A DNA stretch of 64,000 nucleotides. Origin: an uncultured Pseudomonadota bacterium (GTDB lineage Bacteria > Vulcanimicrobiota > Vulcanimicrobiia > Eremiobacterales > Eremiobacteraceae). The first letter of the stretch is position 1. Each line of letters begins with the position of its first letter. A program made the position numbers and the translations under genes. Shown here in pieces: positions 1-64,000 of the stretch. The stretch lies in contig CAVTNB010000003.1 in the NCBI GenBank assembly GCA_963736005.1, positions 64,001-128,000 on the forward strand. The letters are read 5' to 3'. The notes under the pieces were generated by a model. The model did no database searches. It was not told the origin of the DNA and was given only the letters and a program-made list of their open reading frames with translations.

Positions 1-1023
1 TGGCTCGACTTCACCGACGATGGCCGCAGCTCCAACGGCTCCGTTGATTGGTTGCGCTGCTAGCGTCTCGTTTGCTGTCCTCACAGCACGTTGCGCATCC
101 TGCGGCGACACAACCAGACAGAATCCAACCCCCATATTCAGCGTGCGGTATGCTTCATCTAAGGAAAGCCGCGCTTCGCGTGCGACCAGCGCCACGACAG
201 GTGGCACCCGCCAGCTCGCCGCGTCGAAGCGAGCCGCCAGTTGATCGGGCAGCGCGCGCGCAACATTGTCGATCAAACCGCCCCCGGTGATATGGGCCAT
301 GCTCTTTATCGTGACGCCGGACTGTTGAACCGCGCGTACGACTTGCAAATAGCTCGGGTGTATGGCAAGGAGTGCATCGCCAATAGTTGTTGCGCCACCC
401 TTCGCAACTGGTTCGCTCCATCGTGCTTGCGCGAGCACTTTGCGCGCCAGCGAATAGCCGTTGGTATGGAGCCCATTGGCCGGCAAACCGACGATCGCAT
501 CTCCAGCGCTGACGCTGGCCAGATCCAGCATGTCGCGCCGCTCGAGCGCGCCGACGATCGTCCCCGCAAGATCGAAAAGCGGTGGAGTATAGACGCCCGG
601 CATCTCGGCCGTCTCGCCACCGAGGAGCGCCATGCCATTCTCTCGACACGCGTTTGCGATACCGCCCACGATTGCTTCCGCGGCGTCAGCGTCAAGTTTT
701 CCCATCGCAAGGTAATCCAAAAAAAACAAGGGCTGTGCGTTCGAGCAGAGCAGATCGTTGATGCAGTGATTAACGAGATCGGCTCCGATGCCCGAATAGC
801 GTCCAAGAGTTGCCGCAACGATGACCTTGGTACCGACGCCATCGGTGCTAGCCACCAGCACCGGCTGGCGAAACCCTTCCAGCGAAAAACTTCCGCTGAA
901 GCCACCGATGCCTCGGAGCACCCGCGGGTCGGCGTGCTGGTCGAGAATCGACTGATAACGCGCGACCGTTTGGTTTGCAGCGTCGATGTCGACGCCCGCA
1001 GCGCGGTAAGCATCCTCCTTCAT
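1..1023 (-). CDS. purM: Phosphoribosylformylglycinamidine cyclo-ligase (AIR synthetase), 3' end runs off the window
   Basis: Not in the ORF track. Manual translation from ATG at 1023 gives MKEDAYRAAGVDIDAAN...GIGGFSG...LVASTDGVGTK, the PurM signature; codons at the window edge read ...IVGEVEP. Confidence 0.93.
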   Translation of the reverse strand, partial: MKEDAYRAAGVDIDAANQTVARYQSILDQHADPRVLRGIGGFSGSFSLEGFRQPVLVASTDGVGTKVIVAATLGRYSGIGADLVNHCINDLLCSNAQPLFFLDYLAMGKLDADAAEAIVGGIANACRENGMALLGGETAEMPGVYTPPLFDLAGTIVGALERRDMLDLASVSAGDAIVGLPANGLHTNGYSLARKVLAQARWSEPVAKGGATTIGDALLAIHPSYLQVVRAVQQSGVTIKSMAHITGGGLIDNVARALPDQLAARFDAASWRVPPVVALVAREARLSLDEAYRTLNMGVGFCLVVSPQDAQRAVRTANETLAAQPINGAVGAAAIVGEVEP

Positions 1024-1155
1024 AATATATTGCGTCGTTTGTCGCTCGGGTTGGCCCTCCCTATGCACGTGCCAAGGTCGCTTTGTCGGCTTTGTATAAT
1101 TGATACCGTCACGTCGTTCATGGAGCATCGAACCTTTCGGTTCGGGAGATACCTA

Positions 1156-2707
1156 ATGAAGATTACCGTTCGCGCGGCACAGCCAAGCCGCGTAAAAGCA
1201 GATGCGCTGGCCGTTGCGCTCTTTGCCGATGGCAATCCGAGCGCCGGATTTAACGCCGCCGACAGCGCGACCGGAGGAGTGCTGGCTGACATGCGCAAGC
1301 GTGGCGAACTGCTCGGCCGCGACGGCGAGGTTCACGTTGTGCCCGCTGGCAAGCACCTTGGAGCAAAACGCGTGATTGTCGTAGGACTAGGGCCGCGCGC
1401 CACGTTTCACCCGGGTGCATTCGCGAAATACGCAGGACTTGCCGTCCGCGCGGCGGCGGCCCGCAAGCTCAGCAATCTTGCCATTACCATTCCGGAACCG
1501 ATTCCATTTAGCGCTGAGGCGGCAATTGAGAACGCAACCGAAGGCGCCATCATGGCAACATTCAACCCGGCGCCGTACCGCAGCAAACCTAATGGCAAGC
1601 CCGACGCAGTCAGCAATGTGACCCTTGTTGTCGAAACTGCGGCGGCCGCGAAAGCACTCGAGCGAGCTGTGCGCCCGGGCCTGGTTCTCGGCGAGGCCTC
1701 CAACATCGTCCGCGAGATGGTCAATCTTCCTTCCAACGACATGACTCCCACCCACTTGGCGCAGCGCGCGACTGCACTCGCCAAGAAACATGGGCTCAAG
1801 GTCAGCGTTCTGAATCGCGCCGAGATGAAACGACTCGGCATGGGATCGATGCTTTCCGTGGCGGCGGGCGCAGATCAACCGCCGAAGGTCATCGTGCTCG
1901 AGTATCGCGGAAACAAGAAATCAAAGACAGTTTTGGGTCTTGATCGGCAAGGGCATCACGTTCGATACGGGAGGCATTTCGCTCAAGCCCGCGCTCGACA
2001 TGGATGCGATGAAGGGAGACATGGCCGGTGGCGCAACCGTTATCGGCGCCATGGCGGCCATCGCGGAATTGCGTCCGAAGGTCAACGTCATCGGCATCGT
2101 AATGGCGACCGACAATATGCCGTCCAGCAAAGCAACCAAACCCGGCGACATCGTTCGCGCCATGAACGGAAAGTCGATCGAAATAACCAATACCGACGCC
2201 GAAGGGCGGCTCGTTCTGGCAGACGGCCTGTGCTACGCGCGCAAACTTGGGGCGACCCATCTCGTCGACGTCGCAACGCTCACCGGTGCTGCAGTGATCG
2301 CGCTTGGGAGCCAGTCGACCGCCGTGATGTCCAACGATCGTCAGTTTGTGGACCTCTTTCACGAGGCGACGGCACCCTACGGTGAGCGTTATTGGGAGCT
2401 GCCCCTGTTCCCGGAGTATGCGGATCTTATCAAGAGCGTCATCGCCGACATGAAGAATTCCGGCGGACGTCAAGCCGGCACGATCTACGGCGCGATGTTT
2501 CTGAAAGAGTTTGTCGGCTCAACGCCGTGGATTCATTTGGATATCGCGGGCACATCGTGGGCCGATAAGGATGCAGGCCACATCGTCAAGGGGCCAACGG
2601 CTGTCGCAGTTCGACCGCTGGTTCGCCTCGCCGAGCTGTTAGCTGAACGGGAAGTTCACGCAAAGGCAGACGAGGCCGCTCACCAGCGCCTCACCCCCCA
2701 AATGTAG
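1156..2707 (+). CDS. pepA: Leucyl aminopeptidase (M17) with an apparent +1 frameshift near 1936-1940
   Basis: N-half MKITVRAAQ...VNLPSNDMTP...SKTVLG lies in ORF 241..2385. The catalytic half (GKGITFDTGGISLK, MKGDMAGG, NTDAEGRLVLAD, WIHLDIAGT) lies in ORF 1940..2707. One extra base separates the frames. Confidence 0.9.
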
Positions 2708-2716
2708 CGTTTATTT

Positions 2717-2780
2717 GTAGGGGGCGATTGGTAAATCGCCCCGTCGCGGATGAGCGCGCGAATCAATTCGCGCGATTACA
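2717..2780. repeat. Two GTAG/GTAA-tailed palindromic repeats (families C and B) between convergent genes
   Basis: GTAG-GGGGCGATTGGTAAATCGCCCC at 2717-2742; CGCGCGAATCAATTCGCGCG-ATTAC at 2755-2779. Confidence 0.8.
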
Positions 2781-3347
2781 TCACCGCGTCAGTGTCAGCG
2801 TATGCTGCAGTTGGAACTTTGCTTCCCCGTTTTCGGGAATCGTGACGTCCGTCTTGCTGTTGAGCCCGTAGAGAACGCCGGCGCTCAGGCCAAGCGCACC
2901 CCCAACGTTGGTCCCCAGCCATTTGCCGAGGATGTTGCCCGCGATCATGCCCCCCAACGCTTCAAGCGCAACGGTTCCGACATTGTTTTTCTTATTCTCT
3001 TCGACGGAGATCAGATTGGCGTAAATAATGCTCGACGCTCCATTACTCAGGGCGATCTTGTCGATCATAAAACTCAACTCTGGTTTCGTGCCCTGACCAG
3101 CCTTGCGCGCATTCACAACTCTCGCGTATAACTTGGCGCTAGCGAACGCGGAGTCGCCATTCGGATACGGCGAGCGCACCGTAAACGAAAAAGTCTGACC
3201 CTGGTATGCGTTCTTCGAACTAATCGAATTGTTTGACGTTGCATAGATATAGGCGCCGGCGGGCACGGTGATTGTTCTAGCAAGGGCCGTTACCGGGGCG
3301 AGCAGGCACACGATCAGGACCCATGGTGCGAGATGCTTGATGTGCAT
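2781..3347 (-). CDS. Secreted hypothetical protein with beta-rich TrbI/VirB10-like body and glycine-zipper segment
   Basis: Signal peptide (..LLAPVTALA-R), LGGMIAGNILG/VGGALGLSAG glycine zipper, DVTIPENG C-terminal motif, GAGGAG RBS upstream. Confidence 0.6.
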   Translation of the reverse strand: MHIKHLAPWVLIVCLLAPVTALARTITVPAGAYIYATSNNSISSKNAYQGQTFSFTVRSPYPNGDSAFASAKLYARVVNARKAGQGTKPELSFMIDKIALSNGASSIIYANLISVEENKKNNVGTVALEALGGMIAGNILGKWLGTNVGGALGLSAGVLYGLNSKTDVTIPENGEAKFQLQHTLTLTR

Positions 3348-3363
3348 GGTTCTCCTCTTACGA

Positions 3364-3389
3364 GGGGCGACTTGACAGTCGCCCGCTAC
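3364..3389 (-). repeat. GTAG-tailed palindromic repeat (family C)
   Basis: GGGCGACTTGACAGTCGCCC-GCTAC; the same core occurs at 62283-62307. Confidence 0.8.
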
Positions 3390-3400
3390 GAATAAATTTG

Positions 3401-4861
3401 CTAGTGGGGGACGGCTTGCGGTTCGCGTACTTTCCCGGTCAGCTCTTCATGGATGCCCACAGGATAATGACCGGTGAAACAACCCATGCAAAAATCGCTC
3501 CTGGGACGACCCGTCGCTTCGACAAGAGCATCTTCGCTCAGGTAGCCGAGAGAGTCGGCATTGATCGCCTGTTGAATCTCGGGAACGGTGAAGTTGGCGG
3601 CAATCAACTGCTCGTACGTAGCGGTATCAACACCCAAGAAGCACGGGTGCCGCATGGGCGGACACGTCAAACGCACGTGCACCTCTGAAGCACCAGCGCG
3701 TCGGAGCATGGCAACCAACTGGCGTGTGGTCGTGCCGCGGACAATTGAATCATCGACGAGCACGATCCGCTTGCCCCGAAGATTGGCCACCAGCGGATTG
3801 AATTTGAGCTTGACCCCCTGCGCACGCATGCTCTGATCCGGCGCAATGAACGTCCGCCCAATGTAACGGTTCTTCATGAGGCCTTCGATATATGGCAATC
3901 CGGATTCGTCAGCATACCCGATGGCGGCTGCCGTGGCGCTGTCCGGAACGCCGATGACGACATCGGCGGCAACGGGGCACTCGCGCGCAATGGCGCGGCC
4001 CATCCGGTAGCGGGCGAGATAGAGCTCCTGACCAGCATACATCGTGTCGGGCCGAGAGAAATAGATATATTCAAAGATGCAATTGGCAGGTTTGTACTCT
4101 GTCTCAACCTTCCGCGAGCGCATACCGCGCTCGTCGACAATGATGATTTCCCCGGGCTCGACCTCGCGCACAAACTCCGCACCCACGGTGTTGAGCGCGC
4201 ATGATTCAGACGCGATCATCCAACCCTCGCCGTAACGGCCGACGCACAGTGGCCGGACGCCCCACGGATCGCGGAATCCGAACAACTGCTGTTCGGTTGC
4301 CAAGACAATGGAAAAGGCCCCGATGCACCGCCGCATGATGGCTGCGATTCGCTCTTCCATGTCGCCGTGGTCCATTGCAGCGATCAGCTTCGCGAGAACA
4401 TCCGAGTCAGAGTCTGCTGCCTCGGAGATTTCTGGCGCGAGCTGGCGGCGAAGCGCTTCAGTGTTGACGAGATTCCCGTTGTGGGCAAGCGCAAAGGCCC
4501 CGAGGGCGCTTGTCGCAAGCAAAGGCTGCGCGTTGTACACGACGGACGAGCCGGTCGTAGAATAGCGGGTATGGCCAACTGACAAGTACCCGGGCAGGCC
4601 CGCCAGAATTTCTTCGGTGAAAATCTGCGACAAGAGACCCATCTGTTTGTGGACGCGCAAGTCCCTGCCATCGGATACAGCAATGCCGGCGCTTTCCTGA
4701 CCGCGGTGCTGGAGAGCGTACAATGCGAAGTAGGTTGGGCGAGCGACATCCTCGCCCGGCGCAAAGATGCCACACACGCCGCACGCGTCGTGTACGGCGT
4801 CCTCACTGCCGCTTGGCTTTGGGATGTATGGTTGGTGCACGTCCCGCTCGAGCTCTCCCAT
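3401..4861 (-). CDS. purF: Amidophosphoribosyltransferase
   Basis: DACGVCG N-terminal Cys, LQHRGQES, HTRYST, HNGNL, VLVDDSIVRGTT, Fe-S Cys motif CMGCF. Confidence 0.97.
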   Translation of the reverse strand: MGELERDVHQPYIPKPSGSEDAVHDACGVCGIFAPGEDVARPTYFALYALQHRGQESAGIAVSDGRDLRVHKQMGLLSQIFTEEILAGLPGYLSVGHTRYSTTGSSVVYNAQPLLATSALGAFALAHNGNLVNTEALRRQLAPEISEAADSDSDVLAKLIAAMDHGDMEERIAAIMRRCIGAFSIVLATEQQLFGFRDPWGVRPLCVGRYGEGWMIASESCALNTVGAEFVREVEPGEIIIVDERGMRSRKVETEYKPANCIFEYIYFSRPDTMYAGQELYLARYRMGRAIARECPVAADVVIGVPDSATAAAIGYADESGLPYIEGLMKNRYIGRTFIAPDQSMRAQGVKLKFNPLVANLRGKRIVLVDDSIVRGTTTRQLVAMLRRAGASEVHVRLTCPPMRHPCFLGVDTATYEQLIAANFTVPEIQQAINADSLGYLSEDALVEATGRPRSDFCMGCFTGHYPVGIHEELTGKVREPQAVPH

Positions 4862-4892
4862 ACTTTTACCTTACTTGAAAGTCCTCAAACTG

Positions 4893-6185
4893 TCAACGAA
4901 CCGCCGCCGCCGCGTGTTCGCCGATGTCGCAACGGTAGCGAAGCGAGAGGCCGGGCGGCAAACCGGTGATGTACCGCTCGACGCTTGCGTAGGCTCGCTT
5001 GCGAGCGTCGGCCATCTCATCGCCGAGCGCGCAAACGGTGAGGACACGGCCTCCGGATGCGTTGACCGATCTTGCGATCAGTGTCGAACCACCCCAAAAA
5101 GCCACGACATCGTCCGTCGGAGGCTCAAAGGGCGGCAACCCGTCCACCGGGTCGGATCGCTGTGGATAGTTCTGTGAGCAAAGCACGACCCCCACGCAGG
5201 CGCGCGACGAGAATTTCGGGGGCTCGCAGTCCGTCAAGCTCCCATTCGCTGCCGCACGCAGCAGGTCGGAGAAATTACCCTCGAGGCGCGGGAGGACAAC
5301 CTCGGTTTCCGGGTCGCCAAACCGTGCGTTGAACTCAAGCAGCATGGGCCCGCGCTGCGTCATCATCAATCCGGCGTAGAGGCAACCGCGGTAGTCGATG
5401 CCTTCGCTTTTGAGGCCAAGGAGCGTGGGCTCCAAGACCCTTTGGCGCACGAGTTCGAGCTTGGCTGGGTCGAGTACGTCGTCAGCGGGCGAGTACGCCC
5501 CCATGCCGCCTGTATTGGGTCCACTGTCGCCATCGTTGGCGCGCTTGTAGTCGCACGCACCGGCAAGCACGTAATACTGCTGGCCGTCCAGTACCGCCAT
5601 AACGGAGACTTCGCGACCTTCCAGCAGCTCTTCGATGACGATCGTCGTGCCGCCACCGGGAAGCTTGCGTTCGCCGTACCACCGAGCCAACACAACGCGG
5701 GCATCGTCCGCATTCGCGCAGACAACGACTCCCTTTCCAGCAGCGAGACCGTCTGCTTTCAACACAACGCCCTTTGGAAAATGTGCTAGCGCTCGTTCCG
5801 CTTGCTTGAGGTCGTGTGCTTCGCGGTGCCGCGCCGTGGGTACGCCGTGACGATCCATGAACTGCTTCGCATATGCCTTGCTCGTTTCAAGACGCGCGCC
5901 GGCGCTGTTTGGGCCAAAAACCGAAATGCCAGCTCCACGGAGCGCATCTCCAACTCCCGCGGCGAGTGCCGCCTCGGGACCGATGACTGCAAGATCGATC
6001 TGCTCGCGCAGCGCGCGTTCGACCAGCTCGAGCCTCGAGGTGGCCGCAATTGGCCAATTCGTGCCGAGCAGGGCGGTGCCGGCATTCCCGGGCGCTGCGA
6101 AAATCTGGTCGATGCTCTTTGATGCGGCGAGCTTCCAGACGAGCGCATGCTCTCTCGCTCCAGAGCCAACAACGAGCGCCTTCAT
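4893..6185 (-). CDS. purD: Phosphoribosylamine-glycine ligase
   Basis: VGSGAREHAL, APGNAG, KADGLAAGKGV, GPNTGGMGAYSP, EFNARFGDPE; ATGA overlap with the guaA stop. Confidence 0.97.
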   Translation of the reverse strand: MKALVVGSGAREHALVWKLAASKSIDQIFAAPGNAGTALLGTNWPIAATSRLELVERALREQIDLAVIGPEAALAAGVGDALRGAGISVFGPNSAGARLETSKAYAKQFMDRHGVPTARHREAHDLKQAERALAHFPKGVVLKADGLAAGKGVVVCANADDARVVLARWYGERKLPGGGTTIVIEELLEGREVSVMAVLDGQQYYVLAGACDYKRANDGDSGPNTGGMGAYSPADDVLDPAKLELVRQRVLEPTLLGLKSEGIDYRGCLYAGLMMTQRGPMLLEFNARFGDPETEVVLPRLEGNFSDLLRAAANGSLTDCEPPKFSSRACVGVVLCSQNYPQRSDPVDGLPPFEPPTDDVVAFWGGSTLIARSVNASGGRVLTVCALGDEMADARKRAYASVERYITGLPPGLSLRYRCDIGEHAAAAVR

Positions 6186-7732
6186 TCCCATTCGATGGTT
6201 GCGGGCGGCTTGCTCGTAATGTCGTACACCACTCGGTTGATTTCGGGAATCTCGTTGACGATGCGCGTCGAAATTTTCGCCAGCACCTCGGGGGCGAGGC
6301 GCGACCAGTCCGCGGTCATCCCGTCATCGCTTGCCACGGCGCGTATGGCGACCATGTTGCCGTAGGTCCGAAAATCACCCATGACTCCGACGCTGCGCAG
6401 CGGCGTGAGGACGGCGAAATATTGCCAAGGCTGCTCGGGTCCCCCGCGCTCGATTTCTTCGCGCGCGATGGCGTCGGCTCGTCGCAGCACGGATAGTCTC
6501 TGTTCGTCGACAGCCCCGAGAATGCGCACGGCCAGTCCAGGACCGGGAAACGGCTGTCTCTTCACGACGTGGTTGGGCAAACCAAGCTCGAGCCCCAGGC
6601 GGCGAACTTCATCCTTAAAGAGGAGCCGTAATGGTTCGATCAGCTTCAAGTTCATGATGTCCGGCAGTCCGCCCACGTTGTGATGCGTTTTTATCTTCGC
6701 CCCTCCTTTACTGAGCGGCGTCTTACTCTCGATCACATCTGGGTACAACGTGCCTTGCACTAAAAAGTCAACGCCTGGAATTTGCTTTGCCTGCTCTTCG
6801 AAGACCGCAATGAATTCGCGCCCGATGATGACCCGCTTCTCTTCTGGATCTTCAATGCCGGTGAGCTTATCGAGAAACCGTTGACTCGCATCGACGGCGA
6901 TCAAGTTGAGGTGCAACACGCCGCGGAATGCCGAAATAACTTGCTCGGCTTCTCCCTGTCGCAGGAGGCCGTGGTCCACGAAGATGCAGGTGAGCCGATC
7001 GCCGATCGCCCGTGCTACAAGCGTTGCCGCAACGGCGCTGTCGACCCCTCCGGAAAGGGCGCAGATCGCTCTTGCGGTGCCAAGCTGCGCGCGGATCTCT
7101 TCCACCGCAGCGTCGACGAAGGATGTCATCTCCCACTGCTGGTGCAAACCGGCGATCTTGCGCAGGAAATTTCGCAAGATTGTGCGCCCGTGTTCCGTGT
7201 GCTGCACTTCGGGGTGGAATTGCACGCCGTAGCGCTGCGTCTCGGGATCCCCGAACGCCGCCAGTGCACACGTCGGCGTGTGGGCAAGCTTGATGAAGCC
7301 CTTCGGCATTTCTGTGACCGTGTCGCCGTGGCTCATCCACACGAGAAACTGACTGGGCACGTCTAAGAACAGCAACGATTGGGCGGCATCCACCGTGAGC
7401 TCCGCGCGTCCATACTCCCGGATCGCTCCTGGTACGACTTGCCCCTTGCATGCGTAGGCGAGCTCCTGCATGCCGTAGCAAATGCCAAGAATGGGCTTGT
7501 CCGACTCCAAGATCTGCGGATGGATGTGCGGCGCACCCGACTCCAGGACGCTTTGGGGCCCACCCGTCAGGATGAAGGCGGACGGTTTGCTCCTCGCGAT
7601 TTCATTCCAGGGCGTGTCGTAAGAAAAGATTTCGCAGTAGACGCGCTCCTCGCGAACGCGACGGGCGATGAGTTGCGCGTATTGCGCCCCAAAATCGATG
7701 ATGGCAACCATCTCTGACGGTTGGTTTTTCAC
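6182..7732 (-). CDS. guaA: GMP synthase (glutamine-hydrolysing)
   Basis: IDFGAQY, GICYGMQ, QFHPEV, SGGVDS, IKTHHNVGGLP, YDITSKPPATIEWE. Confidence 0.98.
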   Translation of the reverse strand: MKNQPSEMVAIIDFGAQYAQLIARRVREERVYCEIFSYDTPWNEIARSKPSAFILTGGPQSVLESGAPHIHPQILESDKPILGICYGMQELAYACKGQVVPGAIREYGRAELTVDAAQSLLFLDVPSQFLVWMSHGDTVTEMPKGFIKLAHTPTCALAAFGDPETQRYGVQFHPEVQHTEHGRTILRNFLRKIAGLHQQWEMTSFVDAAVEEIRAQLGTARAICALSGGVDSAVAATLVARAIGDRLTCIFVDHGLLRQGEAEQVISAFRGVLHLNLIAVDASQRFLDKLTGIEDPEEKRVIIGREFIAVFEEQAKQIPGVDFLVQGTLYPDVIESKTPLSKGGAKIKTHHNVGGLPDIMNLKLIEPLRLLFKDEVRRLGLELGLPNHVVKRQPFPGPGLAVRILGAVDEQRLSVLRRADAIAREEIERGGPEQPWQYFAVLTPLRSVGVMGDFRTYGNMVAIRAVASDDGMTADWSRLAPEVLAKISTRIVNEIPEINRVVYDITSKPPATIEWE

Positions 7733-8868
7733 GTACAGACCTCCGCGAGCCGCCCACGATCGCGGGCCATGACGACCTCCTTTGCGATGCGTTCGCCAAC
7801 CGACATTTCCTTACCCCAACGATACGCCGAATACGGCGTGTACTTCGTTCCCGGCGATCCGGGAATGCGTAAGCTAACATCGTAGACGACGAACGACTTC
7901 GGCGGCCCGGGCGCGATGACGCACTGCAGCGCAAAAGGACCGATAATTCCTGGTGGGCTTTGGGAGCGCGCTGCCTTCACAAATCGCTCTCCCATGTCAA
8001 AGGCCTGTTCAAGCATCGATTCCGTGATCGTTGCCGCGATGTGGCCGGCCTCTTCCATCGATGCGGCAAAGGCCGCTCCCAGCGGCGCTTGATCGATCGC
8101 CAGCAGCGAGCGGATTCCGTCGATATTGGTTTGGCGCCGCGTGTCAGTTCCCAAGAGTTCGAGCTCCCCCAACACCGGCGACCAAAAGAAATTGAGGTTG
8201 ACCGTCGGACCCAAGACGTATTCCTCAAAGACGGCCTCGGCCAGTCCTTCTTGTGTGACGATGCCTGAAGCAAGATAGTGCGCTGCACGCTTTCGATACT
8301 GCTCGGGATTCGCGGCCAGAAAGAATGCGCGCTCATACTTTACCTTGGCATGCTGCGCCTTGATGAGGGTGAGACCGTCGATATCGTCTGGTCCTACGAG
8401 CCGCCGCGGATAGCGAATCCCTGCTGCGTCGAGCAGCTTGTACTGATTGTTCGCTTCGTCGCGCTCCTCGGCACGCAGCAAGCGACGCGATCCGAACATG
8501 GGGACCAGCATGGCCCGCTCGATCTCGTCATAGGAGTGCCGCTCTCGCGCGTACACTTCAAACGCACGATTCGGCACAAAAATCGCGTTGCGCTCGAGCA
8601 TGGCACGCTGACTCTCGTTGTTGATGACGTCCGCGAAGTGATCGACCATGATCACTTCATCGACGCATCCGGTGCCGTCCTCGCGGGTGCGATAAGCGAC
8701 TGTGTAGGTCTTCTCGCGGCGAGGCGCCGCAAACACGAGCGTGCGCAGGCCTTCGCGCTTGGCGCCCAAGCAGACGTCCAGCGCTGAATGACTCCCGATG
8801 CACGTCAGGGTGAGGCGGCGAGTATCGTACGAAGCGAGGGCGGCGCTGGGAGACGTCGCCTCGCCCAT
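7729..8868 (-). CDS. purP: PurP-like ATP-grasp protein (DUF1246/DUF1297; FAICAR synthetase family, second paralogue type)
   Basis: IGSHSALDV, FVPNRAF, FGSRRLLRAEER, ERAFFLA, DTRRQTNIDG, PPGIIGPFALQ, DVSLRIPGSPG, GERIAKE. Confidence 0.85.
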   Translation of the reverse strand: MGEATSPSAALASYDTRRLTLTCIGSHSALDVCLGAKREGLRTLVFAAPRREKTYTVAYRTREDGTGCVDEVIMVDHFADVINNESQRAMLERNAIFVPNRAFEVYARERHSYDEIERAMLVPMFGSRRLLRAEERDEANNQYKLLDAAGIRYPRRLVGPDDIDGLTLIKAQHAKVKYERAFFLAANPEQYRKRAAHYLASGIVTQEGLAEAVFEEYVLGPTVNLNFFWSPVLGELELLGTDTRRQTNIDGIRSLLAIDQAPLGAAFAASMEEAGHIAATITESMLEQAFDMGERFVKAARSQSPPGIIGPFALQCVIAPGPPKSFVVYDVSLRIPGSPGTKYTPYSAYRWGKEMSVGERIAKEVVMARDRGRLAEVCT

Positions 8869-9983
8869 CAGTTTGCGGGAACCCCGGGGCCAGGTACGGC
8901 GACCGACTCTCCGTTGTGCGCCGAGGATACGTCAAAGGACAATCGGCTCGCCCGGTCGAGGACGAGCTCGAGACTGTTCGAGAGCAGCGCGTTCTTGATC
9001 TCGCGTGCGATGCGCCGCCCGGTTGACATCGGTTCGTCATAGTTGAGATACGAATAGGGAGAGCCGTCAATGAAAAGGTTGGTGCCCGCAACGATGCGCG
9101 CGGAGATCTCCATAAGGAAGAATTCGGACTCCGACGTCACGATGGTCTCCAGGCAAAACGCGCCAAACAAACCGCGATCTGGACAGATCTCACGGCTCAC
9201 GCGCACGACGGCCTCGCCCATGTCGAATGCTTCCGCGAGGAGCGACTCCCGCAAGCTAATGGGTTGGTTGCCGATGACGACATAGGATGGCGAGATATCC
9301 CAGCCTTCCTGATCCGCGAGCGGAATGCGCCCCAGTGAATCTACGTTGCTTTCGTAACGGCGATCCATCGACATGATTTCGAGTTTGCCGGTCAGCGGCG
9401 AATAAAAGTAATGAATGTAGACGGGAACGCCGAGCACGTATTCTTGCATGATGTAGCGCTGCTCGACCAGGTGGGAGGCGCGCGCCGTAAAGTCCTCGGG
9501 GTTTTTGACAAAAAGATATCCCTTGCCGCCGTGCGCCCCATACAGTTTGACGATAACTGGGCGGTCGATCTCGCTCGCTTTCGTAAACTGCCGCGGCATC
9601 TTGAGGCCCGCCTTGGTGAGCCATTGGCGTTGGCGCATGCGATCGGCTTCCCAATCAAGCACCGCCTTGTTGCCGAAGTAGGGTGTCGTCATCCGCTTGT
9701 GCTCTTCCATTGAGAGATACGCCACGAAAGAGCCATGGGGGACGAGAATGACTTTGCGGCGATTGAGTTCTTGCTCGAGCTTGGGAAAATCGCCGTACCG
9801 GGGAATCACGATAACCTCGTCAACGAACGCGAAGCTTGAATACAACCGTTCGTTGAGTGGCGTCACCACGGCAAGCGTATGAAAGCCTTCGTCCTTGGCG
9901 CCCTTGAGGATTTGCAGCGCCGAGTGGCTGCCCAAGGTGGCGACAGTGAAGAGCGACGGCGGGTGCGTCGACTTGCGCTTCAT
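8868..9983 (-). CDS. purP: 5-formaminoimidazole-4-carboxamide ribonucleotide (FAICAR) synthetase, archaeal PurP type
   Basis: VATLGSHSALQILKGAKDEGF, VPHGSFVAY, GGKGY, MDRRYESNVD, LRESLL, EISARIVAGTN, GSPYS, MSTGRRIAREI. Start set at ATG 9983, which overlaps the upstream stop (ATGA). Confidence 0.92.
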   Translation of the reverse strand: MKRKSTHPPSLFTVATLGSHSALQILKGAKDEGFHTLAVVTPLNERLYSSFAFVDEVIVIPRYGDFPKLEQELNRRKVILVPHGSFVAYLSMEEHKRMTTPYFGNKAVLDWEADRMRQRQWLTKAGLKMPRQFTKASEIDRPVIVKLYGAHGGKGYLFVKNPEDFTARASHLVEQRYIMQEYVLGVPVYIHYFYSPLTGKLEIMSMDRRYESNVDSLGRIPLADQEGWDISPSYVVIGNQPISLRESLLAEAFDMGEAVVRVSREICPDRGLFGAFCLETIVTSESEFFLMEISARIVAGTNLFIDGSPYSYLNYDEPMSTGRRIAREIKNALLSNSLELVLDRASRLSFDVSSAHNGESVAVPGPGVPAN

Positions 9984-10507
9984 TTTCCGCTCTTCGCCGC
10001 GGACGCCGCCGGTTCCCCGACTTGCAGGCTGACGGGGCGGCGGCGAATCTGGAAGCGCTGGGAGACTGGGTTGCACAGCAGCGCTGCACATGCCCATTCG
10101 AGCCGGTCGCGAGCGGCGGAGCCCTTTGCCTCGTAGAGTCTCCAGCCGATGGCTCGCTCTAGCCCGAGCAGCGCAGTCATCCCAAAGGTCGTCACCAAGA
10201 GGTCCTGGAGCGGCCGGTTGTTCTCGTCCCTGTCGCGCACGAGTGCTTCGAACTGCGCGGGCTCGACGTCAGGCGCGTTCTCTGCGGCGTAACTCAGGCG
10301 ATGTTTGTTGGGGTTAAAGATGACTTCGGCATGCGACAGCTCGCTCGCGACCTCATCCGCGCGGGTACCATCCAAAACCTTAAGCAAAATGTGCTCCGAG
10401 CGCTCGACGTTCGTGAGTTCGGTGTAACCCAAGTGGTGAAGAGAGGTCAGCACGGTGAAGGCCGTGTTGTCGGGGATGATAGAGTCGATGGCAACGTCTA
10501 TTCTCAT
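9980..10507 (-). CDS. purS: PurS-like FGAM synthase subunit with two tandem PurS domains
   Basis: 175 aa, about twice a PurS. Two PurS-type ends (IFNPNKH and LLCNPVSQ, cf. LLANPV) and D-x-x-A...L..LGY in the first half; lies in the pur operon with small-type PurL and PurQ. Confidence 0.7.
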   Translation of the reverse strand: MRIDVAIDSIIPDNTAFTVLTSLHHLGYTELTNVERSEHILLKVLDGTRADEVASELSHAEVIFNPNKHRLSYAAENAPDVEPAQFEALVRDRDENNRPLQDLLVTTFGMTALLGLERAIGWRLYEAKGSAARDRLEWACAALLCNPVSQRFQIRRRPVSLQVGEPAASAAKSGK

Positions 10508-12021
10508 ATCGCTTCCACATAATCCGCCGGTGCCGTTTTATCAGCACCGCGCGGCACTCTCATGCCATCCAAGAAGAGCGTCAGCCCGATCGTCACCACC
10601 AGGTTCGCGATAAATCCATAGAGCGCCGCAAACCCCGGAACAACCAACGAGCCGAGATGCAACGGGTAGATGGAATGGAAACCATTCGATGCCGGCATGT
10701 AGGTCGCGATCGCCATGCCAACCAGCCATCCGCACAGCAGCGCTCGGCGATGGAACCAACGCGTATACATGCCAAAGATGAGTGTGGGAAACGTCTGGAG
10801 GATCCAGCCTCCCGCAAAAAGCTGAAAGTTGATTGCGTATTCGGTGGGCAGGCCGAGCACAAAGATGAGCGCGCCCAATTTCATCACAAGCGAGACAACT
10901 TTGGCATTGGTTGACTGCTGGCGATCGGTGCAGTTCGGGTTGATATATTCGCGATAAATATTGCGGGTGAAGAGGTTTGCCGAGGCAATCGACATGATTG
11001 CCGCCGGCACGAGCGCGCCGATTGCAATGGCTGCAAATCCAAAACCGGCGAACCACGGCGGAAACATTTTCAGGAACAGCTGCGGCACCGCTTCATTGGT
11101 CGTCTCGGGATTGATGCCCGCCGCAATTGCCATGTAACCAAACGTGGCCAGCACTGCCAGTAACAGGCTGTACATGGGCAACGCAATCATGTTGCGCCTG
11201 ATGACCCTCGGTCCAGAGGCGCTTAACACGCCGGTGATGTTGTGCGGGTACATGAAAATCGCTAATGCCGAACCGAGGGCCAGCGTGATGTAGGCGCTGT
11301 ATTCCGAAGGCGGCAAGAGCAGGCCAGTTGGTTTGGGTCTGACGGCCATCGCAGCGCCCGCCGCAGCGAAGATGTGCCCATAGCCTCCAAGCTTCGCTGG
11401 AATAATGATCGCAGCGGCGATGACCGTGATGTAGATGAGGGTGTCCTTTGCGATCGCCACGAGCGCCGGTGCGCGCAAGCCACCGCGGTATGTATACACC
11501 GCGAGGATGACAAAGGCGATGACGATCGGCACATCGCGCAAGATCCCAGTGCCTCCCAAACCCATCGCCTTGATGACGACCTGGATGCCCACGAGCTGGA
11601 GCGCAATGTACGGCATGGTGGCGGCAATGCCCGTGACCGCCACCGCCAGCGACAGGCTGCGGCTGTCATAGCGCTCGCGGGCGAAGTCTGCATAGGTGAT
11701 GTAGCCCCGATTCTTTGCGATGGTCCAAAAGCGCGGCGCAAAGATAAAAACCAGCGGGAAGGCGATCGCCGTGTACGGCAAAGCGTAGAACGCAAGCGCT
11801 CCCGTGCCATAAACGAAACCGGGCACCGCGATGAACGTGTAGGCGGTGTACAGATCGCCGCCGATGAGAAACCAGGAAATGAGCGTGCCGAACTGGCGCC
11901 CTCCAAGCGCCCATTCATGCAACAGATCCAAATTGCCGCGGCGCCAGTACTGACCGAGGAATCCCAAGACCGTGACGAGCCCGAACAACACAACGAAGAC
12001 GACAACTGCCGGCCAGATCAT
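10504..12021 (-). CDS. Sodium:solute symporter, MctP/YhjB monocarboxylate permease type
   Basis: LHEWALGGRQFG, WFLIGGDLYTAYTFIAVP, ATMPYIALQLVG, ALVPAAIMSIASANLFTRNIY; many TM helices. Start 12021 overlaps the DUF3311 stop. Confidence 0.9.
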   Translation of the reverse strand: MIWPAVVVFVVLFGLVTVLGFLGQYWRRGNLDLLHEWALGGRQFGTLISWFLIGGDLYTAYTFIAVPGFVYGTGALAFYALPYTAIAFPLVFIFAPRFWTIAKNRGYITYADFARERYDSRSLSLAVAVTGIAATMPYIALQLVGIQVVIKAMGLGGTGILRDVPIVIAFVILAVYTYRGGLRAPALVAIAKDTLIYITVIAAAIIIPAKLGGYGHIFAAAGAAMAVRPKPTGLLLPPSEYSAYITLALGSALAIFMYPHNITGVLSASGPRVIRRNMIALPMYSLLLAVLATFGYMAIAAGINPETTNEAVPQLFLKMFPPWFAGFGFAAIAIGALVPAAIMSIASANLFTRNIYREYINPNCTDRQQSTNAKVVSLVMKLGALIFVLGLPTEYAINFQLFAGGWILQTFPTLIFGMYTRWFHRRALLCGWLVGMAIATYMPASNGFHSIYPLHLGSLVVPGFAALYGFIANLVVTIGLTLFLDGMRVPRGADKTAPADYVEAI

Positions 12022-12233
12022 TCGCGCCCCGCGTCGTGCGCCAGAATATACACCGCCCAAATGATCAACGCCGTGGCCGCAATCCAGACGAACTGATACC
12101 AATAAAAAAACGGTACGCCGGCTATGGATGGCTCCATCGAATTGTACGAGGGGGCCCACAGCATGACTATATAGGGAACGACGAGCAACCAATACCAGCG
12201 TCGCCTAGCGGCGCCCGATTGTCGCTGCTGCAT
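12018..12233 (-). CDS. DUF3311 small membrane protein (SSS accessory subunit, YhjC type)
   Basis: LLVVPY..LW.PSYN..EP.IAGVPFFYWYQFVW, two TM helices, directly upstream of the SSS gene. Confidence 0.88.
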   Translation of the reverse strand: MQQRQSGAARRRWYWLLVVPYIVMLWAPSYNSMEPSIAGVPFFYWYQFVWIAATALIIWAVYILAHDAGRE

Positions 12234-12282
12234 ATCCGGCCGGTTAGTCGCGGCGCAAAAGAATCCTGGCCAGATGCGCGGC

Positions 12283-12306
12283 GGCGATTTTCCAATCGCC
12301 CCTACA
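12283..12306 (-). repeat. GTAG-tailed palindromic repeat (family C) supplying the purQ stop codon
   Basis: Minus strand ATG-TAG-GGGCGATTGGAAAATCGCC. Confidence 0.75.
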
Positions 12307-13036
12307 TGTTCAAGGCGCGGGCCATGCTTTGAAAGATCAGGTCTGACGTTGAGGTCTTCATCGGGTCGAGCCCACGCAGCGTTGGATCGTCAAAAGCGAG
12401 ATTAAAGTTCCAGGCGACACGTTCGGGATGTGGCATGATCGCAAGGACGTTGCCCGCGGCATTGCAGATGCCAGCTGCTCCGTGCATGGCGCTGTTGGGC
12501 GCCGAACCAACGTAACGAAAAGTGATGCGTTGATCTCGTTCGAGCGCGTCGAAAAGCGCAGGCTCGCCCGTGAAACGACCCTCACCATGTGCCATCGCCA
12601 TCTTCATCCTGATGCCTTTGGGAAGGGCCGCCGTGAGCGCGCAGCGCTCTGGCACCGCGGCAAGCTCGACGTCAAGAATGCGACATTGGAAATGGCCGGA
12701 GGGGAGATTTCGAGCGATCGCGATCGGCCCGAGAAGGCCTGCTTCGGCAAGCACCTGTGCTCCGTTGCAAAGACCCAAGACTACCTTACCGCGGGTTGCT
12801 TCTTCCGCGACGACCGTGACGCTCGGCGATTTCGCTGCAATCGCCCCGGCGCGCACTCGATCTTCGAAAGCGAATCCGCCGGGCAGCACATACCCCGCAA
12901 AGTCCCGCAAATTGCCGGGCGGCTCACTCCAAAGAACGGCGCGAGCGTCGAGTCCCGCAGCCGTGCAAGCATCGACCGTCTCCTCTTCTGAATTGGTGCC
13001 GGGAAAAACCAGCACGGCGATTCGTGGGGCCTTCAC
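12302..13036 (-). CDS. purQ: FGAM synthase glutaminase subunit PurQ
   Basis: VFPGTNSE, LPGGFAFED, GLCNGAQVL, AHGEGRF, GNVLAIMPHPER. Confidence 0.96.
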   Translation of the reverse strand: MKAPRIAVLVFPGTNSEEETVDACTAAGLDARAVLWSEPPGNLRDFAGYVLPGGFAFEDRVRAGAIAAKSPSVTVVAEEATRGKVVLGLCNGAQVLAEAGLLGPIAIARNLPSGHFQCRILDVELAAVPERCALTAALPKGIRMKMAMAHGEGRFTGEPALFDALERDQRITFRYVGSAPNSAMHGAAGICNAAGNVLAIMPHPERVAWNFNLAFDDPTLRGLDPMKTSTSDLIFQSMARALNM

Positions 13037-15390
13037 GCGAACAAATCCCGGAGCGGACGCATCCAGCTTTCGGAAAGATCGGCGAGACCGACGCTACACA
13101 GACCCTCGATCGTCAGACTCGTGCCACCCGTGTGTCCGAGCCGGATCGGCGCAGCACCCGAGCCCCGAGCGAGATCCTCGAATCGATCGACCTCCTTGGG
13201 GTCTATCGTAACGACGAAGCCGCCCGATTCGCCGAAGAGCGCCGACGATGCTGGAATGTTCGGGGCCCACTGCTCCAGAGGAAGCAGCGAGGCGCCGATG
13301 CTTCCATTCCCTTCGCCTCCCAAGCACATCTCTGCGACGCACGCGAGCACGCCGCCATCTGAAATGTCGTGCGCTGCGGTGATGCTGCCAATGTGAATGC
13401 CCTTGAGAACGGTGGCGATGTCTGCATTGACTTCGTCGTAGTCGATTGCAGGCAGCGGCCCAGCGTCGCGCAGGTGCAGCACATCGGCTAAGACCGAACC
13501 GCCCAGCCCCGTGTCGCGTGCGCCGAGCAGATACAGATGCTGGTTCGGGAACATGATGTTCATCGTCACGATTTTGCCGACATTCTCGATGCGACCAATG
13601 CAGGCCACGATTGCCGATGGCACGATCGCAGTGCCTGACGCAGAATAGTTGTAAAGGCTGACGTTGCCGCTGATGAAAGGTAATCCATCCGCTGACGCTA
13701 CGGTGATCGCACGTGCCGCTTCTGCCAACCCCAAGACGCCGTCTGCAAGCTCGCGATAGGCAACCGGATCTTCCGGATTGCCGTAGTTGAGGCAATCGGT
13801 CAGGCCGATGGGCAAAGCGCCCACGGCAGCGACGTTGCGAGCCGATTCGACGACCGCGTGCGCTGCCGCCATTTTGGCGGAAATTGCTCCAAAGCGTGCG
13901 TTGCCGTCGACCGAAATTGCAATGGCCAGGGGAGAGCCGCGACGAACGACCAGCACGCCCGCATCCGCATACCCAGGGGGAAGAGCCGTCGCTCCTCGCA
14001 CGACCGAATCGTAGTGCTCGACGAGCGGCCGCCGGCTGCATACGTCTTGGTGAGACAAAACGCGAAGCAGGGTACCGGCAACATCTGAGAGCGGCGGCGG
14101 TGCAACCTGTGCGATCTCCGGCGGCGAAGGCGCAAGCGTCCAGCTAGCCCTGACCGGCTGCGTGAGAACGTCGATTGGCAAGGCACAGATTGAACGGCCG
14201 GCTGCGGTCAGAACGTACCAGGGCTCGCGGGTTACCGTTCCGATGACCGCCGCCCTCGCGTTGGCTGAAACTTCCGGAAGCGTATATCGCTCGTTGTACA
14301 GAGCGAGCAACTCCGTTGTGAACGAAGGCGGTACCGCCCACAACATGCGCTCCTGCGTCTCGGCCATTGCGACCACGAAGGGTGAAAGGCCGGCAAGCGC
14401 TACCGGAATTTTCTCGATGTCAATGCGCGCACCAAAACCGCCGGCGCTACACATCTCCGACGAACTTCCCATGATGCCGCCGGCGCCCAAGTCTTTAAAC
14501 CCCGCCTTGATCCCGCGTTTTGCAATGAGTTCAAACGCGGCATAACTTGCTCGCATGATCACATTCTTGAGAAACGGATCGGGAACTTGGACAGCACTTT
14601 TGTTCGCTTCTGCTTCTTGCGCATCCAGTATCAGCGAAGCGAAAGCGGCGCCCCCAAAGCCGGAGCCGTCGGTCGCCTTCCCAACCAGCACGAGGTCGTA
14701 GCCCTCGCCACAGGAGGGGACTCGGCTGTGAATGATCCGGTCGCGTTCGACGAAGCCAAGCGCGACAACGTTGACCAAGCAATTGTGACTAAAGGACGGG
14801 TGAAAGTACACGTCGCCTGCCAAGTTGGGAACCCCGACGGCATTCCCATAGGCCGCGATGCCATCCACCACACCGGTTGCAACGTAGGCTTGGTGTGAGC
14901 CAGCAACGGGTGGTCCAAAGCGTAATGGGTCAGCGCTTGCGACAACTTTCGCCCCCATGCAGAGCACGTCGCGCAAAACGCCTCCAATCCCGGTTGCTGC
15001 GCCTTCAAAGGGCACGACTTGCGACGGATGGTTATGACTTTCGTGTGCGACGACCACGCCGTATTCCGTGCCGTCAACAATTCCCACGCGCAAAATGCCC
15101 GCGTCTTCCCCAACCGGCACGAGCACATCAACGCCTTGGGTCGGTAATTGGGCCAACAGCGCGCGACTGCTTTTGTACGAGCAATGCTCGCTCCACTGAA
15201 TGGCAAAGGCGTGAGCCTCGGTGCGCGTTGGATTGCGCCCCAATCGCTCTCGAATCGCGCGCAATTCCTGGGGGGTGAGCGCAAGCGCCTCGCGGTCTGC
15301 GAGGCGCTTCAGTTCATCGTCGCTGCTCTCGTCAAGCGGCAGCGGTTGTGCCGCAAGCTCTATCAGGTCTGCCGTGGCAGCAAAGCCCAT
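13033..15390 (-). CDS. purL: FGAM synthase subunit PurL (small type)
   Basis: QWSEHCSYKSS, ESHNHPS, GAATGIGG, AVQVPDPF, DLGAGG, ETQERM, TDCLNYGNPE, SGNVSLYN, AHDISDGG. Confidence 0.97.
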   Translation of the reverse strand: MGFAATADLIELAAQPLPLDESSDDELKRLADREALALTPQELRAIRERLGRNPTRTEAHAFAIQWSEHCSYKSSRALLAQLPTQGVDVLVPVGEDAGILRVGIVDGTEYGVVVAHESHNHPSQVVPFEGAATGIGGVLRDVLCMGAKVVASADPLRFGPPVAGSHQAYVATGVVDGIAAYGNAVGVPNLAGDVYFHPSFSHNCLVNVVALGFVERDRIIHSRVPSCGEGYDLVLVGKATDGSGFGGAAFASLILDAQEAEANKSAVQVPDPFLKNVIMRASYAAFELIAKRGIKAGFKDLGAGGIMGSSSEMCSAGGFGARIDIEKIPVALAGLSPFVVAMAETQERMLWAVPPSFTTELLALYNERYTLPEVSANARAAVIGTVTREPWYVLTAAGRSICALPIDVLTQPVRASWTLAPSPPEIAQVAPPPLSDVAGTLLRVLSHQDVCSRRPLVEHYDSVVRGATALPPGYADAGVLVVRRGSPLAIAISVDGNARFGAISAKMAAAHAVVESARNVAAVGALPIGLTDCLNYGNPEDPVAYRELADGVLGLAEAARAITVASADGLPFISGNVSLYNYSASGTAIVPSAIVACIGRIENVGKIVTMNIMFPNQHLYLLGARDTGLGGSVLADVLHLRDAGPLPAIDYDEVNADIATVLKGIHIGSITAAHDISDGGVLACVAEMCLGGEGNGSIGASLLPLEQWAPNIPASSALFGESGGFVVTIDPKEVDRFEDLARGSGAAPIRLGHTGGTSLTIEGLCSVGLADLSESWMRPLRDLFA

Positions 15391-16664
15391 CAGGTCCCCG
15401 CTTTACCACTCCCTGCGGGGGCGTTGAGCTGCGCGTCGGACTCGGTGACGTGCATGCGGTTGCGATACTGCGCAACGACGACTCGACCGTAGAGCACCGA
15501 ATCATCGGAGGCGAGAATTTTCGCAGCGGCAAGTGCAGCGTTTTCGGGCTCGAGGACGACCATGCTTGCGACCCCGCCCGGAAGAGCGAGACTGGAGACC
15601 ACTTCCATGCCGCCCCAGGTCGAACCAAGCACGGGGCAGGCGATGACCGGATTCGCCGTCGCGGCATCGACAAAGGCTGAGAGGGCGTTGCTTCTCCCGG
15701 CGATCGTTATGTAAACCGCCCGGCCGAGCATGTTGTCGATTTGCTGAACTTTTTGCAGCGCGTACAGAGGGGTCTTGTGGGCCGAGGCGACGTGACGGCG
15801 CGCTGGGACTCCCAAATTCTCGAGCGCTTTTGCAATCTTGTCTGCGTGCGCCGCATCCGAAGTCGAACCCATGATGATGCCAACGAAGCCACCGCCCCGC
15901 TTGGAGAATTGTCCGACACGCTCTGCAACTTCTTCGTACTTGGATTTTACGCTGTCGAGATCAGACGCACTCGGGACTGCGATGTTGCGATAGATTTGCT
16001 TGTCGAGCATCAGCGCTTGCTCGCCGGCGGGCCAAATTCGCCACGAGTCGTTGTCGATGACGTCCGCGAGGATAATCTCTGTGCCACCGTCTGCGGTCTT
16101 TGCGCGCCCGAATTCGACTTTGAGGTCGACGAGGAGCACGTTCTGTTGGCGCCAAGCATGTGCGAGGATGTCGAAGATCAGCCGCGCGTAGTCGGACATG
16201 ATGGCGACCTCGGCTTGGGTTGCGATCTTCTCTTCGACGATTTGCTCTGCCGTATACTGAGGATCGTGACGCGAGTCGTCTTTGAAGAAATACTCGACCA
16301 GGCGAGGCGCAAACACCGTGCCCGATTTGACGCCCGGGTTGCGCTTGAGATAGGAGCCTGCTGCGATGCCTCGCACGACGACTTCGATCGGAATCATCTC
16401 GCAGCGGCGCACGATCATCTCGTTTGCGTCTTCATCTTCACCGCCGCTGATGAAGTGCGTCGGCAACCCAGCCGCGTTGAGCAAGCGATAGACGCGGCTC
16501 GCCGTGAGCGCTGCGAGCCGGCCTTTGCCCGCAATGGTATGGCGTTTTGCCCCGTCGCCGGCCGTAATGTTGTCCTGCTGGACCACCACAAGTGCGTCCA
16601 TCTGATCGGGATGTTGGTAGAGTACCTTGGTCTTGCCGCGACCGACCTCAGCGCCTTTGTTCAC
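15390..16664 (-). CDS. purC: Bifunctional SAICAR synthetase / class II AIR carboxylase (PurC-PurE fusion, PAICS-like)
   Basis: N-domain GKTK, ITAGDG, IPIEVVVR..AAGS, FFKDD..HDP, DLKVEFG, LADVIDNDSWRIW, DKQIYR. C-domain IMGSTSD, ASAHKTP, AGRSNAL, PVIACP, SSLALPGG, AALAAAKIL. Confidence 0.93.
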   Translation of the reverse strand: MNKGAEVGRGKTKVLYQHPDQMDALVVVQQDNITAGDGAKRHTIAGKGRLAALTASRVYRLLNAAGLPTHFISGGEDEDANEMIVRRCEMIPIEVVVRGIAAGSYLKRNPGVKSGTVFAPRLVEYFFKDDSRHDPQYTAEQIVEEKIATQAEVAIMSDYARLIFDILAHAWRQQNVLLVDLKVEFGRAKTADGGTEIILADVIDNDSWRIWPAGEQALMLDKQIYRNIAVPSASDLDSVKSKYEEVAERVGQFSKRGGGFVGIIMGSTSDAAHADKIAKALENLGVPARRHVASAHKTPLYALQKVQQIDNMLGRAVYITIAGRSNALSAFVDAATANPVIACPVLGSTWGGMEVVSSLALPGGVASMVVLEPENAALAAAKILASDDSVLYGRVVVAQYRNRMHVTESDAQLNAPAGSGKAGT

Positions 16665-16697
16665 GGATCCTCCCTCTTGCGTGTGTCGTTGTTCGAA

Positions 16698-16723
16698 TGT
16701 AGTCGCGCGAATTTATTCGCGCG
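16698..16723 (+). repeat. GTAG-tailed palindromic repeat (family B) overlapping the purB stop
   Basis: TGTAGTCGCGCGAATTTATTCGCGCG; the purB TAA lies in the loop. Confidence 0.85.
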
Positions 16724-18149
16724 CCCGAAGTTCAATATCCAAAACTTTTTGCGCCGCCTTTGCCTCGGCAAGGGTTCGCAGTGATGCCGCCAGTTTTCGA
16801 GCTCGCTGCGCCGCAAGCCCCGTGTGTTTTTCAACTTTCATCGCCTGCTGGAGTTCGCCCGGCTTCACGTATGTGGCGATGTAATCGTCCTGCTCAAGCA
16901 GGCCGGCAAGCGGATTGCGCTCGTCTTTCTCGACGGCCTCCCACGCGCGCATCGAGAGTTCTCGCAGCCGTTCGTGCAGCTCTTGCCGGTTCGCGCCGCG
17001 CTTCGCGGCCATCATCAAAACGGCTTCGGTACACGCAAAAGGCCCAAACCGTGCCAGGTTTCTGGCAATACCGGCCTTATCCACTCGCAGGCCGCTGATT
17101 ACCTTGTGCACGAGCGCCGTTATTTCATCTGCCGCCAAGAATGACTCGGGAATGATGGTGCGACGATTGGCGGAGTCGTCAAGCGTCCGTTCGAGGAGAT
17201 TGTCTGCCGCATTCTGCCAGGCAATCTGTGCATTCGCGGCGGGAATACGCGCCAGCGAGTTGATGCGCTCGCACAACATTGGGTTTCGCTTGAACGGCAT
17301 GGCCGACGAGCCGACTTGCTTGCGACCGAAGGGCTCGCCGAGCTCGCCGAATGGACTCGAGGCAAGCACCCGAAGATCGAAGGCGAATTTGGAACACGAT
17401 GCTGCAAAACCGGCGATGGCGCTCAGAACCATATAGTCGAGTTTGCGCGGATAGGTCTGGCCGCTGACGGCCAGGGCCGCGAGGTCGAACGCGGCAAGCA
17501 CGTCTCGCTCGAGATCGTCGGGCGAGGACTTTGCTTCCTTTAGGAGTGCGCTGTAAGAGGCGGACGTCCCCACAGCTCCCCGGAGGCCTTTGCTCGGCAG
17601 CCATGCCGCGATACGGCTTAGCTCCTGGTAGTCGATGAGCATGTCTTGCGCCCAGAGCGCAAGACGCATCCCGAGCGTCGTCGGCTCGGCCGCTTGGAGA
17701 TGGGTGTATCCCATACATGGCAGGTCTGCATACTCGTCAATCTTATCCGCGAAGATTTTGAGCGCATCGGCGATGCCGCTGACGAGCATGGAGAGCGCGA
17801 CTTTGATGCGGGCCGTTTCCACGTTATCTTCCACATCCATGGAGGTCGCGCCCAGGTGAAGCTTGCCACCGCCTATCTTAGCCTGCGATGCAAAGACCCG
17901 AAGTTCTGCCATGAGATCGTGGCCGATTTCGGCCTCGATGGTGTGCGCAGCCTTAATATCCACCGCGTCGACGTAGCGGCGCAGGTCCGCAACCTCTTCT
18001 TCGCTGACGAGACCCGCTTTGGATTGTGCCTGCGCGAGCGCCAGCCAAAGGCGCCGCCACATGCGGCGTTTGGTTTCTTCGGAAAACAGCGCCCGCATGG
18101 CTGGGCGGCCGTAGCGCCATGAAAATGGAGATTGGTAAGACTCGGTCAC
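16713..18149 (-). CDS. purB: Adenylosuccinate lyase
   Basis: HDLMAE, LHLGATS, GYTHLQAAEPTT, GSSAMPFKRNP, ERTLDDSANRR. Confidence 0.97.
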   Translation of the reverse strand: MTESYQSPFSWRYGRPAMRALFSEETKRRMWRRLWLALAQAQSKAGLVSEEEVADLRRYVDAVDIKAAHTIEAEIGHDLMAELRVFASQAKIGGGKLHLGATSMDVEDNVETARIKVALSMLVSGIADALKIFADKIDEYADLPCMGYTHLQAAEPTTLGMRLALWAQDMLIDYQELSRIAAWLPSKGLRGAVGTSASYSALLKEAKSSPDDLERDVLAAFDLAALAVSGQTYPRKLDYMVLSAIAGFAASCSKFAFDLRVLASSPFGELGEPFGRKQVGSSAMPFKRNPMLCERINSLARIPAANAQIAWQNAADNLLERTLDDSANRRTIIPESFLAADEITALVHKVISGLRVDKAGIARNLARFGPFACTEAVLMMAAKRGANRQELHERLRELSMRAWEAVEKDERNPLAGLLEQDDYIATYVKPGELQQAMKVEKHTGLAAQRARKLAASLRTLAEAKAAQKVLDIELRARE

Positions 18150-18203
18150 GTAGTTCGTATTTTGGTCCGGTGTCGCGGCGCACCTTTCGGTGCTCTTGCT
18201 TGC

Positions 18204-18276
18204 AGAGCGGACCTAAAGGTCCGCTGCTACATGGGCGACTTTACCGCCGCCCGCTACGTGACCGCTGCTGCACTAC
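18204..18276 (-). repeat. Cluster of GTAG-tailed repeats (family A plus degenerate family C)
   Basis: AGCGGACCTAAAGGTCCGCT-GCTAC followed by GGGCGACTTTACCGCCGCCC-GCTAC. Confidence 0.8.
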
Positions 18277-19305
18277 TTCTGGGTGCAGAGGCGAATGATG
18301 ACTTCTTCGAGCGCCTGGTCCGCGATGCGCTTGCCCGTCATTGAGTCCTCGAGTGCCTTCATCGTCAGCCGCACGTTGTCGCGCGACTGCTGGGGCGAAC
18401 GTTTGCGGGCCAAATCCCAGAGCTTCATGGCGCGAAACGGGGACTGGCCGGTTGCAGCCGCCCAGCTATTCGGATTAGCGCCATTGGCGAGCTCCCACGC
18501 GATTTGGGCGTCGCCAGCGAGCCATATCAACGGGCCGGTCGCATCTTCGGGCTTCGCGACCATCTCGTGCGAGATCCGGAGGGCAGCCTGGAGGTCGCCG
18601 CGCCCCACGGCATTGCCCAAATCCCACAGTTTGGGATCCCCGGGCGGCTTCACATATTCTTCCGCCGCCGATTTCGTGATTTTCTTTGCAATCAGCGCCA
18701 AGCGATCGAGGGCGTTGCGTATTTCATACGCACTGTCAAACGCTGCGAGATAGCGCTTAGCTCCCGCGTCCACGCTGGTACCGATCGACTTCGAATACTC
18801 CTCAATGTACCGCTCTCGCTCCGGCTCGTCCAAGGTTGTGTTGATGAAGAGCGACACCCGGACCGCGGCTTGCAAATCCGATGGAATCGACCTTGTCTTT
18901 GGGGGCCTTGCCTCGCTGCGGCTTGGGCTCGCCGGAATCGTCGATGACGAGCAGAGCCTCCTCGCCGATGTTCTCGGGGATGGCGTCGCGCAAAGCTATA
19001 CGGTCATCATTGCGCAGGTCGGCGGCACCGCGGATGGTCACGATTCGGCGCGAAGCCAAAAACGGCAGTGCGCTCAATTTTTCGCTCAGCGTAGAATAAT
19101 CTTCCGTTGTTGTCGCGTCCAGCGTGTCGACATTGAGCGGGCGCAGCGACTCATCCGGCAGCACAGTCTCAACGATGCGCCGCAGCACATCGTCGGCGAG
19201 CATGTGCTCCTTCCCAGCGATAACGACAAGACCCGGCAGTCGCGTGGGCGGCGAAGCCACGAACTGAAGGTATCCTATGCGCGACATCGCCGCAACTGGA
19301 CTCAC
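18273..19305 (-). CDS. holA: DNA polymerase III delta subunit with an apparent +1 frameshift near 18850-18875
   Basis: VIAGKEHML...LNVDTLD...[13 protein letters not shown] (ORF 18802..19305) continues as [11 protein letters not shown]...LWDLGNAV (ORF 18273..18875); HolA layout. Confidence 0.75.
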
Positions 19306-20412
19306 GATCGCACCCTGTTCGAGATCGGTTCAGATCGCAGCATCGCATCGATCGCTTTGGTGAACGGCGGCGTCAGCACGCCGCGCTCCGTGACAATCGC
19401 GGCGATGTACTCAGCAGGCGTCACGTCAAACGCGGGGTTGGCGACGACGGTACCGTGCGGAGCGGAACGCACCCCGCCGAAGCTCGTCACTTCGTGAGGA
19501 CTGCGTTCTTCGATGACGATGTCAGCTACCGGTTGCGATCGCAGGGTCGAAGGTTGAGACGGGTGCCGCCACGATGAATGGTAACCCAAAAGTCCTGGCG
19601 GCGAGCGCCAGACCAAACGTTCCGATCTTGTTTGCGGTATCTCCGTTGCGAGCGATTCGATCGGCGCCAACGATGACCGCGTCGATCTCTTTGCGTTGCA
19701 TGAAGTGAGCGGCCATGTTGTCGGCGATGAGCGTGTGAGGAATGCCGTCCTGCTGCAGCTCCCACACCGTCAAGCGAGCACCCTGAAGCAGAGGTCTCGT
19801 CTCGTCGACGAAGACCCGTTCGATCTTGCCGGCTTTCCAGGCCGAGCGGATGATGCCGAGTGCGGTGCCGTAACCACCGGTCGCAAGGTCGCCAGTGTTG
19901 CAATGCGTGAGCACTCGCAGGCGTTCTTTGGACGCGAGCACATTCGCACGATGTTCTGCGAGGAAAGCGACGCCATAGTCGCCGATGCGACGGCATGCCG
20001 CGATATCATCCTGATGAATCGCCGCAGCAGATTCGTCGAGCGCACTCGCGATCGACTCGTGTGACGCGCCCGCCTTCAATTTGGTTTGCGCTATCCCCAG
20101 CTGGCGGTTGACCGCCCAGCCAAGGTTGACCGCGGTTGGTCGAGCCGCCGCGAGCCCCGCAGCCGCCTGCTCGAGCTTGTGAAGGAAAGTGTGGCCATCA
20201 AGTTTTCGCGCGGCAAGCTCGTGAGCTTCGATTGCCATTGCATAGGCCGCTGCGATGCCGATTGCCGGGGCACCGCGCACCCGCAGCGCTTTGATGGCGG
20301 CGGCCACTTCAGGCAACGTGCGTATTTCGACAAAGATCGTTGCTCCCGGCAGCTGCGTTTGATCGAGCAGATGGAGCACGCCTGGCCGGTAGCTGATATG
20401 CGCTGGCGTCAC
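19302..20412 (-). CDS. mtnA: S-methyl-5-thioribose-1-phosphate isomerase with an apparent +1 frameshift near 19527
   Basis: [65 protein letters not shown]. The C-terminus ([23 protein letters not shown]) is in the neighbouring frame (ORF 19302..19670). Confidence 0.92.
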
Positions 20413-20901
20413 TGTCGCTTTCCCGCGCGCGAATAAATTCGCGCGACTACATCGCAGGGAGGCCATGTGGAGAGCACTTTGCGCCGCTTCGTAGCCTTTG
20501 TTACCGCCATCATGCGCACCGGTGTGGTGGGCTTGCCCTCGTGCCGCTTCTACCGATCGTGCCTGCGCTTGTTCCACATTTTCAGTCGTGAGCACGCCGA
20601 AGATCACCGGCACACCGGTTTGCAGCGCAACTTGGGCGATGCCGCGCGCCGCTTCGCCCGCGACGTATTCAAAATGTGGAGTTTGTCCGCGGATGACGCA
20701 CCCCAAGCAGACGATCGCGTCGTAGCGCCCCGACTCGGCCAGCCATAACGCCGTCACAGGAAGCTCAAAAGAGCCGGGTACCTCGACGACCTCAACATCG
20801 CGCTTGGCAACGCGCGCATCATCGAACGCGCGTTGCGCGCCGCTGAGCAGCCTTTTGGTGATTTCGTCGTTGAACAGTGCGCGGACGATGGCAAAGCGCA
20901 C
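20409..20901 (-). CDS. ribH: 6,7-dimethyl-8-ribityllumazine synthase (reads in-frame into mtnA as assembled)
   Basis: FNDEIT, VPGSFELP, LGCVIRGQTPHFEYV, VPVIFGVLT, NKGYEAA. Confidence 0.93.
20424..20451 (-). repeat. GTAG-tailed palindromic repeat (family B) at the ribH/mtnA junction
   Basis: Minus strand TGTAGTCGCGCGAATTTATTCGCGCG, identical to the copy at 16698. Confidence 0.88.
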
Positions 20902-20902
20902 G

Positions 20903-22144
20903 CTACGAGCCTTTTTGGGCTTGACTCTTTGCCTTCGCGGCGTCGGCGAGGTCGATGAGGTGGCCGAGTTTGTCGCGCTTGGTCTGAAGATATGGTCCGT
21001 TAAACTCGTCGCTGTCGATGATGAGCGGCACGCGACCGATCATCTTGAGGCCATAGCCCTCCAGCCCAACGATCTTGCGTGGGTTATTTGTGATGATTTT
21101 CATCTCTCGCACGCCGAGGTCGTAAAGAATCTGCGAACCGATGCCGTAGTCGCGTTTGTCCACCGGCAGCCCAAGGCGCTCGTTGGCCTCAGCCGTATCG
21201 GCGCCCTCATCTTGCAACTCGTAAGCGCGCAACTTGTTGGCAAGCCCAATGCCGCGCCCTTCCTGGTGCAGGTATAAGAAAACGCCGCGCCCCGCTTTGG
21301 CGATGATCTGCAAGGCACCATCGCGTTGCGCCGCGCAATCGCAGCGCCGGCTCCCTAAGACGTCACCGGTGAGGCACTCCGAGTGGACTCGGACGAGGAT
21401 GTCTTTGCCGTCACCGACTTCCCCCATGACCATCGCAACGTGGCAAGCGCCATCCACGAGCGATTCGTATCCATAGCCCGTGAACTGGCCGTACCGCGTT
21501 GGCAGCTTAAATGTTGCGATGCGTTGCACGAGTTTCTCGTGACGCATGCGATAGGCGATGAGATCTTTGACGGTAATGAGCTTGAGATTGTGTTCGGCGC
21601 CAAAGCGCTCCAGAGCAGCCCTGCGCATCATCGTGCCGTCGTCCGCCAGAATCTCACAGATGATCCCGGCCGGGTACAAACCAGCTAGCCGGGCGAGATC
21701 GACCGCCGCTTCGGTCTGACCTGCGCGAACGAGCACGCCGCCGTCGCGAGCGCGCAGCGGAAAGGTATGGCCAGGGCAAATGAAATCGCTGGGCTTGGCA
21801 CGCGGGTCGAGCAGCGCGTTGATTGTCGCCGCGCGGTCGTGCGCGGAGATACCGGTTGTCGTTCGGCTTTTCGCTTCGATTGAAACGGTGAACGCGGTTT
21901 CCAGCCTTGAGGTGTTTTCCACGACCATCATGGGAATATGCAATTCGTCAAGCCGCTTGCCGATGATCGGAACGCAGATCAATCCGCGGCCGTATTTGGT
22001 CATGAAGTTGATCGCTTCCGGCGTGACCATCTGAGCGGCCATGGTCAGATCGCCTTCGTTCTCGCGATCCTCATCGTCCATGACGATGACCATGGAGCCG
22101 GAACGGATGTCGGCGATGGCTTCTTCGATTGTTGCGAGCGGCAT
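20903..22144 (-). CDS. ribBA: Bifunctional DHBP synthase / GTP cyclohydrolase II
   Basis: DDEDRENEGDL, TTGISAHDR, RAGQTEA, VRVHSECLTGD..RCDC, QEGRGIGL. Confidence 0.97.
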   Translation of the reverse strand: MPLATIEEAIADIRSGSMVIVMDDEDRENEGDLTMAAQMVTPEAINFMTKYGRGLICVPIIGKRLDELHIPMMVVENTSRLETAFTVSIEAKSRTTTGISAHDRAATINALLDPRAKPSDFICPGHTFPLRARDGGVLVRAGQTEAAVDLARLAGLYPAGIICEILADDGTMMRRAALERFGAEHNLKLITVKDLIAYRMRHEKLVQRIATFKLPTRYGQFTGYGYESLVDGACHVAMVMGEVGDGKDILVRVHSECLTGDVLGSRRCDCAAQRDGALQIIAKAGRGVFLYLHQEGRGIGLANKLRAYELQDEGADTAEANERLGLPVDKRDYGIGSQILYDLGVREMKIITNNPRKIVGLEGYGLKMIGRVPLIIDSDEFNGPYLQTKRDKLGHLIDLADAAKAKSQAQKGS

Positions 22145-22145
22145 G

Positions 22146-22769
22146 CTAACCTCGGTGTGGGCGCCGGGCGCGAGAGGCGCGGGCGCGATTCTCCAGTTGG
22201 ACCGCCACGTAGCGGGCAACGGGGTCGACTTCTATATTTAAGGAAAGGCCGACGTCTTTCCGCCCCAAGGTTGTGCGTTTTAGCGTTTCCGGTATCAGGG
22301 CCACGGCGAATTGCCTGGCTTCGACCTGCGCCACCGTGAGACTGACGCCGTCAAGGCTCACGTATCCCTTCTCAACGATCATCCGCTCGAGGCCTCGCGG
22401 TACGGCGCACCACAAGCGATAGCCCTGTCCCTCCGGGTCTTTGCTTAAAATCTTCGTCGTCGTATCAACGTGCCCATAGACCATGTGGCCGCCGACTTGG
22501 TCGCCGAGCCGCAGACTTGGCTCGAGATTCACGAGGTCTCCCACCTTTAGAGTTCCGAGATTGCTCCGAGCCAACGTCTCCGGAATCACGTCGAATGCAA
22601 GCCTTGCACCACTGCGAGTGACGGTGAGGCAGACGCCGTTGATCGCAATGCTGTCGCCTTCTACAATACCGTGGAGCTCTTGCGGCTTCTCGATGGCAAG
22701 CTCGATGCCGCCTTTGCCCGGCGTCACCTTTTTGACTACAGCAAGATTGAAGATCAAACCGGTGAACAT
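22146..22769 (-). CDS. ribE: Riboflavin synthase (alpha chain)
   Basis: MFTGLI, GDSIAINGVCLTV, VNLE, GGHMVYGHVD, KGYVSLDGVSLTV. Confidence 0.95.
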   Translation of the reverse strand: MFTGLIFNLAVVKKVTPGKGGIELAIEKPQELHGIVEGDSIAINGVCLTVTRSGARLAFDVIPETLARSNLGTLKVGDLVNLEPSLRLGDQVGGHMVYGHVDTTTKILSKDPEGQGYRLWCAVPRGLERMIVEKGYVSLDGVSLTVAQVEARQFAVALIPETLKRTTLGRKDVGLSLNIEVDPVARYVAVQLENRARASRARRPHRG

Positions 22770-23858
22770 CTATCGTTTCACCCGCGCGGTTACGAGCACA
22801 TCGTCTCCTAAGCGTTTGACTGCGTTAATGTGTAATGCGAGATCGTAGGCGCCGTTACCGACTACCGGAACCGCTTCCTCAGCGTTAAGCACGATCGGGG
22901 CGATGAGCCACCAAAGCTCGTCGAGATGCCGACCAGCAAGCAGCGACCCAGCGAGTGTTGGTCCGCCTTCGCATAAGACCGAGAGAATATTTTGTGCACC
23001 AAGTTTGCTCAGCAGGTCACCGAGATCGACTCTATCGTTCTCCGAGCGGGCGCACTCCAGCACGGCAACGCCGCGTTTGATCAATCCTTCGCGGACTGCT
23101 CCAGGCATTTGGTTGGTCGTCGCAACGATTGTTCTAAACCGCGCCTGATCTTTGATTGCTCGCGCCCGCATCGGAATGCGACCTTTTGCGTCCACGATCA
23201 CTCTCGTGTAAGGAACGGCTCGCGGCTTGAAGGGACGAACTGTCAATTGCGGATCGTCGATCAAAATGGTTCCGACCCCAACCATGACGGCGTCGTGCTC
23301 GAAGCGAAGCTTGCGTACGAAGTTTGAGGCCCGCTTGCCAGAGAGTTGCCGGCGTTCGCCGGGACGCGACGCAATCGTTCCGTTGAGGCTTTGCGCCATC
23401 TTCAACGTAACAAACGGTAAGCCGGTCGTGCGGTGCCGCAGGTACATTCGATTGGCGTGCGTCGCCTCGTCCGCTTCCATGCCGACTGAAACCTCGATCC
23501 CGCTGTCGCGAAGGCTCGTGTGACCAGCTCCCGCTACCCGGGGATCTGGATCTGCAAGCGCGCTCACCACTTTCGAAATGCCCGCGGCTTTGATGGCATC
23601 CACGCACGGTGGCGTTCGACCCTGATGGACGCACGGCTCGAGCGTCACGTACAGTGTTCCGCCGCGGGCGCGCTCGCCCGCTTGCCGCAAAGCGACAACC
23701 TCCGCATGGTCGGCCCCGGCCTTTTCATGATAGCCGGCGCCGACGACGTTGCCGCTCGGGTCGACAACGACCGCTCCGACCAGCGGATTGGGGCTGGTGT
23801 TGCCCAACCCGCTTTGCGCCAATTTTAGCGCTTGGCGCATGAACCGCTCGTCACCCAC
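22770..23858 (-). CDS. ribD: Riboflavin biosynthesis deaminase/reductase RibD
   Basis: TSPNPLVGAVVV, HAEVVAL, TLEPCVHQGRTPPC, DDPQLTVR, CEGGPTL; GAGGAGG RBS before GTG 23858. Confidence 0.95.
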   Translation of the reverse strand: MGDERFMRQALKLAQSGLGNTSPNPLVGAVVVDPSGNVVGAGYHEKAGADHAEVVALRQAGERARGGTLYVTLEPCVHQGRTPPCVDAIKAAGISKVVSALADPDPRVAGAGHTSLRDSGIEVSVGMEADEATHANRMYLRHRTTGLPFVTLKMAQSLNGTIASRPGERRQLSGKRASNFVRKLRFEHDAVMVGVGTILIDDPQLTVRPFKPRAVPYTRVIVDAKGRIPMRARAIKDQARFRTIVATTNQMPGAVREGLIKRGVAVLECARSENDRVDLGDLLSKLGAQNILSVLCEGGPTLAGSLLAGRHLDELWWLIAPIVLNAEEAVPVVGNGAYDLALHINAVKRLGDDVLVTARVKR

Positions 23859-23911
23859 GCCGAGAACCCTCCTCACTTGACCCGATCGCCCGTCAACGTG
23901 ATGATTGCATC

Positions 23912-24556
23912 GTGCTCTCTTTTGCACTTCAACGTTGCACTCAGGTTTTCGACACCATGGTTCCCGTTCGCTGCGCCATGTGCGGGACTCACGGCGCCCA
24001 CCTCTGTGACAATTGCCGAAAGGATCTTGAAGCTCTCCCGCTGGTTCATCGCTCTGAGCGATCGGAGGCGCCGAATATCGCGGCCCTCGGCGCTTATACG
24101 GGACCGTTGCGCGCGGCAGTGCTCAGCCTGAAATTTCGCAATCGAAAAAGCGCTGCCACGCTTTTGGGATATGTGCTCGGCAAGAAGCTTCGCACGAGCG
24201 TTGATGCAGTGATTCCCGTTCCGTTGCACCCCAGTCGGCTGCTCGCCCGAGGATTCAATCAGGCGCACTTCATTGGCATCGGTGTGGCATCTGCGCTGAA
24301 CGCCCCTCTTGTTTGCGAGGCGCTCGCGCGCGTCAAGGCAACGCATGCGCAGAGCTCTCTGGGTCTCACCGAGCGCACAGTGAACGTTGGCAACGCCTTC
24401 GCACCGGCACCGGATGCCTATCGGTTGAACCAAACGTGCGTCATGCTCGTCGATGACGTTGTGACAACGGGAGCAACAATCACCGCGTGTGCTCGCGCTC
24501 TTCGAATCGCCGGCGTCAAGGATGTTTACGGCAGCGCTTTGGCGATCAAAATGTAA
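23912..24556 (+). CDS. comF: ComF family protein (zinc ribbon + PRTase domain)
   Basis: CAMC..LCDNC, PVPLH..RGFNQA, LVDDVVTTGAT. Confidence 0.88.
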   Translation: MLSFALQRCTQVFDTMVPVRCAMCGTHGAHLCDNCRKDLEALPLVHRSERSEAPNIAALGAYTGPLRAAVLSLKFRNRKSAATLLGYVLGKKLRTSVDAVIPVPLHPSRLLARGFNQAHFIGIGVASALNAPLVCEALARVKATHAQSSLGLTERTVNVGNAFAPAPDAYRLNQTCVMLVDDVVTTGATITACARALRIAGVKDVYGSALAIKM

Positions 24557-24562
24557 GCGTGG

Positions 24563-25573
24563 CTACGGGGGCGATTCGAAAATCGCGCTCCCTATTCGCG
24601 TGCCACCGCCGTACTCACCGCCCTGGATCACTGCGCCGTCTGCAACCGCGACATCGTTCCCCAACACAGCGTCCCTGATGCTCGCGCCCGCACCGACGCG
24701 GACTCCTTGCCATAGAATCGAAGAGACCAGCTGTGCGCCGTCTTCGAGGGTGCATCTGGCTCCGATGCACGTCGGACCTGTGATAGTCGCTTTTGGCGAA
24801 ATATTGGAGCCCGCTCCAATGAGCACATGATGTGCGATCCGCGCGCCATCGGGCGGTGCAAGCGCAATTCGCCCCTCCAACGCGTCGCGGTGGACCCTGC
24901 GATATTCACCGGGCGTGCCAATGTCACACCAGTAACCTTGCTGATGCATTCCGTAGAACGCAGCTTTGGCGGTCAACAGCTCCGGAAAAACCTGCTTGCC
25001 AAAATCGTAGAATGTTTTCTGCGGAATGCGCTCCAGCAGCCGAGGCTCGAAAATGTAGATGCCTGTATTGGCGAGTTTGCTTCGTTCGGTGCCACGGGGG
25101 GGCTTTTCTTGAAACTCCACAATGCGACCCAACGAGTCGACAATGACGGCCCCATACTGCGAGACATCTGCCACTTCGGTCAAGACAATCGTCGCCTCGG
25201 CTTTGCGGGCTCGATGAAATTCCAATGCAGCGGTTAAGTCAAGGTTCGTCACGTCATCACAGCCGATGACGACAAAGGTCTCCGAGAAACGGTCGGCCAC
25301 CGCACGAACAGCGCCCGCGCTGCCCATTAATTCCGGCTCGCGAAGATAGCTGATGCGAACGCCTAAGCCGGATCCGTCGCCGGCGTACGAGGTGACTGCC
25401 TCCGGAAAGTAGTGGACGTTGACGACGAGATCGTCGACTCCGAAATCCCGCAAGTACTCCGTAACATGGCCTAAGACGGGCCGGTCGAGCACGGGAACGA
25501 GCGGCTTGGGTAAGTCGAGCGTGAGAGGATAGAGCCGGGTGGAAAGTCCACCTGCCAAGATCATACCCTTCAT
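24563..25573 (-). CDS. NDP-sugar pyrophosphorylase (mannose-1-phosphate guanylyltransferase-like)
   Basis: ILAGGLSTRLYPLT..PKPL, EPELMGSAG, FQEKP, YWCDIGT, hexapeptide-repeat C-terminus. Confidence 0.88.
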   Translation of the reverse strand: MKGMILAGGLSTRLYPLTLDLPKPLVPVLDRPVLGHVTEYLRDFGVDDLVVNVHYFPEAVTSYAGDGSGLGVRISYLREPELMGSAGAVRAVADRFSETFVVIGCDDVTNLDLTAALEFHRARKAEATIVLTEVADVSQYGAVIVDSLGRIVEFQEKPPRGTERSKLANTGIYIFEPRLLERIPQKTFYDFGKQVFPELLTAKAAFYGMHQQGYWCDIGTPGEYRRVHRDALEGRIALAPPDGARIAHHVLIGAGSNISPKATITGPTCIGARCTLEDGAQLVSSILWQGVRVGAGASIRDAVLGNDVAVADGAVIQGGEYGGGTRIGSAIFESPP

Positions 25574-25646
25574 CTGTGGGCGCGATTTGACGATTTGCGG
25601 TCGATGTCCGCCTCAATGGGGGCTACCTTGAGCCCAGCGCGATTAT

Positions 25647-25673
25647 CGTCGCGAATGAATTCACGACACTACA
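25647..25673 (-). repeat. GTAG-tailed repeat (family B variant) supplying the stop of the WecB/TagA gene
   Basis: Minus strand ATG-TAG-TGTCGTGAATTCATTCGCGACG. Confidence 0.7.
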
Positions 25674-26373
25674 TTTGTCGGCGTTGCCGAATCGCCTGGG
25701 CAACGACCAGCAGGGCAAACCTCGGCAACACAAGTTGCCGCCTCAAACGTTTTGGCTCTCGCGCTAGGCGATACAGCCATTCCAAACCAAGTCGGCGCAT
25801 CAAAAGCGGAGCGCGTGGCAACTTGCCTGAGAGGACGTCAAAGGTTCCACCGACGCCCATGCACACCACTGGACCGAGCCTCTCAGCGTGGGCGCGAATC
25901 CAGAACTCTTGCTGCGGAAACCCAAGTGCGACGAGAACCAACTTGGCGCCCGATGCGCGGATCTGCGCGAGAACTGAAGCTTCTTCGCTGGCTTGAAAGT
26001 AGCCATCATGAATGCCTGCGATGCGCAATCCGGAGTGCCGACTCGTCAAGGCTTCGGCGGCGCGCTCCGCCACCTTCGGTGCTCCGCCTAAAAGGAAGAC
26101 TGAGATTCCTCGCTGCGTGCAGACATCGCAAAGTCGTTCGACGAGCTCCACCCCCGGCACGCGTTCGCGGGCCGGCTGGCCCAGGATGCGCGTTGCGTAC
26201 ACGATGCCGATCGTGTCCGGCACGACGAGGTCGGCCTTATTGATCACTTCGCGGTAAGCTGGATCGCGTCGTGCGAGCATCGCCATCTCGCTGCCGAAGG
26301 TCACGACGTGGGCAAAACGGTCCGAAGCGAGCAAACCCTCAATGCGTTGTTGCGCTTCGTCCATGTCGACCAA
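25669..26373 (-). CDS. WecB/TagA/CpsF family glycosyltransferase (true start may lie slightly upstream)
   Basis: ADLVVPDTIGIV, ERVPGVEL, HDGYF, LGFPQQEFWI, GVGGTFDV, GLEWLYRL..EPKR. Confidence 0.9.
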   Translation of the reverse strand: MVDMDEAQQRIEGLLASDRFAHVVTFGSEMAMLARRDPAYREVINKADLVVPDTIGIVYATRILGQPARERVPGVELVERLCDVCTQRGISVFLLGGAPKVAERAAEALTSRHSGLRIAGIHDGYFQASEEASVLAQIRASGAKLVLVALGFPQQEFWIRAHAERLGPVVCMGVGGTFDVLSGKLPRAPLLMRRLGLEWLYRLAREPKRLRRQLVLPRFALLVVAQAIRQRRQM

Positions 26374-26419
26374 GTCGACACGGGTACCGAAAATCGTGCA
26401 CGTGCGCTGCGTCGTCTGA

Positions 26420-27328
26420 CTAACGGGCTGAGGCTCCCACTCCCGCGGGCAACCACCGAGCGAGGACGGAGCGCAACGCTCGCTCCTGCTCCGTCGTCAG
26501 CGGGCACAGCGGCAGCCTGCACTCCCCGACAGCAAAACCAAAGGAGCGCATGGCTGCCTTCACCGGAATGGGAGACGTTACCGCAAACAGGCCACGAAAC
26601 AGAGGCATCAACGAATGATGAATTTGAGCGGCCTTGTCGTTGTCACCCTCGGCGAATGCTTTAAGCATCAGCGCGATTTCCTTCCCCGCGACATGACTGA
26701 CAACGCTCACGACGCCGCACCCTCCGACTGCCGCGGAAGGCAATGCTAGGTAGTCGTCTCCGCTATACACGCTAAAATCACTGGGCGCGCGCGCAGCGAT
26801 CTCCGCAAGTTGATTGAGGTCGCCACTTGACTCTTTGACAGCGGCAATCTTGGCGTGCGATGCAAGCGTCACGACCGTATCTGGTAAAATGTTGATGCCG
26901 GTTCGGCCTGGGATGTTGTAGATCATGACCGGCAGGTCTGTGGCATCGGCAATTGCGGTGAAGTGCGCAATGAGTCCGGCCTGGGGAGGCTTGTTGTAGT
27001 AGGGACCAACCGCCATGAGGCCATCGACCCCGCAGGCGGCGGCTTTCTTTGCGAATTCCACCGATCGCCGGGTGTCGTTGCTTCCGACGTTGGCGATGAC
27101 CCCAATCCCGCCGCGTGCCGCTTTGACCGCAGATTGAAACAGACCAAGCTTCTCGCTGTCATCAAGCGTTGGACCTTCGCCTGTCGTGCCGGCGACGACG
27201 ACTGCAGAGGTGCCGTGTTCGGAGAGCCACGTGGTCAAGCGTGCCGCTTCGGCTTCGTTGACGCTGCCGTCGTCTCGCATCGGCGTGATCATGGCAGTGA
27301 CCACGGGCCCGAATCGACCCTGTTTCAT
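26420..27328 (-). CDS. dapA: 4-hydroxy-tetrahydrodipicolinate synthase
   Basis: TAMITP, GTTGEGPTL, PYYNKP, YNIPGRT, AVKESSG, YSGDD. Confidence 0.97.
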   Translation of the reverse strand: MKQGRFGPVVTAMITPMRDDGSVNEAEAARLTTWLSEHGTSAVVVAGTTGEGPTLDDSEKLGLFQSAVKAARGGIGVIANVGSNDTRRSVEFAKKAAACGVDGLMAVGPYYNKPPQAGLIAHFTAIADATDLPVMIYNIPGRTGINILPDTVVTLASHAKIAAVKESSGDLNQLAEIAARAPSDFSVYSGDDYLALPSAAVGGCGVVSVVSHVAGKEIALMLKAFAEGDNDKAAQIHHSLMPLFRGLFAVTSPIPVKAAMRSFGFAVGECRLPLCPLTTEQERALRSVLARWLPAGVGASAR

Positions 27329-27352
27329 TCCTGCCCCCTTATCAGCATGCTA

Positions 27353-27378
27353 TGTAGCAGCGGACCTTTAGGTCCGCT
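27353..27378 (+). repeat. GTAG-tailed palindromic repeat (family A)
   Basis: TGTAGCAGCGGACCTTTAGGTCCGCT. Confidence 0.88.
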
Positions 27379-27442
27379 TTGGGTCCGCGTGAGTCGCTTA
27401 CAAGGATTCGATGAAGTTGCGGAAGTTCCGTCGTCGCCCGTA

Positions 27443-28072
27443 CTACAACGCCTGGGGCACAGCCGAGCCACGAAGCTGGCCTAGATGTTTCGTGACATTC
27501 AATGCAACGCCCGAAAGGGCAGCACCGTCGAGCTCGAATTCGCTCAAAGCGGCGTTGTCCGAGTGCACCTCGTTGAAAGCGGACACAGGTTTGCCAGAAG
27601 CCCAAAGCATGGCGAGCCGGATGATAACGTCATGCGTCACCGCAAGCAGCCTCTTCCCATACTCCGGTGCAGCCGACAGAAAGGCCGCGAGTCGGGCATT
27701 GACGTCGTACAACGACTCGCCGTCCGGGAACCGGACCTCCGCCGGGGCATTTCGCCATTGTGCCAGTAGGTGCGGCCAACGCTGCGCAACATCGCCAAGC
27801 AGCTCTCCCTCCCATTGTCCATGAGATATCTCTGTCAGGTTTGCATCCACGACCACGCGAGGACCGAGCGTCTCTGCGCAGATCCGCGCCGTTTCGAGGG
27901 AGCGTTGCAACGGGCTAGACACGATCGCGTCGATCCTATTTGTTTGCAACTGAGCGGCGAGCAATCGGGCTTGCGCAACGCCGCGCTCGGAGAGCGGAGG
28001 ATCTTGGCGGCCTTGGTAGCGGCCCTCAGCGTTCCAAATGCTCTCGCCATGCCGAGCCAAAAACAGCTTCAA
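27443..28072 (-). CDS. Histidine phosphatase, probable metal-independent phosphoserine phosphatase (PspA type)
   Basis: RHGE..WN..GRYQG..D.PL, SSPLQR, EISHGQWEG, GESL, VTH, DNA; start overlaps the serA stop. Confidence 0.8.
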   Translation of the reverse strand: MKLFLARHGESIWNAEGRYQGRQDPPLSERGVAQARLLAAQLQTNRIDAIVSSPLQRSLETARICAETLGPRVVVDANLTEISHGQWEGELLGDVAQRWPHLLAQWRNAPAEVRFPDGESLYDVNARLAAFLSAAPEYGKRLLAVTHDVIIRLAMLWASGKPVSAFNEVHSDNAALSEFELDGAALSGVALNVTKHLGQLRGSAVPQAL

Positions 28073-29664
28073 AGTTCGACGTGCCTCACAGACTGCACGT
28101 CCTCGATGTCTCGCAGACGCCGAAGAATCCCGGCGTCCGGTACTCGATCGACGGCCGCGAGAAGGATTGCGTCACCGCGCTCGCTGCGTGCAACTTCCAT
28201 GGTGAAGATGTTGATGCGCGCTTCACCCAGGATCGTGCCCACCTTGCCGATGATCCCCGGTACGTCGTGGTGACGGGTGAGCAACAAGTGGCCTTGGAGC
28301 ACCGCATCGAGTTCGAACAAGTCGATATCGATGAGCCGCAGCTGTTCGCCGTGAACAACCGTACCAGCGAGACCGTTGCGTCCTCCGCTGACCGCCAGCG
28401 CCTTCGCAAAGCCGCGCTCGCACGGCGCACCAAGTGTTTCTACAGAAACACCCAGGCGGCGGGCAAGCTCGAGCGCGTTGACCGCCGAAACACGGTCTTC
28501 CGTGAGGTGCGGCAACAGACCGACTAAGAACGACACGGCAAACGGAAGTCCCTCGTATCCCGCAAGTTCGCCCTCGAGCATGATGTCGAAGCGAGAAAGG
28601 CTTTTCTCGTCACAGATTTGCGGGAAGATGCTCCCAAGCCGATGCGCCAGCTCGGCGAACGGTCGAATCTCGGGAGGCACGTTCACCGGCGCATTCACGG
28701 CGCTCGAGGGAGGACGTCCCCTGAGCACCGCAACAACATCGCGACACAGATCGCGGGCAATTTTTTCCTGGGCCTCCTTCGTGGAGCCGCCTAAGTGCGG
28801 CGTCGCGACAACGCGCGGGTGATGCAAAAGCGCCCAGGTCGCTTCGGACTTCGGCGGTTCTTCGGCGACGACATCGAGCGCGGCGCCTGCGATCCGCTCC
28901 GATTGAAGCGCGGACAGAAGCGCGGCCTCGTCGATAAGACCGCCGCGCGCGCAATTGATGATGTAGGCCTCGGATCTCATGAGTCCAAGCTCTCGCGCCC
29001 CAATGAGATTTTCCGTCTGCGCCGTCAACGGCGTGTGGAGCGTGACAAAATCTGCCCGCGTGAGCAATTCATCGAGCGGCACAAGTTTGACGCCGAGGCT
29101 GTCAGCACGCGCAGCGCTGATGACCGCATCGTGAGCGAGAACGGTCATAGAAAAAGCACGTGCTCTCGTGGCGACCGTCGCTCCGATGCGACCCAGCCCG
29201 ACAATTCCCAGGGTCTTGCCGGCGAGCTCGATCCCGGTGAGGTCTGGAGAGCTCCAACGCTGGCTGTTGATTCGCTCTTGGCCAGCGCTGACGCGGCGGC
29301 ACAAGCCCAGGAGCATCGCGAGAGTGTGCTCCGCTGTTGCGATCGTGCTTGCGTCGGGAGTGTTGAGGACGAGGATGCCCGCGTTGGTCGCGGCTTGTAC
29401 GTCAATGGAATCCACGCCCACACCCGCCCGGCCAATGACTTGGAGCGAGCTGGCCATGCCGAGCATGGCGCCGGTTACCTTTGTCTTGCTGCGAACAATG
29501 AGCGCTTGTGCATCGGACAGTCGGGATTCAAATTCTTCGCGAGAAAGCTCCGCGGCCTCGCACACCTCAAGCCCGCCTTCGCGCAAGATCGCCATTCCGC
29601 TTTCGTCGAGCGATTCTGCGACGAGGACGCTCGGGCGGAAACCAACACCGCTTTGCAGCTTCAT
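28069..29664 (-). CDS. serA: D-3-phosphoglycerate dehydrogenase (long form with C-terminal ACT domain)
   Basis: VRSKT, RAGVGVDSID, TAEHT, GIVGLGRIG, INCARGG, TPHLGGSTKEAQ, HHDVPGIIG. Confidence 0.95.
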   Translation of the reverse strand: MKLQSGVGFRPSVLVAESLDESGMAILREGGLEVCEAAELSREEFESRLSDAQALIVRSKTKVTGAMLGMASSLQVIGRAGVGVDSIDVQAATNAGILVLNTPDASTIATAEHTLAMLLGLCRRVSAGQERINSQRWSSPDLTGIELAGKTLGIVGLGRIGATVATRARAFSMTVLAHDAVISAARADSLGVKLVPLDELLTRADFVTLHTPLTAQTENLIGARELGLMRSEAYIINCARGGLIDEAALLSALQSERIAGAALDVVAEEPPKSEATWALLHHPRVVATPHLGGSTKEAQEKIARDLCRDVVAVLRGRPPSSAVNAPVNVPPEIRPFAELAHRLGSIFPQICDEKSLSRFDIMLEGELAGYEGLPFAVSFLVGLLPHLTEDRVSAVNALELARRLGVSVETLGAPCERGFAKALAVSGGRNGLAGTVVHGEQLRLIDIDLFELDAVLQGHLLLTRHHDVPGIIGKVGTILGEARINIFTMEVARSERGDAILLAAVDRVPDAGILRRLRDIEDVQSVRHVEL

Positions 29665-29753
29665 CTTGACCCTTGCTTCGGTCAGGGAACGCTGCCCCCT
29701 ACAGGACAAGGTAGCCACTTGACATCTCGGCGAAATGAGATGATAGAAGGGGC

Positions 29754-30038
29754 ATGAGTGAAGAGTACGTGCCAACCCTCTCTGAGATATGGGAAGTTCT
29801 TGTCGGGCTAAAGGAAGCGACAGAGTCGGGTTTCGCCCGCGTGGAGCGCCGGTTTGACGGCGTTGAATACCGACTCAGCGGTGTGGAACACAGGCTCGAC
29901 GGCGTGGAACGCCGGCTCGACGGCTTGGACGATCGCTTCACGCGGCTAGACGATCGATTCTCGGACTTCCAAAAAGTTACTAATCGCTTGCTGAGCGATC
30001 ATGAACGGCGCCTCGCGCGCATGGAGCGCCGCCGGTAA
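29754..30038 (+). CDS. Small coiled-coil protein with heptad repeats
   Basis: MSEEYVPTLSEIWEVLVGLKEATE followed by (RF/RL)-DGVE-x heptads; GAAGGGG RBS and TTGACA at 29719; paralogue at about 61905-62162. Confidence 0.75.
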   Translation: MSEEYVPTLSEIWEVLVGLKEATESGFARVERRFDGVEYRLSGVEHRLDGVERRLDGLDDRFTRLDDRFSDFQKVTNRLLSDHERRLARMERRR

Positions 30039-30046
30039 TTCCGCCG

Positions 30047-31291
30047 TCACGGCATTCTCGACCGCTCCATTTTTGCGGTTGAGCTCAAACCAAATTCGTC
30101 GTGCAATGCGTTTTCCGCCGCGGCCGCGAGTGTGCCCGGAACGAGCAGTGAAATGGTGATGTTGGAATCGGTGCTGTGAATGATTGGCACGCCGGCACCG
30201 CTCAGCGCTCGCACAGCGCGGTACATGACCCCGGGGGTCCCTCGCATGCCTGCGCCGACGACGGAAATTTTTGCACATCCTCGGCGGGTTCGAACCGCAA
30301 GCGGCAGCGTTTCGAGACGCGACTGCGCACGCTCGTAGTCCCCGTCGCGCACGATGAAGAAAAGTCCAGCAGAGTTGACGTTGACGCAGTCGATACTAAT
30401 GCGTGCGTCTGCTAGCGTACGGAAGGCCTCCTGTTCCCACCCACCCGGGAGCACTGCCGCTTCGGGAACGAGATGCATGAAACTGTACCCAGGCGACGCC
30501 GCCACGCCCGTGACTGGGTGCTCGCGCTCTGGCGATCGCACCTCCTCGACGGAGGTTCCGGCCCCACTGCGTAGACTGCGCACGGAGTAACTGATCTTCG
30601 AAACCCTGGCGAGATCTGCGGCTTTATCGTTCATGACGGTCGCGCCGTGTTCCGATAATTCGGTCGCTTCCTCGAATGTCAGGTTTTCTATCGTCTTGGC
30701 TGCCGTCACGCGTTTCGGATCCGCCGTCATCACTCCGGGAACGTCGGTGTAGATTTCCAGCGCGGCGTTGTTCAATGCTTTTGCGAGTGCAACGGCCGTG
30801 AGGTCGCTGCCACCGCGCCCGAGAGTTGTCACGGTACCATCATCCGTCACGCCTTGAAACCCGCTCACAACCGCCGTCACACCGGAATCGAGCAATGCAA
30901 GAATCGTTCGAGGATCTACCGAGAGCACGCGCGCATCCCCATGCGTCGCATCGGTGATGATGCCAGCTTGTCCGCCGGTAAGCGCCCGAGCCGGAATCCC
31001 TCTTCGTTCGAGCAGCTCGGCCAGGACGGCAGCGCTGATGATTTCGCCGCACGCGAGTAAGAGATCCACGTTTGGACCGGAGGTAAGACCCGGAATCAGC
31101 CGGAGCAGCGTATCGGTGGCGTACGCTTGCGGGCTTCTGCCGATTGCCGATGCAACCACAACGACTCGGTTGCCACCGCGCACCGCCTCGCTCACCCGGG
31201 ATGCTGCTGCTTCGCGCAACTCTTCGGTTGCAAGCGAGGAGCCGCCAAACTTCATCACGACCCAAGCGCCCGTCATCTTGGAGGACTTCAT
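30047..31291 (-). CDS. dapG: Aspartate kinase (DapG/AK-I type)
   Basis: MKFGGSS, VASAIGR..YATDTL, GFQG..TTLGRGGSDLTA, TDVPGVMTADP, C-terminal ACT KISVVGAGMRGTPG. Confidence 0.92.
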   Translation of the reverse strand: MKSSKMTGAWVVMKFGGSSLATEELREAAASRVSEAVRGGNRVVVVASAIGRSPQAYATDTLLRLIPGLTSGPNVDLLLACGEIISAAVLAELLERRGIPARALTGGQAGIITDATHGDARVLSVDPRTILALLDSGVTAVVSGFQGVTDDGTVTTLGRGGSDLTAVALAKALNNAALEIYTDVPGVMTADPKRVTAAKTIENLTFEEATELSEHGATVMNDKAADLARVSKISYSVRSLRSGAGTSVEEVRSPEREHPVTGVAASPGYSFMHLVPEAAVLPGGWEQEAFRTLADARISIDCVNVNSAGLFFIVRDGDYERAQSRLETLPLAVRTRRGCAKISVVGAGMRGTPGVMYRAVRALSGAGVPIIHSTDSNITISLLVPGTLAAAAENALHDEFGLSSTAKMERSRMP

Positions 31292-32295
31292 ACCGCTGCT
31301 TTCGGTTGCATCGCCAAAGCTGCTTCGGCAATCTGGATCGCGTTGGTCGCAGCTCCTTTGCGCAGATTGTCGCTCATGACCCACGCGAGGTATGCGCTGA
31401 GATGCGCTGTGTCCGAGCGGAGTCTGCCGACCACGACATCATCGGTGCCCGCCACTTCAAGCGGCGTGGCGTACGCCGAGCCTTCGAGGAACTTCACGCC
31501 AGGCGCCGAGCGAAGGATTTGGGCAATATCTTCGTGCGAAGTGCACTCTCGCGTTTGGAAGGCAACTGCCTCGCCATGACACACGGCAACGGGCACCCTC
31601 ACTGAAGTTGCGGACACCAGCACGTTCTCATCCGAAAGTATCTTCTTGAGTTCCGCGGCAATCTTGCGCTCCTCTTCGCCGTACCCGCTTGCATCAACCG
31701 GCCCGTTTTCGGGAAAGACGTTGCCAACGGCGCGATGCGGTAGAGCTTTGGCGGGACCCTGGTCGCCGCGTGCTTGGCGCTCGAACTCGTCGAGCGCGTC
31801 TTTGCCGGCTCCCGATACACTTTGATAGGTCGCGACGCTCACCCATTGCAATCCAAAGCGCTGATGAATGGGTCCGAGCATCACCGCAAGGGGAATGGTC
31901 GAGCAGTTTGGATTGGCGATGAGCTTGTGACCCGGAAGCGTGTGACGATTCACCTCGGGGACGACGAGCGGCACGCTCGGGTCAAGACGAAATGCTGCGG
32001 ATTTGTCGACGACGAGGATGCCTTGCGCGGCGAGTTTTGGTGCAAACGCGCGACTGGTTTCGGTATCTGCGGCAAAGAAAGCCACATCGACGCCCGCAAA
32101 ACTTTTCGGCTCGCTTGAGTCCAACTTTTGGATTTCGATCTCCCGGCCTAAGGCAAAGACGCGCGTACCAGATGACCGTTGGCTCGCAAAGAGTCGCAGG
32201 TCGGCGATTGGCAACCGGCGTTCGGCGAAGAGGCGGAGGAGCGTTTCTCCGACAAGCCCCGTAGCGCCGACCACGGCAACGGTCAGCGGCTTCAC
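31288..32295 (-). CDS. asd: Aspartate-semialdehyde dehydrogenase
   Basis: VVGATGLVG, PLVVPEVN, ANPNCSTI, TYQSVSGAG, RVPV..HGE, DNLRKGAATN. Confidence 0.97.
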   Translation of the reverse strand: MKPLTVAVVGATGLVGETLLRLFAERRLPIADLRLFASQRSSGTRVFALGREIEIQKLDSSEPKSFAGVDVAFFAADTETSRAFAPKLAAQGILVVDKSAAFRLDPSVPLVVPEVNRHTLPGHKLIANPNCSTIPLAVMLGPIHQRFGLQWVSVATYQSVSGAGKDALDEFERQARGDQGPAKALPHRAVGNVFPENGPVDASGYGEEERKIAAELKKILSDENVLVSATSVRVPVAVCHGEAVAFQTRECTSHEDIAQILRSAPGVKFLEGSAYATPLEVAGTDDVVVGRLRSDTAHLSAYLAWVMSDNLRKGAATNAIQIAEAALAMQPKAAV

Positions 32296-33062
32296 TCGGC
32301 GAATTCCCCGAGACCTTCGACGAAGTGATCGAGGCGGGCTGCAGCGTGCGCCGCTTTGATCACGCCGGAGACAAACGCGGTTCGAGTGGATGTCGTGTGA
32401 CGAATGACCAGCGTCTCGTCGTCGTTGGCAAAGATTACTTCTTGGCTGGCGATGACGCCGGGCATACGAATGCTATGAATGCCGACACCATCCACCTCGG
32501 CTCCGCGAGCACCTTCAACTCGCACGGTCTCCGAAGGTTCGCAGCGCATGCGGCCCGCTTGAGATATGGTGCGTGCCGTTGCAATCGCGGTACCCGACGG
32601 AGCATCTTTTTTTCCGGCATGATGGGTTTCAACAATGTCGGCGTGGGTGAAAAAGGGAGCTGCAATTCTTGCGAACTGCATCGTGAGTATGGCGCCAATC
32701 GAGAAGTTCGGTGCGTACACTGCGCCAATCTTTAACCGACTACATGCCTCGCGTAGCTCTTCAACGTCGGCTACTGTATATCCAGATGTGCCGATGACCG
32801 GCCGTATACCCAGCGAGAGCGCCTGCAGCGCGAGCGTCTTCGAGGCAGGGTACACCGTAAAATCAATCAAGACATCTGGTTTTTGCGTGGTAGCCAATTC
32901 CGCGAAGTCGGAGTATTCACCAGTGTCGAGGTTTGAGTTCGTGCGCACGAGCCTGCCGACCACGTCCAAGCCGGGCGCGTGACGAAGCGCCGCGGCAACA
33001 ACGCTTCCGGTCTTACCACGAGCACCGGCGATAGCGACACGAACAGGCTTGTTTGCAGCCAT
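32292..33062 (-). CDS. dapB: 4-hydroxy-tetrahydrodipicolinate reductase
   Basis: GARGKTG, IDFT, VIGTSG, APNFSIG, ETHHAGKKDAPSGTA. The ORF-track N-extension MSGPKGPLLH is repeat DNA. Confidence 0.96.
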   Translation of the reverse strand: MAANKPVRVAIAGARGKTGSVVAAALRHAPGLDVVGRLVRTNSNLDTGEYSDFAELATTQKPDVLIDFTVYPASKTLALQALSLGIRPVIGTSGYTVADVEELREACSRLKIGAVYAPNFSIGAILTMQFARIAAPFFTHADIVETHHAGKKDAPSGTAIATARTISQAGRMRCEPSETVRVEGARGAEVDGVGIHSIRMPGVIASQEVIFANDDETLVIRHTTSTRTAFVSGVIKAAHAAARLDHFVEGLGEFAE

Positions 33063-33126
33063 ATTCTGAAGCGTTCGATTGCGTTGTGGCGGCGGTCCTT
33101 TGTGGTGCGCTATGCGTCCGGTGCTA

Positions 33127-33187
33127 TGTAGCAGCGGACCTTTAGGTCCGCTCACCCGAAGAGCGCACCTGAAGGTGCGCTGCTACA
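33127..33187. repeat. Inverted doublet of family A GTAG repeats (REPIN/BIME-like)
   Basis: TGTAGCAGCGGACCTTTAGGTCCGCT, a short spacer, then AGCGCACCTGAAGGTGCGCTGCTACA with compensatory stem changes. Confidence 0.88.
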
Positions 33188-33203
33188 TTGCCTGCTGCAT
33201 GGT

Positions 33204-35363
33204 CTACGCTTCGAGTTTTTCGAGCTTGGCGTAGTTGAGCATGATGCTCTTGCGACCGGCGCTGTCAAATTGCACGGTCACGAAAGCATCGCCGCCTGCA
33301 CCTTGGACGTCGAGCACCGAACCGCGTCCGAACTTTTGATGCACGACAACGTCGCCGACGGCAAGATCGGCAACCGGCTCTGACGCACGCGCCGGAAGCG
33401 CCACATCGTCCCAACCTCCGCCCATCCCCACTGCGGGCACCGGAGGCGCGTTGAGGTATTCGAGTCCAGTCATTTCTCCGAGGAAGCGCGAAGGTGGGTG
33501 CATGTACGAGCTGCCGTAGGTCATGCGCCGACGAGCCAACGTCAAGTAAAGTTCGTCCTGAGCCCGGGTGATACCGACGTAGCACAGGCGGCGCTCTTCT
33601 TCAATCTCCGACGGATCCAAGAGCGCGCGGTTGTGCGGGAAGGTGCCTTCTTCGAGTCCACACAGGGTGACGACGGGGAACTCTAAGCCTTTTGCCATGT
33701 GCAACGTCATGAGCGTCACGGCAGATTTGGTTTCGTCCATTGCGTCGAGGTCGGAGACGAGCGAAATGGTTGAAAGAAATCCGAGCAAGTCAGGTCCCTC
33801 GCGCTCTTCGTAGTCGCGGGCAACCCCGATCAGTTCGCGCAGATTCTCGATACGGCTTTGCGCTTCAGGCGTGTCTTCGGCTTGCAGTTCTCTGACGTAG
33901 CCTGTTTCCTCCAAAATGCTGATGAGCAACGCGGCCGGTCCGCGTTCGTCGCCGACGCGAGCGAACGCATCGATGTCGCGCATGAAGGCGGCCACGTCTT
34001 TCGCTTTCTTGGGAGCCGCCGTTGAGACGATCGCTGGATCGACGAGCGCTTGAGCGAAGGTCTTGCCCTGGCGCGCACCTTCGTCAGCGATGGCGTTGAG
34101 CGTGGATTGGCCAATCCCGCGGCGCGGAGCGTTGATAATGCGACGCAGGCTGATGCCGTCATCACGATTGGCAATGAAGCGCAAGTAGGACAGCGCATCC
34201 TTGATCTCGGCGCGCGCGTAAAAGCCGACGCCCCCAACCACCCTATATGGCATCCCGATCGCAAGCATGGCTTCTTCAATGGAGCGTGACTGAGCATTTG
34301 TCCGATACAGCACCGCGTAGTCGTTGAAGCTTCTGCCGTCCTCGCGAATGCCAGTCTCAATCAGATCGACGATAAAACGCGCTTCATCACGATCGCTGTT
34401 GGCCGCGTACACGCGCGCCGGCTTGCCTCCTTCCCGAGAGGTCCACAATTTCTTGTGATGCCGCTGGGTGTTGTGACTGACGAGTGCATTTGCTGCCGCA
34501 AGGACGTGATTGGTCGAGCGATAGTTCCGCTCCAAACGAAAGGTCTTCGCACCGGGAAAGTCACGCTCGAAGCGAAGGATGATGCGGTGATCTGCACCGC
34601 GGAAACTATAAATCGATTGATCGTCGTCGCCAACCACGCAAATATTCTTCGATCCTAGCGAGAGCGCGCGCACCATCCGATATTGCGCCTGGTTGACGTC
34701 TTGATACTCGTCGACGAGGACGTACCGAAAGCGGTTTTGATATTGGAGGGCAAGGTCATCGTTGCGTTCCAGCAGCGCGAGCGTGCGCATGATGAGGTCG
34801 TCGAAGTCCAAGGCGTTGGCTCGAGCGAGGCGGCGTTCGTACTCCACGTACACCGACGCCACCGTCTTAGAAAGATGTCCGTCAGCCGTTTCCGAGAACG
34901 CAGCCGCGTCCTGGCATCGCTCCTTCGCCCGGCTTATTTGAGCCAAGATGCCGCCCGGCGGGAAGTGCCGTTCGTCGACGTTGAGATCGCGCAGGATCTC
35001 CCGGATGAGCGCGCGCTGGTCGGTTTCATCGTAGATGACGAAATTTGGGCCGACGCCAACCGCAATACCGTCGCGGCGCAAGATTCGCACGCCGATGGAG
35101 TGGAACGTCCCGACCCAGAGTCCATGCGCGGCCGGCCCAACCAATTGCGCGAGTCTGCTCTTGAGCTCTCCCGCAGCTTTGTTCGTGAAGGTGACCGCGA
35201 GGATCTTGTGCGCTGGCACTTTATGCTCTGCGAGCAGGTAGCCAACGCGGTGGGTGAGCACGCGAGTCTTTCCGCTTCCGGCGCCCGCAAAAATAAGAAC
35301 AGCGCCTTCCGTCTCAGAGGCGGCGGCGCGCTGCTCGTCATTAAGCGCTGCGAGAGCATCCAT
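33204..35363 (-). CDS. pcrA: ATP-dependent DNA helicase PcrA/UvrD
   Basis: AGAGSGKT, TFTNKAA, VDEYQD, GDDDQSIY, NYRST, YRTNAQSR, KGLEFP, EEERRLCYVGITRA, C-terminal tudor-like domain. Confidence 0.96.
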   Translation of the reverse strand: MDALAALNDEQRAAASETEGAVLIFAGAGSGKTRVLTHRVGYLLAEHKVPAHKILAVTFTNKAAGELKSRLAQLVGPAAHGLWVGTFHSIGVRILRRDGIAVGVGPNFVIYDETDQRALIREILRDLNVDERHFPPGGILAQISRAKERCQDAAAFSETADGHLSKTVASVYVEYERRLARANALDFDDLIMRTLALLERNDDLALQYQNRFRYVLVDEYQDVNQAQYRMVRALSLGSKNICVVGDDDQSIYSFRGADHRIILRFERDFPGAKTFRLERNYRSTNHVLAAANALVSHNTQRHHKKLWTSREGGKPARVYAANSDRDEARFIVDLIETGIREDGRSFNDYAVLYRTNAQSRSIEEAMLAIGMPYRVVGGVGFYARAEIKDALSYLRFIANRDDGISLRRIINAPRRGIGQSTLNAIADEGARQGKTFAQALVDPAIVSTAAPKKAKDVAAFMRDIDAFARVGDERGPAALLISILEETGYVRELQAEDTPEAQSRIENLRELIGVARDYEEREGPDLLGFLSTISLVSDLDAMDETKSAVTLMTLHMAKGLEFPVVTLCGLEEGTFPHNRALLDPSEIEEERRLCYVGITRAQDELYLTLARRRMTYGSSYMHPPSRFLGEMTGLEYLNAPPVPAVGMGGGWDDVALPARASEPVADLAVGDVVVHQKFGRGSVLDVQGAGGDAFVTVQFDSAGRKSIMLNYAKLEKLEA

Positions 35364-35420
35364 CTCGTCTAAAGTTCGTGAGGTCGTTCTTGGAGTCCCG
35401 CGAATTCGCTCGCGGTATGA

Positions 35421-36395
35421 TTACGCGGCTTCTTTTAGGAGCGTCGGCAACGTCTCGATCTCAAGTCGCTCATCACCGCGCAACACTCCTATGATAAGCG
35501 AATCGCCGATGCGGTGTTGCCCCAGAACGACTTGGACGTCGTCGGGTGAAAAAACCGCGCGGTCCCCAACCTTGACGATCACGTCACCGGTCTGCAGTCC
35601 GGCTTTGCGGGCCGCTCCCTCGGGATCGATTTCCGTAACGAGCGCCGCGCCCTCTTGCTTGAGGCCGTATCGGGCGCCGAGATGCCGGGCCACCTTGGCC
35701 ATCTGCAAGATGACGCCAAGGTATGCTCGTCGGACGGTTCCAAAATTTATGAGTTGCGACGCAACCTGTTTTGCGGTGTTCGACGAAATCGCAAAACAAA
35801 TACCTTGCGAACCTTCAATGATCGCGGTGTTCACGCCGATGACATCCCCGCGAAAATCGACCAGCGGCCCGCCGGAGTTCCCGGGGTTGAGGGCTGCGTC
35901 CGTTTGAATGATGCCTTCGATGAGGCGACCACTTTGCGATCGCAGCGTGCGGCCAAGGGCGCTGACGACTCCAGCCGTCACCGTGGCCTGGAATCCGAGC
36001 GGGTTGCCGATGGCGATGACGAGTTGTCCAACTCGCAAGGCAGACGAGTCGGCGAGCGACGCGTGAGGCAGTCCCGACCCCGGTATGCGGAGCACGGCGA
36101 GATCGCTGTGAGGATCGTCGCCGGCAATGGTCGCGCGACTGACGGTGCCATCTGCGAAGCGCACTTCGATTCTCTCCGCCGAGTTGACGACATGACTGTT
36201 CGTGAGCACGAACCCGTCGGGCGCAATGACAAAACCGCTGCCCGAGCCGTGCAGCTCTGGAAGGCCGCGGCGCGCGAGTCGTTCTGGGGCTCGACGGGCC
36301 ATGCCAACACTAACCACCGCGGGACCTACGCGTTCGACCGCGTCGATGACGGCCTGCGAGTAGGCGTCAAGTGCTTGAGTCTCTTTGTTATCCAT
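35421..36395 (-). CDS. Trypsin-like S1C (HtrA/DegP family) serine protease with PDZ domain, no signal peptide
   Basis: GSGSGFVI, LTNSHVV, DLAVL, IQTDAALNPGNSGGPL, PDZ motif A.KAGL..GDVI. Confidence 0.93.
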   Translation of the reverse strand: MDNKETQALDAYSQAVIDAVERVGPAVVSVGMARRAPERLARRGLPELHGSGSGFVIAPDGFVLTNSHVVNSAERIEVRFADGTVSRATIAGDDPHSDLAVLRIPGSGLPHASLADSSALRVGQLVIAIGNPLGFQATVTAGVVSALGRTLRSQSGRLIEGIIQTDAALNPGNSGGPLVDFRGDVIGVNTAIIEGSQGICFAISSNTAKQVASQLINFGTVRRAYLGVILQMAKVARHLGARYGLKQEGAALVTEIDPEGAARKAGLQTGDVIVKVGDRAVFSPDDVQVVLGQHRIGDSLIIGVLRGDERLEIETLPTLLKEAA

Positions 36396-37557
36396 GATCT
36401 TCTACATTGAGTGCCTGGGCCAGAGCGGCGTGAGCGTGGAGATACGAGAGCGTGCTTTCAGCTCCCATGTTAATGTTGAAATCATTTCGGCTAAGTCCAT
36501 CTTTGCATCCGCCGCGCGCATCGACCATAACGAGCCGTTCCGAATTCAAGCCAAAAAACCACCCAAACGTTTCAAGGGCTCTGCTTTGATATTCCACGCG
36601 TCCTGTAAGCTTCGACGCTGCAAGCCACAAATCTACCATGGCGCACGCCTCGATGGGCTGCTGGTCGTGGGTGGCTCGCTCTTTTTCCCGCTCGTACCAT
36701 CCGGCATTGCCAATTGGAAGGAAGGTGTCTTGCGCCTGCGTGAGCCCGGCGAGGAAGGCAAGGCCACGCATGCCTATGTTTTCCAGTTTCGGGTCTGAGA
36801 GCGCCGCGGCGCCTCGCAGCGTTGCCTCCGGGAGCCGGGCATTGCCCCAGGTCAAGAGTGGTTCCCACCAATCCCACCCGGGCTGGGCATTGCTCTCGAA
36901 TTCCCCACGCAAAGAATTGCACAATAACTTCAAGACCACTTCGGCGTCGCGAGCCAGCGATTCCGGCAGATCTCCTTGCGGCGGCACGAGCGAAGCGGCT
37001 TCCGGGGCAATGGCCGCAGCAAGACCTAAGACCACATAGGCTTTGGGCCGCAGGTCTGTGAGATCTCCGACATGCTCGAGCGCCTCTCGCAGGAGCCTGA
37101 CAGAGCGCCTGCGCCATTCATCGATCGGCGCACAACGAGAAGCGACACCAACCGCCCACACGGTGCGGCCAAGACTTTCCGGCGAGCCCACCTCATCCGT
37201 AAAGGAACCATCTTCGGCCATCAGGTTATGAAACTGGCCGTCTGGCCTTCGACAGCGCTCGACGAAGTCCAAGCTCGCATCGCCAATGACCCGCGCGTCC
37301 TCCAGACGCGCATTAAGATGGAGGCTCAACACGGCCGCCAGAAAAGCCCGGGCATTGTCATCGAGGCAGTAGCCGTGCTCGAGATGTATTCGGTCACCCT
37401 GAGCAAATTGCACCATGCCGTGCTCGTGCATGAGCTTTCGAGCGTGTTGAAACGAGGGTGGCTTCCCAGCAACGCAGTCGACAAAGGGCTGGAGTGCGGC
37501 GGCAATACTGCTTGGCGCCGAGACGTTCGGGCTCAGATTCTGGGGAAGATTCTTCAA
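36388..37557 (-). CDS. Glycosyltransferase-associated protein with probable alpha/alpha-barrel (glycoside hydrolase-like) fold; start uncertain
   Basis: GMVQFA, GYCLDDNARA, FHN, W.W.E..LTWGNARLP, PIGN.GWY, DQQPIEA, WFFGLN, GGCKDGL, NMGAESTL. This domain is usually fused to or adjacent to a GT4. Confidence 0.75.
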   Translation of the reverse strand: MKNLPQNLSPNVSAPSSIAAALQPFVDCVAGKPPSFQHARKLMHEHGMVQFAQGDRIHLEHGYCLDDNARAFLAAVLSLHLNARLEDARVIGDASLDFVERCRRPDGQFHNLMAEDGSFTDEVGSPESLGRTVWAVGVASRCAPIDEWRRRSVRLLREALEHVGDLTDLRPKAYVVLGLAAAIAPEAASLVPPQGDLPESLARDAEVVLKLLCNSLRGEFESNAQPGWDWWEPLLTWGNARLPEATLRGAAALSDPKLENIGMRGLAFLAGLTQAQDTFLPIGNAGWYEREKERATHDQQPIEACAMVDLWLAASKLTGRVEYQSRALETFGWFFGLNSERLVMVDARGGCKDGLSRNDFNINMGAESTLSYLHAHAALAQALNVEDHG

Positions 37558-37567
37558 CAGGAGAACT

Positions 37568-38887
37568 CTACTTGGTGCCGCCGGTGCCTTCGCCCATAGA
37601 GGCGACAAGCGAGCTCGCGTGGCGCTGCAACGCATCGCTCCACACGGTCGAAGCAGCGCGTTCGGCCGCGCCGACTCGGCGGGCCACACGACCGGTTTGC
37701 AGCTTCAGTGCTTGCGCGAAGGTTTGCCCGGTTTGTCGCGCGACTCGCGACCAAGTCATGCCGCGACCAAATCGATACGCCGTCGTTTCAATGGACGCGC
37801 GCCGCTGTGGATCGCCCAAGACTGAGTTCACCGCTGCTGCGATGCTTTGCGAATTCTTAAACGGCACGGTGACGCCGCGTCCATCAGCGAGCAGCTCCTT
37901 CGCATAAATGGAAGCTGTGGCCACCACGGCGCGGCCGCAGGCAACGGCATACGATAGCGTGCCGCTGACGATTTGATTCGGGTCGAGCGAGGGTGATACG
38001 TAGACGTCGGTCGCTTGCAGATACTCGACGACTTCCTCGTCATTCATATAGTGATCGACGAACCGCACGCGGTTTTTTAAACCGAGCGCGCCAACGCGCT
38101 CCCACAAACTCTCGCGATAGCTCTCGCCTTCGCGCCTGCGAATTTCCGGATGTGTTTCGCCAAGCAACAGGTACATGACATCAGGAATCTGAGCGGCGAT
38201 TGCGGGCAAGGCGTCGATCACGTACTCGATGCCTTTGCCGCGGCTGAGCAGCCCAAACGTTGCAATGACGGTCCGATCCTCCAAGCCGAATGCTCGCTTG
38301 AAATGGTGGCTGCGTCGCAGCGGAACGTCCGGAACGCCGTGCAAGATGACATCGATCTTACGCGGATCGATGTTGTACCGGTCTTCCAAAATACGACGAC
38401 CGCTGTATGCCAAGACCACAACACGGTCGCTGCGGTTGCACAACTCTCGCGTGACGAAACGCATGCGAGCGTCTGGCTCAGGCAAGACCGTATGCAACGT
38501 CAAAATAACCGGCTTGCGAACCTGCGCAAGAAAATCGAGTACATAGTCGCCTTGGTCGCCGCCGAAGAGCCCATACTCATGCTGGATGTTGATAACATCA
38601 GCTTCGTGATCGTTCGCAAATCGTGCGGCGCGCACGTAAGACGCGCGGTCGTCGCGGTCGATTTCGCAGCGCACCATCTCGGGATATTGGTAAGCTTTGC
38701 CGCCATCGGTAATGGCGATGACATCGCTGGGTGCGCCAACGAGCAAGTCGTAGGCTCCTCGCGTATCCTCAGTGAAAGTTGCAATACCGCATTCACGAGG
38801 CGGATACGATCCAACGAAAAGAGCCCGCGGCATTCCTGCCTCGAGACTATTACCAAACAAAAGCGCGGAGCGTTTTGCTGCTTGCAC
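37568..38887 (-). CDS. Glycosyltransferase family 4
   Basis: YPPRECGIATFT, IQHEYGLFGG, TLHTVL, TFGLLSRGKGIE, LGETHP, SGTLSYA. Confidence 0.92.
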   Translation of the reverse strand: MQAAKRSALLFGNSLEAGMPRALFVGSYPPRECGIATFTEDTRGAYDLLVGAPSDVIAITDGGKAYQYPEMVRCEIDRDDRASYVRAARFANDHEADVINIQHEYGLFGGDQGDYVLDFLAQVRKPVILTLHTVLPEPDARMRFVTRELCNRSDRVVVLAYSGRRILEDRYNIDPRKIDVILHGVPDVPLRRSHHFKRAFGLEDRTVIATFGLLSRGKGIEYVIDALPAIAAQIPDVMYLLLGETHPEIRRREGESYRESLWERVGALGLKNRVRFVDHYMNDEEVVEYLQATDVYVSPSLDPNQIVSGTLSYAVACGRAVVATASIYAKELLADGRGVTVPFKNSQSIAAAVNSVLGDPQRRASIETTAYRFGRGMTWSRVARQTGQTFAQALKLQTGRVARRVGAAERAASTVWSDALQRHASSLVASMGEGTGGTK

Positions 38888-38957
38888 TATATAAGCTCTG
38901 TCCTTGCGTGTTATTTATTCTAATGAAGGCGGACGCCAGAGCGTCCGACCTGTTCTT

Positions 38958-38966
38958 ATTATACCA
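38958..38966 (-). promoter_or_regulatory. Extended -10 promoter (TGnTATAAT) upstream of the GT4 gene
   Basis: Minus strand TGGTATAAT in an AT-rich intergenic region, followed by hairpin GTCGGACGC-TCTG-GCGTCCGCC (38928-38949). Confidence 0.55.
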
Positions 38967-39021
38967 CATCGCGACTGAGTCCAAACGGACAGTCGATGTT
39001 GTTTGTCCCTCTTAAGGACGC

Positions 39022-40071
39022 TTAAGGTTTGCTCGCTTCGACCCGTTCGTCGCGTCCCAGTACGGCACCAGGTTCAACCGTGGCGTTCGGTTCTACAACG
39101 ACTTCAAGCCCTAGGATCGCGTCCCGCACCGACGCTCCATGCCCGATGAAGCAATCTGCCCACAGAACGCTTGACGCAACGGTTGCACCGTGCGCGACTT
39201 TGCAGCCTTCGTAGAGCACAGCATACGGTCCGATGCGCGCACCAGGTTCGAGCGTCACGTTCGCGCCAAAATAGATTGGACCGGTTAGCGTGACGCCGGC
39301 AGGCGGCGCGGTCCCATCGGCGACCCAGATCTTGTTGGCCACCTCGGTGCCGATCGGGCGCTCGAAGGCACCGTCGAGGATGTCCCGGTGAGCTTGCACA
39401 TACGTCGCGGGGCGGCCGACGTCAATCCAGTAGTCAGACGTTGAAACTGCAAACACGCGGTGCGTTTGTTCGATCAGTTTGGGAAACGTTTCTCGTTCGA
39501 TCGATACCTTTTGCCCGGATGGGATCGCGTCGAGCGCCTCCGGCTCGAGCACGTAGGTCCCGGCATTGATATCGCGTGCGCTTGTTTCTCCTGGTCTTGG
39601 TTTCTCTACGAAGCGCAGCACGCGTCCTTCGCGATCGGTTTCGACGACCCCGAACTGGCTTGGATCATCGACGGCACGCGTGTGGATGGTGGCGATGGCT
39701 TTGTGTCGCTCGTGTGCCTCGCGGAGCGCAACCAAATCAACGCCCGTGAGGATGTCGCCGTTGCAGACAAAGATCGTTCCTGTGACTTTGTGGACGGCGT
39801 TCTTGATCGCGCCCGCCGTGCCGAGTGGCTCTTCTTCAAAGACGTAGTGCAGCTGCACTCCAAATTTGCTACCGTCACCGAAATATGACTCGATCGCCTC
39901 AGGCAGGTAACAGCATGACAAGATAACCTCATCGACGCCTGCTTTGCGCAGTCGTTCGATGATCCAGCCGATAAAAGGACGGCCCAAAAGAGGCGCCATT
40001 GGTTTGGGAACGGAGTAGGTCAACGGCCGCAGGCGCGTACCTTCGCCACCCACGAGAACTACAGCTTGCAT
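39022..40071 (-). CDS. NDP-sugar synthase (mannose-1-phosphate guanylyltransferase-like), second copy
   Basis: LVGGEGTRLRPLT..PKPM, EEPLGTAGAI, NGDIL, FVEKP, INAGTY, YWIDVG. Confidence 0.9.
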   Translation of the reverse strand: MQAVVLVGGEGTRLRPLTYSVPKPMAPLLGRPFIGWIIERLRKAGVDEVILSCCYLPEAIESYFGDGSKFGVQLHYVFEEEPLGTAGAIKNAVHKVTGTIFVCNGDILTGVDLVALREAHERHKAIATIHTRAVDDPSQFGVVETDREGRVLRFVEKPRPGETSARDINAGTYVLEPEALDAIPSGQKVSIERETFPKLIEQTHRVFAVSTSDYWIDVGRPATYVQAHRDILDGAFERPIGTEVANKIWVADGTAPPAGVTLTGPIYFGANVTLEPGARIGPYAVLYEGCKVAHGATVASSVLWADCFIGHGASVRDAILGLEVVVEPNATVEPGAVLGRDERVEASKP

Positions 40072-40179
40072 GCGTCGATTCGAGGTTTACTCTCGGGATG
40101 GTCAGGCTCCCCCTGCGCAGGGGAAACACGCGATGGCGCGCAAACGGAAAGCCGTCAGGTTCCTATCAGAGGATCATCG

Positions 40180-40488
40180 ATGGACGTTTCTGGTACCTTG
40201 ATCTACACGATCGCCCAACCGGTGCTCAACATTCTGTTTGGGTTTTTGTTTGGGTTTTTGCTCCAGGAAGTGCCCTTTCGCAGATTGTTTATGTTCTGGA
40301 TAGCACTAGTTGTTTTCGTCTCGGTGAGAGTCGTCGGCGACTGGCTGTTCCAACAACCTTCGGTCTTGCCCTGGGAGACCGTGCGACTCTATGTGTACGC
40401 CAGTTGTTTTTTCCTCGGAACCGCGGGAGCGCGTTGGCTTGTGGGCGTTTACAACGCTAACAAAATGCTCAAAGACAAAGATCTATAA
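40180..40488 (+). CDS. Hypothetical membrane protein (about 3 TM helices)
   Basis: GAGGA RBS before ATG 40180; hydrophobic stretches; more AT-rich than flanking genes. Confidence 0.55.
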   Translation: MDVSGTLIYTIAQPVLNILFGFLFGFLLQEVPFRRLFMFWIALVVFVSVRVVGDWLFQQPSVLPWETVRLYVYASCFFLGTAGARWLVGVYNANKMLKDKDL

Positions 40489-40889
40489 CAAACACAAATC
40501 AAGCTATGTGTTTTTCGGGCTTTTGTCTCAGCCCGAGTTTAACACTTGCCTGTTAGAATAGGCACAAGCGCGATACGCGCGGTTCTCCCGAGGAGATATA
40601 TCTCTCATGTACACAGTCCCAAAGATCGTAGCGTCGCTTGACCTAGGCACTGTAATGAGTGACGTGCTCGGTATCAGTGCCAGTTGCGCTAACAATCCCG
40701 AGTGCGGATAATCGACCCATCGTCCCAACCTGGGGTTGGTGAGGGGGTGTGAGCCAAGGCTCGCTCCCCTTTTGTTTGACAACTTCCAGAATGCGTGTAT
40801 ATAAATGAAGAGGCAGCTACCCCGATACGCTCGATGAAGCCCGCGTAACAATCGAGCAGTGGCCAATGAGTTCGGCGGCGGCTTGGCGG

Positions 40890-41247
40890 CTAAGGTTTGC
40901 GCTGGTGGATCACGAGTTGGTTTCCCTCGGAATCCTCGCCGATGGCCATGAAACACGTCGGGTTATCCATGGGATCGCCGATCGTGACGCCGCGGGAGCG
41001 AAGCTCGGCGACCGCCTCGCGCGCGTCCGCCACGGCGAACATGATTCCGTATCCGCGCTCCCAAGACCAGTTCGCCTCGGCGGGGTTCCACAGCTCGACC
41101 GTTGAGCCGTCGGGGAGTTCGAATTCGGCTCCGTTCTCGCCGAATCGTTGGCGCCAGCGGCAACTGCAGCACGTCGCGGTAGAACGCGATCGCGCGCGAG
41201 AGATCTTTAACCATATACGTGTGAGCGTCGATACCGGTGATGTTCAT
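40890..41247 (-). CDS. VOC/glyoxalase family protein with an apparent +1 frameshift near 41150
   Basis: MNITGIDAHTYMVKDLSRAIAFYRDVL. Removing one base continues as QRFGENGAEFELPDGSTVELW...IMFAVADAREAVAELRSRGV...EDSEGNQLVIHQRKP*. Confidence 0.85.
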
Positions 41248-41608
41248 GCAGCGCGGATTCGACGACCGTTTTGCAAATCCGGCAGCTCAGCGCTAGCTGC
41301 TCCTCTACAAGCTCGTCGGTGAAGAAGCGCGAATGGTTGCAACGACAGCGCGCAATCGCGCGGTGAGCGTCCAAACGGAATCATCGGTGTTAGCTTAGCC
41401 AACATTCCCCATATGAATCTCCTTTTCGAGCCGCTTCAGACTGGAATTAGTCCCTAAACTTCGATAGGGCGTGGTTTTTCCAATAGCGGAAGTGCTCGCT
41501 CCGCCGGCTTCCGACATATACAGCCGGATTCGTAAACCCCTGCGCGACTCATTACCCAACGCGGCGTTTTCGCTATCAACTTCTCCCACTGTTTTGCGCC
41601 AGCGCGCG

Positions 41609-42310
41609 CTACTTCGTCAGCGTGTGGTTGGCGGCGTGAAGGAGAATGACGGAGGCCTGTTTCTGGATGGCGGTAATATCAAGCCGCGAGAGGTTATTTG
41701 CCTTCTCATTGTAGCTGGCAATCGCTTTGATCGCGGCCTGCACCTGGGGCTGCAAGGTCTGGAAGATCGTCGGACTGCTCCCCGCGAATTGAGTAAACTT
41801 TTGCAGCCCGGGTTTGGCCAACCCTTGGGCAGTTGCGAGGTTGTAACCCCAATCGAATTCCGAGGGAACGGTTTTGCCCACCAGTGCGGTTTTGTTCCCG
41901 AGCCAGAAAAAGAAGCAGGCCTTGGTATCCAGGTCCGTGCCCAGCCATTTGTCCAAAGCGCCCGAGTTTATCTCGGAATTGTTCCAAGCATCCTGTTGGG
42001 CTTGCGACCAGCCGGAATAATTCCGGAACAATGGCAGCCCGAGACTCGTTTTGACGAGGCTGTCGTAGCTGGCCAAAACCTGCGGCGTCGCACCGGCGTT
42101 GACGAACAATTGACGCCCCGAGGCAAACTCGGCCCTGATCCCGTCCGGCGAAAAGTTTTTCAGATTATTAATATTATTGGTGAATTCCATAAACTGGCCT
42201 GCGTTGAAATAATCAAACGGACGCGCCGTCTTTGTTTGCACCGCCCAAACTGGTAGAACCGACAGGACGAGCACGGCCAAGACCGCGATCGCAGGAGCGA
42301 AAAGACGCAT
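41609..42310 (-). CDS. Secreted hypothetical protein (helical)
   Basis: GGAGGT RBS; signal peptide MRLFAPAIAVLAVLVLSVLPVWA; no recognised motif. Confidence 0.65.
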   Translation of the reverse strand: MRLFAPAIAVLAVLVLSVLPVWAVQTKTARPFDYFNAGQFMEFTNNINNLKNFSPDGIRAEFASGRQLFVNAGATPQVLASYDSLVKTSLGLPLFRNYSGWSQAQQDAWNNSEINSGALDKWLGTDLDTKACFFFWLGNKTALVGKTVPSEFDWGYNLATAQGLAKPGLQKFTQFAGSSPTIFQTLQPQVQAAIKAIASYNEKANNLSRLDITAIQKQASVILLHAANHTLTK

Positions 42311-42719
42311 GAGAACCTCCTTGGGCATGGCTGCGTGAACAAAAAAAATGCGGAACGCTGTCATGTCGCGGCCCTTTGCGACACCGACGCTTCGAACAAG
42401 AACGTGCTGGGACAGGCCCGAGGTCCTTCGAGCCAAGTCTCCCCGGAGCCGGAGACCTGCGCCGCCCTTTCGCCGCGATGGCTCCGATTCGCTCTAGTCT
42501 CTTAGTCGCGAAAATCTCTCTTTGCTGTTGGGCGGAGCCGGTGATACAGTGGACCGTCAATTGCGTTGCAAGAACACCGAACCGATAAGCCACCATGGGA
42601 ATCTTTCTTGGGATAAGGCCGCGCTCGTTGGCGCTACCAATTCAACGGTTATGCATTTCCACAGCCGTGTACACCTTGGGAGCCTAGGAAGCCCGTGAGA
42701 AGGTCGCTAAATCACCGGC

Positions 42720-43154
42720 ATGTGGCGGCGAATTCCCGCTTTGGCGATCGTGGCGACGTTGGGTGTGCTCGCGGTAGCGGCGTGTTCTCGTGGTGGTGGT
42801 GACTACGGGCCGGCCTCGGACGTGCAAGTCCTCCGAACGATGTGGCAAGCGGAATCAACAACCGGGAAGATCGCGCAAGTCGTCGTGGTGGGGAATTACG
42901 GTGTCGTCGACGTAACCGACACCGAAGGGAACGTCAATTACGTCGAGCTTTTCGTGAAAGGCGCTTCCCAGGTGCCCGGAGCGTGGCAAAAAGACATCGG
43001 CCGGCTCTACTCGAGCAACATCTACGGTCCGATTGCCGCGTGCGCGTTCACCCAGCGTGGAGTTCCGCAAGACGTAGCGGACCAGATTGTTGCTAACGAC
43101 ACGCGCCTCTCGGCCGCGGCGCGGCAAAACCCGCAGGCCGGATGCGGCGGTTGA
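42720..43154 (+). CDS. Hypothetical lipoprotein
   Basis: Signal peptide with lipobox LAVAA-C; two further Cys residues that could form a disulfide. Confidence 0.65.
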   Translation: MWRRIPALAIVATLGVLAVAACSRGGGDYGPASDVQVLRTMWQAESTTGKIAQVVVVGNYGVVDVTDTEGNVNYVELFVKGASQVPGAWQKDIGRLYSSNIYGPIAACAFTQRGVPQDVADQIVANDTRLSAAARQNPQAGCGG

Positions 43155-43401
43155 GTCTGCCGGATTAGCAACGTAACCGACGTCCCACGTCACGCCATGC
43201 TGCTCACAACGGCCGACATATATGCCTCTAGAAAACGTCTACCGCAAGAGCGGCTAAAGCACCGTCCTTTGCGTTCTCGTTCGTTCTGGCGGGTTTTTAG
43301 GCTAGGGCTAACTTTCTGGGATGTTCAGCGGTTTCCAGCGAATCTCGCACAGTGGCTCCAAGGCCGTCAAATAAAGCTCAAAAACCTTACTGCGTGAAGC
43401 G

Positions 43402-43474
43402 TAGCCCCAAGGGAATTCGAATCCCTGTCTCCGCCTTGAGAGGGCGGCGTCCTAGGCCTCTAGACGATGGGGCC
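43402..43474 (-). tRNA. tRNA-Glu (CTC)
   Basis: GGCCCCATCGTCTAGAGGCCTAGGACGCCGCCCTCTCAAGGCGGAGACAGGGATTCGAATTCCCTTGGGGCTA; cloverleaf, anticodon loop CT-CTC-AA, CCA not encoded. Confidence 0.95.
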
Positions 43475-44129
43475 AAGAAATGCTCCCGGGCAAGGTCTCG
43501 AACCTCGAGTCTCGCGGTTCAGAGCCGCGCGTGTTACCAGTTACACCACCCGGGACATCGCCGTTCATTCGCTGCTGACGGACTCTTTGCTTTCTGTTTC
43601 GTGTTCCAAAAGTCGGCGTTTGGCTGTGACAATTAGGGCACAGCATGCGCAAATTTTCCAGCCGATGATCATTCCGAATGCCGTTGCGATGATCCAGGTG
43701 GATTGAGAGAGGTCTATCTCTCCAGTTGGTAATACCGCACTCCTCGCATTCATTCTTTAAGAGCCCCTCCTCGAGCAGACGTCGCTTGACCGATAACCTG
43801 GATTTAGATTCCCTCAAGACTCGTTCGAGCGGCCAGCGAGGCACCCGAGGCGTGATATCGTGGCGTTTGACCGCTTTACGCCACGCTTCGGCAGAGAACC
43901 CAAATTCGACCCGACTTGCCCGGAAGGTGTGACCCGCTTCGTAGTATTTCCGGACTGCATTCCAGTCAACACTAATGACTCGACTTTTCGTCTCAAGGTG
44001 ACCGCACTGAATCGCTTTGTACCAGGCGGCGATGCTAAACCCAAAGTGAGCCATGCACGCATCCCGATTGTTCCCCGCATCGTGGTAGCGTTGAATTGCA
44101 GCCCAATCGTATAGTTTTCGTCCCATCAT
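43452..44129 (-). CDS. HNH endonuclease with two N-terminal helical repeats; as assembled, the ORF runs through tRNA-Gln
   Basis: CEECG...LDHRNG..NDHRLENLRMLCPNCHSQT (HNH + Zn finger); repeats DWAAIQRYHDAG..FGFSIAAWYKA and DWNAVRKYYEAG..FGFSAEAWRKA. Confidence 0.9.
   Translation of the reverse strand: MMGRKLYDWAAIQRYHDAGNNRDACMAHFGFSIAAWYKAIQCGHLETKSRVISVDWNAVRKYYEAGHTFRASRVEFGFSAEAWRKAVKRHDITPRVPRWPLERVLRESKSRLSVKRRLLEEGLLKNECEECGITNWRDRPLSIHLDHRNGIRNDHRLENLRMLCPNCHSQTPTFGTRNRKQRVRQQRMNGDVPGGVTGNTRGSEPRDSRFETLPGSISWPHRLEA
43483..43555 (-). tRNA. tRNA-Gln (CTG)
   Basis: TCCCGGGTGGTGTAACTGGTAACACGCGCGGCTCTGAACCGCGAGACTCGAGGTTCGAGACCTTGCCCGGGAG; anticodon loop CT-CTG-AA, GTTCGA T-loop. Confidence 0.93.
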
Positions 44130-44230
44130 CAAACTCCGCACTTGTCGAGCTTTGCCCAAATTTCACACATCTGTTGAAAACGTCCATGGGCCACGCGGGT
44201 TGTCGTCGATGAACGCCGAAAATCGCCGCG

Positions 44231-45058
44231 ATGACTTTGGATATGACGACTGTAGAGTTGCTCGTGCGTTCGGCCTTCGCCGATCGCGAACGGTTAGCGG
44301 ATCCGGACGTCGGAGCCGCCGTCGAGCAGGTTATTGAGTCGCTGGATAGTGGCAAGTTTCGGGTCGCTGAATTTGATGGCAACAGCTGGGTTGTCAACGA
44401 CTGGATGCAGCAAGCGATCTTGCTCTATTTTGCGCTGAGAGAAGCGAGCGCGATCGACGCCGGACCTTTGAGCTTTTGGGATAAGATTCCAATGAAGAAA
44501 TCGTGGCGGCACACGGGCGTGCGCGTCGTGCCGCCAGGAGTCGCTCGATACGGAAGCTACCTTGCTCCCGGCGTTATTTTGATGCCGGCATTCGTGAACA
44601 TCGGTGCGCGGGTGGGCGAAGGCACGATGATCGACACGTGGGCAACCGTCGGCAGTTGCGCCCAAGTAGGCGGCGGCGTTCACATTTCCGGAGGTGTCGG
44701 GATTGGCGGCGTGCTCGAGCCTCCGAGCTCGCGCCCAGTCATCATTGAGGATGGAGCATTCATCGGCTCGCGCTGCATTATTGTCGAAGGCGTCATGGTC
44801 GAGCGCGAGGCAGTGCTCGGCGCGGGCGTCGTGCTCACCGCGTCAACGCCGATCGTCGATGTCACCGGATCGAAGCCGGCGATGTCGCGGGGCAAGATAC
44901 CAAAGCGCGCGGTCGTCATTCCGGGAATGCAACCGAAACAATATCCCGCAGGAAATTATTCCACACCTTGCGCGCTGATCATCGGACAGCGTTCGGAATC
45001 AACCGATAGAAAAACATCGCTCAACGCTGTGCTGCGCGAACACGGGTTAGCGGTCTGA
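44231..45058 (+). CDS. dapD: Tetrahydrodipicolinate N-succinyltransferase
   Basis: LDSGKFRVAE, FWDKIP, RVVPP, VNIGA.V..GTMIDTWATVGSCAQ, HISGGVGIGGVLEP, KTSLN. Confidence 0.95.
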   Translation: MTLDMTTVELLVRSAFADRERLADPDVGAAVEQVIESLDSGKFRVAEFDGNSWVVNDWMQQAILLYFALREASAIDAGPLSFWDKIPMKKSWRHTGVRVVPPGVARYGSYLAPGVILMPAFVNIGARVGEGTMIDTWATVGSCAQVGGGVHISGGVGIGGVLEPPSSRPVIIEDGAFIGSRCIIVEGVMVEREAVLGAGVVLTASTPIVDVTGSKPAMSRGKIPKRAVVIPGMQPKQYPAGNYSTPCALIIGQRSESTDRKTSLNAVLREHGLAV

Positions 45059-46206
45059 TGAATCCTTCGGGAAATCCACTGCTTGCGGCAATCAAACCAT
45101 CCGCGATCCGCGCCATGCACGAGCGTAAACGCGAGACGTCGATCGATCTTGGCATGGGTCAACCAACGCTTATGCCGGCTATCGAGCCTTTCGGCGAAGC
45201 GATGGATTGGGTTCGCGACAATGGCACTCCCTACGCGCCGAATTCTGGCTTGCCTGAGCTCCGCGAGGCAATCGCGCGGATCTACGGAGGTTATTACAAC
45301 CCCACGGCCGCGAATGTCTGCGCCGTCAATGGATCGCAAGAGGGCATCTACCTTGCAGTAAAGGCGTTGCTCGACCCACGCACGGATGAAGCCTTGCTGA
45401 CAGACCCCACATACCCGTCGTACGGTCGCTGCTGCGACCTGGAAGGGATCAAACTGCGGACGGTGCGACAAAATTCTCAGGATGGTTTCGCGCTGTCAGC
45501 CGACTCGCTGCTTGACGCGTTGGGGCCAGCAACGCGCATGATCATTCTTGGATCACCAGCGAATCCTACGGCGACCGTGATGGACGAACGCGAACTGCGC
45601 CGTCTCGCACGGGGGCTGCTCGAACGCAAAGGGCCACCTGTGTGGGTCGTTGTTGACGAGGTTTACAGAGAATTGACGTTCACCGCCAAGCCCTATGCGA
45701 GTCTTTTGGATCATTACCCGCACGCAATCGCGCTGGAGAGCCTATCGAAATCTTGCGCGCTGACCGGGATGCGCATAGGCTTTGTCATAGGTTCGGTGGA
45801 TGCGGTGAGCGCTATGGTGAGGGCGCATGCCTTGATGTTGATGTCGGTGAATGTTTTTGCACAACACGTGGCGCTTGCGATCGTGCGTGAACCACGACGG
45901 CTACGCGCACACTTTGACTGGTACTCGGGGCAGCGCCAACTGCTCATCGATACTGCGGCGCGCCTTCATTTGAAGATCCTCGAACCCCAAGGCTCCTTCT
46001 ACACGATGCTCGCGCTACCGGAACGATGGGCCAATTCCGAAGCGGCCGCCGATCATTTGCTCGAGCGCTATGATGTCGTGACGGTCCCCGGCAGCGTGTT
46101 CGGCGAAGCCAGCGAAGGGTATCTTCGCCTGACGTGGTCTGCGCAGCCCGCCGATGTTGTCAAGGGGTTAGAGCGCATCGCCGAATTCTGGACGAACGCA
46201 ACCTAA
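45058..46206 (+). CDS. PLP-dependent class I/II aminotransferase (possible DapC role)
   Basis: DLGMGQP, GLPELREAI, SPANPT, DEVY, SLSKSCALTGMRIG, VPGSVFG; start overlaps the dapD stop. Confidence 0.88.
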   Translation: MNPSGNPLLAAIKPSAIRAMHERKRETSIDLGMGQPTLMPAIEPFGEAMDWVRDNGTPYAPNSGLPELREAIARIYGGYYNPTAANVCAVNGSQEGIYLAVKALLDPRTDEALLTDPTYPSYGRCCDLEGIKLRTVRQNSQDGFALSADSLLDALGPATRMIILGSPANPTATVMDERELRRLARGLLERKGPPVWVVVDEVYRELTFTAKPYASLLDHYPHAIALESLSKSCALTGMRIGFVIGSVDAVSAMVRAHALMLMSVNVFAQHVALAIVREPRRLRAHFDWYSGQRQLLIDTAARLHLKILEPQGSFYTMLALPERWANSEAAADHLLERYDVVTVPGSVFGEASEGYLRLTWSAQPADVVKGLERIAEFWTNAT

Positions 46207-46581
46207 GTGCTATCCGCCGTCATTGCGTGCCTCTGTCTCGTGGGGCTCTACATTTCTGCATTCATGCTGCGCAAGCAAGTTCGTGGCGAGCGCGGAGCAA
46301 TCAAGGAGCCAAGCGTTGTCTTCACTCCTCGGGCGAGAGCAATGGGGCCCCCGAACTCGCTGCTCGGGCTGTTCTTTTATCTTGCATTGCTCTTGATGGC
46401 GCCGTTCCTGTCAAACCCGATTGTATGGATGCTGGCAACGGTTGCTTCGACCCTTGCCGCCGCGCTCTCCGTGTATCTTGCCTACAGCCTGTTATTTGTC
46501 ACCCGCATGCGTTGCGCATACTGCTGGACTGGCCATGTCATCAACTGGTTGTTGCTTGGGCTATTAATTGTGCGACGCTAG
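46207..46581 (+). CDS. Vitamin K epoxide reductase (VKOR) family membrane protein
   Basis: 4 TM helices, PNSLLG, SVYLAY, redox motif CAYCW..H..N. Confidence 0.8.
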   Translation: MLSAVIACLCLVGLYISAFMLRKQVRGERGAIKEPSVVFTPRARAMGPPNSLLGLFFYLALLLMAPFLSNPIVWMLATVASTLAAALSVYLAYSLLFVTRMRCAYCWTGHVINWLLLGLLIVRR

Positions 46582-46585
46582 GCTT

Positions 46586-46641
46586 TAGTCGCGCGAATTC
46601 ATTCGCGCGTCCGTCGTCACGAATAAATTCGTGACACTACA
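46586..46641. repeat. Convergent doublet of family B repeats
   Basis: TAGTCGCGCGAATTCATTCGCGCG and GTCACGAATAAATTCGTGAC-ACTAC; the second supplies the TAG of ORF 46637..47497. Confidence 0.82.
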
Positions 46642-47497
46642 GACGTTCTGCGCGGAACAGGCCGTCGATGATTGAGAACATTCGCGCGTCGCGGGTTTGC
46701 AGATCCTTGCGTGTCAAGGGAAGCCAACTTGAACGATCGTCGCTTACCTCAACGTACGCGCGCATGGACTCGGCAAAGTATTCATCAAGACCGCTGGCTG
46801 CATACTCGTTGATAAAACCATTTGCGGCCGCGTACGATGCGCGAATCTCGGCATTCTCAAATGAAAAGTACGAGCGGGGGCGGTTCGCCAGCAGAGCATC
46901 GAGCGCGTGCGCAAATTCATGAGCGGCGGCCATGCGCAACGCGCCGCTCCGCAAAAGAATCAATTTTTCTTCGAGGACGAAGAGGCCAGCCGGCGGCGCC
47001 TGCCATCGATCGATGTCGGGAACAAGCGCGGCAACGGCTGGCGAGCACTGGGTGAACGGCCGGCCGTTAGGCACGATCGTCATTCGAACGCCCGCGTTGA
47101 CGGCGAGCCTAAGCGCACGATCTCCAAAAGGCGCGAGTGCGGCTGTCAGCGTGGCCGGCGGTGCTCGCCCCAGCAGCGCGGAGACCAACACCCGAGTGGT
47201 GCTTGAGGCGGCGAGCCTGATTGAGCTCGGTACCGCGTTAAAAGGTTCGCTGACGACAACCCCGTCTGCCGTCTCGTACGCACATACTTGCAAACCTTGG
47301 AGACGGCGAAGCGCCCCGAGGACTCGCTCGAGCGCCAAACCAGAGGAGCCACGAGCCGCAAGCACTTCGCGCCGACGATGATAGCGAGCACTCAACACCG
47401 CCAACGCGCGTTTGGTTAATCCTTCCTCGCATGGCCGCAAGCGAGAGGTGTCGGGTGGAAGCGCCAAGCTTGCAAGCGTGATGCGCGGAGCAGGCAT
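46637..47497 (-). CDS. Zinc metallopeptidase, anthrax-lethal-factor (ATLF)/MtfA-like
   Basis: AHEFAHALD zincin motif, then NEYAAS..EYFAES..AY; no signal peptide. Confidence 0.75.
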   Translation of the reverse strand: MPAPRITLASLALPPDTSRLRPCEEGLTKRALAVLSARYHRRREVLAARGSSGLALERVLGALRRLQGLQVCAYETADGVVVSEPFNAVPSSIRLAASSTTRVLVSALLGRAPPATLTAALAPFGDRALRLAVNAGVRMTIVPNGRPFTQCSPAVAALVPDIDRWQAPPAGLFVLEEKLILLRSGALRMAAAHEFAHALDALLANRPRSYFSFENAEIRASYAAANGFINEYAASGLDEYFAESMRAYVEVSDDRSSWLPLTRKDLQTRDARMFSIIDGLFRAERL

Positions 47498-47551
47498 CCG
47501 CGCAGCATGGTGGAGTTTCGCGTCCTAGATGTGACGAATGCTTGAATAAGT

Positions 47552-48490
47552 CTATTTGACCAGAGATCGGGCAGTAACAAACGTGATGCCGACGGCCTGC
47601 ATCTCGGGTATCGCTTCCTTGAGCGCTTGCGCGGTTGTGTCGAACGGATGCCCGATCGCGATGGCGGTCCCCCGCTTGAGAGCCACTCGCTGCAGTTGTG
47701 CGAACTGCCCTTCGATGTACTTAAGGTCTCTTGAGTCGTCCAAGAAGACGTCACGCTGGGCAGTGGGGATGCCGAGGGCGCGCGCCGTTGTCGCAGCGAC
47801 GGTCGTGTAGCTCGTCATCGAATCAATAAAGAAAAGATGATGCTTTTGGAAGACTTGGAGGACGTCGCGCATGACTCGCGGGTCGCTCGTCGCTTTGCTC
47901 CCCATGTGGTTATTTGCGCCCGGCACGTCAGGCACGGACGCGAGGTCTGCTTCAACCTGGGCCACGACCTCTGCATCCGACATCGCCGTCATGATGGCGC
48001 CTTGGCCGGGATGAGCCAATGGCGAATCAGCTTCCATCGGCAAATGCAGCATGACCGACTTGCCGGCCGCCACGGCATCTGCCTCGAGCTCTTTACCGTG
48101 AGGCGTCATCGGCAGTATTGAAATCGTGATGGGGATGGGCATTGCGAGAAACTGCTTGCAGCGATTCACGTTGTAGCCGCAGTCATCGATGATAATAGCA
48201 ACCCTCGGTCCCGTGCCCGATACTGGGCCAGAAACGGCCGGCGTTGGAGTTTGGACGATTGGGCTTGGAGGCGGCGCAAGAATGGACGTTGCACTCGCTT
48301 GTGGGATCGGAAGCTCGCGACTGCCGGTAAAATAGCCTTTGATGATTTGCCTGTTGATGGCAGCGATGGCAACGACGATCGCAAGGATCACGAGCACCAC
48401 CACGAGCAGTCCGACGCGGCCGCGCGCCCGGGCATTTGAGCGGCGGTTCCTCGCGCCGCGCCTTTGCTTTGGCATTGAACTCACGTTCAA
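47552..48490 (-). CDS. Divergent polysaccharide deacetylase family protein (YibQ-like)
   Basis: TM anchor, AIIIDDCG, LHLPME, GANNHMGS, FFIDSMT, RDVFLD, AIAIGHP. Confidence 0.92.
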   Translation of the reverse strand: MNVSSMPKQRRGARNRRSNARARGRVGLLVVVLVILAIVVAIAAINRQIIKGYFTGSRELPIPQASATSILAPPPSPIVQTPTPAVSGPVSGTGPRVAIIIDDCGYNVNRCKQFLAMPIPITISILPMTPHGKELEADAVAAGKSVMLHLPMEADSPLAHPGQGAIMTAMSDAEVVAQVEADLASVPDVPGANNHMGSKATSDPRVMRDVLQVFQKHHLFFIDSMTSYTTVAATTARALGIPTAQRDVFLDDSRDLKYIEGQFAQLQRVALKRGTAIAIGHPFDTTAQALKEAIPEMQAVGITFVTARSLVK

Positions 48491-48516
48491 TGCAGTCGCT
48501 CCAATTCATGCTGGGA

Positions 48517-48637
48517 AGCGGACCTAGTGGTCCGCTGCTACGTCGTAGAATCGGCGACGAGGGGGACGCGCGAATAAATTCGCGCGACTCCATTGGGTGT
48601 TCGGCTCGCGCGAATACATTCGCGCGACTCCATTGGG
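48517..48637 (-). repeat. Cluster of one family A and two tandem family B repeats
   Basis: AGCGGACCTAGTGGTCCGCT-GCTAC, then two copies of CGCGCGAATA(A/C)ATTCGCGCG-ACTCCATTGGG. Confidence 0.82.
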
Positions 48638-48657
48638 TAAGAAAAATATTTGTGCGT

Positions 48658-49125
48658 TTAATGCGAAGGAGTCGTGGTCGGCGTCACGAGCGGTGGAATG
48701 GGAAGATCCTTCAACACGTGCACGACAACATCGAGCCGGCGCTGGGCAATCACATCACCGCCTGGTCCGAGGACGCGCACGGTGATATACTTCATGCCGC
48801 TGAGCGCAACGATTGCGCCGTTGATAGGGAACGTGAAATCTTTATCGACGACATAGCCAAGCGGCGATGAGGGAATGCTCTGGTCAATGGTTTCCGTCTG
48901 ACTCGCGAGTTCGCTGTCTGCGGCATTGTAGACGGCGAACTGGAGCGAACCAATCGGCACTTTCCCGAAGCCCCGGGCGACGGCGTGGGCATGAACGGTC
49001 GCCTGCGTGTCGAGCACCCCCACAACGAGTGGATTCGGGGTGAGATCTAACGACAGCGAGTGAGCGTTACAGCCGCTCAGCGCAAGCGCCAAGGAAGCTG
49101 CCAAGAGCAAGAAAGACCGGCGCAT
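48658..49125 (-). CDS. Hypothetical lipoprotein (beta-sandwich-like)
   Basis: Lipobox LALSG-C; directly downstream of the secretin gene. Confidence 0.7.
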   Translation of the reverse strand: MRRSFLLLAASLALALSGCNAHSLSLDLTPNPLVVGVLDTQATVHAHAVARGFGKVPIGSLQFAVYNAADSELASQTETIDQSIPSSPLGYVVDKDFTFPINGAIVALSGMKYITVRVLGPGGDVIAQRRLDVVVHVLKDLPIPPLVTPTTTPSH

Positions 49126-49151
49126 TGGGATTCCTTTGTGTTTCGTCAGCG

Positions 49152-50834
49152 TTAGGGCGTCGAACCGGACGAAGGCGTTCCGGTGACGGGCTGCGTCACG
49201 GGGGCTGGGACCACGTGAGGCGTTACCGTTATAACGAGATTGGTATTCTGTTTTGTTTCGGTTTGGTAACGGAAGAGCGCCCCCAAGATTGGGATGTCGC
49301 CGAGAATGGGGATCTTTTGCAGATTGTGGATGTCTTGCTCTTGGAGGAGCCCGCCGATGACAAGGGTTTGGCCCTCCATGAGATTGACTTTGGTTTGCGC
49401 TTGGCGCGTAGAAATCTGCGGATCGTTACTGCTGTCAAAGCCCGTGACGGACGACACTTGCGAGAAGACGTTCGCATCCACTCCCCCGCTACCCGTGATC
49501 CGGGGCAAGATCTGCAAGGTAACGCCAACGTTGATGTATTCAACCTGACTTGACACGGCGCCAACACCACCCACGCCAACCGGTGTGGTCACTCGAATGG
49601 GCAGTGAATCACCGGTTAAGATCGAGGCGCCCACCCCATCTTGCGTGAGGATCTTCGGCGAGGCAAGCACGCGCGCGTGGCCCGAGGTGACCAGTGCCCA
49701 AATATTTGATTGAATCGCAAGCGCTCCGGCGATCACCTGAGCGGGAAGACCGTTGAGGATTGCCGATTGCGCGTTGAAGATGCGCGTCAGCGGCTGAGTG
49801 GTGCTCTGATTATAATCCAAGCCGAGCGCTGTGGCGCCAGTTTCGTTGACTTCGATGACTTGCGTGTCGAGCAACACGCTTTGCACCGGCACGTCGAGCT
49901 GCGCGATCAACGCGAGCATGGGCGCGAGCTGATCGCGCGTTCCGGTCAGAATAACCGCGTTGAGGCGCCGATCGATCGCGATATTATCGGTCACGCGTTG
50001 CCCAAGCGGCTCTTCTTCTCCTGACACACCGGTGGTAGGATACTGCGAAAACGGCTGGATCGTTTGTCCCGTACCGAAATTTCCGGTTCCAAAATTGCCC
50101 GTGCCGAATCCAGGCTGTTGCTGCATGCCGAGCTGGGCAGGCTGGGGATTAAACGTGTTGCCGGGTGAGATGTTTGCGCTTCCCGAGAGAATACCGACGA
50201 CTTCAGAAAGATCTGCATAGTTCAAACGGATGATCTGCGTTGTGACCCCACCCGCAGAGCTGCTGGTATTGCTCGGACGTTGAAAGGCGGAACCTCCCGG
50301 TGCGGGCGTCGCGTACGAAAACGGCGGCACATCGACGATCAACAGGTTCCCTGGCGCGTTCGTCAGTTTCGGCACGACCGGTGCTTGCAAGGAAATTGCA
50401 ACCAACAACGCATTGTTTTGAATCGCGATATTGACAGCCTGGATGACGCCTAGATTCACTGGAATGATGGTCGGCACGGTGGGAGCGGCAACGGTTCCGC
50501 TAAACTGCAGCACGTAGTTTGCTGTTGCCCCACTCGAGACGATCCGCACGTTCGGTAGACTGGAGAATTGTAACAAGACTCGCACGTGGCCGTTGGGGAG
50601 CTGCTGCGATTGAATGTACTGAAGGACCGGAACAGCGGCGACGGTCATTGGCGCGCGGGTTGGAAGGAGGTTCCCCGCGGCGAGCGCCGCGTTGCGCGAC
50701 ACCAGAGCTGCAAGCACGCCGGCAACCAGCACGAGCACGATCCATCGCGCTCTAGCAACAAGAGACGGCGTCGCCCTCAATTGGAAGATCCAGGTTTCAC
50801 AAAACGGTCCCCATTGACTCTGCGCGTTAGTCAT
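49152..50834 (-). CDS. Outer-membrane secretin (GspD/PilQ family); start uncertain
   Basis: IRLNYAD, DRRLNAVIL, QLDVPVQSVLLDTQVIEV, LASPKILT, VGVTLQILP, R.AQT.V, LVIGGL, KIPILGDIPILGALF, LVITVTP. Confidence 0.92.
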   Translation of the reverse strand: MTNAQSQWGPFCETWIFQLRATPSLVARARWIVLVLVAGVLAALVSRNAALAAGNLLPTRAPMTVAAVPVLQYIQSQQLPNGHVRVLLQFSSLPNVRIVSSGATANYVLQFSGTVAAPTVPTIIPVNLGVIQAVNIAIQNNALLVAISLQAPVVPKLTNAPGNLLIVDVPPFSYATPAPGGSAFQRPSNTSSSAGGVTTQIIRLNYADLSEVVGILSGSANISPGNTFNPQPAQLGMQQQPGFGTGNFGTGNFGTGQTIQPFSQYPTTGVSGEEEPLGQRVTDNIAIDRRLNAVILTGTRDQLAPMLALIAQLDVPVQSVLLDTQVIEVNETGATALGLDYNQSTTQPLTRIFNAQSAILNGLPAQVIAGALAIQSNIWALVTSGHARVLASPKILTQDGVGASILTGDSLPIRVTTPVGVGGVGAVSSQVEYINVGVTLQILPRITGSGGVDANVFSQVSSVTGFDSSNDPQISTRQAQTKVNLMEGQTLVIGGLLQEQDIHNLQKIPILGDIPILGALFRYQTETKQNTNLVITVTPHVVPAPVTQPVTGTPSSGSTP

Positions 50835-50855
50835 CGGCCGTTTCGCCTTCGCGCT

Positions 50856-52121
50856 TTACGCGGCCTGTTCGGGGCGGCTAAAGAGCCAGAGAAAGTTCAT
50901 CATCAGGAGGTTAGCAACCACGCTTGACCCGCCATATGAGATGAAGGGCAGCGTGATCCCAGTTAGTGGAAGCAGCCCAACGACCCCGCCGACAATGATC
51001 GCCACTTGGATGCCCAGGGTTGCGGCGAAGCCCACCGCCAGCAATGCTGTGAATTTGTCGCGAGCAAAGAAGGCGATGCGAAAACCGCGGACCACGAGAG
51101 CTCCATAGAGCGCTAGCACCGCGAGGCCACCGATCAAACCGAACTCCTCTGCAATCGCCCCGAATGGATAGTCCGTTGCAGCATCGGGAATAAATCCCGG
51201 ATGGCCTAAGTGATAGCCCGTACCAAGCAAGCCCCCTGCCGCGAGTGAAAAATACGCTTGTTCTGGCTGGTAACCGCGTCCCAGCGGATCGCTCCAGGGA
51301 TCGAGCCATATACCGATGCGCGCACCGACGTAAGGAAAGCTCTGCGCCAAGATCCACGCGGCAGCGATGAAAAGCAAGGCCGAGACAATAACCAAGTCCA
51401 ATCGTCTCGACGCGACGTAGAGCATGACCAAGAAAATGCCGAGAAAAAGACCCGCCATGCCGAAGTCGTGCTGCAACCCCAGACTCGTGATGGCGATCCC
51501 CCATACAAGGAAGAGCGGCCAAACCAAGCGCAGCGTCGGACCGATTTCGCTGGGCCGCAGAGCTGCGAGCGCGGCGCCATTTTTGGACAGATACGCCGCC
51601 ATAAAGAAGACCATAAACAGCTTAATGACCTCAACCGGCTGAGCGGTGAAGGGACCAATCCGAAACCACAGCCGCGCACCGTTGACTTCGGTGCCAAAAA
51701 AGATGAGCAGCACGAATAACGCGAGCGAAAGCATCACCCACACATAGGTGACGTTTTCCAGTTTGCGATATTGAAGAAAGAGTCTCTGGCCGAAAATGAC
51801 GATCGCCAAGCCAACGATCATCGAAATCACTTGGTGCGTACCCAAGTAGAGGTCCAGCCGCGCGATGGTGAGGATGCCGATGGCGCATAAAGCTGCCACG
51901 ATTGCAATCAGCGCTCTGTCGCATGAGGCAGCTTGCGGAATGCTGACGCTCCACGCCAAAAAGCATGCCGCCAGTACGGCGAGGAGCCACCACGGAAATG
52001 GGCCGTCGAGAGGCAGGAGGACAACAAAGATGGCGGAGATTGCGGCGAGGACGACAAGCAGCGCGACCGGAATCCGGCGCGCTTGGCGCGGCTGGTCTAG
52101 TGCTGCGCTTTCGACTGCCAA
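50856..52121 (-). CDS. rodA: FtsW/RodA/SpoVE family (SEDS) protein
   Basis: NGARLW, QPVEVIK, QHDFG, W.DPW, GYQ, TDYPF..IAEEFG, PLTGITLPFISYGGSS. Confidence 0.9.
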   Translation of the reverse strand: MAVESAALDQPRQARRIPVALLVVLAAISAIFVVLLPLDGPFPWWLLAVLAACFLAWSVSIPQAASCDRALIAIVAALCAIGILTIARLDLYLGTHQVISMIVGLAIVIFGQRLFLQYRKLENVTYVWVMLSLALFVLLIFFGTEVNGARLWFRIGPFTAQPVEVIKLFMVFFMAAYLSKNGAALAALRPSEIGPTLRLVWPLFLVWGIAITSLGLQHDFGMAGLFLGIFLVMLYVASRRLDLVIVSALLFIAAAWILAQSFPYVGARIGIWLDPWSDPLGRGYQPEQAYFSLAAGGLLGTGYHLGHPGFIPDAATDYPFGAIAEEFGLIGGLAVLALYGALVVRGFRIAFFARDKFTALLAVGFAATLGIQVAIIVGGVVGLLPLTGITLPFISYGGSSVVANLLMMNFLWLFSRPEQAA

Positions 52122-53200
52122 GCCGACACGAGCGAAGTAGCGGCAGCGGGCGTAGCTACCGTGATGCCATCCTCAAGCTGAGCGCGTATTGCGCTCGGCA
52201 AGGATTGCGCGGTGACCCTGAACGTCGTTCTCGCGAGATGCAGGGGGACACCTAAAACGGTCGCCGGTAAGCCAGAGTAGAGCGTTACTTTCCCCGCAGG
52301 ATCGGAGCCCAAGTAGAACTTTGTATCGGCATTCCACATGAGCGAAACGCCAAGCAGTAAGGCGACCGTCACCGCGACAACCGCTGCTGCGAAGGACCGA
52401 CCTCGAGGACGAGCGTCCGTTTTGCTCTCGCTTGGAGCGCCATGTTCGGTCGCATTGCGGGCCAGCAGAACCGTCGCATTATCCACGCTGCCGGCAGCGC
52501 GCGAGAGCGTAAGAATTCTGTCGGTGACCCATTCGGCTGGGTGATCTTTCTGCTGGAGGGCGAGCTGCAGATCCGTGGCGGAGAGCGCACGATAGGCACC
52601 ATCGGTGCAAAAAAGAATCGCATCGTGAGCATGCAGCGTGTAATGAGTGACCTTTGGCTGCATCGACTGCGCCTCGATACCGAGTGCGCGCGTGAGCAGC
52701 GGCTGAACGGGACGATAGCGCGACCGCTGCGGCAATCCACTATTGCTCGTGACAAGCTCAGGGATGATCGATTCGTCAGTCGTGAGCTGCACGAGCTCGC
52801 CGCGCCGGAACAAGTAAGCGCGCGAATCCCCGATATGCGCGATAAACGCTTGGTTGCTCACGATCAGGACAGCAGTGCACGTCGATGCTGCGCCAACGTG
52901 ATCGTCATCGCCGCCACTGGAATGTAAGAGTCGGTCGTTGGCCTGTCCGAATGAAGCGATCAGGACGTCTCGGACATCCGCTCCAGTGAGACTGCGCGGC
53001 GGTATTGCCGCTTGAAGCTCTCGCCGAGTTCCCTCGCGGATGGCCTCAAGCGCGACCGATGCTGCCGATGCACCATGAAGGCGGCCGAATCCGTCCGCGA
53101 TCGCGAGCAGCGTGACATTACGGTGCAGTTGCTCTGCACACCAGGCATCTTCGTTTTGCCGACCAACCTGGCCGACGTCGGTTGTTACCGCGACCTCCAT
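52097..53200 (-). CDS. PP2C-type Ser/Thr phosphatase with C-terminal TM and extracellular domain (PstP-like)
   Basis: TDVG..RQNED, IADG, HIGDSRAY, LTRALG, CTDG, DNAT, TM helix. Confidence 0.9.
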   Translation of the reverse strand: MEVAVTTDVGQVGRQNEDAWCAEQLHRNVTLLAIADGFGRLHGASAASVALEAIREGTRRELQAAIPPRSLTGADVRDVLIASFGQANDRLLHSSGGDDDHVGAASTCTAVLIVSNQAFIAHIGDSRAYLFRRGELVQLTTDESIIPELVTSNSGLPQRSRYRPVQPLLTRALGIEAQSMQPKVTHYTLHAHDAILFCTDGAYRALSATDLQLALQQKDHPAEWVTDRILTLSRAAGSVDNATVLLARNATEHGAPSESKTDARPRGRSFAAAVVAVTVALLLGVSLMWNADTKFYLGSDPAGKVTLYSGLPATVLGVPLHLARTTFRVTAQSLPSAIRAQLEDGITVATPAAATSLVSAWQSKAQH

Positions 53201-53224
53201 GCAAACCTCACAAGCGCTCGCGGT

Positions 53225-53641
53225 TTATTGTGCCTCGCCCAAAAACCAGATTATATTGGGCCCCACGGCTATCCTGTCACCGGGCTTGAGAACCGTTGGG
53301 CCCTCAATCGCTCTATCGTTGACCAAAGTCCCATTCGTCGAGTGGAGATCTTCGACGAGCGCGCGAGCGCCGTCCACGATCAAACGGGCGTGCTCTTTAC
53401 TCACGGTGACGTCATGGAAAACTATGTGACATTGCGGGCTGCGACCGAGCAGCGCTCCGTCATCGAAGCTTTGGACCTCGCTCTTCTCGCCGGGTCGAGA
53501 AATCTCGAACATGAAGTGGCGCGCGCCCTCTTTGGGCAAGGCGGGCGCAGTGCGCGTGGCGTCGGCGAGCGCCCACATCGCGAGCGCGATGGCGCCAGCC
53601 ACGAGCGCCAGCGATTCCCAGCGCACCGCTAAGACATCCAT
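53225..53641 (-). CDS. FHA domain protein with N-terminal TM (FhaB-like)
   Basis: LGRS..C, D.TVSKEHA, EDLHSTNGT.VN, L.PGD.I..G. Confidence 0.9.
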   Translation of the reverse strand: MDVLAVRWESLALVAGAIALAMWALADATRTAPALPKEGARHFMFEISRPGEKSEVQSFDDGALLGRSPQCHIVFHDVTVSKEHARLIVDGARALVEDLHSTNGTLVNDRAIEGPTVLKPGDRIAVGPNIIWFLGEAQ

Positions 53642-53659
53642 GACGAAATTTTCATCCTA

Positions 53660-53719
53660 TGTAGCAGCGGACCTTTGTAGATCCGCTTCACGGCGCACGA
53701 ATAAATTGGTGCGATTACC
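53660..53719. repeat. Family A repeat plus degenerate family B repeat
   Basis: TGTAGCAGCGGACCTTTGTAGATCCGCT, then GCACGAATAAATTGGTGCG-ATTAC, whose GTAA supplies the rsmB stop. Confidence 0.75.
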
Positions 53720-55109
53720 TTTTTCGGAGCAAGGCGTAGAAAAATCCATCGGCTCCCTCGATTCCAGGAATCGTCAAAATGGACTCCCGGATGCGAATGA
53801 ACGTTCCTTCAGGGGCGGTCAACGATAGAGGGACCGCCTGCCAGCTCGAATGCGTTCCCAGAAACTCCTTTATCACCGCTTCATCTTCTCGCGCGTCAGT
53901 CGAACACGTCACGTACAGCAAACGCCCACCCGGTTTGGCATGCGAAGCTGCTTGCGCGAGGATGGCAGCCTGGGTTCGGGCGAGCCGAGCCGGGTCGCTT
54001 GGATCTTTGGCCCAGCGCAAATCTGCGCGCCTGCCAATGGTGCCGATGCCGCTGCATGGTTCATCGACGAGGACCGCGTCAAAACCCAGGGGGTACCCAA
54101 CTTCATACTCTCTTGTTGCGTCTGCTCTTACCACCTCAACATTCTCCACGCCCAGACGCACCATATCTTGCTGCAAGAGCGCAAGCTTGGTTGCGTCGTC
54201 GTCGAGCGCGACAATCCTACCAGCGAGCGGACCTAAAGGTCCGCTGCTACATTTTTGTGCCAGGGCTCCCGTCTTTACGCCGCGGCCAGCGCAGACGTCC
54301 AGCACGCTTTCGCCCGATTGTGGATAGAGGAGCTGCGCGGCGAGTTGGCTCTCTTCACTCTGCATGGTGAGCCTGCCGCTGCCGATCATCCGTTGCAGCA
54401 CGCTCGCGCCGCTGGCGGGAATCGACGCAAGGATAAGGCACTCAGCTATTCCATAGCGGCTCTCGTGCACAACGATGCCAACCCGCCGCAGCGCGTCGCT
54501 CGTTTCACGAACATCCGCGATTTTGACGTTTACCCGGGCTGCACGCCTCGGCGTGCCGTTCATGCCTTGGGTCGCGCGCAATGCATCTACAAATCCAAAG
54601 CGCTCGATAAAGTGCTGGGCGATCCAATTGGGCAATGATGCGTAGTCGGCAAACGCATCAATCGGCCCGTCAGGCGTAGGTAGCGGAGGCGTTTCTCGTC
54701 TCGACGCAACTTTGCGCAGCACAGCGTTCGCGAGCGAAGCTGTCCCCGTATGGCCCAGCCGCCTCGCGAGCTTGACGCTTTCGTCGACCGCACTATGTGC
54801 GGGAATCTTATCTAAGAACAGCAGCTGGTACGCGCCCAAACGCAGCGTCCAGTGCAGCGCAGGCGTCAAGTTGGCCAGCGGCCGCTTCACGACTCGACTC
54901 AAGGACCAATCGAGACTGCGCTGCATCTTGAGCGGCCCGTACACGAGTTGCGTCAGCAAAGCACGGTCTCGCGCAGAGAGTTCGTTTTCGCGCAACGCTG
55001 CATCGAGCGCCGTCTGCCCGCCCCCTGCAAGCAAGACGCGCAGCGCTATCTCGCGTGGACTCCGTCCTTTATCCGTTTCTTTTCGTACGTTTTGCAAACT
55101 CGGCACCAC
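53715..55109 (-). CDS. rsmB: 16S rRNA m5C967 methyltransferase RsmB/Sun
   Basis: NusB-like N-domain (DRALLTQLVYG, LRLGAYQL..IPAHSAVDESV, NAVLR), VLVDEPCSG.G, LYVTCS, DGFFYA; follows def-fmt. Confidence 0.93.
   Translation of the reverse strand: MVPSLQNVRKETDKGRSPREIALRVLLAGGGQTALDAALRENELSARDRALLTQLVYGPLKMQRSLDWSLSRVVKRPLANLTPALHWTLRLGAYQLLFLDKIPAHSAVDESVKLARRLGHTGTASLANAVLRKVASRRETPPLPTPDGPIDAFADYASLPNWIAQHFIERFGFVDALRATQGMNGTPRRAARVNVKIADVRETSDALRRVGIVVHESRYGIAECLILASIPASGASVLQRMIGSGRLTMQSEESQLAAQLLYPQSGESVLDVCAGRGVKTGALAQKCSSGPLGPLAGRIVALDDDATKLALLQQDMVRLGVENVEVVRADATREYEVGYPLGFDAVLVDEPCSGIGTIGRRADLRWAKDPSDPARLARTQAAILAQAASHAKPGGRLLYVTCSTDAREDEAVIKEFLGTHSSWQAVPLSLTAPEGTFIRIRESILTIPGIEGADGFFYALLRKR
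54226..54251 (-). repeat. Family A GTAG repeat inside the rsmB coding sequence (in-frame)
   Basis: Minus strand TGTAGCAGCGGACCTTTAGGTCCGCT, identical to the intergenic copies at 27353 and 33127; encodes CSSGPLGPL. Confidence 0.9.
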
Positions 55110-56001
55110 TCATCATAGGTTTGCCTTCAGGAATGACGTTGGTCAAGCAGATGGCGCCCGACGAGGTTGCGATGACTGGACCGAGCTCATTCCAGTCTAC
55201 GACATCACCCGGCGCTGCGTTCTCGGGCCGCGATGACGCGTGCGCCACGACATTGGCTTCCAATACCTTGAGCCGTTTGCCCTCGAACGTCATCCAAGCG
55301 CCTGGTTTGGGGCTTACAGATCGGATTTGGTTCACGACAGCTCGCGCCGGCACGTCGAACCGCAGGCGCAAGTCTTCTTTTGTGATTGGTCGCGTATAGG
55401 TGGCTGCTTCCGCGCGCTGGGGCGTGCGCGGAAGATTGCCTTCGCTCAACCGCTGTGCGGCTTCGCCAAGCAGGTCGCCACCGATACGGGCAAGTTTGTC
55501 GTGGAGCGATCCATAATTGTCGTCCGAGTCAATCTGCACGCTTCTCGAAAGAGCGATGTCACCATCGTCTGTGCCTGCGCCCATCCAAAACACGGTTACA
55601 CCGGTTTGGTCTCGCCCATCCCGCAAGGCTGCCTGAATCGGCGTCGCCCCGCGATATTCTGGTAGAAGGCTTGGGTGAACGTTGAGCGCCCTCAAACCTT
55701 CGATTGCCAAAAGGTTCGTCGGTAAAATCTTTCCGTACGATGCGCAGGCAAGAAGCGTGGGCCGCAATGATGCGATCTGCGCAATAAACTCACCGTCGAG
55801 CCGCCTGGGGAGGAGGAGGACCGCGCTAGCCTCGCGCGTTGCTTTGGCAACCGGCGTTGGGGTCAGGGCGAGTCCGCGGCCCGCAGGTCTGTTCGGCTGC
55901 GAGACAACGGCCACCACCTCTTGCTCTGCGAGCATGCGCTGCAGCGACGGAAGTGAAAAATCGGAGCTCCCAAAAAAAACCGTCCTGAGGCGGCCCGCCA
56001 T
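55069..56001 (-). CDS. fmt: Methionyl-tRNA formyltransferase
   Basis: VFFGS..F, SQPNRPAGRG, YGKILP, NVHPSLLP.YRGATPIQ, P.PGAW. Confidence 0.96.
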   Translation of the reverse strand: MAGRLRTVFFGSSDFSLPSLQRMLAEQEVVAVVSQPNRPAGRGLALTPTPVAKATREASAVLLLPRRLDGEFIAQIASLRPTLLACASYGKILPTNLLAIEGLRALNVHPSLLPEYRGATPIQAALRDGRDQTGVTVFWMGAGTDDGDIALSRSVQIDSDDNYGSLHDKLARIGGDLLGEAAQRLSEGNLPRTPQRAEAATYTRPITKEDLRLRFDVPARAVVNQIRSVSPKPGAWMTFEGKRLKVLEANVVAHASSRPENAAPGDVVDWNELGPVIATSSGAICLTNVIPEGKPMMSGAEFAKRTKRNG

Positions 56002-56002
56002 C

Positions 56003-56536
56003 TCAGATGCTGACTTCTCTGGCGGCCTTTGCTGCTTCTGCGTCGCCGGCTTGCACGGCGACGGCGTCTCGAATGTTCGTTGCCTTGTCGATGATGAGGA
56101 TGCCGTCAAGGTGGTCGACTTCATGTTGGATGCAGCGTGCAAGCATGCCGCTCGCTTCCAAGCGGACCTTCTTGCCATGCCGGTCCAAAGCGGCGATCGC
56201 GCAGCTTGCGGCGCGCGTCACGTCGCCGATCTTTCCGGGAATCGAGAGACAGCCTTCGGGGGCGGTTTCTTCACCCTCGAAATTGGTCAGCATCGGATTC
56301 ACGAAAACGTACTGCTTGTGCTCTTCTTCCTCCCCGACGTCGACGACACAAAGCCGTTTGGAAACGCCTACCTGGGGCGCGGCCAAGCCGATGCCTGGTG
56401 CCGCGTACATCGTCTCGAGCATGTCATCGATGAGTTGCTGGGTGAGAGGCAGCCGCAACTCGAGCGCGGTCATCTTCTTGGCGACCTTGCGCAAGACCGG
56501 ATTTGGCTCGACCAGGATGCGTCGACGATATGCCAT
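56003..56536 (-). CDS. def: Peptide deformylase
   Basis: GIGLAAPQVG, EGCLSIPG, QHEVDHLDG. Confidence 0.97.
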   Translation of the reverse strand: MAYRRRILVEPNPVLRKVAKKMTALELRLPLTQQLIDDMLETMYAAPGIGLAAPQVGVSKRLCVVDVGEEEEHKQYVFVNPMLTNFEGEETAPEGCLSIPGKIGDVTRAASCAIAALDRHGKKVRLEASGMLARCIQHEVDHLDGILIIDKATNIRDAVAVQAGDAEAAKAAREVSI

Positions 56537-56541
56537 GCGCG

Positions 56542-57954
<1,413 letters not shown>

Positions 57955-57997
57955 GGGCGCTTGAGGAATTCGCGCCGCGTTCGGGTGATTCCCTGGG

Positions 57998-58870
57998 CTA
58001 CTCGTTCATCGCGCCTGGATGTTCTTCGCTCGCCCAAACCTTTGCTGGGTCTGTTTCAAATGGCCAGACGTGCACCATCCAGTTGTAGATGACGGGGAAG
58101 AATTGTCCGCCGGCCGCTTCACATTGCGTCTGCGTCGTTATCGAACCTGCGAGCCCAAACTGTGGGTTTGGCTGCAGCATTTCTCGCTCCATGCCTTGCG
58201 GGGGCTTACAGAGGTTCACATGCAGGTGCCAGGTGGCCACACCGAGCGGCACCCGGCTGTCCAGTTGATCGAGAGTCGCCGCACGCGGCGCGGTGTACAT
58301 CGCCCCGACCAACTCGTAGCCGCCATCAACCTGCTTGTACATGAGCGAGGTCGGACGGGTGGGATCGAACGAGAATTGGTTCAGGAACGCGTTGCGCATG
58401 TTCGTGAAGTGGTAGATTGCTTGCTTGAACTCCGGATGGAATGGTATATAGCCCGCGGCTTCTGCGGCTTGGTAGTCTTTGTACGGTTCCATTGCTATTT
58501 TCAGAGCAGCGACGATTTGGTTTGCTTTTTCGCGATCTGCGGGGCTGGCCTGGCGCGCTGGCGTCATCTGCATGTGCCCGCCGTGCATGGGCATCGACAT
58601 TGAGTCCATCGATGTGTCGGCGGCTGGGGCGGTCGAGGCGGCGGCTGCGGGCGTTGCCTGCATGCCCGACATGTTCGTCATGGCCACGTCATTGCTAGCG
58701 CCATGGAGCAGCGGACCTTCAGGTCCGCTCTGCATTGCATGCGCCGAGATGCTGCAGTCGTCACCGCAGCCGATTTGGGCTGGAGCCGAATCGTGTGCAA
58801 CGGCGTAGCTTGTGATCGCAGCAGCGAGGGTCAGCGTGACGGCAATGATGGCGGCAGTTGGTAGCTTCAT
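57998..58870 (-). CDS. Secreted Met/His-rich hypothetical protein
   Basis: Signal peptide MKLPTAAIIAVTLTLAAAITSYAVA; MDSMSMPMHGGHMQM linker; PTSLMY..LVGAMY..WHLHVNLC..WMVHVW motifs. Confidence 0.75.
   Translation of the reverse strand: MKLPTAAIIAVTLTLAAAITSYAVAHDSAPAQIGCGDDCSISAHAMQSGPEGPLLHGASNDVAMTNMSGMQATPAAAASTAPAADTSMDSMSMPMHGGHMQMTPARQASPADREKANQIVAALKIAMEPYKDYQAAEAAGYIPFHPEFKQAIYHFTNMRNAFLNQFSFDPTRPTSLMYKQVDGGYELVGAMYTAPRAATLDQLDSRVPLGVATWHLHVNLCKPPQGMEREMLQPNPQFGLAGSITTQTQCEAAGGQFFPVIYNWMVHVWPFETDPAKVWASEEHPGAMNE
58704..58730 (+). repeat. Degenerate family A repeat inside the secreted-protein gene (in-frame)
   Basis: TGGAGCAGCGGACCTTCAGGTCCGCT; encodes SGPEGPLLH on the minus strand. 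Confidence 0.8.
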
Positions 58871-59072
58871 ATATGTATCTCCACGCATAGTATGACGCAA
58901 GTCGAGCTTTTGTGCGCTGTGAAGCAGATAAACATTCGATGAGAACAGGGTGAGAGCGCAAAGCGCGTGAAGGTATGAGGGCTTCTGGGAAATGTCGTCG
59001 CGGCTCTTTAGAGCCGCTACGTATGGTCGCGACGCCCACGCGCGAGGAGCTTCGCGCGGACTACGTGGGAGG

Positions 59073-60218
59073 ATGTCTTTGAACGTTGTCATTCCGAAGG
59101 AGATAACGCCGGGCGAAAACCGCGTCGCCGCCACCCCCGATGTCGTTGGCCGCATGGTCAAAAGCGGCAACCAAGTGTTCGTTCAGCAGGGCGCTGGGCT
59201 CCCCGCTGCCTTCGGGGACGACCAGTACTCCAACGCCGGGGCGACCCTCGTCGACGGAGCACCTTCACTTTTCGCCAAAGCGGGTCTGGTCATCAAAGTG
59301 CAGCGGCCGCAGGATGAGGAGATCTCTCTTTTCCCAGCGGGCAGCGCGTTGATCGCATTCCTCCAGCCGCTTTTTTCTCCCGAACTTGCCGAGAAACTCG
59401 CACAGCAAAACGTTACCGCATTTTCCATGGAGTTGATTCCGCGCATCTCACGAGCGCAGAGCATGGACGCCCTGTCATCACAGGCAACCGTCAGTGGCTA
59501 CAAAGCCGTGCTCCTGGCAGCACAAACGCTTCCTAAGTTCTTCCCCATGCTTATGACCGCCGCAGGAACCATCCCGCCGGCGAAGGTGCTTGTGCTGGGC
59601 GCAGGGGTGGCCGGCTTGCAGGCCATCGCAACGGCGCGGCGCCTTGGAGCGGTCGTGACTGGCTTCGATGTGCGTGCTGCGGTGCGAGAACAGATCGAAA
59701 GCTTAGGAGCGACATTTTTGGGTTCAGCGCCGCACGAAGGCGCGGAGGGCGCGGGCGGCTACGCTAAGGAGCTTTCGCAAGATCAGCAGGCTCGCGATCA
59801 GGAGTTGATCGCTGCAACCGCTGCGGGAATGGACGTGTTGATTACGACCGCCCTCATCCCAGGCAAGCGCGCTCCCCTGCTCATCACCGAGGCAGCCGTG
59901 CGAGGAATGCGACCTGGTTCGGTCATCGTCGACCTCGCCGCGGAGCAGGGGGGCAACACGCAAGGTTGCGAGCCCGGCTCTACGGTTGTGCGCAACGGCG
60001 TGTCGATCATGGCGCCGCTCAACGTCCCAAGCAGCATGCCGCAACACGCGAGCTTCCTCTATGCGCGCAACGTCCTCGCGCTCTTCGATCACCTCGTACG
60101 CAGCGGTGAGCTCAAGGTGGACATGGAGGATGAGATTACCCGCGGTGTCACTGTGACGCGCGACGGCGCGATCGTCAACGAAGCGGTGAAATCGCGTCTT
60201 GCAGGAGCGAGGTCGTAA
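59073..60218 (+). CDS. pntA: NAD(P) transhydrogenase subunit alpha, part 1
   Basis: PKE...E.RVA.TP, PRISRAQSMDALSS, MTAAGT, GAGVAGLQAIATARRLGA, GGYAKE, TALIPG, DLAAEQGGN. Confidence 0.96.
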   Translation: MSLNVVIPKEITPGENRVAATPDVVGRMVKSGNQVFVQQGAGLPAAFGDDQYSNAGATLVDGAPSLFAKAGLVIKVQRPQDEEISLFPAGSALIAFLQPLFSPELAEKLAQQNVTAFSMELIPRISRAQSMDALSSQATVSGYKAVLLAAQTLPKFFPMLMTAAGTIPPAKVLVLGAGVAGLQAIATARRLGAVVTGFDVRAAVREQIESLGATFLGSAPHEGAEGAGGYAKELSQDQQARDQELIAATAAGMDVLITTALIPGKRAPLLITEAAVRGMRPGSVIVDLAAEQGGNTQGCEPGSTVVRNGVSIMAPLNVPSSMPQHASFLYARNVLALFDHLVRSGELKVDMEDEITRGVTVTRDGAIVNEAVKSRLAGARS

Positions 60219-60511
60219 TGCAGCTGCTCTTTAGCGAACTTACCGTCTTCGTCTTGGCCATCTTTGTGGGCTTTGAGGTTATCTCGAAAGTCCCGTCCAT
60301 GTTACACACCCCCCTGATGTCTGCCACCAATGCCATTCACGGCATTGTCGTGGTCGGTGCGATGCTCGTCGCCGGCGCTGCAATTGGTGGCGCGGTTGGC
60401 CACGCGATCGGGCTTGCCGCAATGGTTCTCGCGACCATCAACGTCGTAGGTGGGTTTGCCGTCACCGAACGAATGCTCGAGATGTTCAAAGGGAAGCCGG
60501 GCTCGCGATGA
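60218..60511 (+). CDS. pntA: NAD(P) transhydrogenase subunit alpha, part 2
   Basis: LHTPLMSATNAIHG, NVVGGFAVTERMLEMF. Confidence 0.95.
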   Translation: MQLLFSELTVFVLAIFVGFEVISKVPSMLHTPLMSATNAIHGIVVVGAMLVAGAAIGGAVGHAIGLAAMVLATINVVGGFAVTERMLEMFKGKPGSR

Positions 60512-61908
60512 CGCTGACGCAGGTCATTCTCACCATCGCGTACCTCATTACTGCGATCCTCTTCATTCTGGGGCTCAAGTTCTTGAGCTCGCCGAAATCT
60601 GCTCGTCGCGGCAATATCCTGGCCATGGTTGGTATGCTCATCGCGGTCATTGCGACGGGATTTGATACGCACATTCTTTCCTGGACGGATATCGTCATAG
60701 GGGCAGTCATCGGCGCGCCAATCGGCTTCATTTCTGCTCGACTTGTTAGAATGACGGCGATGCCGCAAATGGTGGCGCTCTTCAATGGTGCCGGTGGCGG
60801 GGCTGCGGCGCTCGTCTCGAGTGGCGAATTTTTACGGCTGCTCAAGAGCGCATCGACGCCTACTTGGGATCTCGTGCTTCCCATCGTGCTCAGTAGCATC
60901 ATTGGTTCGATTAGCTTCTCGGGCAGCATTATCGCGTTTGCCAAGTTGCAAGAGCTCATGACGGGCCGGCCGATTACCTACGTTGGTCAGCAGGTCGTCA
61001 ATGGTGTGGTTTTGCTTGGCATCGTTGGGCTTGCCGGCTTCCTCTTGGCTGGCAACGTTGCTCCGGCGCCCTTCATTGGGCTCGTCGCGGCCGCGCTGCT
61101 GCTGGGAATTTTGAGCGTCCTGCCCATCGGTGGCGCCGACATGCCGGTGGTCATCTCGCTCCTTAACTCGTTCACGGGGCTCGCGGTTGCGATCACCGGG
61201 TTCGCGCTCAATAGCACCGTTCTCATCATTAGCGGTACCTTGGTTGGTGCATCGGGTACCTTCCTCACGATGGCCATGGCAACGGCGATGAATCGCTCGC
61301 TGGGAAACGTCCTTTTTGGGGCTTTCGGCGCGGTGAAGCAGGCCGCCGGAGCTGCGACAGGTACATCAGGTGGCGGCACGGTGCGGTCAGCCTCGGCAGA
61401 CGACGTGGCAACGCTGCTGGCATATTCGCGCAGCGTCATCATCGCGCCGGGGTACGGTATGGCGGTCGCGCAAGCGCAGCACGCCGTGCGTGAATTGGCT
61501 CAAAATCTGGAGAAGCGAGGGGTCGACGTCAAGTTTGCAATTCACCCCGTCGCCGGACGTATGCCGGGCCACATGAACGTCCTGCTCGCCGAAGCCAACG
61601 TTCCGTACGATCAGCTCAAAGAGATGGACGAGATCAATCCGCAGTTCGAGCATGCCGACGTGGCGCTTGTCATCGGCGCCAACGATGTCACCAATCCAGC
61701 GGCACGCAGCGTTGCGAATAGTCCGATCTACGGCATGCCGATTCTCGACGTCGACAAGGCCGCCAACGTCGTCGTACTCAAACGGAGCATGAACCCTGGC
61801 TTTGCGGGCATCGATAACCCGTTGTACGAGAACCCGAAGACGATGATGCTTTTTGGAGACGCAAAGGATTCAGTTTCGAAGCTCGCGTCGGGCGTGGCCG
61901 CCGCCTAG
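60508..61908 (+). CDS. pntB: NAD(P) transhydrogenase subunit beta
   Basis: MTAMPQMVALFNG, IGGADMPVVISLLNS, PGYGMAVAQAQH, HPVAGRMPGHMNVLLAEA, GANDVTNPAA. Confidence 0.97.
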   Translation: MTLTQVILTIAYLITAILFILGLKFLSSPKSARRGNILAMVGMLIAVIATGFDTHILSWTDIVIGAVIGAPIGFISARLVRMTAMPQMVALFNGAGGGAAALVSSGEFLRLLKSASTPTWDLVLPIVLSSIIGSISFSGSIIAFAKLQELMTGRPITYVGQQVVNGVVLLGIVGLAGFLLAGNVAPAPFIGLVAAALLLGILSVLPIGGADMPVVISLLNSFTGLAVAITGFALNSTVLIISGTLVGASGTFLTMAMATAMNRSLGNVLFGAFGAVKQAAGAATGTSGGGTVRSASADDVATLLAYSRSVIIAPGYGMAVAQAQHAVRELAQNLEKRGVDVKFAIHPVAGRMPGHMNVLLAEANVPYDQLKEMDEINPQFEHADVALVIGANDVTNPAARSVANSPIYGMPILDVDKAANVVVLKRSMNPGFAGIDNPLYENPKTMMLFGDAKDSVSKLASGVAAA

Positions 61909-62162
61909 ACCCACTCGATAGCACTGTAGGCACGAGCCGGCGGTCCACCCGCTGCATATCCGATTGTAATTGCACGACGTCGGACTTTATACCAATGATA
62001 TCGGATTTTATGACCTTGATGTCTGACTTTACAATCGCCACGTCAGGACTTCAAGACGGACACGTCAGACGTGAGACGTTCAAAGCTCGCCTCGGTTGCC
62101 TCTTTAAATCCAACCAAGAAGTCCCATACTTCAGCGAGCGTTGGCACGTATTCTCCGGTCAC
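61905..62162 (-). pseudogene. Small coiled-coil protein, paralogue of 29754..30038, interrupted by a +1 frameshift near 62046; 3' end uncertain
   Basis: Manual translation from GTG 62162: MTGEYVPTLAEVWDFLVGFKEATEASFERLTSDVSVLKS, then after the shift DVAIVKSDIKVIKSDIIGIKSDVVQLQSDMQRVDRRL. Confidence 0.7.
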
Positions 62163-62216
62163 CCTTTTAAGATCACGCGACTTGCGCGGGAGGTCTAGGC
62201 TAACCTTGTGGAGTTT

Positions 62217-62308
62217 CGCTACGAACGCGCGAATGAATTCGCGCGACTACATGGGCGAGCGCGAATGAATTCGCCACTACATGGGCGACTTGACAGTCGC
62301 CCGCTACA
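62217..62308 (-). repeat. Tandem cluster of GTAG-tailed repeats (two family B, one family C)
   Basis: CGCGCGAATGAATTCGCGCG-ACTAC, GCGAATGAATTCGC-CACTAC and GGGCGACTTGACAGTCGCCC-GCTAC, each separated by ATGGGCGA. Confidence 0.85.
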
Positions 62309-63410
62309 TTAGGACTTGGGCACTTCGCAGGATTCGAATGCGAAGTCGTAGATCCCGACTCCATACTGCTGCGGAAATAATTTGAGCTCGTGCTTGTTGA
62401 AATGTGCGTTATCCAAGACATCGTAGGCGCGTGGCGCATCGACATGTAACGTACGAAGCACCATTCGCGTCATAGCTTAGGTCCTTGCCTGCATCCTGAT
62501 GGGCAACGGGCTGACCATCTTGGGTCACGTTCACGCGCGCAGCCTTGCCGCTCTCCGGCTTCATTATGACCATGACTTGAATGGCCTGATAATCCATGCT
62601 CAGATAGCCATTATTTCCACCTGAGACCATTGCTTGACCGTCGGCTGACGTGTGCCAATAGCCTTGTAAATACAACTGCCCTGGTTGGTGGTTCGCATGG
62701 GAATCGTCGTAGTTCGTATCGCCCCCATTTGTGTCGTGAAATGCCGGCGCATTGGCGATTACTTGGCCGCGCCACGGGCCGACGAAGATCTCGGGCGTCA
62801 TTGGATAGCACACCGCTCCGGGCTTGGTATAGTTATCTTGCGGCAGCAACGCCATGAGAGCGGGCAGGTGCAGATTTGGGTTTCCCTCCTTGAGAAGCGA
62901 TTGTATCTTTGCTTCTGTATTTTGATAGTTGCCCTCCCCGTGCACAACGTCCACAAGCTGACCGTGCTGGTCAAAGAGGTATTCAGTTGGCCAGGCGTTG
63001 GTACCGTAGCGGTTCCACACGGCATTATTGGGATCGAGGACGACGGGCCAAGTGATACCAAGACGCTTCACCGCGTCGTTAACATTTTGGTTAACACCGG
63101 AGAAGCCAAATTCATTCGTGTGCACGCCGACGATGACAAATCCGTCGTTTTGATAGCGGCTATACCACTCCCGCAGATAGGGCAGCGTGCGCAGACAGTT
63201 AATGCACGTGTACTCCCAAAAATCCACGAGCACAACCTTACCACGCAGACTCTCAGGCGTCAGAGGCTGGCTATTAATCCAGCCAGTGTTGCCGTCAAAA
63301 CTCGACAGTGACGTCGTCTCTGACGCGCCGTAGCCGCTCCTCGTAAGCGTAGCACTGGCGATGATGACCGCAACAAGAACAAGGGTGATTCGTCTGTGAA
63401 AGTGTTGCAT
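62309..63410 (-). CDS. Secreted thioredoxin-like redoxin (DipZ C-terminal type) with an apparent +1 frameshift near 62445
   Basis: WINSQPL, GKVVLVDFWEYTCINC, VGVHT.EF, AWPTEYL, GEGNY. The shifted tail reads VDAPRAYDVL..HELKL..GIYDFAFESCEVPKS*. Confidence 0.85.
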
Positions 63411-63512
63411 TTTCTGTGAGCCTATCTCGAGCGAGTGTCGAGGTCGAGCGCATTTTGACGACCCGGAGCACATTTCGACGGTTCGCTCTTGGTTCCCGGC
63501 TCGCATCACAAC

Positions 63513-63540
63513 AAAAAAGAGCTCCCGAATTTGGGAGCCC
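63513..63540 (-). terminator. Rho-independent terminator
   Basis: Minus strand GGGCTCCC-AAATTC-GGGAGCTC followed by TTTTTTG. Confidence 0.7.
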
Positions 63541-64000
63541 TCGATGGCGTCGCCGCGCGGTGGTGAAACCAGAGGCTGAACTTCAATTGGAAGAACGCAC
63601 TTGAGGATCGGGTTCGGATTGGCGCCTCCATCGCGTTTGGTTAAACGGGATGAACGCGCGCCCGTTCCAGGCTTCTCGAGCGTGACGCTCGGCATCGGCT
63701 CGCCTACGTCCACGTTCCCTGAGCAAACACAACCAGCAACACTAAGAGAGCGATGCGGAGCGACTTTTGTTCATGACATGCTCCCTTTGGGGTCTGATGT
63801 GCCAGAGAAGCTGAAAACCGTGCGCGGCTCCTCTGACGCGTCCGCACGCTAAGCAGAATAAAACATGGCGTGGCCGATTGTCCGGGTCGTGAACGTTTGG
63901 ATTTATTCATGCACATTATGACGAACGGTTACATGGTTAAAAGAGGGCCTGATACGGGGGAGCCGCAAGAATCTTTCAACACGCAACAATGAGAAAGTGT

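Follow-up and report, generated by a model that had tools for sequence, protein, structure and literature searches.

The window analysed here, a 64,000-nucleotide stretch from the metagenome-assembled genome (84% complete) of a soil bacterium in the class Eremiobacteria, phylum Eremiobacterota, carries a purine operon that contains two PurP-family genes in tandem. All window genes named below lie on the minus strand. In reading order, the operon begins with purB (16713..18149; Lyase_1 and ADSL_C domains), a purC-purE fusion (15390..16664; SAICAR_synt and AIRC, TIGR00081 and TIGR01162), a small-type purL (13033..15390; AIRS, AIRS_C and FGAR-AT linker domains) and purQ (12302..13036; PF13507). 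A gene for an MctP-like monocarboxylate permease (10504..12192; NF046076, 701.7 bits, cut-off 625) separates purQ from purS (9980..10507). At 175 aa, PurS is about twice the usual length, with PF02700 on residues 2-72 and a weak NCBIfam PurS match on residues 126-158. The pair follows: PurP II (8868..9983; 371 aa, P0002) and PurP III (7729..8868; 379 aa, P0001). Next come guaA, encoding GMP synthase (6182..7732; GATase and GMP_synt_C in Pfam), purD (4893..6191; GARS_N, GARS_A and GARS_C) and purF (3401..4861; GATase_6/7 and Pribosyltran). Elsewhere, purM matches TIGR00878 above its cut-off at 61..1011 (325 bits), and fmt (55069..56178) is the sole formyltransferase gene in the window.

Overlapping stop and start codons join purS to PurP II (ATGA, 9983-9980), PurP II to PurP III (TGATG, 8870-8866) and PurP III to guaA, which starts with GTG (GTGA, 7732-7729). 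This bears out the coupling of the two genes to each other, purS and guaA that a sequence-only reading of the window had described. The order purB-purCE-purL-purQ-purS-II-III-guaA-purD-purF, with II before III, recurs in 32 of 35 related loci, and the other three end at a contig edge. The permease gene occupies the purQ-purS position in six of the 35, and a part for it in supplying formate is no more than an idea. Tight coupling is not universal: PurP II and PurP III lie 27-50 kb apart or on separate contigs in one genus and in a few genomes besides. More distant loci have a 382-aa ORF between the two genes, for which a Pfam search returned no match. No RNA dataset was listed as matching positions 7729-9983, and the best DNA dataset contained 0.49 of the sampled words.

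Identity and paralogue type of the two proteins

Profile searches place both proteins in the PurP family over their full length. PurP II scores 139.4 bits (E 7e-41) with PF06849 (DUF1246; Pfam gathering score 25) and 218.9 bits (E 6e-65) with PF06973 (DUF1297; gathering score 23.8), and the values for PurP III are 119.9 bits (E 8e-35) and 185.7 bits (E 8e-55). The best solved relatives are PurP structures as well: PF1517 (2r84) for PurP II, with an E value of 2e-102 over residues 14-342, and 2r7k for PurP III, with an E value of 3e-63 over residues 13-370. These matches uphold the earlier recognition of two PurP-family ATP-grasp paralogues in a bacterial purine operon, and the motifs on which it drew are present: GSHSALQI, PHGSF and EISARIVAGTN in PurP II, and GSHSALDV, PNRAF and DTRRQTN in PurP III. 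Scores against the NCBIfam equivalogs for formate--phosphoribosylaminoimidazolecarboxamide ligase are far below the cut-offs, at 384.3 against 580 for PurP II (as a 409-aa ORF) and 247 against 556 for PurP III, which speaks against the function proposed below.

The paralogue type was assigned by reading the Pfam, NCBIfam and solved-structure matches against the diagnostic residues of Brown 2011. The marks of cluster I (Ia and Ib; PurP I and PurP II) are Asn at position 258 (MJ0136 numbering) and, at 161-165, a (K/R)GG(K/R)G loop; cluster II (PurP III) has His at 258, and its loop is longer by two residues and lacks the Gly motif. P0002 shows the cluster I features, with Asn in VIGNQP and the loop GAHGGKG, in which the first residue of HGGKG is His instead of the consensus K/R; it is of the cluster Ib type. 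P0001 has neither. It carries GH for GN at 258 (EAGHIA), and its loop, KAQHAKVKYERAFFL, has a two-residue insertion relative to MJ0136 and no Gly motif, as in cluster II. The His at this position is invariant among 56 PurP III sequences, whose alignment has 20 invariant columns, including R101, K170, E179, R180, H276, D330 and R334.

Two residues in contact with the formyl group, His27 and Arg314, show 100% conservation among archaeal PurPs (Brown 2011). Both have equivalents in PurP II (GSH, SARIV) and in PurP III (GSH, SLRIP). Ser/Thr94, which contacts the AICAR 5'-phosphate, is Ser in PurP II (PHGSF), so that this protein carries equivalents of His27, Ser94, Asn258 and Arg314; PurP III has Ala there (PNRAF), against a PurP III consensus of PNRSF. 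Two features of P0001 count against the proposed function: the Ala for Ser94 and the absence of the Gly-rich loop, the presumed ATP-binding site.

The two proteins share 31% identity, and the source genome has exactly two PF06973 matches. By their sequences, they are an ancient PurP II and PurP III pair that did not arise by local duplication.

Comparison with known PurP systems

PurP I from M. jannaschii, MJ0136 (PDB 2r7k-2r7n), is the sole PurP for which FAICAR synthetase activity dependent on formate and ATP has been demonstrated. The window proteins share its family and fold, both keep His27 and Arg314, and P0002 has counterparts of Ser94, Asn258 and the Gly-rich loop. Unlike the pair, MJ0136 acts alone and its hosts lack PurH1; best matches and the pairing pattern place the window proteins outside its cluster. 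The earlier label "canonical" for P0002 is loose, since the closest solved relative is PF1517, a PurP II that binds ATP and AICAR and is inactive alone (Cruz 2019). PF1517 and PF0421 were each reported to be inactive as FAICAR synthetase when tested singly (Brown 2011; Cruz 2019).

The closest parallel is the archaeal pair of Brown 2011 clusters Ib and II, such as PF1517 and PF0421 of P. furiosus, whose diagnostic residues mark the same two paralogue types, each present once in a genome. No archaeon has PurP II without PurP III, and over a third of surveyed archaea have the II/III pair alone for purine step nine (Cruz 2019). The archaeal genes are often adjacent and in purine clusters, as in Eremiobacteria, with adjacent pairs in Sulfolobales, Pyrobaculum and Korarchaeum. 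The pair in Eremiobacteria differs in that its host is a free-living bacterium with a full PurH throughout the class, and in two residue features, the Ala at the Ser94 position of P0001 and HGGKG for (K/R)GG(K/R)G in P0002.

Distribution, selection and origin

PF06973 occurs in all 82 sampled class genomes (two matches in 80, three in two) and in one of 69 sampled genomes from the remainder of the phylum. Since related genomes are not independent, such contrasts come down to what is essentially a single evolutionary event. The two matches in the source genome agree with the one PurP III per PurP II reported for archaea (Cruz 2019). Purifying selection on the two genes is strong. Compared with a related locus (L034; dS about 0.32-0.34), dN/dS is 0.004 for PurP II and 0.047 for PurP III, against 0.053 for guaA and 0.096 for purQ. 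Conservation within the operon is highest for PurP II, at 70-92% identity across loci, against 48-91% for purL.

The Eremiobacteria PurP II and PurP III form distinct clades (100* each) that are only 47-52% identical to their nearest relatives. In homology searches, the representative of the sister group of P0002 has its nearest named relatives in Peregrinibacteria/Patescibacteria, and PurP III is closest, among named sequences, to those of Micrarchaeota and of an archaeal contig group. Whether the PurP III sister group (P0142) supplies the CPR counterpart to the sister group of PurP II was examined, and it does not, as its contigs are archaeal. On those contigs III precedes II, and the PurP II encoded there shares only 42-45% identity with the Peregrinibacteria protein, so this comparison does not point to one common donor of the two genes. 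Eremiobacteria themselves are not CPR/Patescibacteria, and genomes of the class measure 2-5 Mb. A whole-word literature search found no published mention of purP together with Eremiobacter.

Folate-dependent route and formate enzymes

The earlier observation that purH, purN, purT and purO are missing holds within the 64-kb window, but a purN-like gene adjoining purM lies 26 bp beyond its edge (G000:C3:63325-63975, minus strand), and a bifunctional PurH is encoded in full on contig C1 (NF002049, 539.5 bits, cut-off 402). With TIGR00639, the PurN-like protein reaches 123.7 bits, short of the cut-off of 150. It contains an insertion and retains the N-x-H and D motifs. The genome also has folD and purU. 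PurT, purO and formate-THF ligase (FTHFS) were not found in this 84%-complete genome, and neither were PFL and FocA.

These genes contradict the idea that the pair replaces the folate route, which the sequence-only reading had drawn from the missing purH and purN. That reading had itself named a complete purH, combined with no formyl-ligase activity in either protein, as an outcome that would speak against it; the first half of this combination is found, and the profile-based assignment to the PurP family stands. Of 101 class genomes, 100 encode PurH, the exception being 72% complete, and so do all 87 of high quality, so the pair is an addition to the folate route and not a replacement. With PurN-like, PurH and FolD, that route is complete, and on paper the pair is not needed. 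Both the pair and PurH have nevertheless been retained, neither driving out the other, and this argues against their being redundant.

FTHFS is found in four of 82 class genomes, compared with 38 of 69 in the remaining phylum. In most of the class, the PurP pair is therefore the only homologue of the known direct formate-to-purine enzymes (FTHFS, PurT and PurP). Formate supply is a point that weighs against the proposed function: PurU, although present in the source genome, occurs in only eight of 82 class genomes and was rejected as a class-wide formate supplier, and the source genome lacks detectable PFL and FocA.

Proposed function of the PurP II/III pair

These features suggest, with about an even chance of being correct, that the pair was acquired horizontally and carries out a formate- and ATP-dependent, folate-independent formylation of AICAR beside PurH. 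Acquisition would have taken place at the base of the class Eremiobacteria or close to it, with vertical inheritance afterwards. The pair occupies the operon slot that would be expected for the AICAR-formylating enzyme, purH lying elsewhere in the genome. In this scheme, PurP II would be the subunit that binds ATP and AICAR, with PurP III as its obligatory partner; together, they would convert AICAR, formate and ATP to FAICAR without folate, after which the IMP cyclohydrolase domain of PurH would close the ring. The analysis establishes what the two proteins are, their paralogue types, the operon around them, their phyletic pattern and the constraint on them, whereas the substrate, formate use, joint action of the two and the hand-over to PurH are inferences. 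The pair would then relate to PurH as PurT relates to PurN in E. coli, where a formate-using ATP-grasp ligase runs as a bypass parallel to the 10-formyl-THF transformylase at the same step. This likeness is a functional analogy only, because PurT acts on GAR instead of AICAR, belongs to another family and is a single protein. The PurT/PurN parallel is mentioned in Brown 2011, and a II/III heteromer, an idea that recurs in the sequence-only reading, had already been a matter of speculation in Cruz 2019. Prediction of the II/III complex from alignments A2 and A1 gave scores of 0.22 and 0.17 against a mark of 0.32, which speaks neither for nor against binding.

The alternative that holds up best is on the unlikely side, and takes the two proteins as separate enzymes that form no complex. 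PurP II alone would be the FAICAR synthetase, using formate or another donor, and PurP III would catalyze a different step, such as FAICAR to IMP or some other ligation. The invariant set that is particular to PurP III (NR for HG, ER in the loop, His for Asn258) points to an active site that has changed and is not dead, the P-loop is missing, and the 27-50 kb between II and III in some genomes fits independent action. PurP III has been speculated to close the FAICAR ring to IMP, and duplicate purP partially matches the absence of purO/purH2 across organisms (Brown 2011). However, the IMP cyclohydrolase domain is part of PurH in the 87 high-quality class genomes, which removes the need for a second cyclase, PF1517 is inactive alone (Cruz 2019), and cooperation is the simpler explanation for II and III occurring strictly one to one.

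Formylation of GAR by the pair, as a PurT substitute, is improbable. It would account for the missing PurT and for a PurN-like protein with a sub-threshold score and an insertion, and PurT is itself an ATP-grasp enzyme. Yet the PurN-like protein keeps the N-x-H and D motifs, and P0002 keeps the four MJ0136 contacts to AICAR and the formyl group (His27, Ser94, Asn258 and Arg314). PF1517 also binds AICAR (Cruz 2019), and archaea with the pair possess PurT or PurN as well (Brown 2011). Finally, a functionless or decaying remnant of gene transfer would fit the complete folate route and the lack of a known activity for either paralogue type, but is effectively refuted by retention of both genes in every sampled class genome, their low dN/dS values and the top rank of PurP II in operon conservation.

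In a further reading, PurP III would be the partner that enables an otherwise inactive PurP II and not a second formate ligase. This proposal is speculative and rather doubtful; PurP III could then activate or deliver the one-carbon unit, or close the FAICAR ring. If it were true, the operon pair would form a branch, complete in itself and free of folate, that leads from AICAR towards IMP, and Eremiobacteria, being free-living and in a phylum with a cultured member, would become the first tractable bacterial system for PurP II/III function.

Implications

PurP was recorded only in archaea in a survey of 1,403 genomes (Cruz 2019), and the sequence-only reading had described it as an archaeal signature enzyme. 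The pair in Eremiobacteria corrects the published statement that PurP is restricted to archaea. What PurP II and PurP III do biochemically has been an open question since 2008, and the class offers a mesophilic test system within a phylum that includes a cultured member (PMC9758169). Strong constraint on the pair across the whole class of free-living bacteria, beside a normal PurH, argues that it supplies something that PurH does not, and hints at a route by which free formate may enter purines in lineages that lack formate-THF ligase.

Organization of the purine operon

An almost complete purine operon occupies positions 3401-18149 of the window on the minus strand, and both PurP genes sit within it at the position of the AICAR step. 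It comprises purB (16713-18149), a purC-purE fusion (15390-16664), purL (13033-15390), purQ (12302-13036), an MctP-type monocarboxylate permease (10504-12192; 701.7 bits, cut-off 625), purS (9980-10507), the gene for the first PurP protein, P0002 (8868-9983), that for the second, P0001 (7729-8868), guaA (6182-7732), purD (4893-6191) and purF (3401-4861); purM (about 61-1011) lies on the same strand. The coupling of the PurP genes to each other, to purS and to guaA, proposed in the sequence-only reading, is borne out by the stop/start junctions: ATGA for purS and P0002, TGATG for P0002 and P0001, and GTGA for P0001 and guaA. A P0002 start at 9983 agrees better with alignments than the longer 409-aa ORF.

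Several neighboring genes are unusual in their own right. In the purC-purE fusion the domains are arranged as in animal PAICS, and the PurE half contains SAHKTP and AGRSNALS, which we take to be signatures of class II (PurK-independent) PurE; no PurK reached the cut-off in the source genome, which is 84% complete (best match 30 bits). PurS, at 175 aa, is roughly double the normal size. PF02700 matches its first half; the second half, which has no Pfam match when searched alone, matches NCBIfam PurS only weakly at residues 126-158, so that the protein could be a degenerate tandem PurS. The permease sits between purQ and purS in the window and in 6 of 35 related loci, all closer relatives, and its link to the supply of formate or another monocarboxylate is a lead only. 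Outside the operon, an M17 leucyl aminopeptidase gene (241-2707, plus strand) is divided between two frames near 1935, with catalytic-domain positions 1-78 in ORF 241-2385 and 81-310 in ORF 1940-2707, a frameshift that is either real or an assembly error. In ORF 19522-20901 (minus strand), RibH lumazine synthase (residues 1-149) is followed by an MtnA-type methylthioribose-1-phosphate isomerase (165-458) that is truncated relative to its profile, the result of either an uncommon fusion or a further frame error.

Identity of the two PurP proteins

Both proteins score far above threshold for PF06849 and PF06973 and align with solved PurP structures over nearly their entire length, which confirms two PurP-family genes in tandem within a bacterial purine operon; they share 31% identity. 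According to Brown et al. (2011, PMC3261824), archaeal PurPs form two groups: cluster Ia/Ib, with Asn258 and a (K/R)GG(K/R)G loop, and cluster II, with His258 and a loop that is extended by two residues and lacks those glycines. His27 and Arg314 are conserved in clusters I and II alike. Clusters Ia/Ib and II are named PurP I/II and PurP III by Cruz et al. (2019, PMC6486802).

P0002 carries GSH, PHGSF, GAHGGKG, GN and SARIV, and its closest solved relative is Pyrococcus furiosus PF1517 (E 2e-102); these motifs classify it as a PurP II. P0001 carries GSH, PNRAF, the longer loop KAQHAKVKYERAFFL, GH and SLRIP, which assign it to PurP III. The two differing paralogue types discerned earlier thus stand. 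All sequence-level features of the archaeal II and III pair were found, except Ser94, which P0001 lacks together with the Gly-rich loop, and the NCBIfam equivalog cut-offs, below which both proteins fall. Among 1.84 billion representative proteins, only 471 family members were recovered at E≤0.001; the 63 sequences of 320-440 residues among the best 150 of these, compared together with P0001 and P0002, split into the same two motif classes, with the exception of a small number of fragmentary or atypical rows. Local duplication was rejected as the source of the pair, because its members belong to these two distinct classes; judged by motif, they represent an ancient PurP II plus PurP III pair. 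Since 20 columns are invariant in an alignment of 56 PurP III sequences (including R101, K170, E179, R180, H276, D330 and R334), the PurP III site is remodelled but conserved rather than decayed.

Distribution, constraint and origin

The source genome, an Eremiobacterota MAG, comprises 2.84 Mb in 6 contigs, and holA and the remaining genes of the window are bacterial. In an even sample of 151 genomes of the phylum, this one included, PF06973 occurs in all 82 genomes of the class Eremiobacteria (families f1-f3; two matches in 80, three in 2) and in 1 of 69 from other families. A few genomes carry the PurP copies on separate contigs or at a distance of 27-50 kb. In 32 of 35 related loci PurP II precedes PurP III in the same orientation and within the same operon order, the other three ending at a contig edge; the genes are immediate neighbors in 15 loci and about 1.1 kb apart in 17. 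In these 17 more distant loci, an ORF of about 380 aa lies between them (e.g. L016:6810-7958, plus strand), encoding a protein that has no Pfam match and whose N-terminus is hydrophobic and signal-like. The order is reversed, PurP III then PurP II, on archaeal metagenome contigs (L053-L065; GC 0.31-0.38), where the pair adjoins purC, purA, purB, purE and purQ.

In the comparison with L034, the closest locus (dS about 0.32-0.34), dN/dS is 0.004 for PurP II and 0.047 for PurP III, compared with 0.053 for guaA and 0.096 for purQ; synonymous sites are saturated in more distant pairs. No operon protein is better conserved across the 35 loci than PurP II (70-92% identity), and PurP III (52-97%) behaves roughly like guaA (48-96%).

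A quick maximum-likelihood tree (76 rows, midpoint rooted, SH-aLRT support only, 12 fragmentary or atypical representatives excluded) places all Eremiobacteria PurP II in one clade (100). The sister of this clade (97) consists of proteins that NCBI names Peregrinibacteria/Patescibacteria. Eremiobacteria PurP III also forms one clade (100), sister (95) to a group on contigs that encode an archaellin-type N-terminal domain and the archaeal ribosomal proteins L10 (of archaeal type) and L1 (PRK04203, 220.7 bits, cut-off 203), all within a clade (95) that also contains Micrarchaeota proteins. Because each type forms a single clade and their inner branching is congruent, the tree fits one early acquisition, from one or more donors, after which both genes would have been passed on vertically together; their relatives belong to DPANN archaea and CPR bacteria.

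Folate and formate genes beside the pair

The sequence-only reading had found no purH, purN, purT or purO in the window. Across the whole source genome (84% complete), PurT and PurO were indeed not found, the best PurT match (52.5 bits, cut-off 502) being a biotin carboxylase-like protein, but a full bifunctional PurH lies on another contig, C1 (PF01808, 300.9 bits; NF002049, 539.5 bits, cut-off 402), and a PurN-like gene immediately follows purM, 26 bp beyond the left edge of the window (C3:63325-63975, minus strand). The latter shows two TIGR00639 stretches (123.7 bits, under the 150-bit cut-off) and PF00551 (98 bits); its product carries about 30 extra residues, inserted between the N-x-H motif and the region of the catalytic Asp. 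PurH occurs in 100 of 101 sampled class genomes and in all 87 high-quality ones. Therefore, the pair and PurH have coexisted throughout the class, and the idea that the pair replaces PurH fails. The PF06973 tally includes one genome flagged as unpublished (G128) and the PurH tally three (G128, G159, G165); the conclusions are the same without them.

FolD and PurU (386.9 bits, cut-off 286) are also present in the source genome; across the class, PurU occurs in just 8 of 82 genomes. Formate-THF ligase (FTHFS), FocA-type channels and PFL were not found at its 84% completeness. An FdhA-like gene (C1:1914932-1916794, plus strand) scores 652 bits against a cut-off of 666 and contains a single in-frame TGA that may be a codon for selenocysteine. 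FTHFS is present in 4 of 82 class genomes versus 38 of 69 elsewhere in the phylum, a contrast that amounts to about one lineage split and is statistically weak. With FTHFS rare in the class and PurT not found in the source genome, the PurP pair is the only homologue of the known direct formate-to-purine enzymes (FTHFS, PurT, PurP) in most of the class. Possible sources of formate are deformylase, GTP cyclohydrolases or uptake.

Comparison and proposed function

The nearest known system is the archaeal PurP II plus PurP III pair. The two PurP papers describe PurP I (MJ0136) as a formate- and ATP-dependent FAICAR synthetase, PF1517 (PurP II) as binding ATP and AICAR yet inactive alone, and PF0421 (PurP III) as inactive by itself (PMC3261824, PMC6486802). 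Cruz et al. state that PurPs occur only in archaeal genomes among 1,403 surveyed and that PurP II is never found in archaea without PurP III; heterohexamers are the authors' speculation (PMC6486802). A whole-word literature search returned nothing combining 'purP' and 'Eremiobacterota', and the main text of the paper on a cultured Vulcanimicrobium strain contains none of 'purP', 'purine', 'formate' or 'folate'; public records already tag these proteins as DUF1297 or FAICAR synthetase. The present case adds the pair in a non-CPR, free-living lineage, its strict class-wide conservation with PurH always alongside, and the FTHFS contrast inside the phylum.

Together, PurP II and PurP III would formylate AICAR, drawing on ATP and free formate, after which PurH would complete the reaction through its cyclohydrolase domain; we consider this division of labor probable. 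Several points count against joint formylation: the NCBIfam equivalog scores, the missing Gly-rich loop and Ser94 of P0001, and the fact that the pair is dispensable on paper. We also know of no activity for PurP II or PurP III. Neither the pair nor PurH has been lost in the class, which argues that each supplies something the other does not. In the simplest assignment, the cyclohydrolase would be PurH's share, and independence from 10-formyl-THF that of the pair.

Follow-up and report, generated by a model that had tools for sequence, protein, structure and literature searches.

A chromosomal HNH gene of probable homing type flush against a tRNA-Gln/tRNA-Glu pair in Eremiobacterota

Free-standing homing endonucleases encoded beside tRNA genes are textbook features of phages T4 and T5. 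To our knowledge, bacterial chromosomes are not known as a home of tRNA-flanking genes of this kind, and a literature search gave no publication joining 'Eremiobacterota' with 'HNH'. As PMC2330249 describes it, the homing endonuclease SegB of T4 is encoded by a free-standing gene within the tRNA gene cluster, co-transcribed with the tRNAs; the segB ORF ends at a tRNA 5' end, and cleavage of its mRNA ahead of the stop codon during tRNA maturation is proposed there as a brake on expression. The same account describes nuclease ORFs in the tRNA gene cluster of T5 (F-Tfl), with control of their expression by processing of the tRNA transcript again proposed (PMC2330249).

The gene described here lies in the window, a 64,000-nucleotide stretch of a contig from an uncultured bacterium. 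It is probably a chromosomal, free-standing HNH gene of homing type, mostly vertically inherited, dispensable and co-transcribed with the tRNAs that follow it, whose family has its other known home in the tRNA arrays of phages.

The nuclease gene and the tRNA pair

The locus comprises the following features.

43452..44159, minus strand: ORF of the HNH nuclease in the assembly as given (235 aa, counted from the first TTG)
43989..44117, minus strand: N-terminal repeat 1, a three-helix HTH-like unit (BLASTP against repeat 2; AlphaFold2 helices at 9-41)
43851..43979, minus strand: N-terminal repeat 2, a three-helix HTH-like unit (BLASTP, AlphaFold model, fold matches)
43620..43748, minus strand: zinc-finger HNH (beta-beta-alpha-metal) nuclease core with CxxC, DH, N and CxxCH (Pfam PF01844, invariant columns, phrog_10822, PADLOC)
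43452..43555, minus strand: C-terminal tail of the ORF, encoded by tRNA-Gln, a 7-nt spacer and the first 23 nt of tRNA-Glu
43482..43555, minus strand: tRNA-Gln (anticodon CTG), the only copy in the genome (ARAGORN and Rfam)
43401..43474, minus strand: tRNA-Glu (anticodon CTC), the only copy in the genome (ARAGORN and Rfam)
44159..44198, minus strand: upstream stretch that corresponds by homology to the -35 side (CCCGCGT...TTGAC) of the tRNA promoter at empty sites (comparison of 20 same-family loci)
44231..45058, plus strand: dapD (tetrahydrodipicolinate N-succinyltransferase), divergently oriented and the marker of the syntenic site (Pfam, synteny)

The tRNA calls place the HNH gene on the tRNA strand, directly 5' of tRNA-Gln and tRNA-Glu, as a first-pass annotation made from the letters had it. 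Because relatives begin at MGRK.YDW, the likely start is the ATG at 44129 or 44126 (225 or 224 aa), with GGAG at 44137-44134 ahead of it. The ORF spans the whole of tRNA-Gln and terminates at a TAG (43454-43452) within tRNA-Glu, since no stop precedes the tRNA and the frame in which it is entered has no early stop. This course of the ORF had also been noted at first pass, and it is borne out by the ARAGORN and Rfam positions of the tRNAs. The tail encoded by the tRNAs is not a conserved part of the protein.

Among 77 related loci linked to the tRNA, the stop codon lies before the tRNA in 42, in its first 22 nt in 23 and deeper in 12, and is thus inside the tRNA in 35. The first-pass annotation had allowed for a +1 error, by which a one-base fault in the assembly would mask a stop at 43565 and the gene would be an ordinary HNH ORF ending before the tRNA. 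A TGA ending at 43565 does exist in another frame, and in roughly half of the relatives the ORF does end ahead of the tRNA. The error itself is nevertheless contradicted by a separately assembled genome (G262, HNH 89% identical), which has the same frame and the same read-through, by the same tRNA-encoded tail in homologues from several sources, and by the stops of relatives, which occur in all three frames relative to the tRNA. Since G262 and the 12 loci with deeper stops read through likewise, the frame in the window is, judged by this comparison, no assembly error, and an artefact is exceedingly improbable. No public sequencing run containing this stretch was found: the best matched ≤ 0.19 of sampled words, and the aligned reads were almost all pieces of tRNA-Glu from other organisms, together with the contig of one diverged relative. 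For annotators, the locus is a caution that ORFs extending into tRNA genes can be real.

Two N-terminal helical repeats and a zinc-finger HNH module, proposed from the translation at first pass, are confirmed by BLASTP, the AlphaFold model and PF01844. The repeats match each other (E 3e-11, 15 of 34 residues identical in BLASTP) and form two three-helix units in the model (mean pLDDT 89). Pfam finds only HNH and HNH_3 in the protein, with PF01844 at aa 138-180 (E 1.2e-4; 22.6 bits against a cut-off of 21.4). The cysteines of the CxxC...CxxC pair (C138, C141, C174, C177) and the His/Asn/His of the HNH motif (H157, N169, H178) are unchanged across alignments of 32 and of 40 sequences, and the modelled core has strands at 144-147 and 160-163 and a helix at 165-168. 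By its beta-beta-alpha-metal motif and its CxxC...CxxC zinc pair, the protein belongs to the HNH endonuclease superfamily and is a predicted nuclease; the zinc pair presumably puts the module in the McrA-like subgroup (McrA or T4 endonuclease VII type). Structural comparison gave weak matches to McrA, Cap5, GVE2 and Gme HNH, and Foldseek against the PDB gave nothing at E ≤ 1e-3. VIA-align returned small HTH domains (resolvase/Hin/Tc3) at Z 4-5 and Gme HNH at Z 4.2, which are leads and no assignment. Against G262 the gene has a dN/dS of 0.19, with dS near that of dapD, and by this measure it is still under purifying selection; together with the invariant catalytic and zinc residues, this favours an active protein.

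The stretch at 44159..44198 (minus strand) reads CCGCGTGGCCCATGGACG, then TGTGAAATT, and is a putative promoter from which the HNH gene and the tRNAs would be co-transcribed. In the window's own family (f1), the -35 side of the empty-site tRNA promoter is retained upstream of the HNH gene, and the 13 empty sites of the family bear a textbook tRNA promoter. The cassette, flush against the 5' end of tRNA-Gln(CTG), sits in this family between the -35 region of the old promoter and the tRNA, a probable case of promoter capture, so that the nuclease mRNA and the two tRNAs would form one transcript. No consensus sigma-70 promoter was found in 43200-44400 (0.7 expected), which agrees with the absence of a separate tRNA promoter without proving it. 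A best-pair scan of 76 loci found a tRNA promoter in the long-spacing class only. The 3' end of the ORF may hold an internal tRNA promoter, as GAAAGCAAA...GCGAAT near that end is conserved, even in remnants.

Linkage, loss and descent among relatives

The related loci from genomes (80) are bacterial, and nearly all are labelled Eremiobacterota. In 77 of them the HNH motif is followed, on its own strand and within 100 nt, by tRNA-Gln(CTG), and tRNA-Glu(CTC) comes next wherever the contig continues. Their neighbours are dapD, or an NTP transferase and a glycosyltransferase; clustering of flanking ORFs served only to choose neighbours for Pfam, because shadow ORFs of the high-GC sequence made it noisy. 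In several relatives phage-type integrases lie downstream of tRNA-Glu (for example, L042:4872-6200).

Such integrases would suit an anti-phage or anti-island defence nuclease that guards tRNA-Glu as an integration site, as would a weak match to the HNH part of Zorya ZorE (NCBIfam 25.2 bits; PADLOC E 5e-10). However, the ZorE match covers about 50 residues (136-186) and its 25.2 bits compare with a cut-off of 600, the top PADLOC model is a homing endonuclease ('HEase', E 5e-17) and not a defence effector, and the neighbours (dapD and the tRNAs here; the NTP transferase and glycosyltransferase in relatives) include no Zor partner genes. Neither a full-length match to the model of Zorya type II ZorE nor its partner genes being found, the protein is not placed in that system, and a guarding role is very unlikely.

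A dispensable gene is what presence and decay point to. Among 24 genomes of the window's family with dapD, eight have the gene, two have a 3' remnant (the last ~65 nt of the HNH gene), 13 are empty and one is at a contig end. Three of the eight carriers have a disrupted gene: in G186 a frameshift hits the zinc finger, in G381 codon 9 is a stop, and in G344 the HNH match is split over three frames. In the sister family (f2), the gene was found in 218 of 297 genomes at E ≤ 1e-3; five good genomes without a strong match comprise four empty sites and one decayed remnant. From these comparisons the HNH gene is dispensable and has been repeatedly lost. Tandem or additional copies occur in L059, L078, L023, L051, L065 and several further genomes, and the two copies of L078 are placed apart, in separate major clades of the HNH tree. 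Sites with an intact gene, a frameshifted one, a remnant or none stand side by side, as all stages in the life cycle of a selfish gene.

The first-pass annotation had named, among the checks of its reading of a tRNA-linked element, association of homologues with tRNA genes and the existence of empty alleles with dapD next to tRNA-Gln. Both came out as predicted (77 of 80 bacterial loci beside tRNA-Gln(CTG) and 74 of 75 viral loci among tRNA genes; 13 of 24 same-family genomes empty, plus the two with a remnant only), and its overall reading is upheld.

Descent was followed through distances and trees. HNH distances correlate moderately with those of neighbouring genes (r 0.48; the maximum of 500 permutations was 0.23), and in some pairs the neighbour genes are 93% identical and HNH just 56-57%, a mismatch with the host that would suit homing. 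In an unrooted HNH tree the copies of the window's family group as a single clade (SH-aLRT 92), as vertical descent would allow. The sequences suggest a gene that is, for the most part, vertically inherited, and tandem paralogues with differential loss could account for mismatches between host and HNH without transfer. Within the window's family, the types of tRNA-Gln(CTG) follow neither the dapD tree nor tRNA-Gln(TTG), as might come from horizontal spread with co-conversion of flanking DNA; ancient tandem paralogues and differential loss fit the same data.

Over 91 loci, mean pairwise identity is 0.68 for tRNA-Gln(CTG) versus 0.90 for tRNA-Glu(CTC). An arms race acting on tRNA-Gln(CTG) was considered and dropped, since conservation between families is similarly poor for the control, tRNA-Gln(TTG) (full-length matches in 11 of 48 genomes, versus 12 of 48 for tRNA-Gln(CTG)), and the variability is therefore not specific to this locus.

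Damage-type operators in relatives

Two operators were sought within 200 nt upstream of the start: the Cheo-type LexA box CGAAC-N4-GTTCG (≤ 1 mismatch) and a second palindrome, TGCCA-N6-TGGCA. At least one was present in 70 of 79 loci of the sister family (Cheo-type 41, second palindrome 37, both 8), against rates of 2.9% and 0.8% in random windows. Neither operator (≤ 1 mismatch) was found at the window's locus or at any of the five loci scored in its family; read by eye, the window has only a 12/16 look-alike. Most relatives thus have a damage-type promoter of their own, undetectable from the window alone, which adds a correction to the first-pass reading. Both motifs precede lexA in five of five sister-family genomes and TGCCA-N6-TGGCA also precedes recA; the lexA of the window's own genome has two Cheo-like boxes. 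The proposal that TGCCA-N6-TGGCA is a lineage-specific LexA box was rejected, as all five genomes have the palindrome and Cheo-like boxes before lexA, whichever operator their HNH gene has.

These operators raise the question of a domesticated host nuclease of the DNA-damage response, induced and cutting damaged or branched DNA, with the tRNA site a frozen accident of where a selfish ancestor landed. Operator frequency, the same motifs ahead of lexA and recA, the dN/dS of 0.19 and the presence of the gene in most sister-family genomes all agree with such a role, and HNH genes of the 13E12 family in Mycobacterium tuberculosis are described as RecA/LexA-dependent in PMC8151990 and PMC4181829. 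Against it are the many losses and decays in good genomes and the lack of either operator at the window's locus and all five scored loci of its family. Damage control would suit a selfish or toxic nuclease as well, and a repair function explains neither the position flush against the tRNA nor the relatives in phage tRNA arrays. We regard this origin as unlikely, although retention in the sister family (218 of 297), purifying selection and the operators look like long residence under host control, which also fits a host function.

Phage relatives and comparison with known systems

The homing-type reading draws on kinship with phage genes. The window protein matches phrog_10822 (E 2e-29) and phrog_14736 (E 2.7e-21), and relatives were found in 137 viral contigs and 229 phage records. 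In the phage records the similarity is confined to the second repeat, the linker and the HNH part (30-54% identity), and the resemblance marks the gene as akin in sequence to phage nucleases of homing type. Of the viral loci kept, 74 of 75 have tRNA genes within 3 kb, and in 18 of 45 that could be scored the ORF stops between -7 and +36 nt from the tRNA start.

In a homing-type gene, binding of a DNA site would fall to the two tandem HTH-like repeats and its cutting to the zinc-finger HNH module; an empty allele is the presumed target, into which the gene could be copied by gene conversion. If RNase P cut at the 5' end of the tRNA, the mRNA left over would lack a stop codon; tmRNA would handle it, and the nuclease would be kept scarce. 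The first-pass idea that tRNA processing would cleave the mRNA ahead of its stop codon has precedents in T4 segB and T5 F-Tfl, as proposed in PMC2330249.

More tentative, and rather doubtful in our eyes, is the idea that nuclease and tRNAs are one chromosomal functional unit, in which the cassette travels, or is exchanged, together with the tRNA-Gln(CTG) allele that belongs to it, transcripts matured by RNase P are stop-less, and a damage switch sits on top in most lineages. If this were true, joint movement of cassette and tRNA-Gln(CTG) would be tRNA-gene homing outside phages, and it would explain why the two unlike types of tRNA-Gln(CTG) in one family do not follow the host tree. How much nuclease is made would then depend on a race of ribosomes against tRNA processing, with the stop inside the tRNA in nearly half of the species.

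The first-pass suggestion of an undescribed selfish element stands in part: the kind is already known from phage tRNA clusters, but a chromosomal, class-wide lineage is new. A single lineage is found at one and the same chromosomal tRNA operon throughout a class of soil bacteria in an uncultured phylum. It provides a natural series in which to follow how genes of this kind become established in cellular genomes, borrow tRNA promoters and processing, and possibly drive the exchange of tRNA genes.

The REP13E12 (DUF222-HNH) genes of M. tuberculosis are also HNH genes of unclear role, RecA/LexA-induced, multi-copy and selfish-looking. They carry DUF222, which Pfam does not find in the window protein, and the LexA box is absent from the window copy; we know of no record of tRNA linkage for them. 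T4 SegB shares with the window gene its form, a free-standing nuclease gene adjoining tRNA genes, but SegB is a GIY-YIG enzyme, phage-borne and spreading in co-infections, whereas the window gene is HNH, chromosomal and endowed with two HTH-like repeats, its cleavage activity being predicted. F-Tfl of T5, with nuclease ORFs in a tRNA cluster, is set beside it by description. Named phages have ORFs with a homologous module on the tRNA strand: gene 113 of Escherichia phage mistaenkt leaves 1 nt between its end and tRNA-Leu, and in Edwardsiella phage PEi26 an ORF without annotation overlaps tRNA-Met. ORFs of this type differ from the window gene in being shorter (~145-180 aa), in matching at most one repeat and in lying within arrays of many tRNAs, where the window gene adjoins one chromosomal pair.

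Anatomy of the HNH gene and its tRNA pair

The HNH nuclease ORF extends across tRNA-Gln(CTG) to a stop within tRNA-Glu(CTC), each the sole gene with its anticodon in the window's genome, and is divergent from dapD:

43452-44159, minus strand: HNH nuclease ORF, 235 aa from the first TTG
43989-44117, minus strand: N-terminal repeat 1, about 43 aa (BLASTP, model)
43851-43979, minus strand: N-terminal repeat 2, about 43 aa (BLASTP, model)
43620-43748, minus strand: zinc-finger HNH module, the last part of the ORF
43482-43555, minus strand: tRNA-Gln(CTG) (ARAGORN and Rfam agree)
43401-43474, minus strand: tRNA-Glu(CTC) (ARAGORN and Rfam agree)
44231-45058, plus strand: dapD, divergent neighbour (Pfam, synteny)

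Within the ORF, the two repeats are followed by a helical linker and then the zinc-finger HNH module. Translation is likely to start at ATG 44129 or 44126, with GGAG upstream, since relatives begin MGRK.YDW. The repeats are homologous (15/34 identical, E 3e-11, BLASTP). An AlphaFold model built from 40 sequences (mean pLDDT 89) has two three-helix units, two linker helices and a beta-beta-alpha core, the C-terminal helix being modelled with less certainty. Fold searches returned only weak matches, at Z 4-5 to small HTH domains (resolvase, Hin, GcrA, Tc3/mariner) and at Z 4.2 to Gme HNH; with such scores, an HTH-like nature of the repeats is plausible rather than proven. Protein alignment showed that two nearly invariant residues are altered in the window copy (C82 to S, G100 to H).

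The first-pass annotation had the ORF spanning tRNA-Gln and stopping within tRNA-Glu, and allowed for a +1 error. The same frame and read-through are present in a separate assembly, G262, a relative whose dapD is 96% and HNH gene 89% identical to the window's, and a tRNA-encoded C-terminal tail is common to many aligned homologues from different sources. An assembly artefact is thus nearly excluded. The ORFs of relatives can enter the tRNA in each of the three frames. Two of the frames meet a D-arm stop, at tRNA nt 8-10, 13-15 or 20-22. The remaining one, used by the window's ORF, has no early stop in the tRNA, hence the long tail. Downstream of tRNA-Glu are a 275-aa ORF (41609-42436, minus strand) and a 144-aa ORF with a signal-peptide-like start (42720-43154, plus strand), both without a Pfam match.

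Linkage, decay and absence among relatives

A protein search returned 1576 relatives at E ≤ 1e-3, mostly of 183-196 aa, and scanning a single genome for each species gave 243 loci. In 77 of the 80 best of these 243, tRNA-Gln(CTG) lies on the same strand ≤ 100 nt past the tRNA-proximal HNH motif, as would be expected from the proposed association of homologues with tRNA genes, and tRNA-Glu(CTC) follows wherever the contig extends that far. The HNH stop codon precedes the tRNA in 42 of these 77 loci; in 23 it falls within tRNA nt 1-22, and in 12 it lies deeper. The three exceptions are L004, at a contig end, and L065 and L066, in which an intact HNH copy faces the tRNA pair from its other side, in convergent orientation; L065 has an additional degenerate copy at the usual position. 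Nearly all of the best 80 loci are labelled Eremiobacterota, Vulcanimicrobiota or WPS-2, with a few others. The bins of L002, L008, L038, L046 and L055 are labelled proteobacterium, Limnocylindrales, Acidoferrum, Alphaproteobacteria or Rhodospirillales; these contigs show typical Eremiobacterial synteny and are probably mislabelled or mis-binned.

Across 401 sampled genomes of the phylum, two families of one class accounted for the matches at E ≤ 1e-3, namely the window's own (f1, 16/29 genomes, many of these 'matches' being translated tRNA only) and its sister (f2, 218/297), apart from just four borderline hits elsewhere.

A phage-type integrase is encoded just 3' of tRNA-Glu(CTC) in L042 (4872-6200, minus strand), and cluster-7 integrase ORFs occur near this tRNA in L008, L015, L037, L053, L058, L070, L071 and L076. 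Because integrase genes lie just downstream in several relatives, islands or prophages appear to use tRNA-Glu(CTC) for integration.

The gene order dapD, tRNA-Gln, tRNA-Glu is kept throughout f1, and the empty alleles sought in relatives are common: 13 of 24 f1 genomes with dapD are without the gene, dapD being 95-130 nt from tRNA-Gln. Eight carry it, namely the window's genome (G000), G262, G233, G389, G186, G381, G278 and G344. The gene has a frameshift within the zinc finger in G186, a stop at codon 9 in G381 and matches spread over three frames in G344, and contig ends cut the locus in G233 and G278. Two genomes (G155, G041) have only a remnant, the last 65 nt or so fused to the dapD side, and in G188 the locus is cut by a contig end. 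G233, G344 and G128 are flagged as unpublished. In f2, a check of five good genomes that gave no strong match showed four sites empty between an NTP-transferase gene and tRNA-Gln (gap 110-349 nt) and a decayed HNH remnant in the fifth (G097).

In the dapD tree, G000, G262, the carriers of genome group g9 and remnant G155 form one clade (95*) with empty G103 as its sister, and remnant G041 groups with the empty g4 group; at least two changes of HNH state are required. Between the window and G262, dN/dS is 0.19 for the HNH gene (27 non-synonymous and 36 synonymous differences) against 0.048 for dapD, at similar dS (0.34 against 0.41). These rates indicate that selection acts on the window copy, which has passed down vertically since the split from G262.

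Promoters and damage-type operators

Of 12 empty f1 sites inspected, 11 have a textbook TTGACAC-N17-TATAAT promoter 25-45 nt before tRNA-Gln. Carriers in f1 retain its -35 side (CCCGCGT...TTGAC), now upstream of the HNH gene, with the -10 box replaced; therefore, the cassette sits between promoter and tRNA. From this position behind a captured promoter, we infer that the HNH gene and tRNAs are co-transcribed in the window. A promoter scan found no consensus promoter at 43200-44400. In one f2 class (36 loci, mostly of one major HNH clade), the tRNA promoter TTGCAAG-N17-GTGTAGTATAAC is embedded in the 3' end of the ORF and its -10 box supplies the TAG stop codon; the same promoter precedes tRNA-Gln in 5/5 examined f2 sites without an intact gene. 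The other class, which includes the window's clade, is without such a promoter, and its ORFs reach or enter the tRNA. The last 45 nt of the gene contain a conserved GAAAGCAAA...GCGAAT, retained in both f1 remnants, which could be a weak internal promoter. Repeated short REP/MITE-like elements (TGTCACCCTGAGC...GTCGAAGGG) fill the intergenic space in empty sites L127, L128 and L130, and are also found upstream of the HNH gene in L053, L060, L064 and L076.

The 200 nt upstream of the start were scored at 79 loci, allowing ≤ 1 mismatch to the Cheo-type LexA box CGAAC-N4-GTTCG. This box was found at 33 loci, a TGCCA-N6-TGGCA palindrome at another 29, both at 8 and neither at 9, five of which are f1 loci; 1443 random windows of 206 nt, drawn from these loci, gave chance rates of 2.9% (Cheo) and 0.8% (palindrome). 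Before the window's HNH gene there is no more than a 12/16 look-alike of the operator of the genome's own lexA. This lexA (G000:C5:5410-5601, minus strand) has two Cheo-like boxes about 100-200 nt upstream (TCGAACATATGTTTGA and TCGAACAAACGTTTGC), and an imuA-like RecA-fold gene, adjacent to a DUF885 gene, has a perfect box (G000:C1:561634) about 20 nt from its start. Three genomes contain 10 instances of the palindrome, against one for a control pattern, and it stands directly upstream of lexA, recA and a DNA-damage oxygenase gene (sites L117:1501-1518 in G403, L118:1501-1518 in G404, and L212-L216 upstream of lexA). Since Cheo-like boxes accompany it before lexA in 5/5 f2 genomes, it is ruled out as a replacement LexA box and looks like a putative second operator of the damage regulon.

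Such operators, together with long retention and purifying selection, would suit a domesticated damage-response nuclease, and 13E12-family HNH genes are described as RecA/LexA-dependent in M. tuberculosis (PMC8151990, PMC4181829); we consider this reading unlikely. A defence role has little support.

Possible exchange, proposed mechanism and phage kin

Exchange of the HNH cassette is hinted at indirectly. HNH and neighbour-gene distances correlate at r 0.48, with some pairs at 93% identity for the neighbour genes against 56% for HNH, and the tandem copies in L078 belong to different major HNH clades. There are two unlike tRNA-Gln(CTG) types within f1; that of the window recurs in the distant g4 group (88-92% identity) and was not found in sister group g5, whose tRNA-Gln(TTG) is 96% identical. 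In L104 (G279), the intact tRNA-Gln is directly preceded, on the dapD side, by a degenerate copy of the 5' half of the other tRNA-Gln(CTG) type, either a replacement scar or the leftover of a tandem pair. All of these hints could also have arisen from ancient tandem paralogues and differential loss.

In the mechanism that we consider most likely, the two repeats would bind a DNA site cut by the HNH module, and the ancestral gene would have spread by cutting gene-less alleles and being copied in, along with flanking DNA, during repair. The window's gene would be transcribed from the captured tRNA promoter jointly with the tRNAs. RNase P would then part the mRNA from its stop codon, causing ribosomes to stall, and the product of the stop-less mRNA would be cleared by tmRNA, which is found in this genome (G000:C3:145744-146094).

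The linker and HNH part match phrog_10822 (E 2e-29) and phrog_14736 (E 2.7e-21), and among PADLOC models 'homing endonuclease' ranks first (E 5e-17). Relatives are encoded on 137 IMG/VR stretches; tRNA genes lie within 3 kb in 74 of 75 viral loci retained, nearly all on the same strand. Among 45 non-duplicate viral loci with the motif and a same-strand tRNA downstream, 18 have an ORF that stops between -7 and +36 nt relative to the start of the tRNA. One IMG/VR locus (L133) is of the full-length bacterial type, with tRNA-Gln and tRNA-Glu. HNH genes by tRNAs form the same pattern in 229 named phage records: in Escherichia phage mistaenkt the gene ends 1 nt before tRNA-Leu, and in Edwardsiella phage PEi26 (AP014715.1) an unannotated HNH ORF (L208:1501-1878) lies between tRNA-Leu and tRNA-Met, the match overlapping the annotated tRNA-Met.

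Literature searches found nothing joining 'Eremiobacterota' and 'HNH' and, for LexA or tRNA clusters with HNH, nothing beyond PMC8151990, PMC4181829, PMC2330249 and PMC6409571. Free-standing nuclease genes in tRNA clusters are already known from phages. According to PMC2330249, T4 segB is co-transcribed with a tRNA cluster and maturation of tRNA-Arg is proposed to cut its mRNA between the last and the stop codon, as had been proposed for the T5 F-Tfl genes; HNH genes in viral tRNA clusters are noted in the survey PMC6409571. What is new is a lineage of chromosomal genes that keeps to a single tRNA operon throughout a bacterial class, with a duplicated, predicted DNA-binding repeat, damage-type operators and a full series of decay states.
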